A stretch of 64,000 bases of DNA, from positions 10,540 through 74,539 of the forward strand of contig JBAZZC010000003.1 in the NCBI GenBank assembly GCA_041658985.1, written 5' to 3'. This DNA is from Minisyncoccota bacterium (GTDB taxonomy: Bacteria > Patescibacteriota > Minisyncoccia > Phycocordibacterales > DATDWN01). Every line of letters starts with the position of its first letter. Positions within the stretch are counted from its first letter, which is position 1. The position numbers were made by a program, and so were the translations under genes. This document shows, in pieces, positions 1-64,000 of this stretch. The notes beneath the pieces are model-generated. The model was given only the letters and a program-made list of their open reading frames with translations. It did not search any database and had not been told where the DNA came from.

Positions 1-71
1 GAGAAGTTGAATAGATTCTAGTTTTTAGTTGCTAGGTTTTAGAAAAAATTCTAGAAGCTAAAACCTATAAC

Positions 72-548
72 CTAGCCCCTATTTATTGCGAAATGGGTTA
101 GACCAATGGCAATGGCGTCAAATTCATCGTCACTTTTTGTTTTTGAGGTTATCACAATTAGTTTTCTGACCATATCTATAATTTGTCTTTTTTCACTTCG
201 GCCGTAACCAGTGATAGCAATTTTGACTTCGTTTGGTGTGTATTCAAAAACTTTTAAACCAAGAGAACTTCCTGTGTAGAGAATTACTCCACGGGCCTCT
301 GCCACAAGCATGGCTGTTTTCTGGTTTCCACTAAAAAACAATTTTTCTGTGGCCAGTGCAGTTGGTTTATGTTTTTTTATGACTTCTTTAATTCTATTTC
401 CAATCATAGCCAGTCTCTCGTTGTGTGGGAGTTTACTAGAAGTTTTGAAACATTCAGAAAAAACCAAAATTTCTTTTTGCTTAGCTTCTTTTTCTAGTAT
501 AGCTATTCCAAGTCTTTCGTATCCAGGGTCAATGGAGATAATAATCAT
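72..548 (-). CDS. ruvC: Crossover junction endodeoxyribonuclease RuvC
   Basis: 158 aa with an N-terminal MIIISIDPGYERLGIAI motif and conserved acidic residues typical of RuvC resolvase. Confidence 0.8.
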   Translation of the reverse strand: MIIISIDPGYERLGIAILEKEAKQKEILVFSECFKTSSKLPHNERLAMIGNRIKEVIKKHKPTALATEKLFFSGNQKTAMLVAEARGVILYTGSSLGLKVFEYTPNEVKIAITGYGRSEKRQIIDMVRKLIVITSKTKSDDEFDAIAIGLTHFAINRG

Positions 549-550
549 GA

Positions 551-593
551 TAATTTCTAATTAACCTAATTATTCTAATTTCTAAATAATAAC
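551..593. repeat. AT-rich inverted-repeat arm (left) flanking the four-helix-bundle gene cassette
   Basis: TAATTTCTAATTAACCTAATTATTCTAATTTCTAAATAA here; its reverse complement recurs at 961-1010, and related copies lie at 14488-14583 and 48603-48712. Confidence 0.6.
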
Positions 594-610
594 CAATAAT
601 TAATTAACAA

Positions 611-958
611 TTATTTTACTTTTTTAAATATACTATTAAAAATCAGATTTAATTCTTTTGCCTCAATCCACAACTTAATAGCTTTTTCTCTGCAATCTGG
701 AACGGCAACAGCCACCATTCGTAAGAAATGTTTCGTTTCCCTAGATTCTTTTTTACAGATTCCAATTTTATGTTTAAAGTCTTTACCACTTTCAGCATCA
801 TCCGCTTCACAGTAATTAGCTCCAACACTTGTGCCACATTTTACTAACTGATTTATTATCGGTTTAGTTATTTCATTTTTTATCAAACCAGAACAAAAGA
901 TAATAATATTTTCTCCAAATTTAGCAGTTCTTTCTTCAAGGTCGAATTTGTTATTCAT
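611..958 (-). CDS. four-helix-bundle protein (TIGR02436-like, 23S rRNA intervening-sequence protein family)
   Basis: 115 aa helical protein whose sequence resembles the four-helix-bundle family. It is bracketed by inverted repeats. Confidence 0.6.
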   Translation of the reverse strand: MNNKFDLEERTAKFGENIIIFCSGLIKNEITKPIINQLVKCGTSVGANYCEADDAESGKDFKHKIGICKKESRETKHFLRMVAVAVPDCREKAIKLWIEAKELNLIFNSIFKKVK

Positions 959-960
959 TG

Positions 961-1010
961 GGGTTTATTTAGAAATTAGGTCAATTAGAATAATTAGGTT
1001 AATTACCCCC
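961..1010. repeat. AT-rich inverted-repeat arm (right) of the four-helix-bundle cassette
   Basis: The reverse complement shares 23 identical bp (TAATTAACCTAATTATTCTAATT) plus TCTAAATAA with 551-593. Confidence 0.6.
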
Positions 1011-1015
1011 ATGCT

Positions 1016-1546
1016 TTACTCCGCATTTGTGTATACCTCCTGCACCTCATCGTTTTCCTCAAGTTCATCTATAAGTTCTCCTAATTTTTCTCCATCTTCA
1101 TCAGAAAGGGGAACTGTTGTTTGGGCTGTCCAACCGCTACCTGGAGTATGTGTGAAGGCCCATGTGGCAGAGCCGATACCAGCAAGTGGGTGGCCGTGTT
1201 TTGTCAGAATGGCTTTTATTTCTTGTGCAGCTTTGTTGTGATTGTCTGTCAAAACATCTATTATCATTGCGCATCCGCCCGGGCCATATGCCTCGTATAC
1301 AATTGACTCCATCGCGACCCCGCCCTCAGAGAACTTCTTGATTGCTCTTTCTATATTGTCTTTTGGTACATTTGCAGCACGAGCCTTTTCAATGGCGGAT
1401 TTTAATCCAGGAGAATTTATATTTCCCATGGCCTTTTTTGCCTCAACAGTAATAAGTTTAACCATCTTTCCGTAGATTTTGGATTTTTGGGCGTCAGTTT
1501 CTCCCTTTTGTCTTTTTATTTTTGACCATTTATTGTGTCCACTCAT
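1016..1546 (-). CDS. YebC/PmpR family DNA-binding regulator (shortened form)
   Basis: N-terminal MSGHNKWSKIKRQK and C-terminal DEVQEVYTNAE match YebC. At 176 aa it lacks part of the middle domain. Confidence 0.75.
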   Translation of the reverse strand: MSGHNKWSKIKRQKGETDAQKSKIYGKMVKLITVEAKKAMGNINSPGLKSAIEKARAANVPKDNIERAIKKFSEGGVAMESIVYEAYGPGGCAMIIDVLTDNHNKAAQEIKAILTKHGHPLAGIGSATWAFTHTPGSGWTAQTTVPLSDEDGEKLGELIDELEENDEVQEVYTNAE

Positions 1547-1554
1547 ATTGGTTT

Positions 1555-2607
1555 TTATAGTAAAGTGCCTCTATTTGGTGGTGTAAGTCCCAAGTGCTCA
1601 TAACCAGATACTGCTACCGTTCGTCCTCGCGGTGTTCTTTCAAGGAAGCCGAGTTGTATTAAATATGGCTCGTTGAATTCCTCAATTGTTGCTTGCTCTT
1701 CCGACATGGCGGCGGCCAAAGTATTGAGCCCAACTGGCCCACCGGCAAATTTATTTATTATGGTGTGTAAAATATCTCTGTCGGCGGGAGAGAGCCCAAC
1801 TTCATCAATACCGAGAAGTTTCAAAGTTTCGTCAACAGATTTTTTTGTTAGTTTTGTCTTGTGGACTTGGGCAAAGTCTCGACAGCGTTTCAAAAAGTAA
1901 TTGGCTGTTCTTGGGGTGTATCTACTTCTTTTGGCAATTTCAATCCCAGCTTCTTTTTCCAAGTCAATACCTAAAATTTTTGCCGACCTTACTAAGATTT
2001 TTTGAATCTCTTCATTTGTGTAGAATTCTAGTTTAAATATTCCTCCGGAGAAGCGTGAGCGGAGAGGGGAGGAAATCATGGCAATTCTTGTTGTTGCGCC
2101 GATTAAAGTAAATGGTGGGAGTTCTAGCTGTATAGTACGAGCTGAAGGCCCTTTGCCAATAATAATGTCTAGTGACCCTGATTCCATAGCGGGGTAAAGG
2201 ATTTCCTCAATAGTTTTGTTTAGTCGGTGTATTTCATCTATAAACAAAATATCTCCTGGCGAGAGGTTGGTCAGTATTGAAGCAAGGTCCCCGATTTTTT
2301 CTATAGCTGGACCGGAAGTCACTTTCATCTGAGCGTTTATTTCTTTTGAAACAAGGTGGGCGAGGGTTGTCTTGCCTAATCCCGGTGGACCGTAAAAAAG
2401 AATGTGTTCTGGTGGGTGGTTTCTCTCTTTAGCTGCGGTAAGTAGGATATGGAGGTTGTTTTTTATGCTTGTTTGACCAACATAATCGTCCCATTTTGAT
2501 GGACGAAGGGTTGTATCAAGAAAAAGATTTTCTTTGTCTCCAATAATATCCAAATTCTCACCTTTTTTGGCCTTGTTTTTTGGTGTTGTTTTCTTGTTGC
2601 CAAGCAT
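1555..2607 (-). CDS. ruvB: Holliday junction branch migration ATPase RuvB
   Basis: Walker A motif GPPGLGKTTLA plus an AAA+ module and the RuvB C-terminal winged helix. The length (350 aa) fits RuvB. Confidence 0.9.
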   Translation of the reverse strand: MLGNKKTTPKNKAKKGENLDIIGDKENLFLDTTLRPSKWDDYVGQTSIKNNLHILLTAAKERNHPPEHILFYGPPGLGKTTLAHLVSKEINAQMKVTSGPAIEKIGDLASILTNLSPGDILFIDEIHRLNKTIEEILYPAMESGSLDIIIGKGPSARTIQLELPPFTLIGATTRIAMISSPLRSRFSGGIFKLEFYTNEEIQKILVRSAKILGIDLEKEAGIEIAKRSRYTPRTANYFLKRCRDFAQVHKTKLTKKSVDETLKLLGIDEVGLSPADRDILHTIINKFAGGPVGLNTLAAAMSEEQATIEEFNEPYLIQLGFLERTPRGRTVAVSGYEHLGLTPPNRGTLL

Positions 2608-2698
2608 ATACCTATATTATATACTATTGTCTACCTCCGCCAGCACCAAAATTGAGTCTTGACACGAAAAGTTTTTTATGCTAGACTGTCCGTGACAT

Positions 2699-2834
2699 AT
2701 CCGCACACCAACTTTAGTATTGTGTCTTATCGTTGCGGGTATGGTAATTATACTATGTAGTGGTGGGGATAAAAACACTGAGAAGTATACTTATATTAGA
2801 CACGGAGCAACGATACTAAAGTTGGTGTGCGGAT
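2699..2834 (+). repeat. R135 inverted-repeat element, copy A
   Basis: Termini are ATCCGCACACCAACTTTAGTAT ... ATACTAAAGTTGGTGTGCGGAT. Inner modules TGTGTCTTA and CGTTGC are permuted between the arms. Confidence 0.8.
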
Positions 2835-3147
2835 GAATTTGAAAAAAAAGATTACATTAAAAGGTTTTGAGGTTTTTTGGTTCCAAAATATAAATCTCTA
2901 AGCAACTAAGCGTTTACGTTTACGAGTCTTTCTACGAGGACATTCTGGGTATTACTTTATGTAATATTCTGGAATTATCCTTTGTGAAAAACTTAGCTTT
3001 TGGTTTGATTATTGAAAGTGTTGCTTAGAGATTTATGTCTTGGAACTATCGTCCCGCCGACTGGCGGCTTTTTTGTTCCCAAAGATTATCTCTATTTACT
3101 AGTATAGATATGAAACAATTTTCTGCAAGAGTTTTTAGTATTAGAGC

Positions 3148-4824
3148 CTATTCGGTTTCAATGTCAACCACTCTTTGCAATTCTTCCAAAGTAGTTATCC
3201 CTTGCAAAACTTTTAATATACCGTCTTGTCTTAAGTTCAAAATGTTTTGGGGTTTGGCGGCTTTTTCTATTTCTCTTTCACTTGGGTTATCCTTAACTAC
3301 ATTTTCAATATTTTCGTCCATGGTGATGGCCTCGTAGATTCCTATTCTACTTTTGTATCCAAGCATATTACATTTGTCACATCCGACTGCTTGCCAGATA
3401 TGTGTTTGGTCAATTCCATCTAAGTATGTTTTGTCAGTTATCGTATCTAAAATCTTATCTATGGTTACTTTACTCTCTCCATTAAGTGAAATCTGTTTTT
3501 TACATTCTGGGCAAAGTACTCTGACCAACCGCTGGGCTATTGCAAGATTTAAGGCAGAAGAAATAATTTTTGGATTAACTCCGAGGTCAATTAGGCGAGG
3601 GAATGTTCCTGCTGCCGTGTTGGTGTGAAGGGTAGAGAAGACAAGGTGACCCGTCAGGGCCGAGTTGATGGCAATCTCTGCTGTTTCTCCGTCTCTAATC
3701 TCACCAACCATAATAATATCGGGGTCCTGGCGAAGGGCACTTCGCAGACCTTCAGCAAATCCGTAATTCTTTTTTTCGTCTGTTTGGGTTTGAACTATTC
3801 CTGGCAGATGATACTCAATCGGATTTTCTATGGTGATTATTTTTATTTCTGGAGTGTGAACTTTTCTTAGAAATGCGTACAGTGCGGTAGTTTTACCAGA
3901 GCCGGTTGGACCAGTATTCAAAATCATGCCGTTTGGCTTACTCATCTCATGGAGAATAATTTTTAACAGACGTGGATGAATTCCTAAACTCTCAAGCGGG
4001 ACAGAAATAGAATTTGGATTAAGAACTCGAAGCACCACTGATTCGCTGTATGCTCCTGGCAGAAGGGAGGTTCTGATTTCAATTTCACCTTCGTTTATTT
4101 TTATACTAAAACGACCGTCCTGTGCGCCATAAACATTTAATTTTAAGTTAGAAATTAGTTTGATACGGGAGAGGAGTAATTTATATGTTTCTAAATCAAA
4201 ACGTAAAATATCAGTGAGCATACCGTCGAGTCTGTATCTTAACCTGACATAGTCTTCCTCTGCTTCTAGGTGGACATCAGAGGCGTTGGTAGCGATTGCT
4301 CCGGCTAAAATGATTTCCATTATTCTGGAGATACGGTAACTTTTTTTCATTTGCAAAACTTCCTCAATCAGACTTTGAACATCGGGTATAGTGTGAACTT
4401 TGGCTAAAAAGTCTGTGATTTGTTCGTTGGAAATATCCAAAGCCCCTGACTTTGTTTCAAATGAATATGATAAATCTTTATATCTGTCCCAGACTTTATT
4501 CAAACTGGCGTGGGAAACCATAAAAAGTTCTATGGTGTAACCTTTGGCTTTCAAGGCATTTAAGGCTTCTACTGTTTTAGGGTTTTCGGGAGATAGAGCT
4601 CCAATACTTAGAACTTTATCAACTTCATTGAACACGGCGATTTGGGCTTCGCGTGTTTCCACCTCCCCGATAACCCGAAGGGCGTCTATGTTTATTGGGG
4701 TAATAGTTAAATCAAGATAAGAGACCCCGTACTTTGACGACAGTATTTGAGCAAGCTCTTCTTCCTCTTGTCTGCGGAGGTCGTCCACTCGTTTATTTTG
4801 TTTGTCTTCATCAAAGATAACCAT
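3148..4824 (-). CDS. pilB: Type IV pilus assembly / type II secretion ATPase (PilB/GspE family)
   Basis: Walker A motif GPTGSGKTT, a GspE N-terminal domain and a C-terminal CxxC zinc motif; 558 aa. Confidence 0.85.
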   Translation of the reverse strand: MVIFDEDKQNKRVDDLRRQEEEELAQILSSKYGVSYLDLTITPINIDALRVIGEVETREAQIAVFNEVDKVLSIGALSPENPKTVEALNALKAKGYTIELFMVSHASLNKVWDRYKDLSYSFETKSGALDISNEQITDFLAKVHTIPDVQSLIEEVLQMKKSYRISRIMEIILAGAIATNASDVHLEAEEDYVRLRYRLDGMLTDILRFDLETYKLLLSRIKLISNLKLNVYGAQDGRFSIKINEGEIEIRTSLLPGAYSESVVLRVLNPNSISVPLESLGIHPRLLKIILHEMSKPNGMILNTGPTGSGKTTALYAFLRKVHTPEIKIITIENPIEYHLPGIVQTQTDEKKNYGFAEGLRSALRQDPDIIMVGEIRDGETAEIAINSALTGHLVFSTLHTNTAAGTFPRLIDLGVNPKIISSALNLAIAQRLVRVLCPECKKQISLNGESKVTIDKILDTITDKTYLDGIDQTHIWQAVGCDKCNMLGYKSRIGIYEAITMDENIENVVKDNPSEREIEKAAKPQNILNLRQDGILKVLQGITTLEELQRVVDIETE

Positions 4825-4861
4825 GTAAATATAATAACATTTCTTTTCAAGACACGCACAA

Positions 4862-4992
4862 AATCAAGAGTTTCTTTTTCATTGTATCTCTCAGAGAGAC
4901 ACGCATAAATTTCTGCTGAAATTTTGCTTGAGTTCGGCTCGACAGCCTCACTAGTCTCTCTTCAAGACACAACTCAACAAAACTCTTGATTT
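4862..4992 (+). promoter_or_regulatory. Conserved promoter/operator module, copy 1: TTGTAT-17-ATAAAT with a TCTCTCAGAGAGA palindrome in the spacer and a distal GTCTCTC
   Basis: About 85% identical to the reverse complement of 60462-60580, which lies upstream of recA. The -35 is at 4882-4887 and the -10 at 4905-4910. Short flanking inverted repeat AAATCAAGAGTTT / AAACTCTTGATTT. Confidence 0.55.
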
Positions 4993-5010
4993 TTAGCACC
5001 ATTAACTTAT

Positions 5011-5039
5011 TTGACAGAAGTGATAAAAGGGTGTATAAT
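5011..5039 (+). promoter_or_regulatory. Consensus sigma70 promoter (TTGACA-17-TGnTATAAT) for the GC-rich lipoprotein gene
   Basis: TTGACA at 5011-5016, a 17-nt spacer, and an extended -10 (TGTATAAT) at 5032-5039. A GGAGG Shine-Dalgarno lies at 5055-5059. Confidence 0.6.
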
Positions 5040-5069
5040 GTGGGATAGAGGCATGGAGGTGCCTGCGGT

Positions 5070-5729
5070 ATGAAAACATTGAGATTGCTCATGGTGTTAG
5101 CGGTCGTCGTTTCGGTGGCGGCCTGCGCCGGCAAGGTGGCTCCGGCCACCATTCCGCTCAGTGAGCGGATCGCCGAACTCAAGGCCCAGGAGGCCGAGAG
5201 GTTGGCGAACGAGACCCCCGAGGACCGGGCCATCAGGGCTCGCGCCGAGGAAATCGAGCGCGAGATGGCGACGAAGAAGGCCCGCGAGGAGGCCAAGAGG
5301 AGTGGCTCGCCGGCCATGCGCAAGGCCATTAAGGAGTTTGAGAAGGCCAAGAAGGCCATCACGAACTCCGGCCTTCAGGGGTGCGACCCGAGTACGGTCG
5401 ACGTCCACCCGGATGTGGCGCCGCGTCGGAACGCTAGTTCAACCGTGAAGGTTCAGGCGTTCAATCAGGGGCAGGTCCCCGTTGATATCTATGAGCCAAA
5501 ACACGGGCTAGTCGTTCGCAACCTGTGCCCCGGAGGGTCACTGACCCTCTTCCGGGCACGTCGGCTCGGGATTGACCCGGACTACATCCAGTTTCGGTAT
5601 GTCGCCAAGGCGATATTGTCGGACGGGCGGATGCTGACGGCTGAGTCACAGCAATACCAACTATCCAAGTACGACTGGTCGTCCGGTCGAGGGCGACAGG
5701 AGTACGACTGGTACATCGAGGTTCGATGA
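5070..5729 (+). CDS. Hypothetical secreted lipoprotein, GC-rich (about 62% GC), probably horizontally acquired
   Basis: Signal peptide with a lipobox (LAVVVSVAACAG). A strong promoter and Shine-Dalgarno precede it. The high GC makes the overlapping antisense ORFs artefacts. Confidence 0.6.
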   Translation: MKTLRLLMVLAVVVSVAACAGKVAPATIPLSERIAELKAQEAERLANETPEDRAIRARAEEIEREMATKKAREEAKRSGSPAMRKAIKEFEKAKKAITNSGLQGCDPSTVDVHPDVAPRRNASSTVKVQAFNQGQVPVDIYEPKHGLVVRNLCPGGSLTLFRARRLGIDPDYIQFRYVAKAILSDGRMLTAESQQYQLSKYDWSSGRGRQEYDWYIEVR

Positions 5730-5767
5730 GGTAGTCCACGCAACGTGCTGGCACCTCTGCACAACTG

Positions 5768-5810
5768 CCGGGAGGAGGGGTTCACACCCATCCTCCCAGG
5801 CGGTTTTTTC
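5768..5810 (+). terminator. GC-rich hairpin plus T-run terminator after the lipoprotein gene
   Basis: GGGAGGAGGGG ttcaca CCCATCCTCCC followed by GGCGGTTTTTTC. Confidence 0.55.
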
Positions 5811-5925
5811 ATCCAGGCACCAACTAAACGAGTTGAGCTCGTTTTTTCAATTTTTATTTTTGTTATTCGATGAACAGAATTGGCTAGAAGTAATACCGTG
5901 ATCTCGTTTAGTTGGTGCCTGGATG
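5810..5925 (+). repeat. Divergent R135-family element with perfect 25-bp terminal inverted repeats and an internal terminator-like hairpin
   Basis: CATCCAGGCACCAACTAAACGAGAT and its exact reverse complement ATCTCGTTTAGTTGGTGCCTGGATG. The interior has AACGAG-ttgag-CTCGTT followed by TTTTTT. The arm consensus resembles copy A (ATCC..CAC.CAACT). Confidence 0.6.
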
Positions 5926-5932
5926 AATATAA

Positions 5933-6066
5933 ATCCGCACACTAATTTTGCCATCGTTCTATTTTTTAAAACAAAACCAATACCATTTTTATTTTCTTAC
6001 TCAACTTCACACAAGTTAATATATTTGATTTAGAACTAAAAATAATGGCAAATTTAGTGTGCGGAT
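5933..6066 (+). repeat. R135 inverted-repeat element, copy B
   Basis: ATCCGCACACTAATTTTGCCAT ... ATGGCAAATTTAGTGTGCGGAT. It ends 22 nt before the tsaE start codon. Confidence 0.8.
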
Positions 6067-6088
6067 AAAATTATGCTAATATGTCTTT

Positions 6089-6523
6089 ATGAAATTTGTT
6101 TCAGAAAATTTAGAACAAACCCAAAAAATCGCAAATGATTTTGTCTCTACACTTTTATCAAATCCTGATAGGGCGACGGTTGTTGGTTTATACGGAAATC
6201 TTGGTGCAGGAAAAACCACATTTACTCAGTGTATAGCCAAAGCTTTTGGTGTGATTGATACAGTAACAAGTCCGACTTTTGTCCTGGAAAAGATTTATGA
6301 ACTAACCGACCAAAAGTTTACCCACTTAATTCATATAGATGCATATAGAATAGAAAAATCCAGTGAGCTTTTACATCTTGGTTGGAATGACTTAATTTCT
6401 GACCCAAACAACATAGTTCTTATTGAATGGCCAGAGAGGGTAGCGGACATTATGCCAGAGCATATAAAAATAAATCTTAGTCATATAACAGAAAATAGTC
6501 GGGAAATTGAGATTTTGGAATAA
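6089..6523 (+). CDS. tsaE: tRNA threonylcarbamoyladenosine biosynthesis protein TsaE
   Basis: P-loop motif YGNLGAGKTTF; the ~140 aa YjeE-family length fits TsaE. Confidence 0.8.
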   Translation: MKFVSENLEQTQKIANDFVSTLLSNPDRATVVGLYGNLGAGKTTFTQCIAKAFGVIDTVTSPTFVLEKIYELTDQKFTHLIHIDAYRIEKSSELLHLGWNDLISDPNNIVLIEWPERVADIMPEHIKINLSHITENSREIEILE

Positions 6524-6531
6524 TGGTATAA
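6522..6531 (+). promoter_or_regulatory. Extended -10 element (TGGTATAAT) placing a transcription start at the first nucleotides of R135 copy C
   Basis: TG at 6524-6525 and TATAAT at 6527-6532, about 7 nt upstream of the element start at 6535. Confidence 0.35.
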
Positions 6532-6534
6532 TTC

Positions 6535-6669
6535 ATCCGCACACTAAATTTGGCATTATCTCATAGTTGCTATACATGTGGTTATGTCAAATTTAATAAT
6601 CATGTTTAAATATAAGTATGCATCTAGAATTTGAGATAATAGCAACGATGCCAAAATTAGTGTGCGGAT
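6535..6669 (+). repeat. R135 inverted-repeat element, copy C
   Basis: ATCCGCACACTAAATTTGGCAT ... ATGCCAAAATTAGTGTGCGGAT. It ends 3 nt before the polA ATG. Confidence 0.8.
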
Positions 6670-6672
6670 AAA

Positions 6673-9024
6673 ATGGCCAAACCTAAAAGCAAAAAAACAC
6701 TGGTACTTCTTGATGTGCATGCTATTTTGCATCGTGCCTATCACGCCCTTCCGGAGTTTGAATCAAGTAAAGGTGAGCCGACGGGAGCTCTTTATGGGCT
6801 TTGCACCATGCTTATCAAGCTGGTAAAAGATTTTAATCCAGACTACATTATTGCTTGTTATGATTTGCCAGAGCCGACCTTACGACACGAAGCATATGGA
6901 GAATATAAGGCTGGTCGTAAAAAAGCTGACGATAATTTAGTAAAGCAGTTGGAGAGGTCAAAGGACGTTTTCAAGGCCATGAATGTGCCGATGTATTCGT
7001 CCCCAGGATTTGAGGCAGACGATATGCTTGGCACCATTGTTGAGAGCTTAAAAAATAACAAAGATATAGATATTGTTATTGCTTCTGGAGATATGGACAC
7101 CATGCAACTTATAAATGGTGATAGGGTGCGGGTTTACACTTTAAAGAAGGGAATAAAGGACACCATTATTTATAACGAGAAAGCAGTGATGGAAAGATGG
7201 GGCTTTGCTCCAAAACTTTTAACCGACTACAAGGGGTTGAGGGGCGACCCGTCGGATAACATAATTGGTATTGTGGGTATTGGGGAAAAAACAGCAGAAG
7301 AATTAATTCAAAAATTTGGTTCGATAGAAAATATATATAAAGAAATTAAAAATCCAAAATCTAAAATTCACAAAGAAGTTAGACCGAGGGTTTTAGAACT
7401 ACTTAAAACGGGAGAGGAAGAAGCTTTGTTTAGCAAAATGCTGGCTACCATTCGAATTGATGCACCGATTTATTTTACAATGCCCACAAAAATTTGGCGG
7501 GATGATATAGATATGAAAAAAGTTCAAGATTTGTTTTCACAATTTGAATTTAGAATGCTGGGGCAGAAATTTGCCGAGAGTCTATCTCTGGACATGCCAG
7601 AAAGAGCAGAAATAATGGCTAATCCTAAGGACGTATTTGAAGTTGGACTATTGCTCTGGGTAGTGGATTCAAACAAAACAAATTCTACGTTAGATGATAT
7701 TTTGTCGTATACCAGAAGCGACAATCTATCTGATGCTCGGAAGGTTTTGGAGAAGACAATAAAAGACCAAGACCTATCTTTTGTTGTAGAAAAAATAGAA
7801 AAGCCACTTATGCCAATTGTTGAGACAATGAAAGAGGTTGGTATAAAAATAGACACCGAAAGACTAAAAATTTTATCAAAGAAATACCACACAGAATTAT
7901 CGTCACTTGAGAAAAAAATATGGAAAATTGTCGGTGAGGAATTTAATATTAATTCACCAAAACAATTAGGTGAGATGCTTTTTGTTAAAATGGGGCTTAA
8001 AGTAAAAAACCAAAAGAAAACAGCTAGTGGTGGATTTTCTACAAAGGAATCAGAGTTGGAAAAATTAAAGGAAGAGTATCCGATTGCTGGATTAATCCTG
8101 GAGTATCGTAAATTAGCAAAACTTCTTGGCACTTATATAGATACCATGCCAACCCAAGTAGATAAAGGTGATAGGTTACATGCTAATTTTTTACAAGCTG
8201 GGACAACCACTGGCAGAATGGCAAGTCAGGACCCGAATTTGCAAAACATTCCAAATAAAACAGAGCTTGGTCGAGAAATTCGTAAATCGTTTATTGCCGA
8301 AAAAGGCTGGAAACTTATTTCGTTTGATTATTCCCAGATAGAGCTTCGTATTGCTGCTTTCTTGTCGGGGGATAAGAAACTAATTGAGATTTTTAAAACA
8401 GGCCAGGATGTCCACACTGCTGTGGCTTGCGAAGTTTTCGGAGTCAAACCAGAAGAGGTAACAAAGGAGATGAGAATAAAAGCAAAAACCATAAATTTTG
8501 GTGTGATGTATGGAATGGGTGTAACTGCTCTACAGAAAAATATTAAAACAAACAGAGAGGAGGCCCAGGAATTTTTGAATGGATATTTTAATAAATTTTC
8601 TGGACTAGCTGAATATCTAGAAAAAGTAAAAAGGGAAACGGCCCAAAAGGGCTTTACCTCGACATTTTTTGGTCGCAGGAGATATTTTCCTGAAATCAAT
8701 TCCAGACTACCTTTTATGAAGGCCCAAGCAGAAAGAATGGCAGTCAATGCGCCGATACAGGGGACAGAGGCAGACATAATCAAAATGGCTATGATAGAAA
8801 TTGATAGATTTATAAAAAGTAAGAATTTAGAAAAGAACGTCCAATTGCTTTTGCAGGTTCATGATGAGTTGGTATACGAAGCAAAAGAAAATATAGTTAA
8901 TTCAATAACTCCAGAAATAAAAGTAATAATGGAAAATATAATTGACCCAAAAAAAATACACGGAATAGTTTGTGTAGCGAATAGCTCCTTTGGAGACAAT
9001 TGGGCAGAAATGATATCAGTATAA
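6673..9024 (+). CDS. polA: DNA polymerase I (5'-3' exonuclease plus polymerase domains; 3'-5' exonuclease region reduced)
   Basis: N-terminal FEN-like domain, a helix-hairpin-helix, and polymerase motifs A (DYSQIELR), B (RIKAKTINFGVMYG) and C (QVHDELV). 783 aa. Confidence 0.9.
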   Translation: MAKPKSKKTLVLLDVHAILHRAYHALPEFESSKGEPTGALYGLCTMLIKLVKDFNPDYIIACYDLPEPTLRHEAYGEYKAGRKKADDNLVKQLERSKDVFKAMNVPMYSSPGFEADDMLGTIVESLKNNKDIDIVIASGDMDTMQLINGDRVRVYTLKKGIKDTIIYNEKAVMERWGFAPKLLTDYKGLRGDPSDNIIGIVGIGEKTAEELIQKFGSIENIYKEIKNPKSKIHKEVRPRVLELLKTGEEEALFSKMLATIRIDAPIYFTMPTKIWRDDIDMKKVQDLFSQFEFRMLGQKFAESLSLDMPERAEIMANPKDVFEVGLLLWVVDSNKTNSTLDDILSYTRSDNLSDARKVLEKTIKDQDLSFVVEKIEKPLMPIVETMKEVGIKIDTERLKILSKKYHTELSSLEKKIWKIVGEEFNINSPKQLGEMLFVKMGLKVKNQKKTASGGFSTKESELEKLKEEYPIAGLILEYRKLAKLLGTYIDTMPTQVDKGDRLHANFLQAGTTTGRMASQDPNLQNIPNKTELGREIRKSFIAEKGWKLISFDYSQIELRIAAFLSGDKKLIEIFKTGQDVHTAVACEVFGVKPEEVTKEMRIKAKTINFGVMYGMGVTALQKNIKTNREEAQEFLNGYFNKFSGLAEYLEKVKRETAQKGFTSTFFGRRRYFPEINSRLPFMKAQAERMAVNAPIQGTEADIIKMAMIEIDRFIKSKNLEKNVQLLLQVHDELVYEAKENIVNSITPEIKVIMENIIDPKKIHGIVCVANSSFGDNWAEMISV

Positions 9025-9103
9025 TGTATAACGTATTATGTATAAAACACTGACCCAGATTCCATACGTTATACTTTATACATAATACTTTATACATACT
9101 CAT

Positions 9104-9817
9104 ATGATTTATTTTTTACACGGCACAGATACACACAAAAGTCGGAAGAAAATGCATGAAGTTTTGCAGAGTCTTTCTGCTAAAAGACCAAATTCTGAAA
9201 TTTTTAAAATAACAACGGAAAATTGGAGCGAGGGGCAATTCAATGAGCTTTTAGAATCACAGGGATTATTTGATAAAAAATATATTGTTGTTTTAGATTC
9301 TCTTTTCTCAAACAAGGAAGCTAAGGAAATTGTTGCGGGTGGATTAAAAAAAATGCAAGAAGCAGAACATTGGTTTTTGATTTTAGATGGCAAGATTGAT
9401 TCAGCAACAGTAAAAAAAGTAGAAAAAGCCTCTTATAAATCACAGGAATTTAGTGAGAAGGAAGTAAAAAAAGAATCACCAATCATTTTTTCTATTACAG
9501 ACAAACTTTTAAACAGAGATAAAAAGAAATTATGGATTTCATTTACTGATTTGTTAAGTCAGGGAATACCAGTAGAGGAAATTCACGGAGTGCTTTTTTG
9601 GGCAATGAAAAATATGATTATAGCCGGAAAGGTTTCAAGTCAAAAAGAATCTGGGTTAGCACCTTTCTCATACAGTAAAGCGCTTTCTGGAAGTAGAAAC
9701 TATAAATCAGAGGAATTACAAAAAATGTCATCCGATTTGATTGAGATGACACACAGGGTTCGTCAGGGGGAGGGGGATTTAGAAGTGATGATGGAGAAGT
9801 GGATTTTGGAGAGATAA
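9104..9817 (+). CDS. Hypothetical protein, possibly a DNA polymerase III delta subunit (HolA-like)
   Basis: N-terminal MIYFLHGTD resembles the start of the delta subunit. It lies directly downstream of polA. The similarity is weak. Confidence 0.4.
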   Translation: MIYFLHGTDTHKSRKKMHEVLQSLSAKRPNSEIFKITTENWSEGQFNELLESQGLFDKKYIVVLDSLFSNKEAKEIVAGGLKKMQEAEHWFLILDGKIDSATVKKVEKASYKSQEFSEKEVKKESPIIFSITDKLLNRDKKKLWISFTDLLSQGIPVEEIHGVLFWAMKNMIIAGKVSSQKESGLAPFSYSKALSGSRNYKSEELQKMSSDLIEMTHRVRQGEGDLEVMMEKWILER

Positions 9818-9821
9818 ATTC

Positions 9822-9865
9822 TTAAAAACGAAAGGGGCCCCAAGCGACAAAAATGTCGGGGCCCC
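9822..9865 (-). terminator. GGGGCCCC...GGGGCCCC hairpin, T-rich on the minus strand
   Basis: Two self-complementary octamers at 9834-9841 and 9858-9865, followed on the minus strand by TTTCGTTTTTAAG. Confidence 0.4.
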
Positions 9866-9884
9866 ATGTCGGACCAGACCGAGG

Positions 9885-10034
9885 TTACCGGAGAACGTTG
9901 TCGTGTCTCAGTCGTCGGCGGAAATCACCGAGAAGGAGACGAATGACAAGTCCGGCAACAATCACGTAGGCTAACATCGCTGCGCCTACGACGGAGTCTT
10001 TCACTGCCACCACGGAAGACGTTATCTTGTGCAT
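9885..10034 (-). CDS. Small GC-rich hydrophobic peptide (49 aa), hypothetical
   Basis: ATG preceded by an AAGGAGAGG Shine-Dalgarno. Hydrophobic core LAYVIVAGLVIRLLL. GC is about 57% against a ~34% background. Confidence 0.35.
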   Translation of the reverse strand: MHKITSSVVAVKDSVVGAAMLAYVIVAGLVIRLLLGDFRRRLRHDNVLR

Positions 10035-10313
10035 CCGAACCTCTCCTTGGTGAGTTGTGACCTCTTTGATTAATGCTACTCAGAAGTTTAGAAAAAGCAA
10101 ATATAAGAATTAAACAGGGTGTGAATTGGACTTTCTTGAGATTTTTGTTATATTTTGTAGGTTAATAGAGTGTTTACGGTCAGGGATAATTTTCTTGCCG
10201 TCGCAAGAAAATTTCCACGACCCTGCCTCGCCTGTTTTGCATGGTAGCAAAACATGGCTGTGGCTCGCAAAAGCTTTTAATAAGTCAAAGCAGTTTGATT
10301 TATTAAAGCATTT

Positions 10314-10386
10314 GCGCCCGTAGCTCAGTCGGTAGAGCAGCTCCCTTTTAAGGAGATGGTCGCAGGTTCGATTCCTGCCGGGCGCA
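10314..10386 (+). tRNA. tRNA-Lys (anticodon TTT)
   Basis: Acceptor stem GCGCCCG/CGGGCGC, D-arm TAGCTCAGTCGGTAGAGC, anticodon loop CTTTTAA, T-arm GGTTCGATTCC. Confidence 0.85.
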
Positions 10387-10660
10387 CAATTAAAAAATCT
10401 CTGTGGTGGGGATTTTTTAATTGTGCGCCCGGAGCAAGAGTGTGGGGCACTCTTGCGTCAGGAATCGAACAGATTCACGGTTTACGCTCGCAGAAGCGAG
10501 TGTTGTGAATCTGCGTTTTAAATTCTGATGAGTGACGACGAATCAGAATTTAAAAAGATTCCGTCCAGAAAAGGTGTACTGACCATGTAATGGTCGATAT
10601 TCCTGCCGGGCGCACAAACCAAAAAATCTCCACTGCTGGAGATTTTTTGCACTAGTGTGC
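10387..10660. repeat. tRNA-Lys 3'-end duplications and hairpin repeats (scars of site-specific integration)
   Basis: A direct copy of the tRNA 3' end (CGATATTCCTGCCGGGCGCACAA) lies at 10595-10617. An inverted, interrupted copy lies near 10425-10475. Hairpins AAAAAATCTCC..GGAGATTTTTT are shared with repeats at 18566-18703 and 23259-23396. Confidence 0.55.
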
Positions 10661-10775
10661 TGACCGGAATACAATATAATTATAATAACTTTTAGTTGAG
10701 AGTTGAGTTTAGGTTTTATAAAAAGCAGGCACACAGAGATTCCCTGTGTGCCTGTTCAAGTGGTACTCTCCGACC

Positions 10776-12185
10776 TTACCCCAAGCGCTTGAGAAAAGCT
10801 GTTACTTCGGGCGGTAGCGGGAGCGATGGCGAAAAGACCGCTTCGTATTTGTAGTGACGGTAGGCGCCGAACACGCTCTGGAGTTCTTCTGGCGTGTGCG
10901 TCTCGTCTTGAACGACCTTCTTAATCGCCCCCAGAAGATGAGGGAAATCGACAGCAAGAGAGAAAAGCTTGTGAAGCACATCCACTTGCAGTCGATGTGG
11001 CAGACGAATTGGAGACCGGTAGTGATATGTCGAGAAGACACTCTCAACACTGTCAATCAAACCCTCCCGCAAACTCTGCTCCCCGAGCCGAGTCCCTGGA
11101 TAGGGGGTGAAAATTGAAACCCAGGCAAAATCAGGTTTGAGTTGAGTGTTGAACTCAACCGTCTCGTAGTCGTTGTCCAAGGTTGTGCCGGGAAAACCCA
11201 AAATATTCTGGGTAAAAACGGCAATACCCTGGGCGCCAAGCAACTTCCGCGCCAGAATCATCTGGGCTTTGCTAATCCGCCTGCCCAAAAGTTCTGTGCG
11301 CACCTTGTCATTACCAGCTTCTACACCCATGAAAATCTTCGCGCAACCTCCTTGCTTTAAGAGTGTAGCAACTTCTTCGTTTACCAAATCGGCCCGCAGG
11401 GAACAGATAAACGGCATGCCGATCTCAGCACGATACCTCGACACAAAGGTGCGAAGTCGAGGTCGATCAAGTACGAAAATGTCGTCGTGAAAATTGATGG
11501 TTTTCAGATTATGGTGCATCTTCAGTTCCACCAGCTCCGCCATCAAATTTTCCGCCGAGCGAGTTCTGACAAACTTCCCCTTGCTCATATAAAGAGTGCG
11601 CAAGGGTCTATTGGCGCAGTACGAACAGTCGTAGGGGCAACCTCGACTTGAAAAGACGCAATATTCCCCGTCAGCGGGAACGCGCTGAAAGAGATCTCGG
11701 TCTGGGAAAGGCAACGCATCGAGGTTCGCCACTAGTGGGCGCACTTCATTGCGATACACGACACCCTTCTCCTTGATCCAGAAATTGCGTATTTCTCTGA
11801 TCGATGAGTGGGTTTTGATCGCTTGGGCCAGCTCCACAACCGCCTCATCTCCCTCTCCGATTCCAATGACGTCCACCGCCTCATGTGTCAGAATCTCTGG
11901 CACAAGAGTCGGATGAAAACCACCAAAAACAGAGAGAAATGGGTGCCGCCGCTTGAGCCGACTGCACAATTCCAAACAATGCGTCTGTTCGCCCGTGATG
12001 ACGCTAAACATCACCACATCCGGAACGAATTCTTCGAATATTCGTTCGGTATCCTCTTGGCTGGACAGAGAGCCGCGGACGACAAACCCATGTTGCTTGA
12101 GTGCTGACGAGAGATACATCGCCCCAAGCGGTTCATCGACCAAAGCAGGACTAACGATCAAAATCCGCGGGTAATCTTTGTCCAT
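10776..12185 (-). CDS. B12-binding domain radical SAM protein (GC-rich, about 55% GC)
   Basis: CxxxCxxC motif (CPYDCSYCAN), an N-terminal cobalamin-binding-like domain, a GGAGG Shine-Dalgarno, and foreign base composition. Confidence 0.75.
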   Translation of the reverse strand: MDKDYPRILIVSPALVDEPLGAMYLSSALKQHGFVVRGSLSSQEDTERIFEEFVPDVVMFSVITGEQTHCLELCSRLKRRHPFLSVFGGFHPTLVPEILTHEAVDVIGIGEGDEAVVELAQAIKTHSSIREIRNFWIKEKGVVYRNEVRPLVANLDALPFPDRDLFQRVPADGEYCVFSSRGCPYDCSYCANRPLRTLYMSKGKFVRTRSAENLMAELVELKMHHNLKTINFHDDIFVLDRPRLRTFVSRYRAEIGMPFICSLRADLVNEEVATLLKQGGCAKIFMGVEAGNDKVRTELLGRRISKAQMILARKLLGAQGIAVFTQNILGFPGTTLDNDYETVEFNTQLKPDFAWVSIFTPYPGTRLGEQSLREGLIDSVESVFSTYHYRSPIRLPHRLQVDVLHKLFSLAVDFPHLLGAIKKVVQDETHTPEELQSVFGAYRHYKYEAVFSPSLPLPPEVTAFLKRLG

Positions 12186-12196
12186 TTCTCAAACCT

Positions 12197-12270
12197 CCAG
12201 GTTTGATACTACAATGTTGATAGTCTTTTCTAGGAACTTCTAAGTTTGATAATACAATGTTTATAGGTCT
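12197..12270. repeat. Imperfect tandem direct repeat (~31-bp unit GTTTGATAcTACAATGTTgATAGTCT) upstream of the radical SAM gene
   Basis: Two units at 12197-12226 and 12239-12270. Confidence 0.5.
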
Positions 12271-12326
12271 ATTGTCAATATTTAAATAAAATTTACACCG
12301 CCCTCATCTCCCTAATATACAACAGC

Positions 12327-12749
12327 TTAAAACTTATATTCTTCTTTCATTGACCGACGATACCAAAGGTAGGATATAATTGCCAACCCCAACAAAATCC
12401 AAGCAAGTAATGGTCCGGGTGTGTACGTGTCGGCAACATTCCACAGATTGATTTTTTGTAGGGAGATAGAGCCGTTTACTGTGGCAACATCATCAATAAG
12501 ATTGCTGTCCCGTGTTTCTATATACTTCAGATTTTCTTGTCCATATTTAATTCGTGTATCAACTCCGCCTATCTTTGTTTGATAATTTCTGTTTTCATTT
12601 ATAATTTCAGATTCAAGATTGCCAATCTCAACTTGCAACTGATTAATTTTATTTAGAATCTCTGCCTGACGTACTGGTGTCGCAATTTTATACTCGGCTT
12701 TGAGGGTTGTTACTTCTGAATTTATAGAGTTAATCCTAGTTTGATACAA
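12327..12749 (-). CDS. Hypothetical coiled-coil protein with a C-terminal transmembrane helix
   Basis: TTG start. The same frame stays open upstream into the end of the preceding gene, so this may be a frameshifted extension. Confidence 0.4.
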   Translation of the reverse strand: MYQTRINSINSEVTTLKAEYKIATPVRQAEILNKINQLQVEIGNLESEIINENRNYQTKIGGVDTRIKYGQENLKYIETRDSNLIDDVATVNGSISLQKINLWNVADTYTPGPLLAWILLGLAIISYLWYRRSMKEEYKF

Positions 12750-12805
12750 AGAAATGTTTTGGTTGTGATTTCTTACGATTTGTTGTCTTTCTGCGTTTAA
12801 ATCAC

Positions 12806-13552
12806 TTAGGTTGTTTTGGACTTGCTTCTGGTTTTGTTCAAGGGCTTGTTTTTGAGAAAGAAGGTTTTAGAATTTGTTTGTTCAATGTAAAATCTTGACC
12901 CCACTAAGTTTTTTACCTCTTCTCTGAAAGCATCAAATTCACTTTTTGGTATAGCAAAACTAATGTCGCCCCATTTGTCTCCGCTATTTGATGTATCCAC
13001 CCTTCCGTTAAAGCCCCTAACCATGATTTCTATCCTATTTTTTGTATCGGACACTTGTCTAGTTTGAAGTGTTGCATTGTAGTTAATTTTTAGAAACTCC
13101 CTTTTATCAGAAATGGCTCCGCTTGGTTGTGGCACTGGAGGAGTTGGTCTGTAAATGTTTATTTCTGGAGCATACATAACCCTAGATTCATCTGAGGCGA
13201 CTATTTTATTAGCAGTATTACCTGTTGCACTGGTTTGTTCTACTGAATCTCTAGCATTGTTGCTGTAGTCAATTGCTTCTACAGAAGGTATTTCAATACC
13301 ACCGCTTGAGACGGTGAAGTTTTTACTGACACCACCTGAACCATAGCTTATAAGTAGAGTAATTACGGCCATTGTTGCAAAGGCATATGAAAACCATGGA
13401 GAATGATGTTGGGCGTAAGGAGATATTTTATCTACAACGACAGGAACATTTGATAAAATCTCTCTTTTTAGCGCCTCATTATTTTGAGGTGTTTGTTGTT
13501 TGTTTTTTCCCCAAGATTCAAGTATGTCATGAATTGTTTTGTGATTAGTCAT
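12806..13552 (-). CDS. Putative anti-sigma factor (membrane-anchored)
   Basis: Overlaps the ECF sigma gene by 4 bp (ATGA). N-terminal cytoplasmic segment, then a transmembrane helix (ATMAVITLLISYG), then an extracytoplasmic domain. Confidence 0.5.
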   Translation of the reverse strand: MTNHKTIHDILESWGKNKQQTPQNNEALKREILSNVPVVVDKISPYAQHHSPWFSYAFATMAVITLLISYGSGGVSKNFTVSSGGIEIPSVEAIDYSNNARDSVEQTSATGNTANKIVASDESRVMYAPEINIYRPTPPVPQPSGAISDKREFLKINYNATLQTRQVSDTKNRIEIMVRGFNGRVDTSNSGDKWGDISFAIPKSEFDAFREEVKNLVGSRFYIEQTNSKTFFLKNKPLNKTRSKSKTT

Positions 13553-14040
13553 ATTTGTTGGTTTTTAAGTATAAGTTTTGCGGCTCCCAAAGCACGGTGC
13601 ATTCTGACTCTTATTGTCACAGGATTTGTTTTAAGAATTTTTGCAATATTGTTTAGTGGCAGGCCGGCGATATAGTGTAAATTAATAAGCTCTTGGTCAC
13701 TTAGAGAAAGTTGAGCTAACATTTGGTCTATAAAAATTTTATCTTCTTCTTTTGAATTTATTTCTTCTTTGTCGTGTATTACGGGGTCAAACGGAATTTC
13801 TCTTTTGGGTTTGCGCCAATGTTGTTTGCACTCATTTCGGGCGATGGCAAATAGCCACGAAGAAAAACTAGTGTCATTGCGATTATCAAATTTAGGAAGC
13901 GCCTCAATAGCCTTAAGCCAGGTGGTCTGTAATATGTCTTCGGCCAGGTTTTTGTCGTGCAGGGTGTTCACTAGATAACCGTATAATCTTGGGGTTATAG
14001 TATCCCACAGCGCACCAATGTGGTCTTTATTTAAGGTCAT
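13549..14040 (-). CDS. ECF-type RNA polymerase sigma-70 factor
   Basis: Region 2 (DILQTTWLKAIE ... WLFAIARNE) and a region 4 helix-turn-helix (LSDQELINLHYIAGLPLNNIAKIL). Confidence 0.8.
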   Translation of the reverse strand: MTLNKDHIGALWDTITPRLYGYLVNTLHDKNLAEDILQTTWLKAIEALPKFDNRNDTSFSSWLFAIARNECKQHWRKPKREIPFDPVIHDKEEINSKEEDKIFIDQMLAQLSLSDQELINLHYIAGLPLNNIAKILKTNPVTIRVRMHRALGAAKLILKNQQI

Positions 14041-14115
14041 TTTATTTATGAAGTATGATCACATTAAGTATAATGCATCAACTAGGCAAAATGTTACAAT
14101 TTGACCAATTTTTAT

Positions 14116-14484
14116 TTATAGAGGCAGATCTAAAGCAAAAAATCCTGGGCCAGTGAACAATAAAGACAATAGAATAACTTTTATTACCACATATAAAATT
14201 TTCTTCTCTGTTGAAAAAGTAGCTGAGTTATTTTCTAAAAAATAATCAAAACAAATTACTAAGATGGAAACAATAGCTGCTATTTGTGTATAAAAACCAG
14301 CAATGAGTAAAATACCAGACAAAATATAAATAACTGCTGACCAACTGTAGATTTTCTGGTTACGCTCTTTTCCGAGATATATCATAAACAGACCTACAGT
14401 TAGACGGAGTAAGGTTGGAGCGATAAGTCCAAGAAAAAATAATTGTGGAAAAACAGCTAATGGATGCATGAAAATAGTATACAA
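14116..14484 (-). CDS. DoxX-like small membrane protein
   Basis: Four predicted transmembrane helices; 122 aa. Confidence 0.4.
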   Translation of the reverse strand: MYTIFMHPLAVFPQLFFLGLIAPTLLRLTVGLFMIYLGKERNQKIYSWSAVIYILSGILLIAGFYTQIAAIVSILVICFDYFLENNSATFSTEKKILYVVIKVILLSLLFTGPGFFALDLPL

Positions 14485-14487
14485 TAA

Positions 14488-14583
14488 CTAATTTCTAATT
14501 ACTAATTAATCTAAATAATGACCAAACCCCAATAATCAGCTAGTATTTCTTTAGAAATTAGAAATTAGGTTAATTAGAAATTT
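14488..14583. repeat. Cargo-less pair of four-helix-bundle-cassette-type inverted repeats (MITE-like)
   Basis: CTAATTTCTAATTACTAATTAATCTAAATAATGACC, a 27-bp spacer, then TTAGAAATTAGAAATTAGGTTAATTAGAAATTT. Confidence 0.5.
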
Positions 14584-14612
14584 GTTTGGTATGTGTTATA
14601 TTGCTATAAATT

Positions 14613-15095
14613 ATGAAAAAATCTAACCTTCAGATTTCTGTCTTACTGCACAATATTCGTAGTACTCACAATGTTGGGTCTATTTTTCGGACCTCTGATG
14701 CTCTGGGTATCACCAAGATTTATTTATCTGGATTTTCTCCTACACCGGTAGATAAATTTGGAAAACCAAGAAAAGATATCACAAAAGTAGCCTTGGGTGG
14801 AGAAAAAAATATTTCTTGGGAGTATTCAAAAAATCCAGAAAAAATAATTAAAAAACTAAAAAAATCTAACTATCAAATAATTGGTTTGGAACAAACAAAA
14901 AATTCACAGGATTATAAAAAGGTAAAAATTAAATCCCCGACTTTATTTATAGTAGGGAATGAGGTGGAAGGGGTTGAAAGAAAGATTTTATCTCTTTGTG
15001 ATGTTCTAGTTGAAATACCAATGAAAGGTAAAAAGGAGTCACTAAACGTTTCTGTGGCTTTCGGGGTGGCTCTCTTTAGAATACTTAATATTTGA
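14613..15095 (+). CDS. SpoU/TrmH family RNA 2'-O-methyltransferase
   Basis: SPOUT motifs HNVGSIFRTSDALG and IVGNEVEGV. Confidence 0.75.
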   Translation: MKKSNLQISVLLHNIRSTHNVGSIFRTSDALGITKIYLSGFSPTPVDKFGKPRKDITKVALGGEKNISWEYSKNPEKIIKKLKKSNYQIIGLEQTKNSQDYKKVKIKSPTLFIVGNEVEGVERKILSLCDVLVEIPMKGKKESLNVSVAFGVALFRILNI

Positions 15096-15972
15096 GTGTA
15101 TCCACCACTTTTCCAAAATTATCGTATAGAATAATAACCTCACGTTTGTCTTTCCATAAACTCTCACCACGTTTTAGATATACTCTCCACTCTTTCAAAT
15201 AAAAATCCTTGTCATTTTTATGAGTGTCTACGCACGAAGAATAGTTTATTTTTTTTGATATAAAGTTATTACACTCAACACCCAAATATTGTGGGGGTGT
15301 TTCCGTTTGGATTCTGCACGTTGGCATTGAATCAATATAGTCAAAACAACGGTCATTGGCTGTTATTTTTGGTATGGAAGAAAGGTCCTCGTCTCTAGGT
15401 GCCGGACAATTGCTGTTTAGGTAAGGAACAAAAGTTTGAAATTGTCCGAGATATCCAGAACATTTGTTGGCTCTAAAACTGCTACCATTTGGAGAAATAC
15501 CGGTAATGAGATATAAAGTATCTCCGCCGATTAGAAATATATTATCTTCTGTGTTCATTACTCCAGCAAAAAATAAGTATGATGCTTTTGGTATTAATAT
15601 TTGATTTTTTGTGTTCAGGCTTTTTAAAATCCAGCCAGTAACGGGTACCGTTCCCGTCGCATTATTGGCCATTTTTATGGTGACATATTCTTGGCTTGGA
15701 TTTGTGGACCTATTTATATATGAAAGTGTTATCACCCCCTTGTACTGACTCTGGGTTTTTTTGTCCTCCTCTATCTGAAGTTGCTTTTTTAAATCATCAA
15801 TCTGATTTTGGGTGTCTATAATTTTTTGTTCAACTGATACCTCTGTCTGTTTTTGGGTTTCATTGCCGGTGGGGGCTGGTTGGGTGACACCGGCGTTTTT
15901 ACTACCACCAAATAAAGCAATGGCCACGATAGCCAGTAGAATTAAAATTCCTGTTGAGTCTTCTTTACTCAT
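15085..15972 (-). CDS. Membrane-anchored secreted protein, possibly with a lamin-tail-like domain
   Basis: N-terminal transmembrane helix, a coiled coil, a NATGTVPVTGWILKS motif, and a Cys-rich C-terminus. Confidence 0.35.
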   Translation of the reverse strand: MSKEDSTGILILLAIVAIALFGGSKNAGVTQPAPTGNETQKQTEVSVEQKIIDTQNQIDDLKKQLQIEEDKKTQSQYKGVITLSYINRSTNPSQEYVTIKMANNATGTVPVTGWILKSLNTKNQILIPKASYLFFAGVMNTEDNIFLIGGDTLYLITGISPNGSSFRANKCSGYLGQFQTFVPYLNSNCPAPRDEDLSSIPKITANDRCFDYIDSMPTCRIQTETPPQYLGVECNNFISKKINYSSCVDTHKNDKDFYLKEWRVYLKRGESLWKDKREVIILYDNFGKVVDTLKY

Positions 15973-16011
15973 ATTTCTCTATTTTACAACAAAATTACCC
16001 AAAATGCTTTA

Positions 16012-16146
16012 CCCGCACACCAATTTTGGCATTGTCTCTATATTGCCACATCAATAATTATATAAAGAACGAGTCATTTTCATCTAAGTAAGGTTGTTTA
16101 ATTATCTTGAGAGACTGGGCAATGATGCCAAATTTGGTGTTCGGGT
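16012..16146 (+). repeat. R135 inverted-repeat element, copy D
   Basis: CCCGCACACCAATTTTGGCAT ... ATGCCAAATTTGGTGTTCGGGT. It ends exactly at the mutM stop codon. Confidence 0.8.
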
Positions 16147-17046
16147 TTATTTTTGGTGGACATTGCAAAAATGGCTAGTTCTACCCCCGATTATCTTTCT
16201 CATAATAATCCCTCGGCAGTCCTTTTTTAGACATTTTTCTTCTGTCCTTTGGTAAACCTTGTGGCTGTTTTGAAATCTACCTCTTTTTCCATCAACATTC
16301 CTGTAGTCTGACATAGAATCTCCTCCCATTTTGATTGACTTTGTAAGAATGGTTTTTATGGCTTTCCACATGGTTTTTAACTCTTTGTCTTTTAAGTTTG
16401 AAGTTTTTCGTTCCGGATGTATTTCTGCCGTCCACAAGATTTCGTCCGAATAAATATTACCAATTCCAGCGAGGATTGTTTGGTCCATTAAAACAGTTTT
16501 TATTTTTCCGTTGGGTTTTTTCAATAATTGTTTTTTTAATGTTTCTAGAGATAAGCCGGGGATTGATTCTGGTCCCAAGATTGTTAGGTCAATAACTTCG
16601 TTTCTTTTGCTGGTTTCAAAAAGAGTTACTTTGGCAAATTTGCGCATGTCGGAGAAAGCCAGGTGTTTCTTGTTTGAAAATGTAAATAAGAGATGAATAA
16701 ATTTATTGAATGGGTCAGAAAGAAGTTTTTCGTTACTTCTCCACTTTTTGTTTTCCCAGAGATATTTTCCATATAAAAAGTGTCCAGTCATTTTCATATG
16801 AGCCAAGATTGTTTTGTTGTTTGTCAGGTGAATAAGAATATTTTTTCCTCTCCGCTCGGTGTTTTTTACTTTTTCACCAACGACTTCCTCTCTAAAATGT
16901 TCGAAAAAACCCTTGTTTTTAATTACATCCTCTCGTTTATTTTTTGTTCGCAAAAAATAATCAGACCAAACATCTGTGATTTTGAGATTTTTAATGGTTC
17001 TGTTGAGACCATTAACTGTCGTTTGTACTTCGGGCAATTCAGGCAT
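16147..17046 (-). CDS. mutM: Formamidopyrimidine-DNA glycosylase (Fpg/MutM family)
   Basis: MPELPEV N-terminus (catalytic Pro2) and a C-terminal zinc finger with four Cys/His. Confidence 0.85.
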   Translation of the reverse strand: MPELPEVQTTVNGLNRTIKNLKITDVWSDYFLRTKNKREDVIKNKGFFEHFREEVVGEKVKNTERRGKNILIHLTNNKTILAHMKMTGHFLYGKYLWENKKWRSNEKLLSDPFNKFIHLLFTFSNKKHLAFSDMRKFAKVTLFETSKRNEVIDLTILGPESIPGLSLETLKKQLLKKPNGKIKTVLMDQTILAGIGNIYSDEILWTAEIHPERKTSNLKDKELKTMWKAIKTILTKSIKMGGDSMSDYRNVDGKRGRFQNSHKVYQRTEEKCLKKDCRGIIMRKIIGGRTSHFCNVHQK

Positions 17047-17054
17047 TTTGTATT

Positions 17055-17087
17055 TACTTTATGGACTTTATAACTTTATAAACTTTT
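17055..17087. repeat. Tandem 9-bp ACTTTATAA-type repeats in the mutM promoter region
   Basis: TACTTTATGGACTTTATAACTTTATAAAC. Similar arrays lie at 37144-37180 and 54041-54073. Confidence 0.5.
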
Positions 17088-17093
17088 GACTCA

Positions 17094-17681
17094 CTACGAT
17101 AGTAGTTTCATTGCCTTTTTTATTTTTTCCCCGGTACTTTTTTCACCCCCTGCTTTTTTCAGTGCTTCTCGCGCCTCACGTTCACCAAACCCCAGAGATT
17201 TTAGGGCCTCGAGAGCGTCAATGTCGTCGGAAAGGGAAGACCCATCACTTCCAACGTGTTCTAGCTTGTCTCGGAGTTCTACAACTATTTTCTCGGCATT
17301 TTTCTTGCCAACCCCGGAGACTTTTGTAAGATGTGCCGTGTCACCTGTAACTATTGCCTGGCGTAAGTTTTGGAGTGAAGCGATGTTTAAGATACCAAGG
17401 GCCGACTTTGGTCCAATGCCAGAAACGGTTAAGAGAAGCTCAAAAAAGTTAAGTTCCTCCCTCGTTCCAAATCCATATAAATCTAGGGCATTTTCTCTAA
17501 CAGCCAAATGTGTCCAAAATTCTGTCGTAGCTTGCGCCTTATATGATTTATTGCCTTCGCTTCGCTCCGGCGAGGACAGGGAGGCTGTATTTGTGTAGAT
17601 TTTATAACCAACACCAGAAACATCCAGTGTTATTGATTTTAAGTCTTGGTGTATTATCTTTCCTTTTAAATATCCAATCAT
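17094..17681 (-). CDS. ruvA: Holliday junction DNA helicase RuvA, carrying a 52-bp in-frame repeat insertion
   Basis: MIGYLKGKI start and HhH motifs (VSGIGPKSA). The loop sequence SPERSEGNKSYKAQATT is encoded by a segment shared with rlmI. Confidence 0.85.
   Translation of the reverse strand: MIGYLKGKIIHQDLKSITLDVSGVGYKIYTNTASLSSPERSEGNKSYKAQATTEFWTHLAVRENALDLYGFGTREELNFFELLLTVSGIGPKSALGILNIASLQNLRQAIVTGDTAHLTKVSGVGKKNAEKIVVELRDKLEHVGSDGSSLSDDIDALEALKSLGFGEREAREALKKAGGEKSTGEKIKKAMKLLS
17522..17573 (-). repeat. 52-bp GC-rich in-frame repeat (copy in ruvA)
   Basis: 50 of 52 bp identical to 34096-34147. Encodes SPERSEGNKSYKAQATT. Confidence 0.8.
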
Positions 17682-17844
17682 AATAGCTATTGTATCATTT
17701 TGTTGTGTTTTTTCGAAGTTTGTGTATTATATTACCAATATGCCTATAACCCCATACCAGAGCAAAGCTCGGTACGGGGCAGGAAGTTCCAGTTTTGATT
17801 TTATTTATGTAAATACAATTATTATATAAATCGGTTTATATCAT

Positions 17845-18105
17845 ATGCCCATAACAACATCAGCAAAAAAAGCCCTAAGAGGCTCCAAAAGAAAGAGGGA
17901 GTTTAATATTGTTAAAAAAGAACTTTTAAACAAGGCTGTTAAGAAAGTTAAAAAGTTGATTGTAGAAAAAAAGACAAAAGAAGCTCTTGCTATGATGCCG
18001 GAGGTTCAGAAGATAATTGATAAGTCTGTAAAAACGGGATTATTAAAGAAAAACACTGCAGCCAGAAAGAAGTCAAGAATCTCTGCCATGATAAAAAAAA
18101 CTTAA
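17845..18105 (+). CDS. rpsT: 30S ribosomal protein S20
   Basis: Lys/Arg-rich helical 86 aa with the SAKKALR motif. Confidence 0.8.
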   Translation: MPITTSAKKALRGSKRKREFNIVKKELLNKAVKKVKKLIVEKKTKEALAMMPEVQKIIDKSVKTGLLKKNTAARKKSRISAMIKKT

Positions 18106-18112
18106 AAACAAA

Positions 18113-18137
18113 AAACCTGACGAAAGTCAGTTTTTTT
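18113..18137 (+). terminator. Rho-independent terminator after rpsT
   Basis: AAACCTGAC gaaa GTCAG followed by TTTTTTT. Confidence 0.7.
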
Positions 18138-18558
18138 GTTAAACTTTGTTTATATGACCGGAAAGAGTAAAAGCGACAGAATTTTTAGTATTGATATATG
18201 GAGATATTTAGTAAACTTTTGGACACTGGTTATTTATATTATTGTTGTAGCTGACTTTTTTATGAGGAATAGTCTGGTGGAATTTCTTGGGCCAATCTGT
18301 GCTATCTACATTGCTCTTCTGGCTGTCTATACTACCCAAAAAGAGTTTGAACGATGGCATGATGAAAATATTGGCAAACATCCCGGGGAAGTATATGTAA
18401 TAGTTTGGACTGCCTTAATTGTTGTATTAATTGTTCTAGAAATTATTTACCAAGAGAGTTATGTATTACCAAGTGAAGCTTTTTCAACATATGTTGTAGT
18501 GATGGGTATATTAGCAATCTCAAGAAGGTCAAAGGCAAATTATTGTCGTATAAAATAA
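18136..18558 (+). CDS. Hypothetical membrane protein
   Basis: Three or four transmembrane helices; no recognisable family. Confidence 0.4.
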   Translation: MLNFVYMTGKSKSDRIFSIDIWRYLVNFWTLVIYIIVVADFFMRNSLVEFLGPICAIYIALLAVYTTQKEFERWHDENIGKHPGEVYVIVWTALIVVLIVLEIIYQESYVLPSEAFSTYVVVMGILAISRRSKANYCRIK

Positions 18559-18565
18559 AAACTTT

Positions 18566-18703
18566 GTGGTCAGGAATATTTTGCTCGTCGTCACTCGCAA
18601 AATTTCATGACCCTGACTCAGCTGTTTTTTCTGTTGAAAAAACATGCTTCCGTCCAGCACATAACAATAAAAATCTCCAGCAGTGGAGATTTTTATTGTT
18701 ATG
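18566..18703. repeat. tRNA-flanking hairpin repeat X1
   Basis: About 85% identical to 23259-23396. Contains a 22-bp-stem hairpin GCACATAACAATAAAAATCTCC..GGAGATTTTTATTGTTATGTGC abutting the tRNA 3' end. Confidence 0.7.
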
Positions 18704-18775
18704 TGCTCACGGCAGGAATCGAACCTGCATTTCTCCCTTCGCAGGGGAGTGTCTTATCCATTCAACGACGCGAGC
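18704..18775 (-). tRNA. tRNA-Arg (anticodon GCG as read; the exact anticodon needs checking)
   Basis: Acceptor GCTCGCG/CGTGAGC, anticodon stem CTCCC/GGGAG with loop CTGCGAA, T-arm GCAGGTTCGATTCCTGC. Confidence 0.65.
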
Positions 18776-18802
18776 TATAAAAAAAAGAGTAACACAAAGA
18801 TA

Positions 18803-19258
18803 TTAGAATCCAAAGTAAAGCAATAGTTTTTCGAGTAACGGCTCAGCGTGTTCCTCTTCTAGCAGATGTTGTGAGAGGGCCTCACGAATCTGCTCTGGTT
18901 CAACGTCTTCTATAAGAATCATCACGAAAGGCATAAGTACCTTTTTAGATTTTAGTAATATCCTAGGGTAAGAATCACGAGTCTCAATCCAAAACGACTC
19001 AAGTTCTTTATATGGATAATTATTTTTTCCTACAGCAATCCCAGCCTCGCCGATGTCTATAGTGATTATTTCTGGTTTTTTTGAAGCAAAAAGAGAGAGA
19101 GTAAAAGAAGAAACAATTATAAGAATGGCAAAAATCAAGTTGTTTAATATTATTGAAATTAAGGCGATTGATACAGTAACAATACCAACGGTCCAGTACC
19201 AGTCGGGGGTTTTTTCTTTGTGTAAGTATTCAATCGTTTCCCAGGATAAATTTTGCAT
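18803..19258 (-). CDS. Hypothetical membrane protein
   Basis: The ORF in the track extends into tRNA-Ser. The start was moved to the internal Met (MQNLSWET). Confidence 0.4.
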   Translation of the reverse strand: MQNLSWETIEYLHKEKTPDWYWTVGIVTVSIALISIILNNLIFAILIIVSSFTLSLFASKKPEIITIDIGEAGIAVGKNNYPYKELESFWIETRDSYPRILLKSKKVLMPFVMILIEDVEPEQIREALSQHLLEEEHAEPLLEKLLLYFGF

Positions 19259-19281
19259 ATAATTAAGTATAACAAATTTTG

Positions 19282-19366
19282 CGGAAGCGGTGAGATTCGA
19301 ACTCACGGTACCTTGCGGCACTTCGGTTTTCAAGACCGATGCACTAAGCCTCTATGCGACGCTTCC
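19282..19366 (-). tRNA. tRNA-Ser (anticodon TGA)
   Basis: 85 nt with a long variable arm. Anticodon loop CTTGAAA, T-arm GTGAGTTCGAATCTCAC. Confidence 0.75.
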
Positions 19367-19462
19367 GTGCTTGGAATAATGACATATTTTATGGATATTT
19401 TCAAATAAAACAAAAACCACCCAGAAGAAACAGGATGGTTTTTGTCTTTTTGTTTTGTTAAA

Positions 19463-19741
19463 TTATGCTTGGTGTTCTGTCTCTACTGTATATTTTTTTG
19501 CCACAAAATATATGTAGATTATTTCCAAGATACCCAGGGTGTTAACTACAAGCAAAATAATAAACCACCACTTGCTTGATAATCGTGCAGCTTTCCACAA
19601 GGCCCAGCCTTTCCAAGCTAGTGACCAAACGATTAATAATGCTACAACCCAAGGTGCAACTTTTAGAAAAGGCAACATTTCAGGTTGTGTTAGAAAACTT
19701 GTTATTGTTGTTTCCATCCCATTAGAAGTAGGGCTCAGCAA
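19463..19741 (-). CDS. Small hypothetical membrane protein
   Basis: Two transmembrane helices with a Trp-rich segment (WKGWALWKAARLSSKWW). Confidence 0.35.
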   Translation of the reverse strand: MLSPTSNGMETTITSFLTQPEMLPFLKVAPWVVALLIVWSLAWKGWALWKAARLSSKWWFIILLVVNTLGILEIIYIYFVAKKYTVETEHQA

Positions 19742-19893
19742 ACTTTGTTGTTGTGATACCTACTCAAATTAATTTATAAAGATTTATTGCTATCTACAAT
19801 TTCCCGTTAACTTCTAACGGGATAAATAATCATTAATTATATCAAAAATATATTTTCCTAGCTACTAAACGCTAGCTACTATATACTATTCTT

Positions 19894-20277
19894 ATGAAAT
19901 ATCTTGGTATTGATTATGGTTCAAAACGAATTGGCCTGGCGGTTTCTGATGAGGCTGGTAGTTTTGCTTTTCCCTTGAAAGTTTTAAGTAATTCAGAAAA
20001 TCTAATTAAAGAATTGGTTGAAATATGTAGGGAAAACAATGTGGAAGGGGTTGTGGTGGGGGAGTCAAAAGATTATCTTCAAAAAGACAATGAGATTATG
20101 GATGAAATTTTGCCATTTGTTGAGGATTTAAAAAATGTACTTAACCTGCCAATATATATGCACCCAGAATTTTTGACTTCCCAGGAGGCCGAGAGATTGC
20201 AGGGTAAAAACGATATGCATGATGCTAGTGCAGCGGCTCTTATTTTAAAAAGTTATTTGGATTCATCCGCACACTAA
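19894..20277 (+). CDS. ruvX: Putative pre-16S rRNA nuclease / Holliday junction resolvase-like protein YqgF (RuvX)
   Basis: MKYLGIDYGSKRIGLAVSD N-terminus typical of YqgF. Confidence 0.8.
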   Translation: MKYLGIDYGSKRIGLAVSDEAGSFAFPLKVLSNSENLIKELVEICRENNVEGVVVGESKDYLQKDNEIMDEILPFVEDLKNVLNLPIYMHPEFLTSQEAERLQGKNDMHDASAAALILKSYLDSSAH

Positions 20278-20395
20278 GTTTAGCATCGTTGCCATTTTTT
20301 GTGGTTTGGCTAACGTTCAATTTTTTGTAATATCCCGTGTATTATAGTTGTATGTGTTGTGGCAACAAAAATAATGCTAAACTTAGTGTGCGGAT
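20265..20395 (+). repeat. R135 inverted-repeat element, copy E
   Basis: ATCCGCACACTAAGTTTAGCAT ... ATGCTAAACTTAGTGTGCGGAT. The left arm overlaps the ruvX stop codon. Confidence 0.8.
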
Positions 20396-20419
20396 AAAAA
20401 AATAATAAAAATTAATTTT

Positions 20420-20776
20420 ATGGCAGTTTCAATTGATGATTTTAAAAAACTAGAAATAAAAGTTGGCCAGATTCTTAGCGTGGAAAAAATTGAAAACACA
20501 GACAAACTCTTAAAGTTGTCTGTCGATTTTAACGAAGGAACTTTTCGTCAAATAATTTCAGGGATTTCGTCATATTTTTCTGACCCACAGGTTTTGGTGG
20601 GGAAAAAGTGTGCTTTTGCAACCAATCTAGAGCCTAGAGTTATAATGGGTCTTGAAAGTCAGGGTATGATTTTGGCGGTAAGTGGGCTGAAACAGTCAAA
20701 AGATGATTTAGAAGATAGTTTTTTCTCTCTTTTAGAGGTGGAGAAAGATGTTCCGGCAGGAAGTGCTGTTAAGTGA
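20420..20776 (+). CDS. tRNA-binding protein (CsaA/Trbp111 EMAP-like domain, free-standing)
   Basis: OB-fold tRNA-binding motif (KLEIKVGQILSVEKIENTDKLLKLSVDFNEG) like the MetRS C-terminal domain. Confidence 0.7.
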   Translation: MAVSIDDFKKLEIKVGQILSVEKIENTDKLLKLSVDFNEGTFRQIISGISSYFSDPQVLVGKKCAFATNLEPRVIMGLESQGMILAVSGLKQSKDDLEDSFFSLLEVEKDVPAGSAVK

Positions 20777-20806
20777 TTGTTAAAAAACACACCAGAATGA
20801 TATAAT

Positions 20807-21796
20807 TTGACAATGAATCTCAAGAGGATATCTAATATTTTTCCTTCTCCTAGGTTTTTAAGTCTTCCTTTTGCAGGTTTGTCTATTTCCGATTCAGCCA
20901 TTCATTGTGTCCAGTTTAGTGGAGGAAAAAAACCATTACATATTGAAAAATATACGGAAAGGGCTCTTCCTGCGGATGTTATTGTTTCTGGACAAATAAA
21001 TGACAAGGAGGCCTTGGTAGATATTTTGAAAGTTTTAAAAAAAGACCTAAAACTTGGTCGGGTAAAGGTATCCTTACCAGAAGAAAAAGCCTATTTATTT
21101 ACAGCCAAGATTCCAAGGGTGACTCAAGAAGAAATAAGAAGTGCCATAGAATCTAAAATGGAAGAAAATGTTCCAGTTTCTCCAAATGAACTAACTTTTG
21201 ATTACAAAATAATTGACCGTAGTCAGAAGGAATATCTTATTGTGTCTGTTTCTACATTACCAATAACACTTGTTGATTTGTATGTGGAGATTTTCGAAAA
21301 GGCAGAATTGCCACTTCTTTCTTTAGAGATAGAATCACAGGCAATTGCTAGGTCTTTATTGCGGAGAGAAAATCCAGAAAATTTAGACACAGTTCTTATT
21401 GTCAATTTTGGGCCAGAAAAAGTTGGTTTGTATGTGGTGGTGGACAGGGTTGTACATTTTACGTCTACGGTTTCCATTAAAGGAGAATCCTCAAAAGCTT
21501 TGGATTTTCTGTCGCAAGAGATAAAAAGACTTTATGTATATTGGCACACCTTAAAACAAAATGCTGGTAGGCCAGAGAAAAAAATAAATCAGATTATTGT
21601 TTGTGGTGAGGGTTTCAAAGATGAAATTGTTTCTTACTTATCTACAAGCAGTCAAACCCCCACTGTCTTGGGAAATGTTTGGACAAACGCATTTGATGTA
21701 AACACTGAAGTTCCAGAAATTCTATTTACTGATTCTTTGCGATATGCCACTTCGGTTGGACTAGCTCTTCCATCTAGTATCTTAATACAAGAATAA
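20807..21796 (+). CDS. pilM: Type IV pilus assembly protein PilM (actin-like ATPase)
   Basis: Length and actin-fold motifs fit PilM. It is followed by pilN and pilO homologues. Confidence 0.65.
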   Translation: MTMNLKRISNIFPSPRFLSLPFAGLSISDSAIHCVQFSGGKKPLHIEKYTERALPADVIVSGQINDKEALVDILKVLKKDLKLGRVKVSLPEEKAYLFTAKIPRVTQEEIRSAIESKMEENVPVSPNELTFDYKIIDRSQKEYLIVSVSTLPITLVDLYVEIFEKAELPLLSLEIESQAIARSLLRRENPENLDTVLIVNFGPEKVGLYVVVDRVVHFTSTVSIKGESSKALDFLSQEIKRLYVYWHTLKQNAGRPEKKINQIIVCGEGFKDEIVSYLSTSSQTPTVLGNVWTNAFDVNTEVPEILFTDSLRYATSVGLALPSSILIQE

Positions 21797-21804
21797 AAAT
21801 CGAA

Positions 21805-22356
21805 ATGTTTAATTCACTTCCATACGAGTTAAAAGAAAAAATAAGGTCTGAATATCACCTTCGTCTACTTATTGTCGTATTTGTTTCTATTATTTGTATT
21901 CAGATATTCTTTTTAATTATTCTACTTCCATCATGGTTTATTTCTCTAAACAAAGAAAAAGAAATTATTTTACAAACAAAAAAAACCGACAGTTTATCAT
22001 TGGACTCAGAGATTAGCATGATTAATTCTAAAATTAAATCTGTAAATGCAAGATTAAATATAATTAATTCAACCCTTGAGTATCCAAAAGCTACATTTTT
22101 TATTGATAGTATTCTTTCAAAAAAAACCGATAATATTTATATAAAGGAATTGATGTATACCTCTTTAAGTAACAACACAGGTAAAATTGTTCTTGCTGGT
22201 ATATCAAAGACAAGAGAATCTCTCGTTTCTTTCGTTAAGGAACTTGAGGGGTTAAAACTTTTTGAAAATGTTGATTTACCGATATCAAATTTTACGAAAG
22301 ACAAGGACATTAATTTTTCTATAAACATGACAATAGCATCACAACATGTACAGTAA
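21805..22356 (+). CDS. pilN: PilN-like pilus assembly protein
   Basis: N-terminal transmembrane helix plus a coiled-coil periplasmic domain, in the pilM-N-O gene order. Confidence 0.5.
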   Translation: MFNSLPYELKEKIRSEYHLRLLIVVFVSIICIQIFFLIILLPSWFISLNKEKEIILQTKKTDSLSLDSEISMINSKIKSVNARLNIINSTLEYPKATFFIDSILSKKTDNIYIKELMYTSLSNNTGKIVLAGISKTRESLVSFVKELEGLKLFENVDLPISNFTKDKDINFSINMTIASQHVQ

Positions 22357-22915
22357 TAAATTATTAAAAATAATACTTGCAATACTTAGCTTATTAGTCG
22401 TAGTTGTTTTTTTGATATGTTATTTTGTCTATGAAGATATCAGACATAAAAACGAAAATTATCATACTCTTTTATACAACCTATCCTTTCGAAATGATAA
22501 ACAAAATTATTTGACTTACGCACAAAAAACAATAGGTAGTTTGAGTTTAGATATTAATCGTATGGACGACTCAATTATTTCTAAAAAGGGAGAGGTGGAA
22601 TTTATTGAAAACCTTGAATCAGTTGCTCGGGGAAGTGGTCTCTCTATAGAGATAAATTCTCTTATTCTCAATAATAATTCAAATCTTGCTTCAAGTTCAA
22701 TAGATATTCTTAAAATCAAAGCAAAGACTAAGGGCTCTTGGTCAGCCAGTTATACTTTTTTGACACGATTAGAGCTGTTGCCTTTTAAGTTGAGAGTTAA
22801 CAAATTTGGTCTTGTCAGTATTGATAAAGAAGTTACTTCTACTGAAATTAGAATGGCTGTGTCTAGTGGCATTTGGCAAAGCGAGTTTGAAATTGATGTT
22901 CTAAAGTACAAATAA
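22346..22915 (+). CDS. pilO: PilO-like pilus assembly protein
   Basis: Single transmembrane helix plus a periplasmic domain, in operon context. Confidence 0.45.
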   Translation: MYSNKLLKIILAILSLLVVVVFLICYFVYEDIRHKNENYHTLLYNLSFRNDKQNYLTYAQKTIGSLSLDINRMDDSIISKKGEVEFIENLESVARGSGLSIEINSLILNNNSNLASSSIDILKIKAKTKGSWSASYTFLTRLELLPFKLRVNKFGLVSIDKEVTSTEIRMAVSSGIWQSEFEIDVLKYK

Positions 22916-22916
22916 A

Positions 22917-23252
22917 ATGAAAAATTTACTCCAAAAAATTAAATTCTTTTATACTAAGATAATAAAGAAAGAAGAAATATATAAGAGACGAGCAATAAGA
23001 CCTGCGCAAGACTGGTCTATTATTCTGATTATAAATATTGTTATTTTTTGTATATTACTTATTTTTGCTTCCTATTTTTATATACAAATTAGAAGAGATA
23101 AGTTGTTTGCTATAACCGAAGCGAACATAATAAATGAGACGAAAATAAATTCAGTGCTTCTAAAGAAAACAATAAACGATATTAATCTTCGTGAGGAATT
23201 AACCAACAACCTTAAAAATAGTGGAATAAGGTTTCCTGACCCATCTATGTAA
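22917..23252 (+). CDS. Small transmembrane hypothetical protein (possibly PilP-like)
   Basis: One transmembrane helix, translationally coupled to the preceding gene. Confidence 0.35.
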   Translation: MKNLLQKIKFFYTKIIKKEEIYKRRAIRPAQDWSIILIINIVIFCILLIFASYFYIQIRRDKLFAITEANIINETKINSVLLKKTINDINLREELTNNLKNSGIRFPDPSM

Positions 23253-23258
23253 ACTTAT

Positions 23259-23396
23259 GTGGTCAGGAATATTTTTGTTTCCGTCAAAACAAAAATTTCA
23301 CGACCCTGACTCGGCTGTTTTTTCTACTGAAAAAACATGCCTTCGTCTAGCACATAACAACAAAAATCTCCAGCAGTGGAGATTTTTGTTGTTATG
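23259..23396. repeat. tRNA-flanking hairpin repeat X2
   Basis: About 85% identical to 18566-18703. Same hairpin abutting the 3' end of tRNA-Arg(TCT). Confidence 0.7.
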
Positions 23397-23468
23397 TGCT
23401 CTCGGTTGGAATCGAACCAACATCAAAGCCTTAGAAGAGCTCTACTCTATCCATTGAGCTACGAGAGC
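23397..23468 (-). tRNA. tRNA-Arg (anticodon TCT)
   Basis: Acceptor GCTCTCG/CGAGAGC, anticodon loop CTTCTAA, T-arm GTTGGTTCGATTCCAAC. Confidence 0.75.
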
Positions 23469-23550
23469 GATAACGATAGGTTATCATAGAAAATCATTTA
23501 ATTCCACAAAATATGTGTTATTATTTTCTCTATAACACTCAAATAAATCT

Positions 23551-24345
23551 ATGAAAATTATTAATCCAGAAAAAGAATTTATTATTGTTAGGCACAGTAT
23601 GTTGAATGGGGTAGGTTATTCTTTTAAAAATGCAATTCAAGAATCATTAACTTTACAAAGTTATATAGGTGATAAAAAAATTGTTGTCTGTTTTGAGGGG
23701 GATTTACATCAAATACAAGAAAACGGTGAGATTGTCTTTACTCACAGAAACACTATTAAAGTTGATATTGAGACATCACTACGGTTTAGAGAAATGGGGA
23801 TTATTTCATCTCTTGATGAGGTTGTGGAAGCGGTTTTGTCTTTTAAAAAAGAGTCGCCTGGCACACGTCTGATTTTTTGTATTGAATTAAAACAAATCAC
23901 ATGGTTTTCAACAATTAAAAAAACAATGCTTAAACTAAAAGAAAACAATATTACAGAAGTATATTTTGATTCATTTAATGGAAATAAATTAGATGAAGTT
24001 TCAGAAATAAACAAACAAATAGGAACAAATTTTGAAAGGAGTTTTCATGTAATAGGAAATATTTCAAAAATTATATTATCTCTTAAAAAACCAAGATACG
24101 GATATGATGTATTAACGGTTCCTTTGGCTACATCTTTTGGAAAACTAAATAAACCGTTAATTAATGGTGCTGTAAACTCACACCACATACTTAATAGGAT
24201 TGCAAAGTTAGACAATGTTTTTGGGGCTTATGTCAGGTTCCGAGAAGGGAACCCATTATTTTTATTGTTTAATTCTGTGCGTAACACAAAATGGTTTAGA
24301 GGAAAGCATGTTATGAGGTCACATCAGATTGTTGAAAAAAAATAA
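23551..24345 (+). CDS. Hypothetical protein, distantly similar to glycerophosphodiester phosphodiesterase (GDPD/PLC-like TIM barrel)
   Basis: FIIVRHS ... CFEGDLHQIQENGEIVFTHRN resembles GDPD motifs (HRG ... ExD ... HD). It is flanked by two tRNA genes. Confidence 0.35.
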   Translation: MKIINPEKEFIIVRHSMLNGVGYSFKNAIQESLTLQSYIGDKKIVVCFEGDLHQIQENGEIVFTHRNTIKVDIETSLRFREMGIISSLDEVVEAVLSFKKESPGTRLIFCIELKQITWFSTIKKTMLKLKENNITEVYFDSFNGNKLDEVSEINKQIGTNFERSFHVIGNISKIILSLKKPRYGYDVLTVPLATSFGKLNKPLINGAVNSHHILNRIAKLDNVFGAYVRFREGNPLFLLFNSVRNTKWFRGKHVMRSHQIVEKK

Positions 24346-24347
24346 TT

Positions 24348-24421
24348 GTGCGGGATGGAGGGCTCGAACCCCCGACATCGTCAGTGTAAATGACGCGCTC
24401 TACCAACTGAGCTAATCCCGC
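24348..24421 (-). tRNA. tRNA-Val (anticodon TAC)
   Basis: GCGGGATTAGCTCAGTTGGTAGAGC..., anticodon loop TTTACAC, T-arm GGGGGTTCGAGCCCTCC. Confidence 0.85.
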
Positions 24422-24501
24422 ATGTGTTATTTATACAGGAAAAAGTGAGCTATTTCAAGTTTTACTAGAAAAATTATTAATAATAAGATATCATTGGAAA
24501 A

Positions 24502-25197
24502 ATGAGTAATGAACTAAAAATTCCAAATTGTGTTGGTATTATTATGGACGGTAACCGTCGCTGGGCGGAATCAAAGGGCAAGCCTAGGATAGAGGGACAT
24601 CGTTCCGGAGGGGAAAAGTTAAAAGAAGTGACTAAATGGGTAAAAGAAGCTGGTATAAACCACCTTGTTTTGTATACATTTTCTAATGAGAATTGGAATC
24701 GCTCACCCGAGGAGGTTTCTTACATGCGTGATTTAATGGGGAAATATCTTACTGAAGAATTGAGTCATTTTAATAAAGAGGGGGGTATTTTGCGTTGTAT
24801 CGGAGACCTCTCTCGTTTTCCGGCAGACCTGCAAGAAAAATTAAAACATGTGGAAAAAGAAACAGCGGGTAATCCTGGTCCTCACATATATCTAGCTTTG
24901 AGTTATGGTGGCCGACAAGAAATCATTCATGCAGTAAAAGAAATAGTAAAGGAAAATCCAAAGGTAGAGGATGTGACCGAAGAATATTTTGCAAAACATT
25001 TACAAACTTATCCTATGCCTGACCCGGATATTATTATTCGTACTTCGGGAGAAATGCGTTTGTCCGGATTTTTGCCGTGGCAAGGGGTTTACAGTGAATT
25101 ATTTTTTGTAAAAACTCTTTGGCCTGATTTTTCCAAGGAAGAATTTGTAAAAATTATTGAAGAATATGGTAATCGTGACCGGAGGATTGGAAAATAG
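24502..25197 (+). CDS. uppS: Isoprenyl transferase (undecaprenyl diphosphate synthase)
   Basis: GIIMDGNRRWA motif and a C-terminal RTSGE motif. Confidence 0.9.
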   Translation: MSNELKIPNCVGIIMDGNRRWAESKGKPRIEGHRSGGEKLKEVTKWVKEAGINHLVLYTFSNENWNRSPEEVSYMRDLMGKYLTEELSHFNKEGGILRCIGDLSRFPADLQEKLKHVEKETAGNPGPHIYLALSYGGRQEIIHAVKEIVKENPKVEDVTEEYFAKHLQTYPMPDPDIIIRTSGEMRLSGFLPWQGVYSELFFVKTLWPDFSKEEFVKIIEEYGNRDRRIGK

Positions 25198-25205
25198 TAT
25201 TTAGA

Positions 25206-25928
25206 ATGGAAATAGAAATTTTATATGAGGATGAAAATGTTGTGGCAGTGAATAAACAGGCGGGTCTTATTGTGCATGGAGACGGGAAGACTGACGGGCT
25301 GACTCTGGTAAATTGGGTTTTGAAAAAATATCCTAAAATAAAAGAAGTTGGTGAACCCGGAAGAAATGCAAAAGGGGAAATAATTTTTCGTCCGGGTATT
25401 GTTCATCGATTGGACCGAGAGACCTCAGGGGTTATGCTAATTGCAAAAAATCAAGAATCTTTCGAAAATCTAAAAAAACAATTTCAAAATCACGAAATTA
25501 ATAAAATTTATCATGCTTTTGTTGTGGGGGAGATGAAAACTATGCAGGGAAAAATTGAAAGACCCATTGGCCGAAGTTCAAAAGATTTTAGGATGTGGTC
25601 TGCCCAAAGAGGAGCAAGGGGAGAAATGAGAGAGGCAATTACTGATTATCGAGTGATATCTAAAACGTTAGGATATTCATTTGTAGAGGTTTCTCCAAAG
25701 ACCGGCAGGACCCATCAAATAAGGGTGCATTTTAAGGCGATCAGCTATCCTTTGGTTTGTGACTCCCTATATGCTCCAAAAGGCCAAAATACTCTTGGTT
25801 TTAATCGCTTAGCCCTACATGCGTACCAAGTTACTTTTACAGACTTAAAGGGAAAGTTACATACAATAACAGCACCATACCCAGATGATTTTAAAAAAGC
25901 CTTACTTTTATTGCAAAGCCCGAAGTAG
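25206..25928 (+). CDS. RluA family pseudouridine synthase
   Basis: Catalytic motif HRLDRETSGVMLIAK. Confidence 0.8.
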   Translation: MEIEILYEDENVVAVNKQAGLIVHGDGKTDGLTLVNWVLKKYPKIKEVGEPGRNAKGEIIFRPGIVHRLDRETSGVMLIAKNQESFENLKKQFQNHEINKIYHAFVVGEMKTMQGKIERPIGRSSKDFRMWSAQRGARGEMREAITDYRVISKTLGYSFVEVSPKTGRTHQIRVHFKAISYPLVCDSLYAPKGQNTLGFNRLALHAYQVTFTDLKGKLHTITAPYPDDFKKALLLLQSPK

Positions 25929-25963
25929 TGTGTTAGTCTGTTATTCGTTATCATAAAAAACAA

Positions 25964-26410
25964 ATGACGCCACCAAAACCCAAAGAAACGATAGAGAAAA
26001 TAGTCTTAGCGCCGGTTAAGGCCGAAGATCGACAAAAGCTGGATATCCGTTCGGGCGATACTGTTCGTGTGTGGCAAAAGATTATTGAAAAGGGAAAAAT
26101 CAGATTGCAGGCATTTGAAGGTTTAGTTATAGCTGTTAAGCATGGTAAAGAGGATGGCGCAACATTTACAGTAAGACGGGTAGCATCGGGAGTTGGGGTT
26201 GAGAAAATTTTTCCTCTATATTCTCCAATGATTGATTCTGTTGAAACACTCAAACGTTCAAAAGTAAGACGAGCGAAACTTTATCATATTCGCGAAAAGG
26301 CGGCCAAAGAAATTCGTCGACAAATGAGAAACATTCGTGCTCTACCAGACAATACTCCAAGTGCGGACGAAGTTGTTGAGGAAGTAGTGGCAGAAACTCC
26401 AATCGAATAG
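25964..26410 (+). CDS. rplS: 50S ribosomal protein L19
   Basis: [28 protein letters not shown] ... [21 protein letters not shown] matches L19. Confidence 0.85.
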
Positions 26411-26517
26411 AAAATAAAAAGCATCCGAAAAATAATATCTTTTGAATAGTTATGTTTTATAAAATATTTTTATAGGTCAGTCGGTACTGGTTTATATTTA
26501 ATAGGTCTATTTTTCTT

Positions 26518-26539
26518 ATCATACGATATATCGTATGAT
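26518..26539. promoter_or_regulatory. Perfect 22-bp palindrome ATCATACGATATATCGTATGAT, 9 nt upstream of the HTH gene
   Basis: Self-complementary. Identical copy at 26937-26958. The core TACGATATATCGTA also occurs at 59159-59184. Confidence 0.6.
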
Positions 26540-26548
26540 ATAAATACT

Positions 26549-26935
26549 ATGCCTCACATATCAAAACAATTTTTAGAAAAGAAGAAGTTTCAAGATATCC
26601 ATAGCCAGTTATTTAAAGTTATTAATATGCTTGTGAGAGAAGGAAAGACAACGGCGATTTTAAATGAACTTTTTACAAAGACAGAAAAATTAATGCTTGC
26701 AAAAAGACTAGCTATTATATTTATGTTGGATCAAAAAGAATCATCTTATGCCATATCAAATATTCTTAAGGTAAGCCAATCAACTGTTGCACTAATGTCA
26801 CTTAAACAAGAAAATGGGAAATATTCGGATATAATAAAAGAAATGAGGAAGCAAAATAATTTTTGGATACAACTTCAGAAAATTATTCCACCACGTGTTG
26901 GCAGAAATCGTTTTAAGAATTTTCTTCAGTTCTAA
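26549..26935 (+). CDS. TrpR/YerC-YecD-like helix-turn-helix DNA-binding protein
   Basis: 128 aa with HTH-like region KRLAIIFML ... SYAISNILKVSQSTV. Exactly bracketed by identical palindromes. Confidence 0.45.
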   Translation: MPHISKQFLEKKKFQDIHSQLFKVINMLVREGKTTAILNELFTKTEKLMLAKRLAIIFMLDQKESSYAISNILKVSQSTVALMSLKQENGKYSDIIKEMRKQNNFWIQLQKIIPPRVGRNRFKNFLQF

Positions 26936-26936
26936 T

Positions 26937-26958
26937 ATCATACGATATATCGTATGAT
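26937..26958. promoter_or_regulatory. Second copy of the 22-bp perfect palindrome, 2 nt after the stop codon
   Basis: ATCATACGATATATCGTATGAT. Confidence 0.6.
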
Positions 26959-27073
26959 ATTATATGTATAAAGGAATAAACGACATGTCTATATTAAAGA
27001 GAAAAAAGTTGAAAATCAATGAATCTTTAAGTACTATTGGAATATCTCGGGTTTGAGAGTGTCGTCATTTAAA

Positions 27074-27158
27074 GCGCGAGTGGTGAAATTGGCATACACG
27101 CTAGCATGAGGTGCTAGTGCCGTAAGGCGTGGAGGTTCAAGTCCTCTCTCGCGCACCA
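27074..27158 (+). tRNA. tRNA-Leu (anticodon GAG), with encoded CCA
   Basis: GCGCGAGTGGTGAAATTGGCA..., anticodon loop ATGAGGT, a long variable arm, and 3' CTCGCGCACCA. Confidence 0.85.
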
Positions 27159-27220
27159 ACAGAGATGTTGCTTTTTGTCTCCAGTGCTACAATATAAACA
27201 TTACAATTTAACCTAAAACC

Positions 27221-27976
27221 ATGTACTACGCACTCGGAATTATAATTGTTTTGCTTTTACTTTCTCTTCGTGTAGTCAAAGAGTATGAACGAGGGGTGAT
27301 TTTCTTTCTTGGTAAATGCACCGGAATTCGTGGGCCAGGACTCATCATTCTTATTCCAATTTTGGAAATGATGACACGGGTACAACTCCGAACCATCACC
27401 ATGGCTATTCCATCTCAAAAAATTATTTCGAAAGATAACGTTTCTATTGATATTGCGGCGGTGGCTTATTATCATGTTGTTGACCCAATCAAAGCGACAG
27501 TCGCCATTGAAAATGTTTACGATGCTGTAAACCAGATAAGTCAAACAACTGTTAGAAATGTTGTTGGGCAGTTCCAGCTTGACCAACTTTTATCACAGAC
27601 AAGTCAAATCAATATGCAGATAAAAAATGTTATTGATGAACACACCGAGCCTTGGGGTGTACAGGTTACAGCCGTGGAAATAAAAGATATTGTTTTACCT
27701 GATAACATGCAGAGAGCTATGGCAAAGGAAGCGGAAGCGGAGCGAGAAAGAAGAGCAAAAATCGTAGCAGCCCAGGGTGAGTTTCAAGCAGCGGTTAAAC
27801 TTGGTGAGGCTGCAGATATTATGTCTATGCATCCAGTGGCACTTCAACTGCGTACACTTCAAACAATGGCTGAAATAAGTGTAGAGAAAAATTCAACAAT
27901 TATTTTTCCCGCACAATTTATGACAACAGTCAGTGAGGCTATATCAATGATAAAGGCAGATAGTAAAAATAAATAA
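27221..27976 (+). CDS. SPFH/Band 7 (stomatin-like) membrane protein
   Basis: N-terminal transmembrane helix, a PHB domain, and a C-terminal coiled coil (AKEAEAERERRAKI). Confidence 0.8.
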   Translation: MYYALGIIIVLLLLSLRVVKEYERGVIFFLGKCTGIRGPGLIILIPILEMMTRVQLRTITMAIPSQKIISKDNVSIDIAAVAYYHVVDPIKATVAIENVYDAVNQISQTTVRNVVGQFQLDQLLSQTSQINMQIKNVIDEHTEPWGVQVTAVEIKDIVLPDNMQRAMAKEAEAERERRAKIVAAQGEFQAAVKLGEAADIMSMHPVALQLRTLQTMAEISVEKNSTIIFPAQFMTTVSEAISMIKADSKNK

Positions 27977-28028
27977 TCAACAAGGTATACTACTCTTGTA
28001 AGGAGACAACGGATAAATAATAAAAATC

Positions 28029-28580
28029 ATGTTATATACGAGGAAAGGAGATCAGGGTGACACATCAACATTTGGTTGTGACCAAAGAATTTCAAAAAGT
28101 TCAGCAATAGCTGAAGCTTTGGGTTCTATGGATGAAATTAATTCTTTTCTCGGTATTTGTAAAATAAAATCAACCGAAAAAAATCTTAAGCTTGGTGATA
28201 AAAATATTAGTGACATTGTGCATGATATTCAACAAACACTTTTCATAATTCAAGCAGAATTGGCTGGTGCCGACAAAAAGGTAGCAGAAGAAAAAGTTTT
28301 AGAAATTGAGGGTTTGATAGGAGAGATAGAAAAATTGCTTCCACCAATAAAATCCTTTTTTATTTCGGGGGGAACAGAACTTGGGGCCACATTTGATGTG
28401 GCTCGGACTATTGCCAGGAGGGCAGAGAGGCGAGTGGTGCAGGTGATAGAAGAGGGAACCCGACCCGTTGGTCCAAATACAAAAAAATACATGAACCGAT
28501 TATCTAGTATTCTCTATGCTCTAGCTAGACTTTCTAACCACTTGGGTGGTATAAATGAGGAGTCTCCAAGTTATAAATAG
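28029..28580 (+). CDS. Cob(I)yrinic acid a,c-diamide adenosyltransferase, PduO type
   Basis: MLYTRKGDQGDTS N-terminus; the ~180 aa helical bundle length fits PduO-type enzymes. Confidence 0.75.
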   Translation: MLYTRKGDQGDTSTFGCDQRISKSSAIAEALGSMDEINSFLGICKIKSTEKNLKLGDKNISDIVHDIQQTLFIIQAELAGADKKVAEEKVLEIEGLIGEIEKLLPPIKSFFISGGTELGATFDVARTIARRAERRVVQVIEEGTRPVGPNTKKYMNRLSSILYALARLSNHLGGINEESPSYK

Positions 28581-28601
28581 TGTTATAATTCAGGAGTTAA
28601 T

Positions 28602-28673
28602 GGTGGCTATGGTGTAGCGGTAACACAGAAGCTTGTGGAGCTTTTATCTCCGGTTCGACCCCGGATAGCCACC
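28602..28673 (+). tRNA. tRNA-His (anticodon GTG) with G-1
   Basis: G + GTGGCTA acceptor pairing with TAGCCAC + C73. Anticodon loop TTGTGGA. Confidence 0.8.
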
Positions 28674-28677
28674 CAAG

Positions 28678-28773
28678 ATGACGGGAACTTATTTTCAAGG
28701 AAATAGTTTACATCCTCAACATATTTCAGTTGGGGCCGTTTTAGTCAATGAAAAGGGTGAGATTTGTGGATAA
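28678..28773 (+). pseudogene. Truncated Nudix hydrolase N-terminal fragment (31 codons)
   Basis: MTGTYFQGNSLHPQHISVGAVLVNEKGEICG* resembles the start of a Nudix fold but stops before the Nudix box. Confidence 0.3.
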
Positions 28774-28781
28774 CTATGGAC

Positions 28782-28811
28782 TTGACTTATAATACCCCCT
28801 GGGGGTATAAT
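28782..28811 (+). promoter_or_regulatory. Promoter TTGACT-18-TATAAT with the CsoR-type operator ATACCCCCTGGGGGTAT in the spacer
   Basis: -35 at 28782-28787. A perfect 17-bp GC-rich palindrome at 28792-28808 overlaps the -10 at 28806-28811. Matches the known CsoR operator pattern (TACCC..GGGTA). Confidence 0.65.
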
Positions 28812-28840
28812 GATCATGTTATCAAATAATTAATAAATAT

Positions 28841-29062
28841 ATGATGTACTATTACAGCAACTTCCTTCCGTTTTCTTTTTTTGGACCAGTACTTATGGTT
28901 CTATTTTGGGTTTTAGTTATTTATTTAATTATTTCTCTCCTTAGGAGAACACCACACCATTACGAAGGTAATAATGCAGTAGAAATATTGAAGGAAAGAT
29001 ATGCCAGGGGTGAAGTCACCAAGGAACAATTTGAAGTAATAAAAAAAGATTTACAAAAGTAA
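28841..29062 (+). CDS. SHOCT domain membrane protein
   Basis: Transmembrane helix plus a C-terminal ILKERYARGEVTKEQFEVIKKDL SHOCT motif. Confidence 0.75.
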   Translation: MMYYYSNFLPFSFFGPVLMVLFWVLVIYLIISLLRRTPHHYEGNNAVEILKERYARGEVTKEQFEVIKKDLQK

Positions 29063-29067
29063 TCATA

Positions 29068-29178
29068 TGAATCCCGTACGAAATTTATGTTATTTGTCTT
29101 ACGGGATAAATATTAGTAAATAATAGTTAATAAAAAATAAAGGTGAATAAATAGCTTTTATTTCGTACGGGATGAATT
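29068..29178. promoter_or_regulatory. Three ATCCCGTACGGGAT-type (CGTACG-core) sites between SHOCT and csoR
   Basis: TGAATCCCGTACGAAAT (29068-29084), TTACGGGAT (29099-29107), and ATTTCGTACGGGATGAATT (29160-29178, overlapping the csoR ATG). The outer sites are mutual inverted repeats. Confidence 0.5.
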
Positions 29179-29435
29179 TACCAAAACAAAAACTTATTCG
29201 TCGACTAAAAATAATTGAAGGACAGGTTCGTGGACTTCAAGAAATGATAGAGAAAGACGTTTATTGTATTGATATCATCACTCAAACATCAGCCGTTAAA
29301 CAGGCACTTTCAGGTATTGAGGATGTTTTAATGGAAAGTCATTTAGAAACTTGTTTAGTACACCAAATTAAAAAAGGCAAAGAAAAACAAGCAACGGGAG
29401 AAATGCTGAAAGTTTATAGGTTAAAAAGAAAATAA
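29172..29435 (+). CDS. csoR: CsoR/RcnR family metal-sensing transcriptional repressor
   Basis: [28 protein letters not shown] with Cys/His ligands at the conserved positions. Confidence 0.85.
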
Positions 29436-29437
29436 CT

Positions 29438-31732
29438 ATGAGTGATACAAAAACTTACCGAATAAAAGGTATGCACTGTGCGTCATGTGCAAATATTATA
29501 GAAAAGACTTTCAGAAAAATTGAAGGTGTTTATCATGCCGAAGTAAATTATGGTACTGAAAAGACAAAAGTTTCTTTTGATGAGACAAAAACTAATCCTC
29601 ATCATCTTTCAAAAAAAATTGAACCACTTGGTTATTCTTTGATTATTCCGACAGCGGAGTCCATGGGGATGTCGGAAAGTGAACATGCGAAGCATCTTGG
29701 ATTAAATCAGTCAAAGCAGGAAAAATTAGCAGAGGTAAAAAGTATGAAAAATAAAGTTTATTCTATTTTACCTTTGGCTGTTATAAGTATTATCATAATG
29801 AGTTGGGATATTTTCTCCCAATTTGGATTAGTTAATGAGCCCTCATTCTTTTGGAGAAATATTTTTCAATATCTTCTTCCTTTGATGGCAGTGATTACAT
29901 TTGCAGTTTTGGGAAAGCCATATTTACTGGGTGTGTATCGTTTTGCGCGTTATGGCAAAGCAAACATGGATACCCTTATAGGTGTAGGAACGTCGGTGGC
30001 TTTTATATATAGTGTGATTGTTACTTTTTTTACAGAAAGTCTAAAATCATTTATAAATGTTTCCAGTGTATATTTCGACGTTACTATTATAGTTATTACT
30101 TTTATAGCTCTAGGAAAATATTTAGAGGCTCGTTCAAAAATAAAAACAGGAGATGCTATAGAAAAGCTTCTGAATCTTCAAGCCAAGACGGCTTTAGTAA
30201 TTCGTGAGGGGGTAGAAATAGAAGTACCAATAGACCAAGTTGTTCACGGTGATTTAATAATAATAAAACCAGCAGGAAAAATTCCTGTTGACGGCGTTCT
30301 TGTTTCAGGAAGTTCTTATGTAGATGAGTCAATGGTTACAGGGGAACCAATGCCTGTTTCTAAAAAAATTGGTGATAGTGTTGTTTCTGGAACAATAAAT
30401 ACAAATGGGACATTTACGCTCAAGGCGACAAAAATTGGTTCGGAAACCATGCTTGCTAGAATCATAAAAATGGTTGAAGAAGCACAAGGAAGTAAGGCTC
30501 CTATTCAAGCTCTTGCTGATAAAATATCAGGGGTTTTTGTGCCCATTGTTCTGGTTATTTCAGTTCTTTCTCTAATTTTGTGGCTTAGTATAGGTTCACA
30601 ATATTTAGGGTTTTCACAAGCACTTTCATTTGGTCTGGTTTCTTTTGTTGGTATTCTTGTTATCGCTTGTCCGTGTGCTCTAGGACTTGCAACACCGACA
30701 GCAATTATTGTTGGAGTAGGAAAGGGGGCGAGTGAAGGAATATTGATTAAAGATGCTGGAACATTAGAAAAATTAGGAAAAGTAAATGTGGTTGTGGTTG
30801 ATAAGACGGGAACATTAACCTATGGAAAACCAGAGCTTACATCAATACAAAATTTGTCTAACAAAACGGACAATGAACTCGTTTCGGTCTTGGCTTCATT
30901 AGAAAAAAGTTCTGAACATCCGATTGCTCATGCAGTTGTTTCATACGCAAATGAAAAGAAAATTGAACTTAAGTCAGTAAGTGCGTTTGACGCCATTAAG
31001 GGTAAGGGGATACAAGGTGAGATTGATGGAGTAAAATATTATGCGGGCAATACAAAACTGATACAAGATTTAGGCTTATCATTTGATACAGAATTATTTG
31101 AGAGAGAAACGATTGAAGGAAAAACTCCTATCATTGTTGCTATAAATGAGAAAGTTTTGGGTGTGGTAATGGTGGCAGATGCAATTAAACCAGAAGCGGT
31201 TGAGGCTGTAAAAAATCTTCACAAACTTGGAATAAAAATAGTAATGCTTACTGGGGATGATAAAAATACCGCGGAATTTATCGCCAAACAGGTTGGTATT
31301 GATGAAGTGGTAGCAGAGGTCATGCCTGAGGACAAATTGAATAAAATTAAGGAACTTCAGTCTCAAGGTAAGATAGTTGCTATGGCCGGAGATGGGGTCA
31401 ATGATGCTCCAGCCTTAGCCCAGGCAGATGTTGGTATAGCAATGGCCACGGGAACTGATGTGGCTATAGAAAGCGCTGGAATTACTCTTCTCCATGGAGA
31501 TATATCAAAACTTGTCAAGGCAATCAATTTATCAAAAATGACAATGCGGGGTATTAAACAAAATTTATTTTGGGCCTTCATATATAATATAGTTGGTATT
31601 CCGCTCGCTGGTGGATTATTTTATCCCATTTTCGGATGGATGTTGTCACCAGTTTTTGCGGGGTTCGCTATGGCTATGTCTTCTGTGTCTGTGGTAGGCA
31701 ACTCACTTCGCTTAAAGACAAAAAAATTATGA
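29438..31732 (+). CDS. copA: Copper-translocating P1B-type ATPase
   Basis: N-terminal HMA motif (MHCASCA), a CPC transmembrane motif, DKTGTLT phosphorylation site, and GDGVNDAP. Confidence 0.9.
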
Positions 31733-32754
31733 AAAACGTAACTTATACATTTCATGTGGAGGGTATGCACTGCAAATCATGCAGTTTAGTAATTGAACAG
31801 GAACTTTCTGACTTATCATATGTAGAATCAGTTCAGGTGAACGGACACAAACACACAGTAACAGTCACGGGTGATTTTGAGGGTGTACCACAAGAAGAAT
31901 TAGCAAAAGACTTTTCTGTTTTACTTGCTTCACAGGGGTACACTTTTTCAGTGGAGAAAAAGGAAATCATTAAAAATTGGAGCGATTTCAAAATTGCTAT
32001 ACCGGTAGCATTGGGGTTTGTTGCGTTGTTTGTACTATTGCAAAAAATAGGGATTGTAAATATTGTAGATGCAACAAAAATGACATACGGTACTTCTTTT
32101 ATGGTTGGTATTATTGCTTCTCTTTCATCTTGTGCCGCAGTTGTTGGAGGTCTCCTTCTTTCTATGTCTGCCACTTTTGCAAAAGAAGGAGATAGGTTTA
32201 AGCCACAGTTTATGTTTCATGGCGGACGCCTTATTTCCTTTTTTGTCTTCGGAGGAATAATTGGCTTAATTGGTTCGGCTTTTACATTGAGTATTAGCGC
32301 ATCATTTACCCTTGGAATAATAATCGGTTTGGTGATGTTGATTCTAGGAATTAATCTTCTTGATGTTTTTCATTTCACAAAAAGATTTCAACCAGCAATG
32401 CCAAAATTTCTCTCTAAACATGCACTTGGTGTTTCAAAATTAAATCACGCAGCTACGCCATTTTTGGTGGGAATAGTTACATTTTTCTTGCCATGTGGTT
32501 TTACCCAATCAATGCAAATATACACTCTCTCCACCGGCAATTTTCTTTCGGGTGGGTTGACTATGCTGGTTTTTGCCTTGGGTACATTACCAGTACTTGC
32601 CTTAATTAGTTTCAGCTCATTCAATATTAAAAATAGTTCAAAATCTAGTGTATTCTTTAAATCTGCTGGACTTATTGTTATAATGTTTGCTTTATTTAAT
32701 ATTATTAATAGTTTAGTGGTTGTCGGAGTTATTCCGCCAGTTTTCAGTTTCTAG
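31729..32754 (+). CDS. Heavy-metal-associated domain fused to a polytopic membrane protein (putative metal permease, CcdA/TauE-like)
   Basis: Start moved to MKNV, overlapping the copA stop as ATGA. HMA motif GMHCKSC; transmembrane Cys motifs SSCAAV and FLPCGF. Confidence 0.55.
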
Positions 32755-32766
32755 TAGAATAAATAT

Positions 32767-33156
32767 ATGAAAGGAATCACTATATCAATAATAATTGCTG
32801 TTGGTCTTATCGGTGCAGTTCTTATTCTTGGAAAAAACAAATCTGGACCAGGAGAGGGTATTCCCGTTAATAATGTAACTATAGTAGATGGAAAACAAAT
32901 TATTGAGATACAAGCCAAAGGAGGATATTCTCCTAGAAAAAGTGTGGCCAAAGCCGGTATACCGACGATTATTCGTTTTAATACAGCAGGAACTTTTGAC
33001 TGTTCTTCTTTTGTCCGTATTCCGAGTATGAATATAAGTCAAAATCTTTCTCAGTCTGGTACTACAGACATAGATCTGGGTAGTCCTACAGTTGCTATCT
33101 TACAAGGAATGTGTGGAATGGGGATGTATCCCTTTGAAATAAATTTTACAAACTAG
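32767..33156 (+). CDS. Membrane-anchored cupredoxin-like copper-binding protein
   Basis: N-terminal transmembrane helix, a beta-rich domain ending in the Cys/Met-rich GMCGMGMYPFE. Sits in the copper operon. Confidence 0.5.
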   Translation: MKGITISIIIAVGLIGAVLILGKNKSGPGEGIPVNNVTIVDGKQIIEIQAKGGYSPRKSVAKAGIPTIIRFNTAGTFDCSSFVRIPSMNISQNLSQSGTTDIDLGSPTVAILQGMCGMGMYPFEINFTN

Positions 33157-33196
33157 TTTTTGGAGTTTGATATTAATACTGTTATAATAAACTCTT

Positions 33197-33721
33197 ATGA
33201 AACAGGAATTTTCTGTGCACCTTGAGACCAAAAAATATCAAACTCGTTATCGTGCGGAGTTTATTACTATTACAAAAGATGTTGAAAAAGCGATAGAAAA
33301 AGCTGGTATAAAAAGAGGAACTGTATTAATTCAAACCCTTCACACAACTTGTGGTATATGGGTGAACGAAAATGAAAAAAATCTTATAGGCCCATCAGAA
33401 GAGCTTGGCTACACGTCTGATTTAAGGAAGGTTTTGGACAATTTTGCTAATCCTGCTTTGGAGTATGGTCATAATGACGTTCGTGATGGAAAAAATGTCA
33501 ACGGGAAACGTAATACGCATTTGTGTGAGCCGGATGAAAATGGAGTAATTCATGAATGTATAAATGGCCATGCCCACGCCCAGGCCTTTTTGGTTCACCC
33601 GTCAATTACGCTTATTGTGGAAGATGGAAAACTTTTGCGAGGTAGTTGGCAAGAGATAATGCTTGTTGAACTAGATCACGACAGAGAAAGAACTGTTTCT
33701 TTTCTTGTGTCTGGTCAATAA
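33197..33721 (+). CDS. YjbQ family secondary thiamine-phosphate synthase (UPF0047)
   Basis: QTLHTTCGIWVNENE ... HECINGHAHAQAF motifs. Confidence 0.7.
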   Translation: MKQEFSVHLETKKYQTRYRAEFITITKDVEKAIEKAGIKRGTVLIQTLHTTCGIWVNENEKNLIGPSEELGYTSDLRKVLDNFANPALEYGHNDVRDGKNVNGKRNTHLCEPDENGVIHECINGHAHAQAFLVHPSITLIVEDGKLLRGSWQEIMLVELDHDRERTVSFLVSGQ

Positions 33722-33726
33722 CTTTT

Positions 33727-34647
33727 ATGATAGATAATATTTTAATCACTGAAAAATCAGTTGACTACGAACTGCTCGATAGTGGCGAGGGGGAAAAATT
33801 AGAGAGATATGGAAAGGTTGTTCTTTCTCGTCCAGACCCACAAGCCATCTGGTCAAAGTCATTACCTGAATCAGAATGGAAAAAAGCTGATGCCGTCTTC
33901 AGTCGTGTCGGTACAACAGGGAAATGGGAAGTAGTAGCTAGTAGTAAGCATCTAGCATCTAAAGGGGGGTTTTGGAACATTCAATTAGATAACTTAACTT
34001 TTCAGTTACAACTTTTACCTTCAAAACATATTGGAGTTTTTTCAGAACAGAGTGAACAGTGGAAATGGCTAGAGGAAAAAATTGTTTCCCGTATTTCGCC
34101 GGAGCGAAGCGAAGGCAACAAAACATATAAGGCGCAAGCTACGACAGTTCTGAATTTATTTGGTTACACGGGTGGTGCCAGTTTGGCTTGCGCCAGGGCT
34201 GGAGCAGAAGTTTGTCATGTAGATAGTTCAGAATTTGCTGTTGATTTGGCTCATACTAATATGAAACTTTCTGGCCTTTCGGATAAAAAAATAAGATTTA
34301 TTGTTGATGATGTCAGAAAATTTGTGGAAAGAGAAATAAAAAGAAAGAAAAAATACGACGTAATTATTTTAGACCCACCTATTTATGGTAAGGGCACGAA
34401 AAAAGAAGTGTGGAAGGTTGAAGATGACTTGTTGCCTTTTTTGCTTCACCTAAAAAATATTATTTCAGATAATCCATTAGCTATCGTTCTAAATGGTTAT
34501 GCTTCAAATTATTCTAGCATCACCTACGTTCAATTACTTGAAACTTTAAAATTAAAAGGCAAAATTACTCACGGTGAATTGGCTATAAAGGAATCATCAG
34601 CTGGTAGGCTCTTGCCTTGCGGCATATTTGCTCGTTGGGAACAGTAA
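33727..34647 (+). CDS. Class I SAM-dependent rRNA methyltransferase (RlmI/YccW-like), carrying a 52-bp in-frame repeat insertion
   Basis: PUA-like N-terminus, SAM-binding motif LNLFGYTGGASLA, and ILDPP. The ISPERSEGNKTYKAQATT segment is encoded by the repeat shared with ruvA. Confidence 0.75.
   Translation: MIDNILITEKSVDYELLDSGEGEKLERYGKVVLSRPDPQAIWSKSLPESEWKKADAVFSRVGTTGKWEVVASSKHLASKGGFWNIQLDNLTFQLQLLPSKHIGVFSEQSEQWKWLEEKIVSRISPERSEGNKTYKAQATTVLNLFGYTGGASLACARAGAEVCHVDSSEFAVDLAHTNMKLSGLSDKKIRFIVDDVRKFVEREIKRKKKYDVIILDPPIYGKGTKKEVWKVEDDLLPFLLHLKNIISDNPLAIVLNGYASNYSSITYVQLLETLKLKGKITHGELAIKESSAGRLLPCGIFARWEQ
34096..34147 (+). repeat. 52-bp GC-rich in-frame repeat (copy in the rlmI-like gene)
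   Basis: TCGCCGGAGCGAAGCGAAGGCAACAAAACATATAAGGCGCAAGCTACGACAG; 50 of 52 bp identical to the reverse complement of 17522-17573. Confidence 0.8.
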
Positions 34648-35191
34648 AGAAATGAACTCACTTGATATATTTATTCAAAATTATTTTTCCACAGTACGTA
34701 CACCATTTACGACAGAATTTGCCTATATTGTTAGCCGTTTTTTTGATGTGACTGATTGGGAGGGTGCGATTGCCTTTATAGCCATGGTTTTTTGTATTTT
34801 TGTTTTGATTTATTTATTTAGGAATAAAAAATATAGTTTTTTATTCCTCTTTACCCTTTTTTGTGGGGCAATTATAATTTATTTTTTAAAAATGCTCTTT
34901 GGGGTTGCTCGTCCTCTTGATGGAGTAATTATTGCGTTTGGTCAGAGTTTTCCTAGTTATCATGCGACTATGGCTACAATGTTTTTTGCAATGCTCATGT
35001 ATATATTTGATGATCATTTTAATAGTCTTGGACGGATAATATTTAACTTAGCTTGTGTCGTTGGTATTTTTCTTGTTGCTATAAGTCGTGTCTATTTGGG
35101 GGTACACTGGTTAAGTGATGTAATCGGTGGTATTGTGCTTGGTGTGTTAATCTGTTTTATGGCAACCAAGGTTTTTAAATATTTTAAATAG
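34628..35191 (+). CDS. PAP2 superfamily phosphatase (membrane)
   Basis: PAP2 motifs KxxxxxxRP (KMLFGVARP), PSYH (SFPSYH) and SRVYLGVHWLSDV. Confidence 0.8.
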   Translation: MLVGNSKEMNSLDIFIQNYFSTVRTPFTTEFAYIVSRFFDVTDWEGAIAFIAMVFCIFVLIYLFRNKKYSFLFLFTLFCGAIIIYFLKMLFGVARPLDGVIIAFGQSFPSYHATMATMFFAMLMYIFDDHFNSLGRIIFNLACVVGIFLVAISRVYLGVHWLSDVIGGIVLGVLICFMATKVFKYFK

Positions 35192-35192
35192 T

Positions 35193-36032
35193 ATGCTTTT
35201 ACTTTCAGGCAAGGAAGTACAGGAATATCTTAAGGATGAACTCGAGAAAAAAATTGAGCATCTTGGTGTTGTACCAAAGCTGGTTATTTTACAAATAGGT
35301 GATAATGAACAATCAAATGTTTATATCAAAAGAAAGAAAAAATTTGGAGAAGAATTAGGTATTGCTGTTGAGCACAGGAAATTTGAAGAAAATATTAAAG
35401 AGGAAGATTTGTTGAAAAATATTGAAAAATATAATCAAGACAAAACAGTTGGTGGTATTATTGTCCAACTTCCAATACCAAAAAATCTAAATAAATCAAA
35501 TGTCTTAAATGCGATTACTCTAAAAAAAGATGTTGATGGTTTGGGAGTTGTTCAAACTGGTTTGTTTTACAGTGGAGACTCACAAGCAATTACTCCGGCT
35601 ACAGCACGAGGGATTATTTCTCTTTTGGATTTTTACAAAATTAATTTGGAATCAAAAAATGTAGTAGTTATTGGTCGGTCTAGTTTGGTTGGTAGGCCCG
35701 TAGGGGAGATGTGTCTTAAAAGAAACGCAACGGTTACAATTTGTCATTCACACACAAAAGATTTAAAAGAAATCACAAAGAAAGCGGATATCTTGATTGT
35801 TGCTTGTGGTGTGCCTTGCCTTGTAGATTCTTCTTATGTAAAAGAGGGTCAGGTTGTTGTTGATGTCGGGATTCATCGTACCAGGGGTGGCCTCTGTGGG
35901 GATGTAGATTTTGATGATGTAAAAAATATTATTTCGGCTATTTCTCCTGTGCCTGGCGGTGTTGGGCCCCTAACAGTAGTGTCTCTGTTTCAGAATCTAG
36001 TAGATTGCACAGTAGACATGCAAAAATCTTAA
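35193..36032 (+). CDS. folD: Bifunctional methylenetetrahydrofolate dehydrogenase/cyclohydrolase
   Basis: Rossmann-fold motifs (VVVIGRSSLVGRPV) and an overall match to FolD. Confidence 0.85.
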   Translation: MLLLSGKEVQEYLKDELEKKIEHLGVVPKLVILQIGDNEQSNVYIKRKKKFGEELGIAVEHRKFEENIKEEDLLKNIEKYNQDKTVGGIIVQLPIPKNLNKSNVLNAITLKKDVDGLGVVQTGLFYSGDSQAITPATARGIISLLDFYKINLESKNVVVIGRSSLVGRPVGEMCLKRNATVTICHSHTKDLKEITKKADILIVACGVPCLVDSSYVKEGQVVVDVGIHRTRGGLCGDVDFDDVKNIISAISPVPGGVGPLTVVSLFQNLVDCTVDMQKS

Positions 36033-36067
36033 ATTGTGTTATAATGACAGTATTATTAAATTAAATT

Positions 36068-36203
36068 CATCCGCACACTAACATTAGTATTGTGTCTTAC
36101 GTTGCTCTACTGGGTATTAAACAGAGTAATGAAGGATAAAATGATGAAGTAAACAAATCAAGATTAGACACAATTGCAACGATACCAATGTTAGTGTGCG
36201 GAT
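36068..36203 (+). repeat. R135 inverted-repeat element, copy F
   Basis: ATCCGCACACTAACATTAGTAT ... ATACCAATGTTAGTGTGCGGAT. The interior is related to copy A. It ends 8 nt before the next ATG. Confidence 0.8.
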
Positions 36204-36211
36204 AAAATTTT

Positions 36212-37066
36212 ATGAACCAATTATTTGATACCTCTAATTTAGATAATCCACAAAAAAGACGATTTCTCAATGCCCTAATAGCCACCTTTATTTTATTGGC
36301 TATCTTTCTTGGTGTTAAGATTATTAATTCTATAAAGGAATACTCTTATATTGGTAGTGGAGTTTATCCGACAAACACCATTATGGTTTCTGGAACAGGT
36401 GAAGTTTTTGCTGTCCCAGATATTGCCTCTTTCTCTTTCTCTGTTAACGAGGTGGGTAAGACAGTAAAAGAGGCTCAGGATAAAGCAAGTACAAAGATGA
36501 ACTCAATTCTTGAGGCACTGAAAGGTATGGCCATTGAAGATAAAGATATTAAAACAACAGGATATAATTCTGGTCCAAAGTATGAATGGAAACAGGGTGT
36601 TTGTCCTCCAGTACCAATAGGAGAAGGAGTTGCTGGGGTGGATTATTACTGTTCACAAGGGAAGAATACCTTAGTTGGATATGAAGTTAATCAATCAATT
36701 ACTGTAAAGATTAGGAAAACAGATGAGGCTGGAAAAGCCTTAACTAAGGTTGGAGAACTCGGAGCAGAAGATATAAGTAGCTTATCGTTTGTGGTTGACG
36801 ACTTGGACGCTGTTAAAGCCGAAGCAAGAGATAAAGCCATCGTAAATGCAAAAGAAAAAGCAAAAAAACTTTCAAAATCACTTGGTATTAAATTGGTCAA
36901 AATAGTAAGTTATAGTGATTCAGGAGATTATTCTCCAATGTATTATGATGCTATGGAGGTGAAAGGTATGGGGGGTGGAATGGTTTCTTCTTCTGTTGCT
37001 CCACAAATTCCTGTTGGAGAGAACACAATCGTGTCAAACGTGTCCATCACCTACGAAGTAAAGTAG
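36212..37066 (+). CDS. SIMPL domain (DUF541) secreted protein
   Basis: N-terminal transmembrane/signal helix. The domain organisation fits the 26 kDa periplasmic immunogenic protein family. Confidence 0.55.
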   Translation: MNQLFDTSNLDNPQKRRFLNALIATFILLAIFLGVKIINSIKEYSYIGSGVYPTNTIMVSGTGEVFAVPDIASFSFSVNEVGKTVKEAQDKASTKMNSILEALKGMAIEDKDIKTTGYNSGPKYEWKQGVCPPVPIGEGVAGVDYYCSQGKNTLVGYEVNQSITVKIRKTDEAGKALTKVGELGAEDISSLSFVVDDLDAVKAEARDKAIVNAKEKAKKLSKSLGIKLVKIVSYSDSGDYSPMYYDAMEVKGMGGGMVSSSVAPQIPVGENTIVSNVSITYEVK

Positions 37067-37143
37067 ATTTGACTAATTAGGGGGAATGGAGTACTATTAT
37101 CTCATTCCCCAGGCGGGGTTTTTTAGTAAGAGAGTTTGAAGGT

Positions 37144-37180
37144 TACTTTATAACTTTCAACTTTATAACTTTATAACTTA
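37144..37180. repeat. Tandem ACTTTATAA 9-bp repeats immediately upstream of secE
   Basis: TACTTTATAACTTTCAACTTTATAACTTTATAACTTA. Confidence 0.5.
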
Positions 37181-37183
37181 TTC

Positions 37184-37363
37184 ATGAGCCTACTTACTTA
37201 TTTTAAAGATACGCAGGGAGAGTTGAAACATGTGTCTTGGCCAACTCGTAATCAAACAATTGCCTTCACTATTGTTGTTGTTCTTATTTCTGTGTTCGTT
37301 TCTTTTTTCTTGGGATTTTTTGATTATATTTTCGAATTGATTATTGGCAAGTTCATCATTTAA
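37184..37363 (+). CDS. secE: Preprotein translocase subunit SecE (59 aa; not in the ORF track)
   Basis: MSLLTYFKDTQGELKHVSWPTRNQTIAFTIVVVLI... with one transmembrane helix. Lies directly upstream of nusG. Confidence 0.75.
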   Translation: MSLLTYFKDTQGELKHVSWPTRNQTIAFTIVVVLISVFVSFFLGFFDYIFELIIGKFII

Positions 37364-37369
37364 CTTACT

Positions 37370-37915
37370 ATGTCAAAACAACAAATACACAGTACTAGAA
37401 ATTGGTATGTTGTTCATACATATGCCGGATATGAAAATGCGGTGATGCGTAATTTGAAACAGCGCATAGAATCACTTGGAATGGAGGATAAAATTTTTAA
37501 TGTCTTAGTTCCAACTGAGAAAAAAATAAAAATTAAAGGTGGAAAACGAGTCGAGGAGGAAGAAAAAATTTACCCTGGATATATTTTGGTAGACATGATA
37601 GTAACCGAAGATTCATGGTTTGTTGTTAGAAATACTCCTCGCGTAACTGGTTTTGTTGGCTCTGGTGTTTATCCTGTGCCGATTGACCCCAAGGAAGCAG
37701 AAGAGCTTTTTAAACGAATGGATGCACATACTGTTAAGCACAAGATTGACCTTTCTTTAAACGACGCTGTAACTATTGTGGACGGTCCGTTCAAAGACCT
37801 TGATGGTAAGGTTAGTGAGGTAGATGAAGAGCGGGGGAAAGTTAAGGTTTTGGTGGCTATGTTTGGCCGGGAAACCCCAGTAGAGTTGGACTTCTTGCAA
37901 GTCAAGAAAATTTAA
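37370..37915 (+). CDS. nusG: Transcription termination/antitermination factor NusG
   Basis: NGN domain (WYVVHTYAGYENAV) and KOW motif. Confidence 0.9.
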   Translation: MSKQQIHSTRNWYVVHTYAGYENAVMRNLKQRIESLGMEDKIFNVLVPTEKKIKIKGGKRVEEEEKIYPGYILVDMIVTEDSWFVVRNTPRVTGFVGSGVYPVPIDPKEAEELFKRMDAHTVKHKIDLSLNDAVTIVDGPFKDLDGKVSEVDEERGKVKVLVAMFGRETPVELDFLQVKKI

Positions 37916-37938
37916 GGTAATCTTGGAAACACACAATT

Positions 37939-38361
37939 ATGGCAAAGAAAATAACAAAAAAATTAAAGCTCGTTATTCCAGCAGGTAAGGCAACACCAGC
38001 TCCTCCTACGGGCCCGGCCCTAGGTCAGGCGGGGGTAGCTATTGGCGAGTTTGTTAAGCAGTTTAACGACGCCACAGCTAAAATGGTTGGAGATATTGTT
38101 CCTGTAGAAATTACAGTATATGAAGACAGGACATTCTCTTTTGTATTAAAAACACCTCCAACCTCAAGCCTTATTCTTAAGGCTCTAGGTAAAGAAAAAG
38201 GTTCAGGCAAAAACACTATTTCAAAAGTCGGAACTCTAACAAAGGCACAGTTAAAAGAAATCGCCGAAAAGAAACTGCCCGATTTGAGTGCAAACGACAT
38301 TGACGCTGCTATGAAAATTGTCGCTGGTTCGGCACGTTCAATGGGCGTTGATATCAAGTAA
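37939..38361 (+). CDS. rplK: 50S ribosomal protein L11
   Basis: [20 protein letters not shown] motif. Confidence 0.9.
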
Positions 38362-38367
38362 TTTTCT

Positions 38368-38760
38368 ATGGAAAAAGTATATCTAGGTTGTTCTCTAACT
38401 GGAGCACCTGAGTCTTTTAAATCAGAGGTAAAAGACCTGATTTTTCTCTTAGAAAAATCTTACACGGTTTTGCCTTTTTTTAGCTTCACCAATAAAATTG
38501 CGAAAAATAACCGCGAGGTCTTTGAATTTGATATGAATCAAATCAAAGAAGCTGATTTTATGATAGCTATTTGTTCACATCCATCAACAGGAATGGGTTA
38601 TGAAATCAAAGAAACATTATCACAAGGAAAAAAAGTTTTTGCTTTTGCTAAAGACGGAGATGGTGTCAGTAAATTTATAGATAATGGTATTATAGATTCC
38701 AACTACAAATTTTCCAGAGTAGAAAATTTAAAAGATATAATAAATATTATTTTTTCTTGA
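38368..38760 (+). CDS. Nucleoside 2-deoxyribosyltransferase-like protein
   Basis: KVYLGCSLTGA start and ICSHPSTGMGYEIKE; flavodoxin-like fold. Occupies the position where rplA is usually found. Confidence 0.4.
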   Translation: MEKVYLGCSLTGAPESFKSEVKDLIFLLEKSYTVLPFFSFTNKIAKNNREVFEFDMNQIKEADFMIAICSHPSTGMGYEIKETLSQGKKVFAFAKDGDGVSKFIDNGIIDSNYKFSRVENLKDIINIIFS

Positions 38761-39388
38761 TTGCGGGGTATTTTTCTTTGAGTTCTTTTATTTTTCCTTT
38801 TAGAATTAAAGAAGATTCATTTTGTTTTTCTTTTTTTATACCATCTATAACATCTCTCTTGTTATATTTACCTTTGTAAGCTCCAGTTGGTTCTTTGAGT
38901 TCTTCAAACACAATTTGACAGATTCTTTCCCCAGGGAAAATTCTAACTACTTGCGAAGATGTGTTGTTTCTTAAAGGAAGAACTAGTTGTCCCTCATATC
39001 CAGCATCTATCACCCCCGTTAAATCAAGAGACAAACCTTTTCTGTTGGTTGATGAACGAGGATATAATACCGCCATTAAATCATTAGGAATTTTTAATGA
39101 TTCAAGAGTTGAGGAAAGCACGTATTCTCCTGGCATGAGTTCAAAAAACTGTCCTTCTTCAAGTTCAACCACCTCAAACTTGTGTGCATTTGCTGTGTCA
39201 AAATTTGATAAAGAAAGTGTCTCGCGCCCTAGTTTTGTCATGCTCCAGGTTTTTGGAATCATAAAGGTAAAGCCGAGGCGCAAATCCACAGCGTGTTCCT
39301 GAAGTTGAAAAGAGTCAATTTCTGGTTTTATTACTAAATCGTTAGCCCTGATCCTTTCAATTATTTGTTTTTTTGTTATTACTGCCAT
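38747..39388 (-). CDS. dcd: dCTP deaminase (dUTPase superfamily)
   Basis: Dcd-like length and motifs (VIDAGYEGQLVLPLRN). Confidence 0.7.
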   Translation of the reverse strand: MAVITKKQIIERIRANDLVIKPEIDSFQLQEHAVDLRLGFTFMIPKTWSMTKLGRETLSLSNFDTANAHKFEVVELEEGQFFELMPGEYVLSSTLESLKIPNDLMAVLYPRSSTNRKGLSLDLTGVIDAGYEGQLVLPLRNNTSSQVVRIFPGERICQIVFEELKEPTGAYKGKYNKRDVIDGIKKEKQNESSLILKGKIKELKEKYPAIKKK

Positions 39389-39424
39389 GGTGTAAGTTTA
39401 TAAAATTTATGTGGTTTGTAAAGA

Positions 39425-39931
39425 TTACAGTGGAATGACTTTGTATTCCAATAAAACAACGTTATCAGAAAGTTTAGTTATATTTACCAAAGATAATTTT
39501 TTGTCTATGGCTTTGTTAAAAAGTTTTATACCAGATCCGAAAATGCGAGGCTCCATTGTCGCGTAGATAGTATCTACAAGTCCCGTTTCCATAAACATTG
39601 TGTAGATACTAGAGCCACCACAAATCGCAACCTCCTCATAACCACGAGATTCCAAATCTAATAGCAGGTCTTTTGGTGGTTTTTGTGTGATTTCCACCCC
39701 AATAATTTGTGGTGTTTCTGTCGGGGCGTAAACAATATTCAACCTATTTGGTAATGGTTTACCAATAGTTTGAAAAGTTGTGAGCCCCATTACTATTACC
39801 CCGGCTCTTTTTGTAACTTCTATAAAATGTTTTTTGTCAGTACCAGAAGTCCAGGCCATAGAAGTCTGTGTAGTTTCCTGTGATATAAAACCGTCTAGGG
39901 TTATGGCTGTTATTATAAATACTTTTACCAT
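39425..39931 (-). CDS. folA: Dihydrofolate reductase family protein
   Basis: ITAITLDGFIS N-terminus and the RibD-C/DHFR fold; 168 aa. Confidence 0.65.
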   Translation of the reverse strand: MVKVFIITAITLDGFISQETTQTSMAWTSGTDKKHFIEVTKRAGVIVMGLTTFQTIGKPLPNRLNIVYAPTETPQIIGVEITQKPPKDLLLDLESRGYEEVAICGGSSIYTMFMETGLVDTIYATMEPRIFGSGIKLFNKAIDKKLSLVNITKLSDNVVLLEYKVIPL

Positions 39932-39932
39932 A

Positions 39933-40769
39933 TTATAAAATTATTTTTATTCCTCGTATTGACTCCATTGGTTTATATTGCTTATTTAAATTATCAAATA
40001 TTTCCTCTACCAATTTTTTGTCTCCTTTTTCTGCTCGATTAAAGGAGTTTTTTGGTAATTTTAAAACAATTGGCTTATTGTTGTTTTTTCTCTTCATTAT
40101 TTCTTTTCCTGCAAAATAGTGTGTGTCATAGATATGTGCATTTGAAATCGAATGGGAATAAACCCCCGGTTTTACACCAAGTTTTTGTGCGAGCATACAT
40201 TGAAGTAAAGCAAACCCCGCCACGTCATGTGGAAATCCTAATAACATGTCATTTGAACGTACAATGAGATGAAGATGGAGTCGTCCGGCTATTATATTTG
40301 TTGTGAAAGTATAGGGACACGGTACATTTTTCTTGTTTACTCCACCCAGCCCATCGGACGCTGGGTCCCAAAACACCACCACCCCATGTCTGGAGCTCGG
40401 ATCTTTTAAAAGCAAATCTACCAATAATTTCATCTGATCTCTGCCAAAATGTTTTCTCATTCTGTATCCATAGGCAACAGTTACTACATCTCCCGGATTA
40501 GTAAAATCGTCCCATATTTTAGTAAAATCTCTCAGAAATATTTCTGGTTTTCTTGCTCCAGTTAAGAACCAAACTTGTTCTGCCACGAATACCTTAAGTG
40601 GTATTTTACGAAGTGTTAATAGTGGAAAGCCCTCCTTTTCTATATCAATGGAAAAATGTACTCCTGGGATTGCCTTTACCTTGTGTCCTGTGCGTTTATT
40701 AATGTCTACAAAGCCCTTTTTCATTATGTCGGAAATCAGGTTTTGGTATATTTGGTCAAATTTTGTCAT
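39933..40769 (-). CDS. thyA: Thymidylate synthase (ThyA family, divergent)
   Basis: VPCPY resembles the LPPCH active site; HIYDTH resembles HIYxNH. Neighbours are dcd, folA, a dCMP deaminase, tmk and glyA. Confidence 0.55.
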   Translation of the reverse strand: MTKFDQIYQNLISDIMKKGFVDINKRTGHKVKAIPGVHFSIDIEKEGFPLLTLRKIPLKVFVAEQVWFLTGARKPEIFLRDFTKIWDDFTNPGDVVTVAYGYRMRKHFGRDQMKLLVDLLLKDPSSRHGVVVFWDPASDGLGGVNKKNVPCPYTFTTNIIAGRLHLHLIVRSNDMLLGFPHDVAGFALLQCMLAQKLGVKPGVYSHSISNAHIYDTHYFAGKEIMKRKNNNKPIVLKLPKNSFNRAEKGDKKLVEEIFDNLNKQYKPMESIRGIKIIL

Positions 40770-40825
40770 TGTTTTTTTATACTCTATACTATATGCTATT
40801 TTCTGTGACTATCAACTATCCATAT

Positions 40826-41293
40826 ATGCCAGAAAATCGTGAAATAAAGATTGTTTCAAAAGACAACCATTTCATGAGTCTTGCCTGTGAAGCAAGAAAA
40901 AAAAGTAATGACTTACTCATTTCAACTGGTGTGGTTGCTGTAAAAGACGGAAAGGTGTTAGGTGAATCGTCAAATATGGCAGGATATAATTGGAAATGGT
41001 TAGTAACACAACATCAAAAATGGTTTTGTCCTAGAAGATGGTTTAAAGCTAAAACCGGAACTAAATATTGGCTTTGTCGTGGTTGTGCAACTAATAATAA
41101 ACATGCGGAGTCGCGTTTAGTGAATAGTTTTGATAAGGTCGGTAAATTGTCCGAATTAAATGGTGCTGATATCTATTTGTGTGGTCATTGGTGGTGTTGT
41201 AAACCTTGTTGGGATAATATGATTCGTGCTGGAATTAAAAATATCTATGTGTTGGAAGGAGCCAAGGAAAAATTTGATTCGAGGACGTGGTAG
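40826..41293 (+). CDS. dCMP deaminase (ComEB/cytidine-deaminase zinc fold)
   Basis: HAE and PCxxC zinc-ligand motifs. Start moved to MPENREIK. Confidence 0.7.
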   Translation: MPENREIKIVSKDNHFMSLACEARKKSNDLLISTGVVAVKDGKVLGESSNMAGYNWKWLVTQHQKWFCPRRWFKAKTGTKYWLCRGCATNNKHAESRLVNSFDKVGKLSELNGADIYLCGHWWCCKPCWDNMIRAGIKNIYVLEGAKEKFDSRTW

Positions 41294-41319
41294 TTATTAT
41301 TTATATAAACAAAAATAAC

Positions 41320-42012
41320 ATGAAGAAAGGAAAATTAATTGTTATAGATGGTATTGATGGGTCTGGTAAGGCCACTCAAGTAAAGCTCCTTGAGGAAAAA
41401 TTAAAGAAAAACAAAGTAAAAGTAAAAACCATAGATTTTCCTCGGTATTACGATAATTTTTTTGGGCAACTAATAGGGGAATATCTTTCTGGTAAGTATG
41501 GCGATTTTATTCAAATGGACCCCCGCGTAGCTTCTATTATGTACGCAGCAGATAGATTTGAATCAAGCAAACAGATAACAAAGTGGCTCAGGGAGGGCTT
41601 TGTGGTTATTGCAGATAGATACGCTAGTGCCAACCAGATTCATCAGGGTGGTAAAATAGATAATCCAAAAGAGAGAAAAATTTTCTTGGATTGGCTGGCA
41701 AAAATGGAATACGGCGTGTTTAATATTCCAAAACCAGATTTGGTCGTTTATCTTGACGTGCCTTTTGAGGTTAGTCGAGAATGGCTCCAGAAAAAAGTTG
41801 CCCAGAGAAAAAAGAAATATCTAAAAGGTAAAAAAGATGTTGCTGAAGATAATTTAATGCACCTTAAAAATTCTAGAAATAGTGCATTAAGTCTGTATAA
41901 AGAAAATAAAAACTGGGAAAAAGTTGAATGTTGCCCAAATAATATTTGCATGTCTCCAGAAGGAGTGCATGAAAAAGTTTATAAAATAATAAGAAGGAAA
42001 TTAAAAATCTGA
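41320..42012 (+). CDS. tmk: Thymidylate kinase
   Basis: P-loop motif IVIDGIDGSGKAT. Start moved to MKKGKLIV. Confidence 0.85.
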   Translation: MKKGKLIVIDGIDGSGKATQVKLLEEKLKKNKVKVKTIDFPRYYDNFFGQLIGEYLSGKYGDFIQMDPRVASIMYAADRFESSKQITKWLREGFVVIADRYASANQIHQGGKIDNPKERKIFLDWLAKMEYGVFNIPKPDLVVYLDVPFEVSREWLQKKVAQRKKKYLKGKKDVAEDNLMHLKNSRNSALSLYKENKNWEKVECCPNNICMSPEGVHEKVYKIIRRKLKI

Positions 42013-42018
42013 AATAGC

Positions 42019-43212
42019 ATGAGAGATAAACAAATAGAAAAGTTAATAGATGCTGAAAAGAAGAGACAAAAAAAAGTCATAAACCTTATTGCTTCTGAAA
42101 ACTATGTTTCAGATGACGTGTTGAAAGCTTTGGGTTCTGAACTTACCAATAAGTATGCCGAAGGATATTCAGCTCTTAGGTATTATGGTGGAAATGAGGT
42201 TGTTGATAAAATTGAAAATCTTTGCAAAGAAAGAGCCTTGAAACTTTTCAAATTGTCTCCCCAGAAATGGCACGTCAATGTTCAGCCCCTCTCAGGTTCA
42301 CCAGCAAATGTTGCTGTTTATTTAGCTCTTGTGCCAACTGGTGGAAAGATAATGGGAATGAATCTTCAAGATGGAGGGCATTTAACTCACGGGCACAAAG
42401 TCTCCATAACCGGCAAGATTTGGCAACAAGTGGCCTATGGTGTTGATAGTGTTACTGAAACGATTAATTATAAAGAAATAAAAAAAATGGCAGAGAAGGA
42501 GAAACCCCAGCTTATTGTGGCGGGTTTTACTGCATATCCAAGGGTTGTTGATTTTAAAAAGTTTCGTGAAATTGCTGATAGTGTGGGGGCGTTTTTAATG
42601 GTTGATATGTCACACCTAGCTGGGCTTGTGGCTGGGGGAGCATATCCAACACCTTTTCAATATGCTGATGTTGTTACCACTACCACACACAAAACCTTAC
42701 GAGGTCCTCGCTCGGCCATGATTTTCTCTAAAATAGACGGAAGAGAAATTTACAAAAAAATTGATAAAGCCGTTTTTCCCGGGATTCAAGGTGGTCCACA
42801 TTTAAACCAAATTGCTGCGATTGCTGTGGCATTAAAAGAGGCTGACACTCCAGCGTTTAAAAAATATGCAAAGCAAATAATAAAAAATGCAAAGGTCTTT
42901 TCCAATGAACTAGCAAAATTGGGCTGGAGAATTGTTTCCGGCGGTACAGACAGTCATTTAATTTTAGTAGACACCTGGATGAACGGTGCGGGAATTTCTG
43001 GAAAAGAGGCCAGTGATAGATTGGAAAAAAACGGCATCATTGTAAATAAAAATACTATTCCTGGAGAGACACGGTCTCCCATGGACCCTTCTGGTATTCG
43101 TCTCGGCACTGCGGCTGAAACAACTAGAGGTAAAAAAGAAAAAGATTTTATCCTAATTGCCCGAAGAATTGATAAAATTTTAAAGAAAAGTAAAACAAAC
43201 AATCCTTTATAA
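42019..43212 (+). CDS. glyA: Serine hydroxymethyltransferase
   Basis: PLP-binding motif TTTTHKTLRGPRS and overall SHMT length. Confidence 0.9.
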   Translation: MRDKQIEKLIDAEKKRQKKVINLIASENYVSDDVLKALGSELTNKYAEGYSALRYYGGNEVVDKIENLCKERALKLFKLSPQKWHVNVQPLSGSPANVAVYLALVPTGGKIMGMNLQDGGHLTHGHKVSITGKIWQQVAYGVDSVTETINYKEIKKMAEKEKPQLIVAGFTAYPRVVDFKKFREIADSVGAFLMVDMSHLAGLVAGGAYPTPFQYADVVTTTTHKTLRGPRSAMIFSKIDGREIYKKIDKAVFPGIQGGPHLNQIAAIAVALKEADTPAFKKYAKQIIKNAKVFSNELAKLGWRIVSGGTDSHLILVDTWMNGAGISGKEASDRLEKNGIIVNKNTIPGETRSPMDPSGIRLGTAAETTRGKKEKDFILIARRIDKILKKSKTNNPL

Positions 43213-43241
43213 ACCCATAAGGCAATGTTATAATCGGGTTT

Positions 43242-44960
43242 ATGAAGGAAATCTTAGAAGAAGAGCTTAAAACGATATTGCGAAATATTGGGATACAGAA
43301 TCCTACGATTACTTTTGATGTGCCTATTCACGTTGAACTGGGGGACTATTCTACAAATGTAGCTATGGCTTATGCAAAACAACTTGGGACAAAACCGGTT
43401 GATTTAGCAGAAGAAATAAAGAAAAAACTCACAGAGAAGAGTATAGAGAATATTTTTAAAATAAATGTTATTGCCCCCGGGTTTTTAAACTTCTTTTTTA
43501 ATGAGAATTATTTTGGCGGTGTTGTGAAAGAGATAATTTTAAAAAAAAATAAATATGGAGAGAGCGACTCTCTTCTAGGGCAAAAAATAATGGTTGAGTT
43601 TACTGACCCGAACCCATTTAAAGAATTTCACATTGGACATTTAATGAGTAACAGCATAGGTGAATCAATTTCTCGAATTTTAGAATCACAAGGGGCCAAG
43701 GTTTTTCGAGCCAACTGGCAAGGGGATGTTGGAGTCCATATTGCTAAGGCGGTGTGGGGCATGTTCCATTCACCACTTTCAAATGATGACAAATCGTCTA
43801 TAGAAAAATCTGTCATCTATCTTGGGAGGTGTTACGCACTTGGTGCTTCACAGTATGAAGAAGATGAAAAGGTAAAAAAGGAAATACAAGAAATAAATAA
43901 TAAGATTTATGAAAAAAGTGACTTAGAGATTAATGAGAAGTATGAATGGGGAAGAAAAGTCAGTTTAGACTATTTTGAAATAATCTACAAAAAACTTGGA
44001 ACAAAATTCGATTACTATTTCTTTGAAAGCAAAGAGGGGGTCCTTGGTAAAAAAATAGTAGAAGAATATTTAGAAAAAGGTATTTTTGAAAAAAGCGACG
44101 GGGCAGTTGTTTTTAAGGGTGAAAAATATGGCTTACACACAAGGGTTTTTATCAATTCAAATGATATACCAACATATGAAGCCAAAGAGTTAGGCCTGAA
44201 CCGAGAGAAATTTATTGTTGAACCAAAGCTTGATCAGTCAGTCATAATTACCGGAAATGAGATAAATGAGTATTTTAAGGTTTTACTGCAGGTTATTTCT
44301 CTGATATTTCCGGAGGTTGGTCAAAAAACAAAACACATTTCTCATGGGATGCTCCGATTACCCGAGGGCAAAATGTCTTCACGAACCGGCAATGTTATTA
44401 CAGCCGAATCACTAATATTAGAAGTTCAACAGAAGACTCTTGAAAAAATGAAAGACAGGAGAATGAGTGAAAAAACACAACAAGAAATTTCTGAGACCAT
44501 AGCTATTGGTGCCCTGAAATATTCCATCCTAAAACAAACGACTGGAAAGGACATAATTTTTGATTTTGATAAGTCGGTTTCATTTGAAGGGGATTCTGGT
44601 CCATATTTACAATATGCAACTGTGCGGGCAAATTCTATTCTAAAAAAATCCGCCTCTTCGGCGGACCAGCCGATGAGGCTGGGCGAAATACCAGAAAATT
44701 GGAAGACCACAAATTTAGAGAGAATTCTTGAGAGATTTCCGTCTGTGATGGAGAGGGCGGGGACAGAGTATGCGCCAAGTCACATTGCCACCTACCTTAT
44801 TGAACTGTCAGGAGAATTCAATTCGTTTTATGCTTCCCACAAAATAATTAATGAGACCGACCCAACATCTTCCTATCGATTAGCCTTAACTCAAGCTTTT
44901 GTTTATATAATGACTTCAGGACTTAATCTTCTGGCGATCAAAATTCCGGAACAAATGTAG
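43242..44960 (+). CDS. argS: Arginine--tRNA ligase
   Basis: HIGH motif in FTDPNPFKEFHIGH, a KMSSR-type motif, and a DALR anticodon-binding domain. Confidence 0.9.
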   Translation: MKEILEEELKTILRNIGIQNPTITFDVPIHVELGDYSTNVAMAYAKQLGTKPVDLAEEIKKKLTEKSIENIFKINVIAPGFLNFFFNENYFGGVVKEIILKKNKYGESDSLLGQKIMVEFTDPNPFKEFHIGHLMSNSIGESISRILESQGAKVFRANWQGDVGVHIAKAVWGMFHSPLSNDDKSSIEKSVIYLGRCYALGASQYEEDEKVKKEIQEINNKIYEKSDLEINEKYEWGRKVSLDYFEIIYKKLGTKFDYYFFESKEGVLGKKIVEEYLEKGIFEKSDGAVVFKGEKYGLHTRVFINSNDIPTYEAKELGLNREKFIVEPKLDQSVIITGNEINEYFKVLLQVISLIFPEVGQKTKHISHGMLRLPEGKMSSRTGNVITAESLILEVQQKTLEKMKDRRMSEKTQQEISETIAIGALKYSILKQTTGKDIIFDFDKSVSFEGDSGPYLQYATVRANSILKKSASSADQPMRLGEIPENWKTTNLERILERFPSVMERAGTEYAPSHIATYLIELSGEFNSFYASHKIINETDPTSSYRLALTQAFVYIMTSGLNLLAIKIPEQM

Positions 44961-44999
44961 TTATTTACAAAAGTATATATTTTAGTTAATATTTAAGTA

Positions 45000-45178
45000 T
45001 AAGCAGTAAAGAGACCAATCACCTCTATGGCTTTGGGAAGAAAGCAGAAATGCAAATAGAACCCAACGGGTGGCCCGTTATAGCCGTAAAGAGAAGTAAG
45101 CAAGGTGGTACCACGAGAAACTCGTCCTTGCATAGCAAGTGTTTGCTGTGTAGGGACGGGTTTTTTATTACAAAAAAT
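45000..45178 (+). promoter_or_regulatory. T-box riboswitch leader with an AUC (Ile) specifier upstream of ileS
   Basis: T-box sequence AAGGTGGTACCACGAG (45102-45117). A 16-bp terminator stem plus GGTTTTTT follows at 45122-45168. The specifier loop ACCAATCAC carries AUC followed by a purine, in the AGAG/CTCT stem at 45010-45030. Confidence 0.55.
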
Positions 45179-48100
45179 ATGGAAAAAGAAAAAATAGAAA
45201 AAAGTGAAGTTGCACTGAAAGAAGAAAAAATCCTGGAGTTTTGGGAGAAAAGTGAAATTTTCAAAAAAACCCTAGAAAAAGAGGCACCAAAAGGGGAGTT
45301 TGTCTTTTACGATGGGCCTCCATTTGCCACTGGTTTGCCTCATCAGGGGACATTGCTTGGTTCCATTGCTAAGGACCTAATTCCTCGCTACAAAACGATG
45401 CGAGGCTACAGTGTGCGTCGTAGATGGGGTTGGGATTGTCACGGTTTACCTATAGAAAATCTTGTAGAGAAGAAACTTGGCCTCAAGCATAAAAAAGATA
45501 TTGAAGAAATGGGTATAGAAAAATTTAACGAAGAATGTCGCAGTCAAGTGTTGACATATGTTCATGATTGGAAAGTGTACATTGACCGCGTGGCTCGTTG
45601 GGTTGATTTTGAGGGCTCTTACAAAACCATGGATTCTAGTTATACCGAAAGTATTTGGTGGGCACTCAAACAAATGAATGACAAAGGCTTGCTTTACGAA
45701 GGCAGAAAAGTTCTTTTGTATTGTCCAAGATGCGAGACTCCTCTTTCTAAAGCAGAGATTGCTATGGACAACTCATATAAAGATATAACGGAAGAGGCGG
45801 TGACAATAAAGTTTAAAATAAAAAATCCAGAAAAACATAAATTACCCCAGAACACATATTTACTTGCATGGACAACAACCCCGTGGACATTACCTGGAAA
45901 CGTTGCACTTGCAGTTGGTAATGATATTGAATATCAAGTAATGAAAAAGGGGCAAGAAACCTATGTTGTTTCTACACAGGTATGGAAACAGGGAATCTTG
46001 GGAGAGTTTGGCAACCTAGCAATAGGAGATGTTCGTAAGGGGGCTGATTTGGTTGGTTTGGAATACGAACCACTTTACGAAATACCTGTTGTAAAAAATA
46101 GTGGCAAAAAAGCTTGGTATGTTACCTCGGCTGATTTTGTTAATACAGAAGAGGGAACGGGTATTGTGCATACGGCGGTAATTTATGGAGAGGATGACTA
46201 TCAACTTGGTCTAAAAGTTGATTTACCAATGGTTCCACTGCTTTTGCCAAATGGAGAGTTTAATAATGAGGCTCCGGAATTTATTCGTGGAATGTATGTG
46301 AAAAAGGCCGAGAGATATATAAAAGAAGATTTGGAAAAAAGAGACTTGCTTTTCAGTAAGACCATGAACACTCACTCATACCCTCATTGTTATCGTTGCG
46401 AAACCCCCCTTATATACAACGCTCTCTCAAGCTGGTTTATTAATATTCAAAAAATAAAAAAACAAGTTATTGATTTGAATGAAAATATAAACTGGGTTCC
46501 GGACCATCTTAAACATGGACGTTTTCTAGATATTGCTCAAAATGCTCCGGACTGGACAATAAGCAGAAATCGCTATTGGGCATCGCCACTGCCAATCTGG
46601 AAAGATGACAAGGGTAAATATATTGTTATTGGAAGTATTTCTGAACTTAAGGATTACATTGGTCGTCGCAATAATTATTTTCTCTTACGTCATGGAGAAT
46701 CGGAAGGAAATGCAAAGGGTGTTATAAGTTGTAAGAAAGATGGTAAAGACTCACTGACTTCTCTTGGTAGAGAAGAATCTCTCTCTTCTGTAAAAGAACT
46801 CAAAAATAAAAAAATAGACATTATTATTTCATCGCCTTTTGTAAGGACACGTGAAACTGCCGAAATTATTGCCGAAGAGATGGGGATTCCAAAAGAGGAA
46901 ATTATCTATGATGATTTGCTTGGTGAGATTTCTTGTGAAAAGTACGATGGGGAATTGTGGACAGGTTTTAATTTCAGGAAAAAAGAAGAAGGGGTTGAAA
47001 CTCCACGCCAGGTTCTCTCGCGAACAATGAAAGTTATGTATGGATTAGATAAAAAATATGAAAGCAAAAACATTTTAATTATTGGACACGGGGGACCACT
47101 TAGAATAATCAAACTTGCGTCAAGTGGTTTAGCAGAGGAAGATATCATGAAGCATTATTATGATGACCCACCAAGAAACGCAAAAACGATTGACTGTGAT
47201 TTTGTGGCATTGCCTCACAATGGGGCATATGAAATTGATTTACACAGGCCATACATTGATGAGGTTGTGCTACATGACAAAGACGGTTCTATTCTCAAGC
47301 GAATACCAGAGGTTATTGACTGTTGGGTTGAATCTGGGTCAATGCCTTTTGCCGAATATAATTATCCGTATTCAAATAAAGAAGAATTTGAGAAAAGAGC
47401 TCCAGGAGATTTTGTGGCTGAGTATATAGCCCAAACCAGAACTTGGTTTTACTACATGCATGTCATCTCTACGGCTCTTTTTGGACGGGAATCTTTTAAA
47501 AATGTTTTGACTACCGGAAATATTCAAGCCAGTGACGGAAGTAAAATGAGTAAGTCAAAGAGTAACTACACAGACCCATTGCTTCTCATGAATAAATACG
47601 GTGCTGACGCTCTGCGTTACTACATGATGACTTCTGTTGTGATGCAGGCAGAGGATTTAAACTTTAAAAATGATGATGTCAAAGAAGTTAACCAAAGAAT
47701 GTTAAATATCTTGCGAAATGTTTTATCTTTCTATGAAATGTATAAGACGGATTTTACTGGAATCCCAAGCAAAAATAATGTTTTGGATAAATGGATTTGT
47801 TCTAGGTTGGCAGTTTTGCACAAAGAAGTAACTGAGGGTCTGGAGAAGTATGACACAATCCGTTCTGGGCGGCCGATAAGACTTTTTATAGAAGATTTAT
47901 CAACTTGGTATTTGCGTCGCTCAAGAGACAGATTCAAATCAGAAAACTTAGAGGAGAGAAAAGAGGTCTCAGAATGTACCGCTTTTATTTTGGTAGAACT
48001 TGCAAAAATAATGGCTCCGTTTACGCCATATATTGCCGAGGAAATTTATCAGGGTGTTAAAGGAAAAAATCATAAAGAAAGTGTACATTTAGAAAATTGG

Positions 48101-48604
48101 ACAGAAAGCATGGAGGATTTTTTAGACAGGGAACTTATTGTTCAAATGCAAAAAGTCAGGGAGGTGGTTACCCAAGCCTTAGATTTACGTCAGAAAGCTG
48201 GGTACAGTGTTAGACAACCTCTGCCATCTCTTGTTGTGTCGCAAAATTTTTCTAAAGAACTATTAGATATTATTGCTGATGAGGTCAATGTAAAAGAAAT
48301 AAAGGTCTTGGAAGGAAGTGAGGTAAGATTGGACACAACCTTAACCGAAGAATTGAAAAACGAAGGAATTGCTCGTAGTGTTATTCGTGGTATCCAGGAT
48401 GTAAGAAAAAATGAAGGTCTTAATCCAGGCGAGAGAATAAAGCTGATTATTTGTGCAGATGAAAAAATAAAATCTGTGATTGTTTCTTTTGAGATTTTAA
48501 TCAAATCTCCAACACAGGTGGTGGAGATAATATACTCAAACGAAAAACAAACTCACGCCATTTCTTTGGGTTCCGGCGAGATGACGGTAACAGTATCTAG
48601 ATAA
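45179..48604 (+). CDS. ileS: Isoleucine--tRNA ligase with an inserted histidine-phosphatase (PGAM-like) domain
   Basis: PHQGT (a HIGH variant), WTTTPWTLPGN, and KMSKS. An internal segment of ~190 aa carries the LLRHGESEGN and IIGHGGPL catalytic motifs of the histidine phosphatase superfamily. Start moved to MEKEKIEK, downstream of the T-box. Confidence 0.85.
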   Translation: MEKEKIEKSEVALKEEKILEFWEKSEIFKKTLEKEAPKGEFVFYDGPPFATGLPHQGTLLGSIAKDLIPRYKTMRGYSVRRRWGWDCHGLPIENLVEKKLGLKHKKDIEEMGIEKFNEECRSQVLTYVHDWKVYIDRVARWVDFEGSYKTMDSSYTESIWWALKQMNDKGLLYEGRKVLLYCPRCETPLSKAEIAMDNSYKDITEEAVTIKFKIKNPEKHKLPQNTYLLAWTTTPWTLPGNVALAVGNDIEYQVMKKGQETYVVSTQVWKQGILGEFGNLAIGDVRKGADLVGLEYEPLYEIPVVKNSGKKAWYVTSADFVNTEEGTGIVHTAVIYGEDDYQLGLKVDLPMVPLLLPNGEFNNEAPEFIRGMYVKKAERYIKEDLEKRDLLFSKTMNTHSYPHCYRCETPLIYNALSSWFINIQKIKKQVIDLNENINWVPDHLKHGRFLDIAQNAPDWTISRNRYWASPLPIWKDDKGKYIVIGSISELKDYIGRRNNYFLLRHGESEGNAKGVISCKKDGKDSLTSLGREESLSSVKELKNKKIDIIISSPFVRTRETAEIIAEEMGIPKEEIIYDDLLGEISCEKYDGELWTGFNFRKKEEGVETPRQVLSRTMKVMYGLDKKYESKNILIIGHGGPLRIIKLASSGLAEEDIMKHYYDDPPRNAKTIDCDFVALPHNGAYEIDLHRPYIDEVVLHDKDGSILKRIPEVIDCWVESGSMPFAEYNYPYSNKEEFEKRAPGDFVAEYIAQTRTWFYYMHVISTALFGRESFKNVLTTGNIQASDGSKMSKSKSNYTDPLLLMNKYGADALRYYMMTSVVMQAEDLNFKNDDVKEVNQRMLNILRNVLSFYEMYKTDFTGIPSKNNVLDKWICSRLAVLHKEVTEGLEKYDTIRSGRPIRLFIEDLSTWYLRRSRDRFKSENLEERKEVSECTAFILVELAKIMAPFTPYIAEEIYQGVKGKNHKESVHLENWTESMEDFLDRELIVQMQKVREVVTQALDLRQKAGYSVRQPLPSLVVSQNFSKELLDIIADEVNVKEIKVLEGSEVRLDTTLTEELKNEGIARSVIRGIQDVRKNEGLNPGERIKLIICADEKIKSVIVSFEILIKSPTQVVEIIYSNEKQTHAISLGSGEMTVTVSR

Positions 48605-48712
48605 TTTCTAATTTTCAATTCTCAATTTTCAAACAATTTCCAATTATAAAATTTCTGAATTAGTAGATTAATTTATTTTTTAGACATTAAAAATTAGAAA
48701 TTGAAAATTTTT
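48603..48712. repeat. AT-rich inverted-repeat pair related to the four-helix-bundle cassette IRs, between ileS and recO
   Basis: TAATTTCTAATTTTCAATTCTCAATTTTC ... AAAAATTAGAAATTGAAAATTTTT. Shares the TAATTTCTAATT start with 551-593. Confidence 0.45.
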
Positions 48713-49300
48713 CTCATGTCCTATCACATTTACACCACAGATGGAATAATTTTAAAACGCAAAACATTTGGAGAAGCCAATGTCTTGTTACATGTTTTAA
48801 CTTATGATTTAGGTTTAATTATTGCTTCGGCTCAGGGGGCCAGACTGTCTTCTTCTAAGCTTCGTTCGGCCCTTCAAGAATATACACTTAATTCCATCTC
48901 GTGCGTTAAAGGTAAAAATGGATGGAAAATGACAAACGCTGTAGAAAAAGAAAACTTCTTTTTTAATTATCCTGCTTATTCTCACAAAACTTTGTCCCAA
49001 GTTGGCTTTGTCTTATTAAAGATGATTCCTGGAGAATCTCCCCACAAAGAAATTTTTCAAACCATAAAGACAGGTTTTGAATTTCTGAAATTTTTGCCGG
49101 AGAAACATGTATCAGATTTTGAGGTTTTGATTGTTTTGCGTATTTTACATCAGCTTGGATATGTAGAAAACAAAAAAGACACAGATAGCTTTTTAGAAAA
49201 TAATGAAGAGTGGAACGAATTAATTCTTGAAAAAGTACTAAAAAACAAGAAAAACATCATTCCAATAATAAACAAGGCCCTAAAGGAAAGTCAGTTATAG
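48701..49300 (+). CDS. recO: DNA repair protein RecO
   Basis: N-terminal OB fold (DGIILKRKTFGEANVLLHVLT) and a Lys-rich region (KGARLSSSKLRS). TTG start. Confidence 0.65.
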   Translation: MKIFLMSYHIYTTDGIILKRKTFGEANVLLHVLTYDLGLIIASAQGARLSSSKLRSALQEYTLNSISCVKGKNGWKMTNAVEKENFFFNYPAYSHKTLSQVGFVLLKMIPGESPHKEIFQTIKTGFEFLKFLPEKHVSDFEVLIVLRILHQLGYVENKKDTDSFLENNEEWNELILEKVLKNKKNIIPIINKALKESQL

Positions 49301-49312
49301 TCAACGTTTAAA

Positions 49313-51229
49313 TTGTTGTGGTATAATATTTGGATGGAATTCGAAAAAAGCAGTATAGAGCGTCTAAAAAGGACTTTATATTCTAGAAATGAAAATGTTG
49401 TTCCGAAGGAAAAACGTACTCCTGTTTCTGGTAAAGAAGTCAATGCCCCTACCGACTGGGGCACAAAACCATCTTTTGATATTCCAATTGACGATACCAT
49501 GACCAAACGAAATCATTCATTTTTTAACAAATTTCTAATTGGTTCTTTCGTTTTCTTTTTTGTTGCCCTTGCTGTGGCTGTTTTTATCTTTTTTGGAGGA
49601 ATGAATACCATTTCTTCCAACAACTTAAATATAAAAATAGTAGCTCCGAGTTCCATGTCTTCTGGAGAAGAGCTTCTGGTGGAGCTTTCTATTATAAATG
49701 ATAATCGTGCAGATTTAGAGCAGGTGGCCTTTTTCGTTGATTATCCAGAGGGAGCTTTGTCAGTTGGAGAAAACAAACCTTTGTCCCGTGATAAAGTAGA
49801 TTTGGGTGTTATTTCTAGTGGTGGCAGTAAAGATTATGTGGTTCGTGCAATATTGTCTGGCGAGAAAGAAACAGTTAAGACTTTTCATTTCAAAATAGAA
49901 TATAAAGTAAAAGGGTCAAATGCTGTTTTTTCAAAGGAAAAAACTTATGATGTCATAATTAGTTCATCACCAATCATTCTAGACGTTTCATATCCAAAAG
50001 AGATAAATTCTGGTCAAGAGGTAAACTTGTCTATAGATTTAATTTCTAATTCAAATGTGATAATTAAAAACTCTCTAATAAAAATTGAATATCCATACGG
50101 TTTTACTTATAAAAACTCAAACATAAAACCTTCAAGAGATAATTCTGTTTGGAATACAGGCGACCTGAAAAATGGTGATAAAAAAACTTTGCTAATTAAT
50201 GGTGTTTTGGTTGGTCAGAATTTAGAAGATAGGTCTTTCAAAATATCTGCGGGGACCCAAAAACCTGGAACAACAGTAGATTTTGAAACGCCATTAGCTA
50301 CTAGTGTGGTGACAATAGGAATACGCAAGTCATTTTTTGATCTTGTTATCGATTCAGAGCCTGTCTCAGTAATGGGTTATCTTATGCCAGTGACAATTAA
50401 GTGGCAAAATATTTTACCTGATAAGATATTGAACACAAACATAGTGGCAACAATCTCTGGGAATATTTTTGACAGAACAACTGTGAAAGCTAACGATGGT
50501 GGATTTTATAGGTCAGTTGATGATACTATCCTTTGGGACAAAAACAGTACAAGTAATTTAACAAGTATCTCTCCGGGTGATTCCGGTGAGGTCTCATTTC
50601 TAATTTCTTCTCTTCGAGATTCAATTCAGACTAAGTCAATAAAAAATCCACATATTGACGTAAATATAAAATCAACAGGAGACCGCTCTGGAACAGAAAC
50701 TGGAATAGTCTCGTCCAGTGAAAATATTACAATAAAAATTTCGTCATCCTTTGTGCTTACCGTCAAAGCTTTTCGTAATCTCGGACCGTTTAGTAATATA
50801 GGACCTATTCCTCCTAGAGCAGATAAAGAATCTACTTATACAGTAGTCTGGACATTGACCAATGCGAATAATGATCTGAAAGACACCTTAGTGACAGCTG
50901 TCTTACCAGCCGGAGTAGAATGGAAAAATGAAATTTCTCCTATCGGGGAAAAATTAAGTTTTAACCAGGAAACAAGAGTCTTATCATGGAATATAGGTAA
51001 TGTCTCCTTAGGTACAGGTTTCACTTATTCACCAAAGGAAGTTTATTTTAAAATTGGAATAATTCCAAGTGTTAGTCAAATTAATTCTATTCCAAATTTG
51101 CTTTCTAAAATTAATTTAATAACCACTGATACTTATACAGAAACACAACTAACATCTGATATTTTTTCGGTTACTACCCAGTATTCTGACCCAAGTTATA
51201 AAAGTGGTGATAATATGGTTGTGAAATAA
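49313..51229 (+). CDS. Large membrane-anchored extracellular hypothetical protein
   Basis: N-terminal transmembrane helix (FLIGSFVFFFVALAVAVFIFFGG) followed by ~550 aa of beta-rich repeats. Confidence 0.5.
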   Translation: MLWYNIWMEFEKSSIERLKRTLYSRNENVVPKEKRTPVSGKEVNAPTDWGTKPSFDIPIDDTMTKRNHSFFNKFLIGSFVFFFVALAVAVFIFFGGMNTISSNNLNIKIVAPSSMSSGEELLVELSIINDNRADLEQVAFFVDYPEGALSVGENKPLSRDKVDLGVISSGGSKDYVVRAILSGEKETVKTFHFKIEYKVKGSNAVFSKEKTYDVIISSSPIILDVSYPKEINSGQEVNLSIDLISNSNVIIKNSLIKIEYPYGFTYKNSNIKPSRDNSVWNTGDLKNGDKKTLLINGVLVGQNLEDRSFKISAGTQKPGTTVDFETPLATSVVTIGIRKSFFDLVIDSEPVSVMGYLMPVTIKWQNILPDKILNTNIVATISGNIFDRTTVKANDGGFYRSVDDTILWDKNSTSNLTSISPGDSGEVSFLISSLRDSIQTKSIKNPHIDVNIKSTGDRSGTETGIVSSSENITIKISSSFVLTVKAFRNLGPFSNIGPIPPRADKESTYTVVWTLTNANNDLKDTLVTAVLPAGVEWKNEISPIGEKLSFNQETRVLSWNIGNVSLGTGFTYSPKEVYFKIGIIPSVSQINSIPNLLSKINLITTDTYTETQLTSDIFSVTTQYSDPSYKSGDNMVVK

Positions 51230-51272
51230 GGAAAGTGGCGAGAATCTAGCATCTAAGTTAATATAGGGTATT

Positions 51273-52661
51273 ATGACTGAAAACAAGAATGACAGAATGG
51301 AAAAGATAGTCTCGCTTTGCAAGAGACGTGGTTTTGTTTATCCATCCTCAGAAATATATGGTGGTTTTGCCGGTGTGTATGATTTTGGACCAATGGGAGT
51401 TGAGCTTGAAAATAATCTCAAAACACATTGGTGGAAATGGATGGTTCATAAAAGACAAGATGTTGTTGGACTAGACTCTAGTATTTTTATGAGCCCACAA
51501 ATTTGGGAGGCCTCTGGTCATACTAAGGGTTTTTCTGACCCAATGGCTGAGTGTAAGGAATGCAATACCAGAATAAGAGTCGATAAGGTACTAAACGATT
51601 TAGGAATTTTTGCTGATGAAAAAATGTCCGAAGAAGAAATCAACAAGCTTTTTGATGAGAATAAATCAAAAATTAAATGTCCTAATTGTAAAAAGCAAAA
51701 TTTTACAAAAGTCAGGAAGTTTAATGTGTTGGTAAAGTCCAATCTTGGTGATTTTACTGAATCCAATTCTAGTCCGTCATATTTGAGAGGAGAAACTTGC
51801 CAAGGGATATATGTAAATTTCAAAAACGTTCTTGATTCACAGCATCCAAAATTGCCTTTTGGTATTGCTCAGATTGGTAAAGCATTTAGGAATGAAATTT
51901 CTGCAAGGCAGTTTCTTTTTAGACTCAGGGAGTTTGAACAGATGGAAATGGAATATTTTACAAGGCCAAAGGATGAAATGGGTGAATATGAAAAATTAAA
52001 AGAATATAGATGGAAGGCAATTTTAAGTCTGGGAATTAAAGAAGAAAATTTGCGATGGAAAAAACACGATAACTTGGTTTTTTACGCAAAAGAAGCATAT
52101 GACATAGAATACAACTTTCCATGGGGATTTGATGAACTAGAGGGGATTCATGCTCGTGGAAATTACGATTTAACACAACATTCTAGTGGGTCAGGAAAAG
52201 AATTGGTCTATCAAGACGAAGAAACAAATGAAAAATTTATTCCGCACATTGTTGAGTCGTCTGGTGGTGTCAGTCGGTTATTTTTTGCAATTCTTTGTGA
52301 CGCTTATCATGAAGACGAAATGGGCGGAGAGACTAGGATTCTTCTAAAACTAAAACCAAGTATTGCACCAATTAAGGTTGCTGTTTTTCCACTTCTAAAA
52401 AACAAACCAGAACTTGTAAATAAAGCCAAGGAAATTTTTGGTTTATTAAATGAAGAAATTCAACCGGTAACATTTGACGATAATGGAAACATAGGCAAAC
52501 GATATCGTAGACAAGATGAGATTGGCACACCATTCTGTGTGACGATTGATTTTGAAACAATTGAAAAAGATGCTGGAGTAACTGTTCGTAATCGTGACAC
52601 TGGAGAACAAGAAAGGGTTCCTGTTATTGAGCTAGTTTCATATCTTAAATCTAAAATATAA
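51273..52661 (+). CDS. glyQS: Glycine--tRNA ligase (dimeric alpha2 type) with a Zn-ribbon insertion
   Basis: Class II motifs (FRNEISARQFLFRLREFEQMEME), a C-terminal anticodon-binding domain, and a CxxC...CxxC insert. Confidence 0.85.
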   Translation: MTENKNDRMEKIVSLCKRRGFVYPSSEIYGGFAGVYDFGPMGVELENNLKTHWWKWMVHKRQDVVGLDSSIFMSPQIWEASGHTKGFSDPMAECKECNTRIRVDKVLNDLGIFADEKMSEEEINKLFDENKSKIKCPNCKKQNFTKVRKFNVLVKSNLGDFTESNSSPSYLRGETCQGIYVNFKNVLDSQHPKLPFGIAQIGKAFRNEISARQFLFRLREFEQMEMEYFTRPKDEMGEYEKLKEYRWKAILSLGIKEENLRWKKHDNLVFYAKEAYDIEYNFPWGFDELEGIHARGNYDLTQHSSGSGKELVYQDEETNEKFIPHIVESSGGVSRLFFAILCDAYHEDEMGGETRILLKLKPSIAPIKVAVFPLLKNKPELVNKAKEIFGLLNEEIQPVTFDDNGNIGKRYRRQDEIGTPFCVTIDFETIEKDAGVTVRNRDTGEQERVPVIELVSYLKSKI

Positions 52662-52793
52662 ATCCGAACACTAACTTTGGCATCGTTGCACATCTCCACA
52701 CGTAGATGTAAACGATAGTCTAGATGTAGATTCATATTTTGTATTAATACTCACTTAGCAACAAGGAGATAATGCCAAAGTTAGTGTGCGGAT
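52662..52793 (+). repeat. R135 inverted-repeat element, copy G
   Basis: ATCCGAACACTAACTTTGGCAT ... ATGCCAAAGTTAGTGTGCGGAT. It begins 1 nt after the glyQS stop codon. Confidence 0.8.
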
Positions 52794-52963
52794 AAGTTTT
52801 TACAAAACAAGATTTAGGTGGTACTATTGGCCTATGGATCCCGTTAGAAATCCCTTGGTTGATTTGTAAAAAATGGATTTTAACGAGAAACCTAATTATT
52901 AAGATATATTAACTAATTAAATGCGGAAAGGCTTTAGTAAAAGGCTTTCCTATTTCTAACGGG

Positions 52964-54034
52964 ATGGATAAAGAGCAAGTCATTAGTATTAGTCTTGGTA
53001 CAATTATTAAGACAGTATTTGTTATTTTGTTTTTTGCACTCCTTTTTTACTTGAAGGATTTAGTTCTTGTGTTACTTTTGTCTATAGTCATTGCTTCTGC
53101 TGTAGAACCAGGGACACAATGGCTTGTTCGGCGCAGAATACCCCGTCTTTTTTCTGTGATTTTCATATATGTAGCCATTGCTATATGTTTTGCTGGTGTT
53201 ATCTTTTTTCTTTTAATACCACTACTTTCTGAATCAAGTGATCTTTTAAGAAATTTTCCAACCTATTTTAAGGCCGGAAGTATTTCTAATTCATTAAATA
53301 ATAACAACTTTTTTTCCTCACAATCAATAAACAGTTTTACGAACAGTCTAAATTTAGAACAAATTACTGAACAGATTAATAATATTATAAATGGTATATA
53401 TTCAAATACGTTCAATACCGTTGCTGTCTTTTTTGGAGGAGTCTTATCTTTTCTTTTAACGGTAATTTTGTCTTTTTATCTAGCCATGGAGGAAGACGGT
53501 GTTGGTAAATTTTTGAAAGCCATCTCTCCCATTAAACACGAAAAATACATAACTTCTCTTTGGAAAAGGTCTCAAAGAAAAATAGGTCTTTGGATGCAAG
53601 GACAGCTTATTTTGGCAATTATTATTGGAACACTTGTTTATCTAGGCCTACTAATCATTAATGTTCCCAATGCCTTACTTCTGGCCACCCTGGCCGCTGT
53701 TTTTGAGATTATTCCACTTTTTGGACCAATTCTTGCCTCAATACCGGCCATTGCAATTGCTTTTATGACTGGAGGAGTTTCTTTGGCTGCCCTTGTTGCT
53801 GGCTTGTATATTATTATTCACCAATTTGAGAATCAACTTATTTATCCACTGGTTGTCAAAAAAGTTGTTGGTGTTTCACCGATAGTTTCCATAATGGCGC
53901 TGGCTATTGGATGGCAATTAGCCGGATTTGTCGGTGTTATTCTGTCGGTTCCATTAGCTTCGGCCATTATTGAATTTTTTGATGATATTGAAAAGGATAA
54001 AATTGAGAAATTCGAAAAGATGAATGCTCAGTAA
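52964..54034 (+). CDS. AI-2E family transporter (PerM/UPF0118)
   Basis: Eight transmembrane helices with the FEIIPLFGPILASIPAI motif. Confidence 0.75.
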   Translation: MDKEQVISISLGTIIKTVFVILFFALLFYLKDLVLVLLLSIVIASAVEPGTQWLVRRRIPRLFSVIFIYVAIAICFAGVIFFLLIPLLSESSDLLRNFPTYFKAGSISNSLNNNNFFSSQSINSFTNSLNLEQITEQINNIINGIYSNTFNTVAVFFGGVLSFLLTVILSFYLAMEEDGVGKFLKAISPIKHEKYITSLWKRSQRKIGLWMQGQLILAIIIGTLVYLGLLIINVPNALLLATLAAVFEIIPLFGPILASIPAIAIAFMTGGVSLAALVAGLYIIIHQFENQLIYPLVVKKVVGVSPIVSIMALAIGWQLAGFVGVILSVPLASAIIEFFDDIEKDKIEKFEKMNAQ

Positions 54035-54040
54035 GTCGAA

Positions 54041-54073
54041 AGTTTATAAAGTCTGTAAAGTCCATAAAGTAGA
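54041..54073. repeat. Tandem TTATAAAGT-type 9-bp repeats (reverse orientation) immediately upstream of metG
   Basis: AGTTTATAAAGTCTGTAAAGTCCATAAAGTAG. Confidence 0.5.
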
Positions 54074-55513
54074 ATGCAAAAGAATTTTTATATTACGACC
54101 ACTTTGCCATATGTAAATTCAGACCCACACATCGGGTTTGCTATGGAAATTATCCGTGCCGATATAATTGCAAGAGCGAAAAAATTACAGGGGTTTGAGG
54201 TGTTTTTTAACACCGGAACAGATGAACACGGCCAAAAAATTTTGAAAGGAGCGGAAAAGGAAAACGAAGAAATAAAAAAATATGTTGATAAATATGCGGA
54301 ACGCTTCAGAGGTCTTATTGATTTACTTCAAATTTCTAACGACATTCATTTTATTAGAACAACGGATTTAGGCCACCAAAAAGCGGCAACACATTTTTGG
54401 AAAATTTGTGATGAAAACGGATTTATCTATAAAAAAGCATACAAGATAAAATATTGTGTCGGTTGTGAGTTGGAAAAAACTGACTCTGAACTTGAAAATG
54501 GTAAATGTCCTCTCCATCCTAATTCAGAAATTGAATTAATTGATGAAGAAAATTATTTTTTTAAGTTTTCTGCCTTTCAGGAAAAATTACTCAATCTGTA
54601 TTCAAAAAGACTGGATTTTGTAGTTCCTGATTTTAGGCAGAACGAAATTAAAATGTTTGTAGAAAGAGGGCTTGAGGATTTTTCTATCTCTCGATTAAAA
54701 TCAAAAATGTCCTGGGGAATACCTGTACCCGGAGATGACGAGCATGTTATGTATGTTTGGTTTGATGCATTGGTGAACTATATATCAACTTTAGGTTGGC
54801 CAGAAAACAAAGAAAACTTTGAAAAATTTTGGATGAATGGCACACCTATCCAATATGCTGGAAAGGATAATTTACGTCAGCAGAGTGCCATGTGGCAGGC
54901 CATGCTTTTGGCTGCCGATCTTCCTCTGTCACACCAGATTGTTATAAATGGTTTTTTCACAGGTGAAGGTGGGGTAAAAATGAGCAAAAGTATAGGCAAT
55001 GTTGTTAACCCCTATGATATTGTGGAGAAATATGGAGCAGAGGCTCTCCGATATTATGTTTGTGGTGAAGTCTCTATGTTTGAAGACAGCCCGGTCTCGG
55101 AAGAATTAATTAAATCATCTTATAACGCCAAATTAGCAAATGGTTTGGGTAATTTAGTTTCAAGAATAATGAAAATGGCTCAAGATAATTTGGATGAGCC
55201 AGTTTCAATCCCTGAATTTGAGGATATGCGTGAGTATTTTGGTTTACTTAATAAATATGAAATCGGAAAAGCTGTCCAAATGATTTGGACGGAGATAGGA
55301 GCAATGGATTTATTTATTCAAGAAAACCAGCCATTCAAAATAATTAAAACCGACAAAACAAAAGGCCAAAAAATGATATCTGATTTAGTTGTTCGGCTTT
55401 ATTCTGTTGCTAGAAAGCTCAATCCTATTCTACCAGAAACATCAGATAAAATTAAAAAACTTATAAAAGAAAATAAAGCTCCGGAGGTACCACTTTTTTT
55501 AAGAAAAGAATAA
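54074..55513 (+). CDS. metG: Methionine--tRNA ligase (short form without the C-terminal tRNA-binding domain)
   Basis: HIGH-type motif PHIGFA and KMSKS. The EMAP-like domain is a separate gene at 20420-20776. Confidence 0.9.
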   Translation: MQKNFYITTTLPYVNSDPHIGFAMEIIRADIIARAKKLQGFEVFFNTGTDEHGQKILKGAEKENEEIKKYVDKYAERFRGLIDLLQISNDIHFIRTTDLGHQKAATHFWKICDENGFIYKKAYKIKYCVGCELEKTDSELENGKCPLHPNSEIELIDEENYFFKFSAFQEKLLNLYSKRLDFVVPDFRQNEIKMFVERGLEDFSISRLKSKMSWGIPVPGDDEHVMYVWFDALVNYISTLGWPENKENFEKFWMNGTPIQYAGKDNLRQQSAMWQAMLLAADLPLSHQIVINGFFTGEGGVKMSKSIGNVVNPYDIVEKYGAEALRYYVCGEVSMFEDSPVSEELIKSSYNAKLANGLGNLVSRIMKMAQDNLDEPVSIPEFEDMREYFGLLNKYEIGKAVQMIWTEIGAMDLFIQENQPFKIIKTDKTKGQKMISDLVVRLYSVARKLNPILPETSDKIKKLIKENKAPEVPLFLRKE

Positions 55514-55514
55514 T

Positions 55515-56348
55515 ATGTTCGAATATTTTGATATTCACTCACACTTGGACGTGTCAGATTTTGATTCTGATAGGGAAAACGAAATTAAAAAAATGAAGGA
55601 ACAAAAGATTGGCACTATCACAATTGGTGTCGATTTTTTATCAAGTCAAAAGGCCATAGAATTATCAGAAAAAAATGAAAATATTTTTGCCACCGTTGGT
55701 CAACATCCGGAAGACATAAACACAGATTCTGTTTTTGACGAGAGAATAAAGACTTTAGTTGCTAATGAAAGAGTGGTTGGCATAGGGGAGTGTGGTCTGG
55801 ATTATTTTTATCTTTCTACAAACACCGAATCACGTCTAAAAAATGAATATATAAAAGAAGTTCAGAAAAAAATCTTTGAAGAACAAATTAAATTATCTGT
55901 TGAATTTCAGAAACCGTTAATGCTCCACATTCGACCGAGTAGGGGTTCTCAAGATGCCTATGTAGATACTCTGAATATTTTAGAGCATTACTCAAAGACC
56001 TATGGAAAAAAATTAAAAGGTAATTCACATTTTTTTGTCGGGGAATTAGATACCCTCAGGCAATTTTTAGATATTGGTTTTACCGTCTCATTTACCGGCG
56101 TTGTCACATTTAGTCGTGATTATGATGAGTTGGTCAGGTATGTGCCAATAGATATGATAATGTCCGAAACAGATGCTCCTTTTGTCGCTCCGACCCCGTA
56201 TCGTGGCACAAGAAATTCTCCAGTATATATTACCGAGGTGGTTAAGAAAATTGCCGAGATAAGGGGAGAAAATTTAGACAAAATGAAGGAGGTTTTAATA
56301 AACAATACACTCAAATATTTTCCGGGTATTTCTGTGGTTGCGTCCTAA
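55515..56348 (+). CDS. tatD: TatD family metal-dependent hydrolase
   Basis: FDIHSHLD N-terminus and TIM-barrel His/Asp/Glu ligands. Confidence 0.85.
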   Translation: MFEYFDIHSHLDVSDFDSDRENEIKKMKEQKIGTITIGVDFLSSQKAIELSEKNENIFATVGQHPEDINTDSVFDERIKTLVANERVVGIGECGLDYFYLSTNTESRLKNEYIKEVQKKIFEEQIKLSVEFQKPLMLHIRPSRGSQDAYVDTLNILEHYSKTYGKKLKGNSHFFVGELDTLRQFLDIGFTVSFTGVVTFSRDYDELVRYVPIDMIMSETDAPFVAPTPYRGTRNSPVYITEVVKKIAEIRGENLDKMKEVLINNTLKYFPGISVVAS

Positions 56349-56406
56349 GTTCATTTATGATACTGTGACTCACATGGAAATAGATATAAAGAGACAAGGC
56401 GAAGCT

Positions 56407-56889
56407 ATGATAAGCGATAAATTGACCATATACGAGGTCTCTTATTTACTTCTTCCATCCCTTGCCGTAGAGCAAGTTCCTGCTAAAGTAACAGCTCTAA
56501 AAAAGCTATTAACTTCTGTAGGTGGCCAAGTGATATCTGATGAGAGCCCAATTCTCATTGACCTCGCTTATTCAATGACCAAAGTTGTTCAAACTGTTCG
56601 CCACAAATGTACAATGGGGTACTTTGGGTGGGTGAAATTTGAAGTAAACAAGGAGGGGATAGAAGCAATAAAGAAAGGATTAGATATGGATAATGAAATC
56701 CTTCGTTATCTTATTATTAAAACTGTGCGCGAAAATACTCTTCTAAATGGCAAAATGAAATTGAAATTTGAAGATATTAAGAGACAAGGTGTTAGCTACG
56801 ACAGCGAAACAGTTGAAATGCCTGTTGTAGAAAAGGAGGCCACACCAGAGGAGATTGATAAGAGCATAGATGATCTTGTTATTGCTTAA
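56407..56889 (+). CDS. rpsF: 30S ribosomal protein S6 (with a C-terminal acidic extension)
   Basis: LTIYEVSYLL ... MGYFGWVKFE. Sits upstream of ssb and rpsR. The start is uncertain (track start is 56338). Confidence 0.7.
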   Translation: MISDKLTIYEVSYLLLPSLAVEQVPAKVTALKKLLTSVGGQVISDESPILIDLAYSMTKVVQTVRHKCTMGYFGWVKFEVNKEGIEAIKKGLDMDNEILRYLIIKTVRENTLLNGKMKLKFEDIKRQGVSYDSETVEMPVVEKEATPEEIDKSIDDLVIA

Positions 56890-56905
56890 TAAATAATAAA
56901 CTGCC

Positions 56906-57349
56906 ATGTATTTAAACAAAGCAATTATAATAGGAAATTTAACCAGAGATCCAGAAGTGAAAGCTATTCCTTCGGGGGTTAAGGTGGCTAGTTTTGGGGT
57001 GGCTACAAATCGAGTTTGGAAGGACAAGAATGGTGTTAAGCAAGAAAATGTAGATTTTCATAATGTAGTAGTTTTTGGTCGCCAAGCGGAAATCTGTGGA
57101 CAATATTTGAAGAAAGGTGGTTCTGTTTTGGTAGAGGGAAGAATGCAGACACGAAGTTGGGATGATGCTGGGGGTGTTAAAAAATACCGCACAGAAATCA
57201 TCGCAGACCGAATACAGTTTGGTCCAAAGAGAGATGCCCCTAGTGGAGCATACAGTGCTCCAGCCCCAACAGAAGACGAACATAAAAAAGCATTAGATAC
57301 TATAGAGTATCCGGAGGAAGAGATTAACCCCGAAGACATTCCCTTCTAA
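56906..57349 (+). CDS. ssb: Single-stranded DNA-binding protein
   Basis: OB fold and a C-terminal acidic tail ending in DIPF. Confidence 0.9.
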
Positions 57350-57369
57350 CTTTAAAAACTTTTAACTTC

Positions 57370-57585
57370 ATGAACTTTATGAACTCTAAGAAATGTTACT
57401 TTACTGAAAACAATATCAAATATATTGATTACAAAGATGTAGAGCTTTTAAAAAAGTTTCTTAATCCTCACGCTCGTATAATTTCTCGAAAGAGAACAGG
57501 AATCACCGCAAAACATCAACGCAATCTGGCAATGGCCATTAAGCGCTCTCGCTTTATGGGACTCTTGCCGTTTGTTTCTAGATAG
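57370..57585 (+). CDS. rpsR: 30S ribosomal protein S18
   Basis: [23 protein letters not shown] ... RITG motif. Confidence 0.9.
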
Positions 57586-57740
57586 CTCTGGTCTTTTTGT
57601 CCGATTTCAGCGTTGGAATTTCAAAAATTCTCGTCACCGTACGTTTAGTACGGCTCCTCGCATTTTTTCATTCCGCCTTGAACTCGAACAAAAATCCTCA
57701 GAGTTTCATTTCTCGACCTATCAAAACTTGCGTGGTCGTA

Positions 57741-57795
57741 TCTTTTTTGGAAACACAAACCCAGACGCTGGTCTGGGTTTGTGTTTCCAAAAAAG
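57741..57795. terminator. Bidirectional rho-independent terminator between convergent rpsR and efp
   Basis: 18-bp stem GGAAACACAAACCCAGAC gctg GTCTGGGTTTGTGTTTCC, flanked by TTTTTT on one side and AAAAAA on the other. Confidence 0.8.
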
Positions 57796-57821
57796 ATACG
57801 ACGAGCTAAAGTTTTGAAAAA

Positions 57822-58403
57822 CTAAAAGTTGTTACCACCGACTCGTTCAGAATACTCGCCAGTATCACTGTTGATTCGTATAACATCTCCTTCTTTTATA
57901 AACATAGGCACTTGAAGTTCGGCTCCTGTTTCTACCTTTACTGATTTTGTTCCTCCTTGAGCAGTATTGCCTTTGACAGCGGGGTGAGCCTCGATAACTT
58001 TTAGTTCAACCTTGATTGGCATTTTTACACCGATGGTTTTGTCTTGGAAAGATAGGACCTGAACAATTGAATCTTTTTTTAGAAATTGGCTTTGTGTGCC
58101 AATGTGAGATTCATCAATTTCAAATCTGTCGGATGGGTCTTTCGGGTCACAGAACCAAAATTCACCACGATTACTATATAAATATTTTACGTCTTTTGTT
58201 TCAATTTCTGCCTCCTCCACTTTTTCAGACACATGAAAAGATTGCTCTGTTACTTTGCCAGTAATGAGGTTTCGGAGCTTTGTGGCATTAACAGGTTTTC
58301 TCTGTTGTTTGCGGAAAACATGAGAGGTGAGTACTTCCCAAGGCTCGCCGTTAAAAACAATGTATTTTCTTTCTTTTATTTCGTCGTATGTAAGCTGTGA
58401 CAT
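57822..58403 (-). CDS. efp: Elongation factor P
   Basis: Three OB/KOW-like domains; the conserved loop lysine context is present. Confidence 0.9.
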   Translation of the reverse strand: MSQLTYDEIKERKYIVFNGEPWEVLTSHVFRKQQRKPVNATKLRNLITGKVTEQSFHVSEKVEEAEIETKDVKYLYSNRGEFWFCDPKDPSDRFEIDESHIGTQSQFLKKDSIVQVLSFQDKTIGVKMPIKVELKVIEAHPAVKGNTAQGGTKSVKVETGAELQVPMFIKEGDVIRINSDTGEYSERVGGNNF

Positions 58404-58550
58404 TCATAGAATATAGCCTATTTAGGCCGAAAAATCAACTCATAATGAGTTTTACTTTACTATCGGGGTCTACTTGACATCATAAATATTTGGGTATCTA
58501 ATAGTGGTGGGAGGTTGGGCGCCGCCTGGCCAAATTGAAAGAGGTGGAAG

Positions 58551-58754
58551 ATGGAACAAGTGTTAGCGGTTCAGGATTACTCACCGGCAGGGGACGAGAA
58601 ATTGTTCCAGGCAAAGATCAACGAGGATCTGAAGCCCTTTCTCACTTCAGCAAGATGGCGCACTAAGTCAGTTTGTGTGACAACGACGATGATTTCGGTC
58701 TGTGGAACCACGTGGGCACTGCGATGTGCTATCTTCGTTCTTTCTGACGACTAG
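58551..58754 (+). CDS. GC-rich small hypothetical ORF (67 aa)
   Basis: A GAGGTGG Shine-Dalgarno lies 4 nt before the ATG. It sits in a ~58% GC island. No family recognised. Confidence 0.25.
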   Translation: MEQVLAVQDYSPAGDEKLFQAKINEDLKPFLTSARWRTKSVCVTTTMISVCGTTWALRCAIFVLSDD

Positions 58755-58881
58755 CTCTAGGTACAACCGGTCCAGCGAGTTCCCTGCAAGGCAGGAAAAT
58801 CCGCTATCGTGGCCGGTTTTTCTGTATCAATTTAGTTGACAAAAATACAATTATATTTATAGTTAAGTTAGGAGGATAGTT

Positions 58882-59048
58882 GTGGAGAATTCAACAAAGG
58901 CTCATCTTGCCGTCATGTATCTCAGTGGTGTTGCGACCATCGTCGCAGTCACTGTTCTGCCGATCAATATCGGCTCGTGGGTGGGAATTCTCACCTTGAT
59001 CGTGTTTGCTGTTATGGCTCTCAAAACAGCCTGGCGGGTCAAAGTATA
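58882..59048 (+). CDS. GC-rich small membrane peptide (55 aa, GTG start)
   Basis: AGGAGG Shine-Dalgarno. Two hydrophobic helices. An upstream TTGACA-17-TATAGT promoter and a downstream terminator. Confidence 0.35.
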
Positions 59049-59075
59049 GTGATGTGATGTAGTCGACCGCCGGAA

Positions 59076-59103
59076 GGAAAACCACCGGTGGTTTTCCTTT
59101 TAT
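59076..59103 (+). terminator. Rho-independent terminator
   Basis: GGAAAACCACC/GGTGGTTTTCC perfect stem followed by TTTTAT. Confidence 0.7.
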
Positions 59104-59158
59104 AAAAATAATAATATACGAAAATTATGCGAATGATACGAATGAATACGAATGGTCA

Positions 59159-59184
59159 ATTTACTACGATATATCGTAGTAAAT
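59159..59184. promoter_or_regulatory. 26-bp perfect palindrome ATTTACTACGATATATCGTAGTAAAT (same core as the palindromes flanking the HTH gene)
   Basis: Shares the 14-bp core TACGATATATCGTA with 26518-26539 and 26937-26958. Preceded by GAATGATAC-type tandem repeats at 59130-59156. Confidence 0.5.
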
Positions 59185-59369
59185 CATAAAAACCAGAACG
59201 AAGCACAATCTCGTTGAGTCATGTCTTGAGAAAGGCCTTTCGCAGGAGTTTAGAAAATAAAGGAAGTATTCTGACTATTATTTTCTTGAACGACGAGAAG
59301 TTCGCTAGCTCACCAGAGCTAGATAGATTGCCTTTTGAGAGATATGACGAGAAAGAGATTGTGCGAATG

Positions 59370-60446
59370 TTATTCTTCGCTTGAGCTTGATTCGGTTTCG
59401 TTTACTGCGACAACAGAGCCTCCATTTTTGGCAAGGCCCTCGCGGATTTCTTTGAGTATAGCGTCGGCGATTTTTTTATTTACTTTATCTTTCAAAAATT
59501 GTCGTGTGGAATCATACCCACGACCAAGTTTTGTTTCTCCGTAATTGTACGACGTCCCAGATTTTTGAATTATCTTCATTTTCTCGCCGAGAGCAATAAG
59601 CTCACCCTCTCGAGAAATTCCCTCGTTATACATGAGATCAAACTCTGTTTGCTTGAATGGAGCAGCAACTTTATTTTTTACAACCTTTACTCTTATGCGT
59701 CCACCCATAATTTCTTCGCCTTTTTTAATTTGAGCAATCCTACGAATATCAATACGAACTGATGTATAGAATTTGAGTGCCTTTCCTCCAGGAGTTGTTT
59801 CAGGATTACCAAACATAACACCAATTTGCATTCTGATTTGGTTAATGAATATAACCAGCGTTTTTGATTTAGCCACGATAGCCGTTAGCTTGCGGAGGGC
59901 TTGTGACATAAGCCTAGCCTGTTTACCCACATGAAAGGCTCCCATATCACCCTCAATCTCATCTTTTGGTGTCAGGGCTGCCACAGAGTCAATCACAATC
60001 ACATCTATCTTGCCGGAGCGCACAAGAGACTCTACGATTTCCAGGGCCTGCTCACCATTGTCTGGTTGAGAAATAAGAAGTTGGTCTATCTTTACACCAA
60101 GCCTCTGTGAATACTCTGGGTCCATAGCGTGCTCTGCGTCAATGAATGCGCAGATGCCACCTTTCTTTTGAGCCTCAGCAATAACATGTAGAGACAAGGT
60201 GGTTTTACCAGATGACTCTGGTCCAAAGATTTCCACAATTCTTCCACGAGGAAGACCACCAACACCAAGAGCGGCATCCAGTCCAATTGAGCCAGTTGAA
60301 ATTGCGTTTACATCTACATGAGGTTTATCACCGAGCATCATTATAGAATCATCACCAAATTTCGTTCGGATTTCCCGAAGTGTGTTTTCTACATTTACTT
60401 TTCCAATTTCTCCCTTCTCTTCCTTCTTTTCTTTTTTCTTCATCAT
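59370..60446 (-). CDS. recA: Recombinase RecA
   Basis: Walker A motif [10 protein letters not shown]1/L2 loops, and the FIDAEHA motif. Confidence 0.95.
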
Positions 60447-60461
60447 AAAAAATATTAGTTA

Positions 60462-60580
60462 AGAAACTTTGTTGAGTTGTGTTTCGAAGAGAGACTAGTG
60501 AGCGCGACGGCGCGAACTCAAGCAAAATTTTAGTAAAAATTTATGCGTGTCTCTCAGAGAAATACAACGAGAAAAAAGTT
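60462..60580 (-). promoter_or_regulatory. Conserved promoter/operator module, copy 2 (recA promoter: TTGTAT-17-ATAAAT with a TCTCTGAGAGA palindrome)
   Basis: -10 at 60539-60544 and -35 at 60562-60567 on the minus strand. About 85% identical to 4862-4992. Inner hairpin GCGC-cgtc-GCGC versus GGCT-cgac-AGCC in copy 1, a compensatory change. Confidence 0.55.
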
Positions 60581-60591
60581 TCTGGTCGCTA

Positions 60592-60945
60592 TTAATACTC
60601 CTTCAGCACTAATTCTAATGTCTTCTCCGTATATTTTTTAAACTTATCTACGGCATCTAGCTTAATTATATTATACCCAGGGGACAGGAGCAATTTCTCC
60701 TTGAAGTATCCATCTTTGTCTGTAAATATAGGTCGACCATTCAGATTGAGATAGGCGACATTATAAGCTCTTCCGTCGATCTCAATAAGGGTTTGATTGT
60801 ATGTGGCTCCGTTCTGGGGGGTATAGACATCGATGACGGGACCTGTTAGGAGTTTTTGAGCTTGAAAGAGGGAATATCCGACTATTACCAAAACTAATAT
60901 GGAAATGAGGGAAATTCTGAGAACAGATATTGCACTTCTATTCAT
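60592..60945 (-). CDS. Hypothetical membrane-anchored protein
   Basis: N-terminal transmembrane helix followed by a ~90 aa beta-rich domain. Confidence 0.4.
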   Translation of the reverse strand: MNRSAISVLRISLISILVLVIVGYSLFQAQKLLTGPVIDVYTPQNGATYNQTLIEIDGRAYNVAYLNLNGRPIFTDKDGYFKEKLLLSPGYNIIKLDAVDKFKKYTEKTLELVLKEY

Positions 60946-60947
60946 GT

Positions 60948-63167
60948 TTATTCGCTTGGATTATTGGGCGGTATCTCATTGTCTGTATTCAGTGGTTCCA
61001 GAATTTCCCTTGGTTTTGCCCCAGAGCCCGGTCCTATAACCCCACGTTCCTCAAGCATATCAATGAGACGGGCAGCACGGGCATAACCAACGCCAAGTTT
61101 ACGTTGAAGGTAAGAGGTTGAGGCCTTACCGGCCTCTAAGACAGTTTGTCTTGCGTCTTCATACAAGTCATCATCTGCTTCCATTTTTTCGTCATCAATT
61201 GTTGCTTCAAATATGTTGTTTTTTTGGTCTGTTCCAGTGATATTTATTTCACTTGGAATTTCATTTTCATAGCTATCTACCAAATATTTAACCACTGACT
61301 TTGTTTCGGTTTCTGATATGTAAGCCGACTGAATCCTTTGTGGTTGTGACATTTCTCCCGAAAGGTAAAGCATATCTCCAGCACCAAGAAGTTTTTCTGC
61401 TCCGCCCATGTCTAATATAGTTCGTGAATCAATCTGTGATGCCACTTGCAGTGCGATACGTGAAGGAATGTTGGCTTTAATGAGCCCGGTGATGACATTT
61501 ACAGATGGCCTCTGGGTTGAAAGAATCAAATGAATTCCGACAGCACGACTCATTTGGGCTAGGCGAACGATAGCAGCTTCCAGTTCACGTGGATATGCCG
61601 ACATAATATCGGCCAATTCATCAATAACTATGATGATATATGGCATAGTCTCAACAACCTTATCCTCTGGGTTAATTTTCTTATTTTTGATTCTCTTTAG
61701 CTCTGGCTCAACAATATTTTTATGGTATGAAGCGATGTTTTGAAGACTCTCGGCTTGCAGAATATCATATCTTCTATCCATCTCTTTTGCCGCCCATTTC
61801 AAGGCTAAAATCGTCTTTTTTGCGTCCGTGATAACCGGGGTTAGGAGATGTGGAATCTTGTTATAAAGAGTTAGTTCTACTCGTTTTGGGTCAATCATAA
61901 TAAATTTAACGTTGTTTGGTGAGTTTCTGTAAAGAAGCGAAGTTATGATTGTGTGAATAGTGACTGACTTTCCAGAACCCGTAGCTCCAGCAATAAGAAG
62001 GTGTGGGGCCTTAGATAGATTAGCAAAATATGACATCCCCGATATTCCTCTTCCGAGAGAAATCAAAAGGGGTTTGTCAGAGTTTTGGAATTCATTTGAA
62101 GCGAGTAGTGTTCCAAGACCAACAGTTGTTTTTGTGTTGTTTGGTATCTCTATACCAACAAGAGATTTACCAGGGATGGGTGCTTCTATACGAATTGGAT
62201 GTGCCGCTAGAGCCAGAGACAAATCATTTTGTAAACCGACTATACGAGAAAGTTTTATACCCTCGGCTGGTTTCAAAGCGTATCTAGTAATAGATGGTCC
62301 GATGGAAATTTCATCCATCTCAACATTTATACCAAAATTAGCTAAAGTTCTTTTTATAATATTAGAATTTGCTTTTATATCACCAACACCAGGTTTACCA
62401 CGGTCTCCTTCAAGCAGTGACAGTGGTGGTGGTATGAATTCTTTACCATTAAGTAATAAAGGACTAATACCAAATTCATCTTTTATCTCGGTTGATTTTT
62501 TAAAAAGAGATTGGGTTTCTTCCAATTTAGTCATTTCTTTTTGGTCTGCTACGTTTAGAAGTTCTCCATTAGAAATGATTACTTCAGGTCCAGCATCTTC
62601 GGTTCCTGGAAGAATTTCTTTCTTTTGAAACAGGGATTTAATAAAGGTAAATTTTATTGGAGCATCAAAAATAGTCAAAAGAGAAATAATCACAAGAGCC
62701 ACCAAAATTATTACACTGACAAACACATCAAACATATTGAGAAGCGGTTTAGAAATAAATCCACCGATGACTCCACCACTTTCTGTTCCACCAACATTTT
62801 GAGAGAGGATATTTATTAGTGCTAATGAAGATATAAAAAACAATGTTCCACCGACAGTATGTGTTAAAGCAAGTTTTTTTTGAAGTGAACGAAAGAAGGA
62901 GACGCAAAGAATAAAAAATAATATAGGTAACAAGTAGTAACCAACCCCAAAAAGGTAATGAAATATTTTATAAGCACCGACCCCAACTTTCCCCCCCTTA
63001 TCTATTGGACCAGAAGAGAGAATCAAAAAAATCCCAAAAACAAAAAACACTACAGCAATGATTGTATTTAAGGTCTCTTTTTGCAAGTGGTTGGAATTTG
63101 TTTTATCTTCAAACTCTTTTTTCTTTTCTTTTCTTTTTTCTTTTTTATTTCTACCAAACATATACAC
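60948..63167 (-). CDS. ftsK: DNA translocase FtsK
   Basis: N-terminal transmembrane helices, Walker A motif GATGSGKSV, Walker B motif IIVIDELADIM, and a C-terminal gamma domain. Confidence 0.9.
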   Translation of the reverse strand: MYMFGRNKKEKRKEKKKEFEDKTNSNHLQKETLNTIIAVVFFVFGIFLILSSGPIDKGGKVGVGAYKIFHYLFGVGYYLLPILFFILCVSFFRSLQKKLALTHTVGGTLFFISSLALINILSQNVGGTESGGVIGGFISKPLLNMFDVFVSVIILVALVIISLLTIFDAPIKFTFIKSLFQKKEILPGTEDAGPEVIISNGELLNVADQKEMTKLEETQSLFKKSTEIKDEFGISPLLLNGKEFIPPPLSLLEGDRGKPGVGDIKANSNIIKRTLANFGINVEMDEISIGPSITRYALKPAEGIKLSRIVGLQNDLSLALAAHPIRIEAPIPGKSLVGIEIPNNTKTTVGLGTLLASNEFQNSDKPLLISLGRGISGMSYFANLSKAPHLLIAGATGSGKSVTIHTIITSLLYRNSPNNVKFIMIDPKRVELTLYNKIPHLLTPVITDAKKTILALKWAAKEMDRRYDILQAESLQNIASYHKNIVEPELKRIKNKKINPEDKVVETMPYIIIVIDELADIMSAYPRELEAAIVRLAQMSRAVGIHLILSTQRPSVNVITGLIKANIPSRIALQVASQIDSRTILDMGGAEKLLGAGDMLYLSGEMSQPQRIQSAYISETETKSVVKYLVDSYENEIPSEINITGTDQKNNIFEATIDDEKMEADDDLYEDARQTVLEAGKASTSYLQRKLGVGYARAARLIDMLEERGVIGPGSGAKPREILEPLNTDNEIPPNNPSE

Positions 63168-63378
63168 CTATTTTAACAGAGTACCATTCAAATCCAAAGT
63201 TTTTTGTTACAAATTTTTACAACAACAAAAAGACAATCTGTCTATTGTCAGTTTGTCTTTTAGTGTTATATAATGGACACACTTGACGGTATTAAAGACT
63301 GGTGGTATTATAAAGGACATGATAAGGACAAAACAGTAAAAGACATTGAATATAAAAGACATATCAATTACAAATAAA

Positions 63379-64000
63379 ATGGAATCCAACAAAGAACTTT
63401 CAACAGAAACATCACAGGAAAATGTCGACCCAATATCATTTTTTAATAAAAACAATGATTTTGTTTTAGCGTATAAAAAGACAGAAAAACTAGCTTCAGC
63501 CGTCTATATGATTACAAATTTGTTTTCGGACAATGAACCAATGAAATGGACTTTAAGAAAAAAAGCTGGAGAACTATTGTCTTTTATTCTTACTTATAAA
63601 GATACTCCGGAAGGTAGTTATGGTGATTTTATTTATAATACAAAAACTTTTACCACTGAGCTCATTTCATTTCTTGAGATTTCTTTACGTGGTGGACTTG
63701 TTTCTCAGATGAATTTTTCTATTTTAAAACAAGAGTTTTTAAATCTTTTAAGTATATTTAACAATGCCAATCCTACTTCAAAATATTCATCAAAAGAGAT
63801 GATATCAAAGGATTTTTTTAATGTTTTAGAAAACTATTCTAATATAGTAAAATCAGAAGGTGAAGATGATAAAATCTATAAAACACCCGAATCTATACCA
63901 TTAGCACACAAAATGTCCTTTAGCAGGATAAAGGACATAAATTTAGATACTAATAGAGATAACTTTAAAAAAACGAATCGCCAAAATATAATTCTTGATT
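63379..64000 (+). CDS. Hypothetical protein (partial; runs off the window end)
   Basis: Open frame from the ATG at 63379 with no stop before 64000. Preceded by TGTTATATAAT and TTGACG-17-TATTAT promoters. Confidence 0.4.
   Translation, partial: MESNKELSTETSQENVDPISFFNKNNDFVLAYKKTEKLASAVYMITNLFSDNEPMKWTLRKKAGELLSFILTYKDTPEGSYGDFIYNTKTFTTELISFLEISLRGGLVSQMNFSILKQEFLNLLSIFNNANPTSKYSSKEMISKDFFNVLENYSNIVKSEGEDDKIYKTPESIPLAHKMSFSRIKDINLDTNRDNFKKTNRQNIILD

Follow-up and report, generated by a model that had tools for sequence, protein, structure and literature searches.

In the 64-kb stretch of a Candidatus Paceibacterota MAG analysed here, called the window throughout, the gene tsaE lies between two copies of a repeat of about 135 bp (R135), and the second copy ends just ahead of polA. 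This arrangement raises the questions of what such repeats are, whether they supply signals to the genes that follow them and how they came to lie there. An earlier note on this DNA suggested that they could act as transcribed 5' leaders or as terminator-promoter modules.

R135 elements and other hairpins in the window

The window contains eight R135 copies and one divergent element, all of them intergenic. The copies are 131-136 bp long, carry 22-bp inverted termini and have no ORF inside. Their terminal stem consists of ATCCGCACACYAA plus nine variable, compensated base pairs. Two counts bear out the earlier proposal that this is a genuine repeat family with terminal inverted repeats. Allowing three mismatches at most, the window has 13 occurrences of the terminus TTAGTGTGCGGATAAA where 0.8 would be expected. 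It also has 11 ATCC...GGAT hairpins whose stem reaches 10 bp or more; shuffled sequences have 0-4.

Copy A (2699-2834) begins 11 nt past a plus-strand TTGACA-17-TAGACT promoter (2659-2687), as noted earlier. Copies B (5933-6066; 134 bp, with one mismatch in the 22-bp stem) and C (6535-6669; 135 bp) bracket the plus-strand gene tsaE (6089-6523; Pfam), and the spacings originally given for them hold: 22 nt separate copy B from the tsaE ATG, and copy C begins 11 nt past the tsaE stop and ends 3 nt ahead of the ATG of polA (6673-9024, plus strand; Pfam). Further copies lie at 16011-16146 (terminus dialect ACCCGCACACC / GGTGTTCGGGT; on the minus strand, 38 nt upstream of the start of the gene at 15085-15972), at 20265-20395, at 36069-36203 and at 52662-52793 (variant ATCCGAACAC). 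The copies at 20265 and 36069 have their AAA end, at which GGAT is followed by AAA, 24 nt before a tRNA-binding-domain gene at 20420 and 8 nt before a SIMPL gene at 36212, respectively.

The divergent element (5808-5927; core ATCCAGGCACC...GGTGCCTGGAT at 5811-5924) has perfect 25-nt inverted arms (5808-5832 and 5903-5927) and encloses a small terminator-like hairpin with a T-run on the plus strand (5826-5844), in agreement with its first description. Other hairpin families are also present. An element at 19716-19823 has a 14-bp stem and a second type of terminus (ATCCCATTAGAAG...CTTCTAACGGGAT). In an element of the ATCCCGTACGAAAT family (29071-29173) and in one of the ATCCCGTTAGAAAT family (52838-52965), the terminal GGGATG overlaps the ATG of a gene, at 29172 and at 52964 (an AI-2E transporter gene), respectively.

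A genome scan placed R135 at 65 loci, mostly in Patescibacteria MAGs. For instance, the scanned pieces of MAG SMAG_U8111 and its population hold about 27 R135 copies, together with two nuclease-bearing copies of the kind described below.

Empty and filled orthologous sites

R135 elements are insertions, present or absent at orthologous sites, and they leave no target duplication. Copy C is missing in two relatives whose PolA is at least 90% identical (L183 and L184), and also in L066, L068, L069, L072 and L074. The empty polA site of L183 and L184 reads TGGTATAATTGAATAAATGGCT, and the filled site in the window reads TGGTATAATTC, the 135-bp element, then AAAATGGCC. The extended -10 element TGGTATAAT, which the earlier note correctly placed at 6524-6532 (plus strand), is retained at the empty site of five relatives, two of them near-identical, where it stands 6-7 nt before the ATG as a leaderless-type promoter. 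The polA promoter is therefore host DNA, and copy C was inserted between its -10 box and the start codon.

L066 and L068 have a precisely empty copy B site. The site reads TTTTTTAATATAAAAAATG in L066 and AATATAA, the 134-bp element and AAAAT in the window, so that the insertion point is AATATAA^AAAAT and no base is duplicated between the filled and the empty allele. At the copy C site the two alleles differ by a net 2 nt, and insertion is thus not always exact. The divergent element has an orthologous copy in L070 and is absent from L066 and L068. When the two flanks of each copy were compared, the longest common substrings were those of a shuffled-pairing control, giving no sign of target-site duplication. 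Repeats in the ATG region of L004, L031 and L055 were not significant. A search for strain-level polymorphism with the exact TsaE protein returned only the source contig.

The insertion sites follow the pattern (A)AT-W-M ^ AAA. A T occupies position -3 in 67 of 69 copies, and GGAT|AAA marks one end across the 70 orientable copies. Exactly one AAA end is found in 70 of 82 copies, whereas 40 would be expected with independent ends by our own arithmetic from the end counts.

Position relative to promoters and start codons

Gene starts in the genome of the window are leaderless and lack Shine-Dalgarno (SD) sequences; an SD-like motif precedes only 3 of the 67 ORFs in the window, two of them GC-rich genes, as the earlier note would lead one to expect. 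A disproportionate share of insertion sites falls in the gap that separates a start codon from the host -10 box or stop codon ahead of it. Of 70 copies, 32 (46%) have an ORF start no more than 15 nt beyond the AAA end, about four times the 11% of intergenic T-W-M^AAA sites in the window that lie this close to a start, so the note's impression that copies abut start codons far above chance was sound. The target hexamer is insufficient as the cause of this proximity, and selection or a host-level role may contribute to the excess. For about 40% of copies there is no start nearby. On the other side of the element, 18 of 69 copies (26%) have TANNNT at exactly positions -8 to -3, compared with about 2 at other offsets, which puts the last base of a -10 hexamer exactly 2 nt ahead of the non-AAA end.

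We found no evidence that R135 carries promoters or ribosome-binding sites, and several proposals of the earlier note have to be given up. Promoters are not part of the elements, given that TGGTATAAT pre-exists at the empty polA site and that the tsaE promoter, a host extended -10 of the leaderless type (TGCTAATAT, 6074-6082, plus strand), lies past copy B, 6 nt before the ATG. The AAA that follows GGAT comes from the host, as the empty copy B site shows, so GGATAA is not a ribosome-binding determinant delivered by the element; polA of the relatives does without GGATAA. No T-run follows the R135 hairpin, so it is no intrinsic terminator module. The proposal of a transcribed leader fared better: copy C lies downstream of the extended -10 and should thus be transcribed as a 5' leader of polA.

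Conservation of the hairpin

The hairpin is conserved via compensatory changes. Of the outer-stem cells, 98.2% are paired, and nine of the ten variable pairs have double-sided changes; compensatory cells number 70, compared with 17.4 +/- 5.6 in shuffles, and pairing falls to 31-40% once the partner is slid. In the interior, the motifs CGTTGCA ... GCAAC-A-GGGAGAC are uncorrelated with the orientation of flank and gene. Two complementary pairs in the interior are interleaved (a, b ... a', b').

Strict maintenance of a 22-bp stem could point to a function in RNA. R135 would then be a leader of benefit to the host, whose 5' stem stabilises or insulates the mRNA and whose GGATAA perhaps binds ribosomes in a genome devoid of SD sequences. 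The closeness of almost half of the copies to a start is consistent with this, as is the -10 box 2 nt before a quarter of them, which would place the transcription start at the stem base. We nevertheless consider such a leader unlikely. Near-identical relatives appear from their sequences to use the same polA promoter with no element, both the AAA and the -10 box belong to the host, and many copies are not close to any start. Moreover, the interior is oriented randomly relative to the downstream gene (15 versus 19), and at stem positions 14-22 G.T (15) is not in excess over A.C (13); together these argue against a strand-specific RNA function. Rfam also offers no family: at the gathering score only tRNAs reach the threshold in the window, and at E up to 10 the elements match only generic long-hairpin miRNA models, below threshold. 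Finally, identical termini bound a nuclease gene.

Elements that carry a GIY-YIG nuclease

Elements of about 300 bp with R135 termini enclose a gene for an 88-aa single-domain GIY-YIG nuclease. They were found with both termini in six independent contexts (L042/L147, L155, L164, L036, L054 and L174/L179), with the flank signature and insertion context of R135. The ORF begins 4 nt past the left terminus and its stop codon TAG falls within the right terminus, so that the gene fills the space between the termini exactly; it is the only gene that we saw bounded by R135 termini. It always reads in the same direction as the host gene, which has its ATG after GGAT|AAA(N), and the dialect of the termini shifts along with the divergence of the nuclease protein.

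Residues 1-71 of the nuclease match the GIY-YIG domain in Pfam (PF01541, E 1.6e-14). It has 871 homologs; among the matches listed most are 88 aa long, and the named ones are from Paceibacterota or Patescibacteria. The closest solved structures are UPF0213 proteins (1zg2, 1ywl), followed by SLX1. A profile comparison (hhalign) gave a probability of 98% (E 1.9e-13) with a GIY-YIG protein of Azospirillum whose gene has four consensus SRM/NTS hairpins around it.

The window itself has no GIY-YIG gene that we could find, and mobilisation in trans is thus assumed for its copies. Derivation of R135 from the nuclease element by internal deletion was considered and set aside, the alignment being unconvincing beyond the termini plus about 10 nt. 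An identical nuclease gene at an apparent second site (L159) was not counted, as its upstream flank comes from one nuclease locus and its downstream flank from another, a possible assembly chimera.

Comparison with known repeat systems

Ssn nucleases cleave single-stranded DNA (ssDNA) beside NTS/SRM hairpins, and the IS-like architecture of their modules has been noted, with mobility only hypothesised; Patescibacteria are not mentioned there as hosts (Chenal et al. 2025, Nat Commun, PMC11893778). R135 and its nuclease resemble this system in several respects: a single-domain GIY-YIG protein of about 90 aa; a hairpin-forming repeat on both sides of the gene that is also dispersed in many extragenic copies; a stem beginning ATCC.../...GGAT and oriented by a 5' TCAT flank (Azospirillum SRM CGTCATCCCCGCGAAGGCGGGGATCCAG, R135 terminus TTCATCCGCAC...GTGCGGAT); and nuclease and repeat dialects that co-vary. 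The resemblance to the SRM consensus is limited to the R135 terminus (TCATCC..GC / GC..GGAT), and the full consensus HGTCWYN(0-2)YYVSBRHN(0-5)WNVSBRGN(0-2)RNCYNB, which as a control recovered the SRMs around the Azospirillum and Sinorhizobium genes, has no match in the window. The published system has a separate local hairpin on each side, whereas here the two flanks pair with each other across 90-260 bp and the element interior or the nuclease gene forms the loop of one long hairpin. Mobility is here shown by empty and filled orthologous sites, and the insertion preference for the gap between -10 box and ATG of leaderless genes is new relative to Ssn/SRM.

Like REPINs, R135 elements are 100-140 bp or so in length, with two inverted conserved arms around a variable loop; they are extragenic and numerous, their hairpin is conserved and a single gene is flanked by the repeat. 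The enzyme of REPINs is a RAYT, an HUH Y1 protein of IS200 type, and here it is a GIY-YIG nuclease: no HUH Y1 gene was seen bounded by R135 repeats, GIY-YIG being the bounded gene in every case seen. Correia elements of Neisseria (CREE/NEMIS), of about 100-150 bp, share with R135 the inverted termini, the gene-adjacent position, co-transcription, long RNA hairpins and effects on neighbouring promoters. Insertion of a Correia element, however, duplicates the target TA, and its ends give rise to promoter boxes; R135 duplicates nothing and meets a -10 box that the host already has. The IS200/IS605 'peel and paste' elements and PATEs also insert with no target duplication 3' of a conserved short sequence and depend on DNA hairpins, probably in ssDNA. 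Their ends, however, bear separate subterminal hairpins rather than true terminal inverted repeats, and their HUH transposase forms covalent intermediates. The terminal inverted repeats, small size and lack of an ORF are those of a MITE, but R135 copies have no target-site duplication. A partner with the same termini does exist, and it encodes a GIY-YIG nuclease, which is not a recognised class of transposase. A literature search on Patescibacteria MITEs, GIY-YIG genes with inverted repeats and leaderless CPR genes yielded nothing specific except PMC11893778.

Origin of the R135 elements

Thus, R135 elements are probably non-autonomous mobile DNA hairpins, similar to REPINs and MITEs, that stem from a family of Ssn-type GIY-YIG nuclease elements. 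The full-length form of this family, which may span the Patescibacteria, would be the element of about 300 bp whose 22-bp inverted termini surround an 88-aa nuclease of the Ssn/UPF0213/SLX1-like branch. We infer that the nuclease recognises the ATCC/GGAT base of a folded single-stranded hairpin, in the way that Ssn recognises NTS/SRM hairpins, and that it could mobilise both the full-length and the short elements in trans. GIY-YIG nucleases act by hydrolysis, however, and are not known to join strands. The short elements would have no designed host function. Some would be passively co-transcribed as a 5' hairpin leader (polA, SIMPL) and others would lie just upstream of a promoter (tsaE). The bracketing of tsaE would reflect three independent insertions into three A/T-rich target sites around the gene.

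Within this framework, it is possible, though doubtful, that the 88-aa nuclease is the sole enzyme of an unrecognised class of prokaryotic transposable elements that inserts ssDNA hairpins at leaderless open complexes. It would excise and insert the folded hairpin via no HUH-type covalent intermediate and with no target duplication, and it would target the DNA strands that separate for a short time when a leaderless promoter forms its open complex. Such targeting would explain why insertion takes place exactly 2 nt past the -10 hexamer and only a few nt short of the ATG, and the element could thereby be expressed from a captured host promoter.

A domesticated system, in which the nuclease and its repeats act on incoming or replicating ssDNA and copies are kept for the control of genome dynamics, seems quite improbable. 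Its appeal lies in the homology of the nuclease to SRM-flanked Ssn-type nucleases, in a PilB-like ATPase of type II/IV secretion encoded in the window and in extragenic repeats that bracket genes such as tsaE; in Neisseria, the published function of NTS/SsnA is that gene-bracketing repeats restrict replacement by natural transformation (PMC11893778). The bracketing of tsaE, however, is accounted for by three separate insertions that differ in age, copies show no sign of clustering at particular gene classes, and their presence and absence among near-identical strains resembles ongoing mobility. Very unlikely is an ordinary MITE or REP moved by a DDE or HUH/RAYT (IS200/IS605 type) transposase with the GIY-YIG gene as cargo, since, for all that the small intergenic elements have terminal inverted repeats and no ORF and that hairpin recognition with no target duplication is typical of HUH ssDNA transposition, that same want of duplication argues against a DDE enzyme and the nuclease is the only gene found between the termini, in six independent contexts and several dialects.

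Implications

The description of Ssn nucleases and their hairpin repeats dates only from 2025, and it left the resemblance to insertion sequences as a hypothesis. Filled and empty sites among near-identical strains provide direct comparative evidence for a mobile nuclease/hairpin module, and precise insertion with no target duplication, as well as short derivatives that outnumber the gene-bearing form, add to it. The module comes from the Patescibacteria, a phylum of tiny genomes whose repeat families have hardly been described. For annotation, it explains why CPR MAGs contain many odd hairpins between genes, and also small genes called "GIY-YIG nuclease family protein"; both are likely points of assembly chimerism. 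For the host, the consequence is that essential leaderless genes such as polA gain a 135-nt hairpin leader between -10 box and start codon, and SD-independent initiation beside a strong 5' stem becomes testable.

R135 elements around tsaE

Three hairpin elements surround tsaE (6089-6523) within 5808-6669: a divergent R135-related element with perfect 25-nt inverted arms (5808-5832 and 5903-5927) and an internal terminator-like hairpin (5826-5844), R135 copy B (5933-6066) and R135 copy C (6535-6669), which precedes polA (6673-9024). With all three located and both genes supported by Pfam, the tandem and bracketing layout described in an earlier note on this DNA is confirmed. Further copies in this Candidatus Paceibacterota MAG are copy A (2699-2834) and those at 16011-16146 (ACCC terminus), 20265-20395 (before a tRNA-binding-domain gene starting at 20420; Pfam), 36069-36203 (before the SIMPL gene starting at 36212; Pfam) and 52662-52793. 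All window copies are intergenic and fold much better than shuffled versions (z -4.3 to -8.3); the R135 terminus occurs 13 times versus 0.8 expected. An Rfam scan of the elements returned no family at threshold.

Family features were derived from 82 copies, drawn from the window and from a scan of one genome per species that gave 65 loci. The stem is exactly 22 bp in the divergent element and in every R135 copy of the hairpin census, which did not take in the ACCC-terminus copy at 16011. The first 13 stem positions read ATCCGCACACYAA; those from 14 to 22 differ between copies but keep pairing, and position 23 is a conserved mismatch. Conservation of the hairpin is established by a 33-copy alignment, with pairing in 98.2% of cells (31-40% when partners are slid), both-sided changes in nine of ten variable pairs, and 70 compensatory cells versus 17.4 +/- 5.6 in shuffles. 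The interior is variable and contains asymmetric motifs (CGTTGCA ... GCAAC-A-GGGAGAC or AAAACAC), the complementary partners of which occur in interleaved order; overall identity is only 68-79% among window copies, and up to 92% among those of one other MAG. Because G.T and A.C stem mismatches are equally frequent and interior orientation is random, a DNA-level constraint is favoured over a strand-specific RNA role. Collapsed mini-hairpins of the terminus also occur, for example ATCCGCACGTGCGGAT in locus L016 and forms of 31-76 nt in L001 and L032.

Empty sites and host promoters

At the tsaE-polA junction, two very closely related genomes, whose PolA falls in the same 90% cluster, read TGGTATAATTGAATAAATGGCT, and the window reads TGGTATAATTC-135 bp-AAAATGGCC. 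The site is also empty in five more distant relatives, where TGnTATAAT is retained 6-7 nt ahead of the polA ATG. Thus, a leaderless-type promoter is normal for polA, and copy C was inserted between the host -10 box and the start codon. Upstream of tsaE, L066 has TTTTTTAATATAAAAAATGTGATAG and the window TTTTTTC-divergent element-GAATATAA-copy B-AAAATTATGCTAATATG, so that copy B is an exact 134-bp insertion with 0 bases duplicated or lost. The divergent element is common to the window and L070 and absent from L066 and L068. No target duplication was detectable across the R135 family, and these comparisons demonstrate mobility without one. Three independent insertions, each at its own A/T-rich site, probably account for the bracketing of tsaE.

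The earlier note had suggested that the elements may be transcribed 5' leaders, or insulator or terminator-promoter modules, and had asked whether GGATAA at the right terminus acts in ribosome binding. Their position relative to promoters and start codons holds, but the carrier role does not: the polA promoter is already present at empty sites, copy B lies upstream of the tsaE promoter (TGCTAATAT, 6 nt before the ATG), and we conclude that the elements carry no ribosome-binding sites. By their placement, copy C and the SIMPL-gene copy are still predicted to enter transcripts as 5' hairpin leaders.

In L067 (788-960) and L070 (1750-1830), the stretch from the polA -10 box to its ATG holds another kind of insertion, an inverted repeat very rich in A+T, and repeats similar to it (TAATTTCTAATT / AATTAGAAATTAG) are present in the window at 557-997, 14488-14568 and 48603-48709. 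Such -10-to-ATG gaps may generally serve as landing sites. Between polA and the DNA polymerase III delta gene, the close relatives L183 (2779-3078) and L184 (2523-2822) encode a 99-aa minus-strand ORF without a Pfam match; in its place the window has 80 nt of TATAC/GTATA-rich inverted repeats (9025-9103).

Target signature

A target signature is evident from the copy ends (^, element border). Exactly one GGAT^AAA end is found in 70 of the 82 copies, two in 1 and none in 11, whereas independent ends would give 40, 16 and 25 by our arithmetic from end counts. The opposite end is (A)AT-W-M^ATCC, with T at -3 in 67/69 copies. TANNNT lies exactly at -8..-3 in 18/69, versus ~2 at other offsets, and in at least two copies of the TAA^ class the TAA is the upstream gene's stop codon. 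An ORF starts at most 15 nt past the AAA end in 32/70 copies and almost never near the other ends. Of the intergenic T-W-M^AAA sites in the window, only 11% have a start within this distance, so the start-codon bias is not explained by the hexamer alone. As the earlier note had proposed, native genes lack Shine-Dalgarno sequences: an SD-like motif precedes only 3 of 67 window ORFs, two of these being GC-rich genes. A -10-like hexamer lies a few nt before the ATG in about half of the ORFs (our own count), a context that fits the landing pattern.

The GC-rich genes, at 5070-5729 (55% GC) and 10776-12185 (~50% GC) in a 35% GC genome, have the only clear GGAGG Shine-Dalgarno motifs in the window. 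One encodes a 219-aa protein without a Pfam match, the other a B12-binding radical SAM protein. Several relatives (L067, L068, L070) have the 219-aa gene conserved upstream of tsaE, likewise GC-rich, so it did not enter this lineage recently.

Other hairpins in the window

An independent plus-strand non-coding transcript is possible at 2659-3075, between two minus-strand genes, given a candidate promoter (TTGACA-17-TAGACT, 2659-2687, plus strand), R135 copy A itself, a second, unrelated hairpin element (arms 2880-2906 and 3020-3046) and a terminator with GC hairpin and T-run (~3053-3075). Near-identical 52-bp perfect palindromes (AGCACATAACAAyAAAAATCTCCA-GCAG-TGGAGATTTTTrTTGTTATGTGCT) at 18656-18707 and 23349-23400 each adjoin the 3' end of a minus-strand tRNA-Arg gene, and a perfect 32-bp stem with a 4-nt loop (GTCGTATCTTTTTTGGAAACACAAACCCAGAC / GTCTGGGTTTGTGTTTCCAAAAAAGATACGAC) lies between two convergent ORFs at 57735-57802. 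Hairpins of other families, with 14-bp stems and ATCCCG... termini (ATCCCGTTAGAAAT, ATCCCGTACGAAAT), occur at 19716-19823, 29071-29173 and 52838-52965; their termini are even closer than R135 to the Neisseria dRS3/NTS core ATTCCCGCG, and twice the annotated ATG of the gene downstream is supplied or overlapped by the terminal GGGATG. Another MAG has a similar CCCGTTAGAG hairpin (L001, ~7010-7060).

Nuclease-bearing elements

Elements of ~300 bp with R135 termini around an 88-aa ORF were identified in L042/L147, L155, L164, L036, L054 (frameshifted) and L174/L179. The ORF begins 4 nt past the left terminus and ends in a TAG located within the invariant right terminus (GTTAGTGTGCGGAT). It runs in the same direction as a host gene that has its ATG after GGAT^AAA(N). 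Two elements lie 2 nt after a -10-like box (GGTATAATTC^, GAGATAATTA^). On sequence grounds, termini and context are demonstrably common to R135 and the nuclease element. The terminus dialect shifts along with protein divergence (ATCCGCACAC, CCCGCACACC, GCCCACACAC), and L014 has a more distant homolog with an unrelated 20-bp inverted repeat.

The 88-aa protein is a GIY-YIG catalytic domain with 871 homologs, most of them 88 aa among the matches listed; of the few that are named, most come from Paceibacterota or Patescibacteria. The window itself contains no homologous GIY-YIG gene. The nuclease would act on the folded ssDNA hairpin and could mobilise short R135 copies in trans.

In two species (L174 and L179/L180, ~1100-1200), a nuclease-bearing element directly follows a tRNA gene, whose 3' end it overlaps with its left terminus GCCCACACACTAAC, and precedes an aminotransferase class IV gene; L179 also has a short R135-like element just upstream of this tRNA. 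On the L159 contig, the upstream flank is that of the CorA/CtpB nuclease locus and the downstream flank that of the DUF1003 nuclease locus; either two element copies recombined or the assembly is chimeric at the repeat.

Relationship to Ssn nucleases

Among described systems, the Ssn family comes closest: single-domain GIY-YIG nucleases that bind the hairpin repeat NTS/SRM and cut adjacent ssDNA only; the repeat flanks their genes and is dispersed in hundreds of copies, and the authors describe the architecture as insertion-sequence-like, leaving mobility as a hypothesis (PMC11893778). A tblastn search of the 88-aa protein against plasmids matched rhizobial and Azospirillum GIY-YIG genes, and profile comparison with the Azospirillum protein gave 98% probability (E 1.9e-13). 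Four hairpins flank the Azospirillum gene; all of them fit the published SRM pattern, three are exactly CGTCATCCCCGCGAAGGCGGGGATCCAG, and the repeat bears a close resemblance to the NTS consensus. Among solved structures, UPF0213 proteins and SLX1 are nearest in sequence. The SRM stem ATCCCCGC/GCGGGGAT with 5' TCAT resembles the R135 terminus TTCATCCGCAC/GTGCGGAT. However, R135 does not match the published SRM pattern, and, unlike in Ssn/SRM, R135-family half-sites pair across 90-260 bp, with the nuclease gene within the hairpin loop. REPINs and their RAYT transposases follow the most similar logic, although their enzyme is HUH. R135 and its nuclease-bearing form provide the first comparative evidence we could find for movement of the recently described Ssn-type nuclease/repeat modules.

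Follow-up and report, generated by a model that had tools for sequence, protein, structure and literature searches.

The tRNA-Lys(UUU) gene at 10314-10387 (+ strand) of the window, the 64,000-nucleotide stretch of DNA analyzed here, is followed by direct and inverted copies of its own 3′ end, and the question is what these copies are. The initial annotation took them for scars of repeated site-specific integration and excision at the edge of a radical SAM gene island. The tRNA gene is intact and does not encode CCA; ARAGORN and Rfam agree on the call (74.2 bits). The last 19 nucleotides of tRNA-Lys, 10371-10389, form the left copy of a direct repeat, X (ATTCCTGCCGGGCGCACAA), whose second exact copy is at 10599-10617, with none expected from 100 shuffles. 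The direct copy had been reported as 23 nucleotides at 10595-10617; the position holds, but the exact match is 19 nucleotides long, and the CGAT ahead of it comes with a 2-nt insertion. The inverted, hairpin-split copy, placed at about 10425-10475, is present in two parts. One part, 10411-10432, matches the reverse complement of the tRNA end plus A-tract (10378-10399) over 22 nt without a mismatch; the other, 10456-10470, is GTTCGATTCCTG(A)C (T-loop and T-stem) read on the opposite strand; and a 24-nt hairpin at 10433-10456 keeps the two apart. The nested hairpins are also real, as the segment 10388-10660 folds far beyond its shuffles (z = -14 on the + strand and -13 on the - strand). An independent assembly (ENA ERZ27249449, L206) is 99.985% identical to window 4776-18184, the tRNA-Lys locus included, so the structure is no assembly artefact of one data set.

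Downstream of the tRNA, all features lie on the + strand. Hairpin H0 (10390-10420), terminator-like in its succession of A6, stem, loop, stem and T6, forms the tip of the perfect 22-bp palindrome 10378-10399/10411-10432 and has homologs at 10620-10649 and downstream of both tRNA-Arg genes. It is followed by A′ (10421-10432, TTGTGCGCCCGG), the inverted acceptor 3′ strand plus trailer, which has the option of pairing with 10378-10389 or with 10606-10617; by hairpin P2a (10433-10456), which interrupts the inverted copy and whose stem varies among relatives while pairing is kept; and by T′ (10457-10470, GTCAGGAATCGAAC), the inverted T-loop and T-stem, of which 10461-10466 pairs with 10557-10562 as helix 1. 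The diverged, variant core occupies 10471-10557 and contains hairpins M4 (10470-10513, with an inner hairpin at 10485-10502) and M5 (10516-10555, loop GAGTGACGACGA), the counterparts of H1 and H2. Beyond it lie X1 (10557-10563, GATTCCG), a first, truncated direct copy of the T-loop/T-stem; module M7 (10573-10598), composed of GGTGTAC, the hairpin GACCA-TGTAA-TGGTC and GAT; and X2 (10599-10617), the exact 19-nt right-hand copy of the tRNA-Lys 3′ end. L055, L065 and L012 have the full direct copy beginning at the position of X1. M7 precedes the direct copy in several elements, and a near-identical sequence stands ahead of the tRNA-Ile end copy in L087.

A further, truncated canonical unit occupies 10618-10670 (+; nhmmer model positions 6-76, E = 5e-13). 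It comprises H0 (10620-10649, loop CTGC), X′ (10650-10660), which pairs with GCGCAC via one G·T, and about 9 nt of core start (10661-10669, TGACCGGAA) that stop where the radical SAM insert begins. Its 26-nt hairpin, 10622-10647, is identical to the hairpins after both tRNA-Arg genes. Upstream of the tRNA, a mirror canonical unit lies on the - strand at 10170-10320 (nhmmer E = 5e-21). Its core, 10178-10265, scores 95.7 bits with R1, our covariance model of the core, of whose training set this copy is a member; R1 E-values are rough throughout. Its H0 (loop CTGC) and palindrome, 10266-10320, reach into the 5′ acceptor strand of the tRNA; the reverse complement of that strand, CGGGCGC, substitutes for the tRNA 3′ end. 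The mirror unit is found at the identical place in L002, L005, L008, L011, L016, L019, L023 and L175, with 86.8% identity between the window and L019. Judged by sequence, the tRNA-Lys locus is a stack of three copies of one element family around the tRNA: one mirror, one variant and one truncated canonical. Several units have piled up at the locus, and on this point the initial annotation is supported. Just outside the mirror unit, 10135-10160 carries the motif TTG(T/G)TATATTTCAAGGG, conserved at the equivalent sites in L005, L008, L011 and L016. It resembles an extended -10 promoter and is a candidate for that of tRNA-Lys; if it is a true -10 promoter, the antisense of the mirror unit would form a leader of ~150 nt.

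The same family stands at two other tRNA genes of the window. Canonical units follow tRNA-Arg(GCG) at 18545-18712 (-; core 18568-18655, then CAC-A; R1 96.2 bits) and tRNA-Arg(UCU) at 23240-23405 (-; core 23261-23348, then a CACATAA repeat; R1 94.7 bits). After each tRNA-Arg, a 52-nt palindrome made up of the tRNA end and the 26-nt hairpin precedes ~120 nt of conserved hairpins. The common frame of the family is X, H0 (A/T tracts and a CTGC loop), X′, a 3-nt spacer, the core and X, in which X′ is the complement of the local tRNA end, either of the acceptor strand alone or of the acceptor strand plus the T arm, sometimes split by a hairpin. Units are ~150-230 nt in size, rich in hairpins and without ORFs, and the core consists of two hairpins and exists in several variants. 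From this conserved anatomy it follows that the "inverted copy" is the 5′ strand, and the "direct copy" the 3′ strand, of a helix that closes the core. The variant unit has the same makeup: a two-hairpin core at 10471-10557, T′ before it at 10457-10470 and X copies after it at 10557-10563 and 10599-10617. The attL/attR-like signature seen by the initial annotation is thus correct to the extent that a direct repeat brackets inserted DNA at a tRNA gene; rather than scars, the inverted copy and the hairpins are conserved, covarying parts of an element family present at many tRNAs.

How widely the frame recurs was established with profile and covariance-model searches, which replaced a scan for 10-nt complements (two mismatches at most) at 126 tRNA ends that was too blunt. 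The element frame follows tRNA-Lys in most of 26 relatives, and the profile search finds units beside tRNA-Lys, tRNA-Arg and tRNA-Ser in relatives. Metagenome contigs of 34-59% GC carry units at tRNA-Pro, Gly, Leu, Cys, Ser, Phe, Met, Tyr, Ile, Ala, Arg and Lys, and with relatives and metagenomes taken together the layout is seen beside over 50 tRNA genes, which represent many isoacceptors. Among copies recovered by searches seeded from the same element family (a metagenome scan, then profile filtering), association with a tRNA end is seen in 47 of 61, wherever the flank sufficed. The elements always face away from the tRNA, in sense orientation when downstream and mirrored when upstream, an arrangement that is symmetric at the DNA level and asymmetric at the RNA level. 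Conservation of the tRNA-Lys flanking structure in all relatives, named beforehand as evidence against scars, is largely what we find, yet in many relatives rather than all; the empty tRNA-Lys site that had been suggested as a comparison exists in L014 and L074, which have no element.

The units match the particular tRNA beside which they lie. In a T-loop class, X begins at T-loop position 57 and reaches the 3′ end or, in some cases, a point beyond it; in a 3′-end class, X comprises only the 3 terminal tRNA nucleotides and 3-4 of the trailer. For the T-loop class, the longest string shared with the sequence after the core averages 12.1 nt for the local tRNA versus 4.8 nt for other tRNAs. The direct copy is exact over 18 nt at four loci and over 28 nt in L100, and in L009, L010 and L023 both the inverted and the direct copy share the local tRNA's own substitutions. 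Near-identical core halves occur at tRNA-Lys, tRNA-Ile and tRNA-Ala of different organisms.

Some further arrangements were noted in these loci. Tandem arrays of complete or decaying units stand behind single tRNAs in L091 (1-280), L176 (1-260), L100 (2990-3200) and L155 (1120-1400); the L091 core is followed by a further tRNA-end copy, spacer and T′, and L091 and L176 repeat whole units. A "type C" core (GGGGTCGGGAAA ... GGAAAACCGTGGGTTTCC) is found in L010 (17665-17875), L064 (7933-8075) and L132 (~490-590), within the T′/X frame after tRNA-Arg and tRNA-Ile; the frame is therefore common to several unrelated interiors. At the tRNA-Lys position of L006, L008, L011, L016, L017 and L055, ARAGORN gives the label "tRNA-Stop (tta)". 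Their anticodon loop, CTTTTAA, is that of tRNA-Lys(UUU), from which four of the six genes differ by just 1 nt over the whole sequence; the label reflects an anticodon shifted by one base and not a suppressor tRNA.

The fold of the core is marked by covariation. When 54 distinct cores are aligned, two irregular hairpins emerge in which 92% of cells are paired, versus 70.6% in shuffles and ~40% with slid partners, and 342 compensatory cells are observed versus 92 expected. G·U occupies one pair in 39 of the 54 cores and another pair in 15 of the 54. Read on the opposite strand, these positions do not pair, and hence only the sense strand of the element folds, mirror copies included. The loop sequences CTGC and GACG are conserved. 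R1 recovers the three canonical cores of the window and also 10471-10557 (38.4 bits, E = 6e-8, full model length), which is outside its training set. Across six orthologs of this variant core, pairing extends to 98.2% of cells, compensatory changes are seen at 11 pairs, and columns 124-139 hold an invariant G·U. Among 80 PolA loci, R1 matches only Paceibacteria-like relatives. The closing helix is long in the T-loop class, 4-7 bp in the 3′-end class and missing in mirror copies; with all copies pooled, its mean run of 4.8 is weakly above the control value of 3.8 for mismatched partners.

No known RNA accounts for these structures in Rfam 15, where only tRNAs of the window reach the gathering score and matches to 10050-10780 at E ≤ 10 are noise. 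A group I intron, a tmRNA-like molecule or another known RNA was rejected for want of an Rfam match. A hammerhead ribozyme was rejected as well: the CUGAUGA at 10526-10532 is not kept in L019 or L012, and there is no Rfam match. The published tRNA introns of Patescibacteria, in the work found, are anticodon-loop introns only.

The locus belongs to ordinary chromosome, given that the window encodes PolA, HolA, TsaE, RuvABX, RecA and FtsK. The closest PolA relatives are in Parcubacteria/Paceibacteria MAGs (82% amino-acid identity to Candidatus Zambryskibacteria). A backbone of T2SSE-orf-TsaE-PolA-HolA-[variable]-orf122-SpoU-LTD-Fpg-RuvA is common to ~25 relatives, and tRNA-Lys sits within the variable HolA-orf122 interval in either orientation, accompanied by 0-6 kb of unrelated cargo that is always 3′ of the tRNA. 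In ~25 relatives this interval with tRNA-Lys is a hot spot of changing gene content, the changes falling without exception 3′ of the tRNA. Relative to the closest relative, the entire interval is inverted (window 9817-14116 vs L019 13468-16011); the inverted part holds a sigma factor, a DUF4349 protein, orf140, and tRNA-Lys with its elements. A 55% GC patch at 5001-6000 contains ORF 5070-5729 (219 aa, no Pfam match), which has weak homologs (27-48% identity) at the same position in many relatives and is thus no island despite its composition.

The radical SAM gene, which the repeats had been thought to bound, lies outside the element. The cargo insert (10671-12326, -) is missing from all relatives' loci; it carries a B12-binding radical SAM gene (10776-12185, -) of 51% GC in a genome of ~36% GC, with its own terminator at 10726-10754. 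A tblastn search of the relatives' loci returns no homolog, so the gene is probably a recent acquisition. No third copy of the tRNA-Lys end brackets it at up to three mismatches, bar an unrelated tRNA-Arg end. The island begins inside the truncated element at ~10670, and its far end, 12186-12326, has no tRNA-derived sequence, which removes the basis for an island bounded by repeats. On these sequence grounds the insert is a separate insertion that truncated the last unit, without bracketing tRNA repeats. The upstream region of the gene, 12186-12326, contains a 23-nt direct repeat, GTTTGATAnTACAATGTTnATAG.

Element content changes quickly at orthologous sites. Across 17 relatives, the tRNA-Arg(GCG) site holds nothing, a plain terminator or an element of one of five types; it is empty in L006, L009, L020, L067, L074 and L031. 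L002 and L003 have 86% PolA nucleotide identity, yet different element types at tRNA-Lys. Between the window and L019, the trailer is 92.7% identical, compared with 74.7% for PolA and about 74% for HolA. L003 also contains a stand-alone unit preceded by a decayed tRNA end, inside cargo. Short-read contigs end at the element, and a search of metagenomes with a 34-nt junction pattern found neither a circular junction nor the exact empty allele of the window's strain.

In sum, the units have a common architecture, recur at many tRNAs, carry X′ and X matched to the local tRNA, are selected for the fold of one strand and turn over rapidly at orthologous sites. The best explanation, to which we give an even chance, is that they form a family of small, non-autonomous elements of Paceibacteria-type Patescibacteria, site-specific in that each inserts at the 3′ end of a tRNA gene and regenerates that end. 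A unit would recombine with a tRNA gene inside X, restoring the tRNA and leaving a second X at the far side in the manner of an att site, and repeated events at one tRNA would yield tandem or nested units. Since X′ pairs with X, the recombination site of the single-stranded sense form would sit in a duplex that mimics the end of the tRNA gene. At tRNA-Lys, an older canonical unit (10618-10670) would have been the first to settle after the tRNA; the variant unit, 10390-10598, would then have inserted between the tRNA and the older unit, duplicating 19 nt; and the radical SAM gene would later have truncated the older unit, with the mirror unit on the 5′ side.

The closest known system is that of integrative elements and islands at the T-loop and 3′ end of tRNA genes, including integrase-less, att-flanked CIME-type elements and tycheposon satellites, with which we compare the units by description only. 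Both insert at the tRNA 3′ end and regenerate it, leave a direct repeat at the far side, accrete in tandem and form hot spots of variable cargo. The direct repeat with a regenerated tRNA is present (19 nt at tRNA-Lys and 18-28 nt at other tRNAs), and related genomes contain empty sites at tRNA-Lys and tRNA-Arg(GCG). Unlike these elements, however, the units measure 150-230 nt, have no genes, contain the att segment once more in inverted orientation as well as a core that is conserved and covaries, and also stand, mirrored, at the tRNA 5′ end. No integrase is seen nearby, nor any recombinase gene within or beside an element among the ORFs scanned. The units would be a variant of integrative DNA that targets tRNA genes, and there is a genuine possibility that their way of choosing the target is new.

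A second likeness is to integron attC sites and the attP(+) of CTX phage, which have the same order of direct copy, content, inverted copy, variable structured part and direct copy, a strand-specific fold with conserved non-Watson-Crick positions, and a site made duplex by an internal complement. An imperfect palindrome folding on one strand only, as in attC, is found in the units, with G·U at 39/54 and 15/54 in the two pairs described and at 6/6 in the variant core. This likeness suggests a recombinase that would act in trans on folded single-stranded DNA. The units differ in their target, a tRNA gene and not attI or dif, and in a tRNA-specific repeat of 6-28 nt. An integron attC site or gene cassette was rejected, as the consensus has no RYYYAAC ... 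GTTRRRY boxes and no IntI was found.

PATEs (IS200/IS605-derived) and REP/BIME are likewise short, ORF-less, intergenic and hairpin-rich, form strand-specific single-strand structures, and are mobilized in trans with an internal complement to the cleavage or target site. Theirs is a fixed target of 4-5 nt without target duplication, whereas the flanking copies of the units are much longer and change with each tRNA. An IS200/IS605-type PATE or REP was rejected on this account: the left flanks are different tRNA ends, each recurring at the right, and not one fixed tetra- or pentanucleotide. For a MITE, the terminal complementary segments (X′ and X) should not change with the local tRNA as they do, and the duplication is 6-28 nt and not fixed. 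Finally, H0 is like the intrinsic terminator of a tRNA gene, a hairpin with A-tract, GC stem and T-tract directly 3′ of the tRNA. It differs from a plain one in its conserved CTGC loop, in a stem that reaches into the tRNA and in the X′ and core that follow; a terminator alone accounts for only ~30 nt per unit.

The reading as mobile elements faces objections of its own. The mirror units at one tRNA-Lys place in at least nine relatives look like vertical inheritance under selection. Neither a recombinase nearby, nor a viral copy, nor an empty allele of the window's strain was found. The very high conservation of cores across distant hosts would also fit an RNA useful to the host, and the sequence signal alone is the same for folds of single-stranded DNA and of RNA. 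Furthermore, the reading gives no account of how a unit gains the 3′ end of a new tRNA when its target changes.

These objections lead to the strongest rival, which we regard as possible but well short of probable. The units would be host RNA modules co-transcribed with tRNAs, with A′/T′ and X as a tRNA-like acceptor and T stem and the core in the place of the T-loop; they would serve in tRNA precursor processing, stability or regulation and would have spread by duplication along with tRNA ends. Strong covariation with conserved G·U pairs, the conserved CTGC and GACG loops, conservation across hosts of 34-59% GC and the retention of mirror units at tRNA-Lys in at least nine relatives all speak for an RNA, and a tRNA-like top half can be drawn, with A′ as the tRNA 5′ acceptor strand and T′ starting with the 5′ strand of the T-stem. 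In most units, however, the core lies behind a hairpin and a run of 5-7 T that resemble an intrinsic terminator, with no space for a promoter. Mirror copies keep the G·U pairs of the sense strand and yet are antisense to the tRNA, between the candidate extended -10 motif and the gene. The complementarity extends to the genomic trailer (CAA) and not to the mature CCA end, and the direct copy is far longer than a closing helix requires. Many orthologous sites lack a unit or have an unrelated variant of the core, and no Rfam family corresponds to the units. If the units are RNAs after all, they would be a new class of tRNA-linked structured RNA in hosts with minimal regulatory repertoires.

Slightly less probable still is a more specific proposal in which the antisense segments A′/T′ are a base-pairing guide, in folded single-stranded DNA or RNA, that would choose the tRNA end for a recombinase encoded elsewhere, the target being regenerated and units stacking up. 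If so, the elements would be a new programmable class of tRNA-end-specific mobile DNA confined to Patescibacteria, and insertion guided by an internal complement would be a new case of nucleic-acid-guided site choice.

The scar model of the initial annotation, in which ordinary islands or prophages encoding an integrase left attL/attR remnants at tRNA-Lys and one of them delivered the radical SAM gene, is improbable. It draws on the 19-nt direct repeat of the tRNA 3′ end, the variable cargo 3′ of tRNA-Lys among relatives, the displaced, degenerate tRNA end within the L003 cargo and a radical SAM gene that is compositionally foreign and missing in relatives. The repeats, however, enclose just 209 nt with conserved covarying hairpins, the repeat pair does not include the radical SAM gene, whose far end has no tRNA repeat, and the inverted copy is left unaccounted for, though it occurs at dozens of other tRNAs. 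Nor is there an integrase in the scanned window ORFs, the cargo of eight relatives or 87 neighboring ORFs. For the segment 10371-10617 the model is largely refuted. Least probable is a non-functional by-product of replication, in which template switching at a terminator palindrome copied the tRNA end first inverted and then directly: it can yield the direct-inverted-direct order and would suit the perfect 22-24-bp palindromes running from terminator hairpins into the tRNA end, to which it may contribute at H0, but it gives perfect Watson-Crick arms and leaves unexplained the G·T in 39/54 cores, the conserved loops and the two-hairpin core shared by many taxa and tRNAs; palindrome homogenization by this route cannot yield the G·U pattern of a single folding strand.

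For the preferred reading as non-autonomous elements at tRNA ends, a recombinase was sought in several places. Pfam detects no recombinase or transposase in 40 ORFs of the window, a set that leaves out ~25 ORFs between 29 and 57 kb, no recombinase in 20 cargo ORFs from eight relatives, and none, nor any enrichment, among 87 ORFs near elements. The absence of an integrase gene, noted from the start, thus extends from the window ORFs scanned to the cargo of the eight relatives and the 87 ORFs neighboring elements. In IMG/VR, the M4 22-mer has no match; the tRNA-Lys end matches an unrelated high-GC contig (L082, a tRNA fragment) and four others that include tRNA-Arg genes; and 11 matches to a core pattern are chance hits, 0/11 being confirmed as core by R1. 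INPHARED phages match the tRNA and not the element. A limited search of full-text literature, which is no proof of absence, found no description of such tRNA-end elements, and the family has apparently not been described before.

The mobile DNA of Patescibacteria is poorly known, and a family of this kind would explain assembly breaks and "partial tRNA" repeats. It would also mark hot spots where accessory genes, for example the radical SAM gene, are gained and lost, and R1 offers a defined sequence and structure model with which the missing recombinase can be sought through co-occurrence.

The window contains other repeats. A second intergenic family occurs at 2699-2839, 5926-6079, 6528-6674, 20258-20400, 36063-36209 and 52655-52798, with a single arm at 16004-16041. 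Its arms of ~25-30 nt (ATCCGCACACTAAnTTTGGCAT ... ATGCCAAAnTTAGTGTGCGGAT) surround 60-90 nt of variable sequence, and each copy forms a long hairpin (-37 to -57 kcal/mol) whose right arm often stops just ahead of a start codon. A 110-nt sequence is present, 85% identical and inverted, upstream of the T2SS ATPase gene (4872-4981) and upstream of recA (60468-60577), and may be a common leader or small RNA; both copies match R1 weakly (15 and 13 bits), probably through hairpin similarity only. A 52-nt inverted repeat, 96% complementary, has its copies 16.5 kb apart at 17522-17573 and 34096-34147, one of them inside the ruvA ORF (17094-17681). Finally, a perfect 25-nt palindrome, TATCATACGATATATCGTATGATAT, is identical at 26517-26541 and 26936-26960, on either side of a Trp-repressor-like gene (and at ~59160), and may be an operator.

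What the first reader, a model, noticed from the sequence alone, without database searches (positions are those of the whole stretch)
17522..17573. 52-bp GC-rich element inserted in-frame in two unrelated housekeeping genes (ruvA and rlmI-like): an RPE-like peptide-coding repeat
The segment TCGCCGGAGCGAAGCGAAGGCAA(T/C)AAA(T/A)CATATAAGGCGCAAGCTACGACAG occurs at 17522-17573 on the minus strand and at 34096-34147 on the plus strand, with 50 of 52 bp identical. In both genes it is read in the same frame and encodes SPERSEGNK(S/T)YKAQATT. In ruvA that is the loop between domains I and II. In rlmI it lies just before the SAM-binding GYTGG motif. The segment is ~54% GC against a ~35% background. This looks like a Rickettsia-palindromic-element-style repeat that survives by inserting in-frame into surface loops.
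Basis: seen in the sequence. Interest (0 to 1): 0.8.

Follow-up and report, generated by a model that had tools for sequence, protein, structure and literature searches.

The report
Tiny in-frame repeat in CPR repair genes
A 52-base GC-rich DNA repeat has been copied, always in the same reading frame, into exposed loops of several unrelated housekeeping genes of a Paceibacterota (CPR) bacterium and its relatives. It behaves like the "selfish DNA inside genes" known from Rickettsia, but it is smaller, not palindromic, rare, and conserved at the DNA level rather than the protein level.

Summary
The same 52 nt (50/52 identical, none expected by chance) lies in ruvA (17522-17573, minus strand) and in a 2IGT-type SAM methyltransferase (34096-34147, plus strand). 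Both copies are read as SPERSEGNK(S/T)YKAQATT.

It is a DNA-level dispersed repeat. Near-identical copies (47-48/52) occur in ruvC and a holB-like gene of related metagenome contigs, and a decayed copy in ruvB. All are sense and in the same frame.

The window's own ruvC and ruvB lack it. The closest sequenced genome lacks it in both ruvA and the methyltransferase.

In both window proteins it maps to a low-confidence surface loop. In RuvA that loop is inside domain I, not between domains I and II.

- Codons for the same amino acid are identical in 42/48 cases inside the element against 253/589 in the rest of the genes (p = 1e-9).
- Differences between copies are mostly non-synonymous. So the nucleotides are conserved, not the peptide.
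- There are no terminal inverted repeats, no target duplication and no overall palindrome, only two mini-hairpins.
- Copy number is low.

Verdict: RPE-like in behaviour, not an RPE. I rate it a new variant of a known kind; the mechanism is unresolved.

The parts
17522..17573 (-). Copy 1 of the 52-nt element, inside ruvA, read as SPERSEGNKSYKAQATT
   Evidence: nhmmer E 6e-18.
34096..34147 (+). Copy 2 of the 52-nt element, inside the SAM methyltransferase, read as SPERSEGNKTYKAQATT
   Evidence: nhmmer E 5e-17.
17094..17681 (-). Host gene ruvA (195 aa). The element is residues 37-53, in a loop of domain I.
   Evidence: PDB RuvA alignments show a gap at this place. In the AF2 model residues 36-49 have pLDDT <50 and lie between strands 24-30 and 52-61. 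The native loop is 10 aa in 79 of 120 orthologue clusters.
33727..34647 (+). Host gene: class I SAM-dependent methyltransferase (PF10672, 2IGT-like, 306 aa). The element is residues 124-140, just before VLNLFGYTGG.
   Evidence: There is a 13-residue gap against 2IGT. In the AF2 model residues 126-134 have pLDDT <50 and lie between helix 106-123 and strand 140-144.
34098..34116 (+). Proposed mini-hairpin 1 (element positions 3-21): GCC-G-GA-GC[GAA]GC-GA-A-GGC. In copy 1 it is 17553-17571 (-).
   Evidence: Read from the sequence. The Watson-Crick positions are nearly invariant in 8 copies, and one-sided changes mostly give G-U, but there is no compensatory change. The same 20-mer forms hairpin loops with varied stems in unrelated GC-rich metagenome contigs.
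34131..34140 (+). Proposed mini-hairpin 2 (element positions 36-45): GGC[GNNA]GCT. In copy 1 it is 17529-17538 (-).
   Evidence: The stem is invariant in 8 copies. Only the two middle loop bases vary (CAA/CCA/CGA/ACA codon), and those changes alter the amino acid.
464..488 (-). Empty site in the window's own ruvC: native loop EAKQK (488-474) followed by GAAATTTTGG (473-464). In relative L049 the element sits exactly here.
2500..2607 (-). N-terminal tail of the window's ruvB, without the element. The relatives L049 and P0244 carry a copy in this tail.

Best explanation
The 52-nt segment is a low-copy, GC-rich dispersed DNA repeat of Zambryskibacteria-like Paceibacterota. Its core is about 51 nt (17 codons), possibly up to 60 nt with a poorly conserved 5' part.

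Shown:
- It has been copied at the nucleotide level into at least five non-homologous conserved genes: ruvA, ruvB, ruvC, a holB-like pol III delta' gene and a 2IGT-type SAM methyltransferase.
- It is always sense and always in the one frame that gives a hydrophilic, unstructured peptide.
- It sits in a beta-hairpin turn, a linker before strand beta-1, a domain boundary or an N-terminal tail.
- Presence and absence differ between close relatives.
- Its nucleotides, synonymous sites included, are far better conserved than the surrounding genes, while the encoded residues change freely.

Inferred:
- The peptide is a tolerated passenger. Selection only filters out insertions with stops, the other frames, or buried sites.
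- What persists is the DNA or RNA sequence with its two stable mini-hairpins (GCGAAGC type and a GNNA tetraloop).
- Spread between genes most likely occurs by a hairpin-dependent, non-TIR route. One option is microhomology-anchored templated patch insertion (ectopic short-patch conversion). This would explain why native loop codons are replaced and why two junctions share GAA(A)TTTTGG. The other option is single-strand (Y1/HUH-type) transposition.
- The insert-bearing alleles then move between lineages by short-patch homologous recombination.
For: Identity and chance.

Further host genes, same frame and orientation:
- holB-like, 48/52 identical (L045).
- ruvC, 47/52 identical (L049, same as L014).
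- ruvB, decayed in L049 and better preserved in P0244.

Insert-free orthologues:
- RuvA P0003/L061 is 94% identical in protein with nearly identical flanking DNA, yet carries a 30-nt native loop where the window has 60 nt.
- The same assembly, GCA_964621565.1, also lacks the element in the methyltransferase.
- The window's own ruvC and ruvB lack it, while a relative with 89% identical RuvB has it.

Surface loops.

Patchy distribution: about 23 of 120 RuvA clusters carry it, scattered on the tree, with at least 18 Fitch changes.

Nucleotide-level conservation:
- Same-amino-acid codons are identical in 42/48 cases inside the element against 253/589 in the rest of the genes (Fisher p = 1.2e-9).
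- Flanks 4-40 codons away are at gene-average identity of 0.61-0.82, against 0.80-0.89 in the element.
- Among the four copies in different host genes (window ruvA, window methyltransferase, L045, L049), about 7 differences change the amino acid and 2 do not (read).

Architecture and junctions:
- No TIR, no TSD, no global fold.
- GAAA?TTTT?GG occurs 9 times in 128 kb. It abuts the element in ruvA and marks the empty ruvC site.
Against: - Only five host genes are known, and the whole source genome could not be scanned, so copy number, intergenic copies and any master copy are unknown.
- No transposase or reverse transcriptase is in the window.
- The hairpins have no compensatory covariation, and nearest-neighbour folding gives no signal.
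- Junction behaviour is inconsistent. In RuvA the right junction is fixed and the left varies; in the methyltransferase it is the reverse.
- The target motif rests on two exact junctions and was defined after seeing them.
- High synonymous conservation fits a functional nucleic-acid element equally well.
- Four of the five host genes act in recombination or replication, which a purely neutral spread does not predict. Local hopping within one repair-gene-rich neighbourhood of about 35 kb could explain it.
Confidence: 0.6

Rival explanations
1. It is a functional cis-acting nucleic-acid signal embedded in coding sequence, kept by purifying selection on the nucleotides. Candidates are an mRNA structural or regulatory element, a protein-binding site, or an uptake- or recombination-type signal. 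On this reading it is placed preferentially in genome-maintenance genes.
For: - Synonymous sites in the element are conserved far above the host genes, and the flanks are not.
- Variation falls on the loop bases of the GNNA hairpin, while the stems are invariant. One-sided stem changes mostly give G-U.
- It is sense orientation in 5 of 5 hosts.
- Hosts are ruvA, ruvB, ruvC and holB-like plus one RNA methyltransferase.
- DNA uptake sequences are reported to be biased towards genome-maintenance genes (titles and abstracts listed).
Against: - Membership is not a stable set. The window genome has it in ruvA but not ruvB or ruvC, a close relative has it in ruvB and ruvC, and the closest genome lacks it in ruvA and the methyltransferase.
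- polA, fpg, recA, recO, ssb, ruvX and ftsK in the window lack it.
- Density is far below that of uptake sequences.
- There is no Rfam match, no covariation and no thermodynamic signal.
Confidence: 0.2
2. It is a selected peptide module: a short linear motif such as an interaction, modification or degradation tag. On this reading it was recruited into RuvA, RuvB, RuvC, HolB and the methyltransferase because the peptide itself is useful.
For: - The same frame is used in all five hosts, although 3-4 of the 6 frames are open.
- The peptide is hydrophilic and exposed.
- Three hosts belong to one machine, RuvABC.
Against: - Differences between copies mostly change the amino acid, while synonymous sites are nearly frozen. 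That is the opposite of protein-level selection.
- The peptide varies widely among RuvA orthologues, for example PKLGLGDKSYKAQAST and PERGVGNNNSEAPNTT.
- It is absent from the nearest relatives and from most orthologues.
Confidence: 0.07
3. It is a chance or artefactual similarity, from an assembly chimera, a contaminating oligonucleotide, or independently evolved loops.
For: None found. The only point is that the left 20-mer recurs in many unrelated genomes as a hairpin motif.
Against: - 0 of 100 shuffles give a match.
- Identical insert-bearing proteins are recorded in two NCBI MAGs and in JGI, ENA and Logan assemblies.
- Orthologous insert-bearing ruvA occurs on contigs up to 505 kb.
- Full-length copies occur in other genes of other samples.
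Confidence: 0.01

Closest known systems
Rickettsia palindromic elements (RPE-1 to RPE-10). Described as interspersed 100-150 bp repeats abundant in intergenic and protein-coding regions (PMC1779305) that frequently make in-frame fusions (PMC10969869).
   Same: - It is a nucleotide-level repeat found inside unrelated housekeeping genes.
- It is always translated in one frame.
- It is located where the fold tolerates an extra loop.
- Presence and absence are lineage-specific.
- No transposase is encoded in the element.
   Different: - It is 52-60 nt rather than 100-150.
- It has no overall dyad symmetry.
- Copy number is low, and no intergenic copy has been seen.
- It replaces native loop codons.
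- The host is a free-living or episymbiotic CPR bacterium.
- The same loop is occupied in many lineages, with synonymous sites conserved.
In-frame MITEs of bacteria (intragenic ERIC, Correia/NEMIS, BOX, cyanobacterial MITEs; review PMC10969869)
   Same: It is a small non-autonomous repeat that can create translational fusions.
   Different: It has no terminal inverted repeats and no target-site duplication, and it is at the very bottom of the MITE size range. A separate repeat in this same window does look like a classical MITE: the ~145-nt long hairpins with ATCCGCACAC ends, all intergenic.
REP/REPIN elements mobilised by RAYTs, and IS200/IS605-derived hairpin mini-elements (from my own knowledge of these families)
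   Same: - It carries short GC-rich hairpins and has no TIR or TSD.
- Insertion is orientation-specific.
- There is a possible short conserved sequence at one junction.
- A Y1_Tnp gene lies next to the methyltransferase orthologue in one related contig.
   Different: - REPs are abundant and extragenic.
- No Y1 transposase is seen in the 74 kb available.
- The hairpins here are only 2-5 bp Watson-Crick, and their role is untested.
DNA uptake sequences (DUS/USS) of Neisseriaceae and Pasteurellaceae (papers listed)
   Same: It is a nucleotide-level motif tolerated inside genes in preferred frames, with an apparent excess in genome-maintenance genes.
   Different: DUS/USS have 9-12-nt cores present about once per kb. 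This element is 52 nt and rare.
Palindromic repeats with coding potential in Methanocaldococcus jannaschii (Suyama, Lathe and Bork 2005, recalled from memory, not read here) and PARCELs (PMC2996958)
   Same: Repeat DNA is translated as part of proteins.
   Different: Those repeats are palindromic and, for PARCELs, tandemly arrayed in surface proteins. This element is single-copy per gene and sits in core enzymes.

Membership tests
Rickettsia palindromic elements (RPE) | Inserted in frame in unrelated protein-coding genes, one reading frame used | tested here: met
   Five host genes, all sense and all in the SPERSEGN frame.
Rickettsia palindromic elements (RPE) | Insertion sites compatible with the protein fold (surface loops) | tested here: met
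   AF2 pLDDT is <50 in both inserts, between regular secondary-structure elements. Solved homologues show gaps at these places.
Rickettsia palindromic elements (RPE) | Length 100-150 bp | tested here: not met
   The conserved unit is 52 nt, at most about 60 nt. Identity stops at both ends.
Rickettsia palindromic elements (RPE) | Palindromic (dyad symmetry over the element) | tested here: not met
   RNA and DNA folds of either strand give z between +0.1 and +0.5. Only two mini-hairpins are present.
Rickettsia palindromic elements (RPE) | Abundant, in intergenic as well as coding regions | tested here: inconclusive
   There are 2 copies in 74 kb of the source genome, and none beyond the known hosts in about 205 kb of fetched related loci. 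No intergenic copy was seen. The whole genome was not available.
Rickettsia palindromic elements (RPE) | Sequence similarity to an RPE family; Rickettsiales host | not tested
   No RPE models were available. The host is Candidatus Paceibacterota.
MITE | Terminal inverted repeats | tested here: not met
   The ends TCGCCGG... and ...CGACAG are not complementary.
MITE | Target-site duplication | tested here: not met
   The flanks of all copies show no direct duplication. Native codons are removed instead.
REP/RAYT or IS200/IS605-type hairpin element | Hairpin(s) recognised as single strand, conserved by covariation | tested here: inconclusive
   The two mini-hairpins are 90% paired over 8 copies, but with 0 compensatory changes, and the shuffle control is not exceeded.
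REP/RAYT or IS200/IS605-type hairpin element | Cognate Y1 (HUH) transposase in the genome | not testable with these tools
   None is present among the window ORFs. One Y1_Tnp gene is seen in a related contig.
REP/RAYT or IS200/IS605-type hairpin element | Insertion next to a fixed short target sequence, strand-specific | tested here: inconclusive
   GAA(A)TTTTGG sits exactly at the 3' junction in ruvA and at the empty ruvC site. This does not hold in ruvB, holB or most methyltransferase lineages.
DNA uptake sequence | Hundreds to thousands of copies, about 1 per kb | tested here: not met
   2 copies in 64 kb.
Diversity-generating retroelement variable region | Template repeat plus reverse transcriptase nearby; adenine-specific differences | tested here: not met
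   No RT is in the window. Differences between copies are not restricted to adenines. The DGR beside ruvA in L077 targets another gene.

The most novel reading that the evidence does not exclude
The element may be a site- and orientation-specific 'homing' mini-element, or a functional RNA/DNA signal. On this reading its nucleotide sequence is under purifying selection, and it repeatedly colonises the same loops of the recombination and replication machinery (RuvA, RuvB, RuvC, HolB) across Paceibacterota. It would use a hairpin-guided mechanism not described for any known repeat family. More broadly, CPR genomes may carry several such families that share hot-spot loops. The methyltransferase site alone carries at least six other kinds of short insert, including a perfect 23-nt palindrome. 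KLKV(E/K)S-type inserts occur at both the RuvA and the methyltransferase sites.
Probability: 0.22. Interest if true: 0.85.

Novelty: new variant of a known kind. Interest (0 to 1): 0.6.

Why it matters
In-frame "selfish DNA inside genes" has been a curiosity largely confined to Rickettsia for 25 years, and its mechanism is still unknown.

- A much smaller, non-palindromic counterpart in the Candidate Phyla Radiation would show that the phenomenon is broader.
- It offers a compact system for working out how such elements move: 51 nt, two mini-hairpins, and natural filled and empty sites in near-identical genes.
- It bears on how new loops arise in ancient proteins, and on whether coding sequence can carry a second, nucleotide-level layer of selection.
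- Practically, these inserts inflate apparent protein divergence and can mislead annotation and phylogeny of CPR core genes.

Tried and rejected
- **Peptide search.** Searching the 5.8-billion-protein collection with the 17-aa peptide failed. The query was too short, and a tandem construct gave 51 word candidates but none at E<=10.
- **Profile search.** A 17-column profile against 1.84 billion representatives gave only 4 hits. Three are repetitive giant proteins and one is useful (P0244, RuvB).
- **Species-genome scan.** The two-part pattern gave one hit, in an Auribacterota MAG (L001), intergenic and inside a long palindrome. I first took this as a relative. Given how common GAGCGAAGCGAAGG is in GC-rich genomes, the co-occurring 10-mer is within chance, so I dropped it.
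- **Metagenome scan.** 56 of 59 loci are unrelated GC-rich contigs that share only the left hairpin motif. The source contig itself was not returned, so the collection is incomplete and counts are lower bounds.
- **Viral contigs.** No match to the right half.
- **Rfam.** Nothing at the element. Hits at L001 and at the intergenic hairpins are generic miRNA-precursor noise.
- **DGR hypothesis.** Rejected.
- **Recent homologous transfer of a large ruvA segment.** Rejected as the cause of the conservation, because the flanks are not elevated. A short patch of under 100 nt is not excluded: the window shares KIYTNTASLSSPERSEGNKSYKAQAT with the more distant P0006 and P0009, but not with the nearer P0002 and P0003.
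- **Literature.** Searches for the sequence string and for CPR in-frame repeats found nothing relevant.

Full report
**1.

- The 52-mer occurs at 17522-17573 on the minus strand and 34096-34147 on the plus strand. The copies are 50/52 identical. No match appeared in 100 dinucleotide-preserving shuffles, and the repeat finder lists it as inverted pair I2.
- Copy 1 lies in a 195-aa ORF (17094-17681, minus strand). Copy 2 lies in a 306-aa ORF (33727-34647, plus strand). Both are read in the same frame as SPERSEGNK(S/T)YKAQATT.
- GC is 52-54% against 36.8% for the window.
- The ORFs are RuvA and a class I SAM methyltransferase of Pfam PF10672. The organism is a Candidatus Paceibacterota (Zambryskibacteria-like) MAG.
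- Both proteins, inserts included, are recorded under two NCBI accessions each and in JGI, ENA and Logan assemblies. An assembly artefact is therefore excluded.

**2. Where the insert sits in the proteins**

- *RuvA.* The segment is residues 37-53. Alignments to solved RuvA structures open a gap there. An AlphaFold2 model gives pLDDT below 50 for residues 36-49, between strands 24-30 and 52-61 of the N-terminal OB-fold domain.
- *Methyltransferase.* The best solved relative is 2IGT (E 5e-54), with a 13-residue gap at the insert. RlmI/YccW matches only the catalytic domain. The model has pLDDT below 50 for residues 126-134, between helix 106-123 and the first Rossmann strand 140-144 that leads into GYTGG.

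**3. It is an insertion, and it is polymorphic among close relatives**

*RuvA*
- Among the 120 best RuvA clusters, 79 have a 10-residue loop of the form [SIVL]L[ED]xxKxKx[LT].
- About 23 clusters carry the element or a diverged version, for example SLERSEGNKSDKAQATT, PKRSAGDKSYKASTTT and PERGVGNNNSEAPNTT. They are scattered over a neighbour-joining tree built without the loop, with at least 18 Fitch changes.
- The closest RuvA, P0003 (94% identical), has the short loop ILENTKQAEV. At the DNA level its flanks are almost identical to the window, but 30 native nucleotides stand where the window has 60.

*Methyltransferase*
- The methyltransferase from the same assembly as P0003 (GCA_964621565.1) also lacks the element. 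It has SRKLKVESTKIQ instead.
- Most methyltransferase orthologues are 285-295 aa and lack the element.
- About nine lineages carry it: P0125, P0138, P0156, P0164, P0166, P0173, P0186, P0187 and the window.

**4. More host genes**

- An exact scan of JGI metagenome contigs for CCGRAGCGAAGCGAAGGCAA returned 59 loci. Three of them carry the whole element.
  - L045 (48/52 identical) has it in a DNA_pol3_delta2 (HolB-like) protein just after the AAA+ module: ...VIQSDPPERSEGNKTYKAPATKVLDL...
  - L049, the same sequence as L014 (47/52 identical), has it in RuvC at the turn of the second beta-hairpin...EKTESWPKRSEGNKTYKARATTETLIF....
- A profile search of all fetched DNA found a decayed copy 1.8 kb away in L049, in the N-terminal tail of RuvB: SRPERSIDKDKAKATAVQATTELE. 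It is better preserved in a relative, P0244: SRPERSEGNKLNKAQATTELE.
- All five hosts carry the element in sense orientation and in the same frame. Three to four of the six frames are open.
- L049's RuvB is 89% identical to the window's. Yet the window's own ruvC (72-548) and ruvB (1555-2607) have no element. The native ruvC loop is EAKQK.
- So closely related genomes carry the element in different genes.

**5. What is conserved is the DNA, not the peptide**

- I compared four orthologous pairs: window ruvA against L065, L070 and L073, and window methyltransferase against L079.
- Codons for the same amino acid are identical in 42 of 48 cases inside the element, against 253 of 589 in the rest of the genes (Fisher p = 1.2e-9).
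- Nucleotide identity is 0.80-0.89 in the element. It is 0.61-0.82 in the flanks 4 to 40 codons away on either side. The three junction codons in ruvA are only 0.44-0.78 identical.
- Many of these conserved codons are GC-rich (CCG, GCG, ACG, CGA, GGC, AGC), which looks atypical for a genome of 37% GC; I did not measure codon usage.
- In contrast, the differences among the four copies in different host genes mostly change the amino acid, about 7 against 2.
- The two window copies are more alike (96%) than orthologous copies in other lineages (80-89%).
- This excludes selection on the peptide as the cause of the similarity.
- Two readings remain: purifying selection on the nucleotide sequence, or repeated recent copying from a conserved source.

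**6. Anatomy**

- There are no terminal inverted repeats and no target-site duplication.
- There is no overall palindrome. Folding either strand as RNA or DNA is no better than shuffles.
- Two mini-hairpins can be drawn.
  - Positions 3-21 read GCC-G-GA-GC[GAA]GC-GA-A-GGC. From my own knowledge, GCGAAGC is a very stable mini-hairpin motif.
  - Positions 36-45 read GGC[GNNA]GCT.
- Over eight copies, 90% of the stem cells pair. The second stem never varies, while its two middle loop bases do (CAA, CCA, CGA, ACA). One-sided changes in stem 1 mostly give G-U.
- There is no compensatory change, and the shuffle control is not exceeded. The structure is plausible but unproven.
- The other 56 metagenome loci are unrelated GC-rich contigs. 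In them G(A/G)AGCGAAGCGAA is the loop of hairpins with many different stems, such as TTGCC...GGCAA. The left third of the element is therefore a generic structural motif, not evidence of common descent.
- For the same reason, the single hit in the species-genome scan (L001, Auribacterota, intergenic) is best regarded as chance.

**7. Junctions**

- The element does not simply add 17 codons.
  - In ruvA, 30 native nucleotides are replaced by 60.
  - In ruvC, 15 are replaced by 60.
  - In the methyltransferase the net gain is 13-17 residues.
- The motif GAAA?TTTT?GG occurs nine times in the 128 kb of both strands. One copy abuts the 3' end of the element in ruvA (starting at 17522). Another marks the exact empty site in the window's ruvC (starting at 473).
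- The two sites encode different residues (EFW and EILV), so the resemblance is at the DNA level. My rough, after-the-fact estimate of chance is about 1e-3.
- The motif does not hold for ruvB or holB. In the methyltransferase, the distance to the downstream conserved sequence varies among lineages.
- In RuvA the right junction is constant and the left varies. In the methyltransferase it is the reverse.

**8. Copy number and neighbourhood**

- No further copy was found in the window, in the 10 kb beyond its start (L068), or in the other related loci. About 205 kb was searched in total, by DNA profile and by peptide profile.
- There is no transposase, integrase or reverse transcriptase in the window. 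A Y1_Tnp gene lies next to the methyltransferase orthologue in one related contig.
- Four of the five host genes lie within one syntenic stretch of about 35 kb: ruvC, ruvB, ruvA and the methyltransferase. This stretch is unusually rich in genome-maintenance genes: ruvC, ruvB, polA, a holA-like gene, fpg, ruvA and ruvX. recO, ssb, recA and ftsK lie further along the window.
- Local copying could therefore explain the apparent preference for recombination genes without invoking function.

**9. The same loops host other short inserts**

- At the methyltransferase site, different lineages carry HDTNIRIKTNDTN-type, SRKLKVES-type, SSAIRRGGG-type, CQPGRL-type, SPR(V/G)TLGE-type and PRSDLG-type inserts.
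- The SPRGTLGE insert in L075 is a perfect 23-nt palindrome, TCCCCTAGGGGTACCCTAGGGGA.
- KLKV(E/K)S-type inserts occur at both the RuvA loop and the methyltransferase loop.
- These loops are therefore recurrent landing sites for several families of short elements.

**10. Interpretation**

*Shown*
- It is a nucleotide-level, low-copy dispersed repeat.
- It is present in frame in five unrelated core genes and sits in exposed loops.
- It is polymorphic among close relatives and is conserved as DNA rather than as peptide.

*Inferred*
- The peptide is a tolerated passenger.
- Frame and orientation reflect either a survival filter or the mechanism itself.
- Spread between genes uses a route without TIRs or TSDs. 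One candidate is microhomology-anchored templated patch insertion. The other is hairpin-guided single-strand transposition.
- Insert-bearing alleles may then move between lineages by short-patch homologous recombination. The window's loop plus the preceding KIYTNTA matches the more distant P0006 and P0009 rather than the nearer P0002 and P0003.

*Main rival*
- The element may be a functional RNA or DNA signal. The synonymous conservation favours this.
- The unstable set of host genes among close relatives, and the absence from most repair genes, argue against it.

**11. Comparison with known systems**

- In behaviour it matches Rickettsia palindromic elements: in-frame, one frame, surface loops, unrelated genes.
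- It fails their defining length and palindromy, it is not abundant, and it has not been seen between genes (PMC1779305, PMC10969869).
- It is not a MITE, because it has no TIR and no TSD.
- It resembles REP or IS200/IS605-type hairpin elements only loosely.
- It is not a DGR variable region and not an uptake sequence, given its density.
- Text searches found no description of such elements in CPR bacteria.
- I rate it a new variant of a known kind.

Noticed in passing
window 2695-2840, 5926-6071, 6528-6674, 16004-16041, 20258-20400, 36063-36209, 52655-52799: A separate intergenic repeat family. These are long hairpins of about 145 nt with ends ATCCGCACAC...GTGTGCGGAT, at six full loci plus one left arm alone (16004-16041) in 64 kb, all between genes. 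The copy at 36055-36215 folds with z = -6.4. The Rfam hits are only generic miRNA-precursor noise. It looks like a classical MITE or a structured intergenic element.
   Followed up: partly
window 557-997: An ORF of the 23S_rRNA_IVP / Avd-like family (611-958, minus strand) lies between ruvC and yebC. It is bracketed by 47-nt inverted repeats (557-603 and 951-997), like an rRNA intervening-sequence cassette sitting outside any rRNA gene.
   Followed up: no
window 4872-4981 and 60468-60577: A conserved segment of about 110 nt (85% identical) lies upstream of recA (59370-60446, minus strand) and upstream of a GC-rich ORF with no Pfam family (5070-5729, plus strand). It has the same orientation relative to each gene and contains a GAGAGAC...GTCTCTC hairpin. 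It may be a shared leader or operator.
   Followed up: partly
window 45050-48604: The isoleucyl-tRNA synthetase (1184 aa) has a histidine-phosphatase (His_Phos_1) domain inserted at residues 544-697. The same architecture is seen in relative L075.
   Followed up: no
window 5070-5729 and 10300-12200: There are two GC-rich islands (47-48% GC against 37%). The second begins at a tRNA gene (10314-10386), whose 3' end is partly repeated at about 10592-10614. It carries a B12-binding radical-SAM gene (10776-12185). It may be an island integrated at the tRNA.
   Followed up: no
window 18558-18780 and 23251-23473: A 223-nt direct repeat (79% identical). Each copy contains a tRNA gene plus a 52-nt perfect-stem hairpin, AGCACATAACAA...TTGTTATGTGCT, which looks like a terminator.
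   Followed up: no
L077 7226-9888: A complete diversity-generating retroelement lies immediately upstream of ruvA in a relative: reverse transcriptase, bAvd, a template repeat at 8704-8833, and a variable repeat at 9207-9336 at the 3' end of a 229-aa gene (87% identical). It is unrelated to the ruvA loop.
   Followed up: yes
L023 274-418, L027 4258-4406, L060 2217-2360, also L019, L036, L044: In marine or estuarine contigs of about 48% GC, a unit of about 60 nt (TGTTGTTACTGACCTTAGGTGGGCTGCGGTCCGCCGAAGCGAAGCGAAGGCAATCCGC) recurs every ~125 nt with variable sequence between copies. This is an array of unknown nature that shares only the hairpin motif.
   Followed up: no
L075 7487-7509: A perfect 23-nt palindrome, TCCCCTAGGGGTACCCTAGGGGA, is translated as SPRGTLGE at the same methyltransferase loop. 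It is one of at least six other insert types at this site across lineages.
   Followed up: partly
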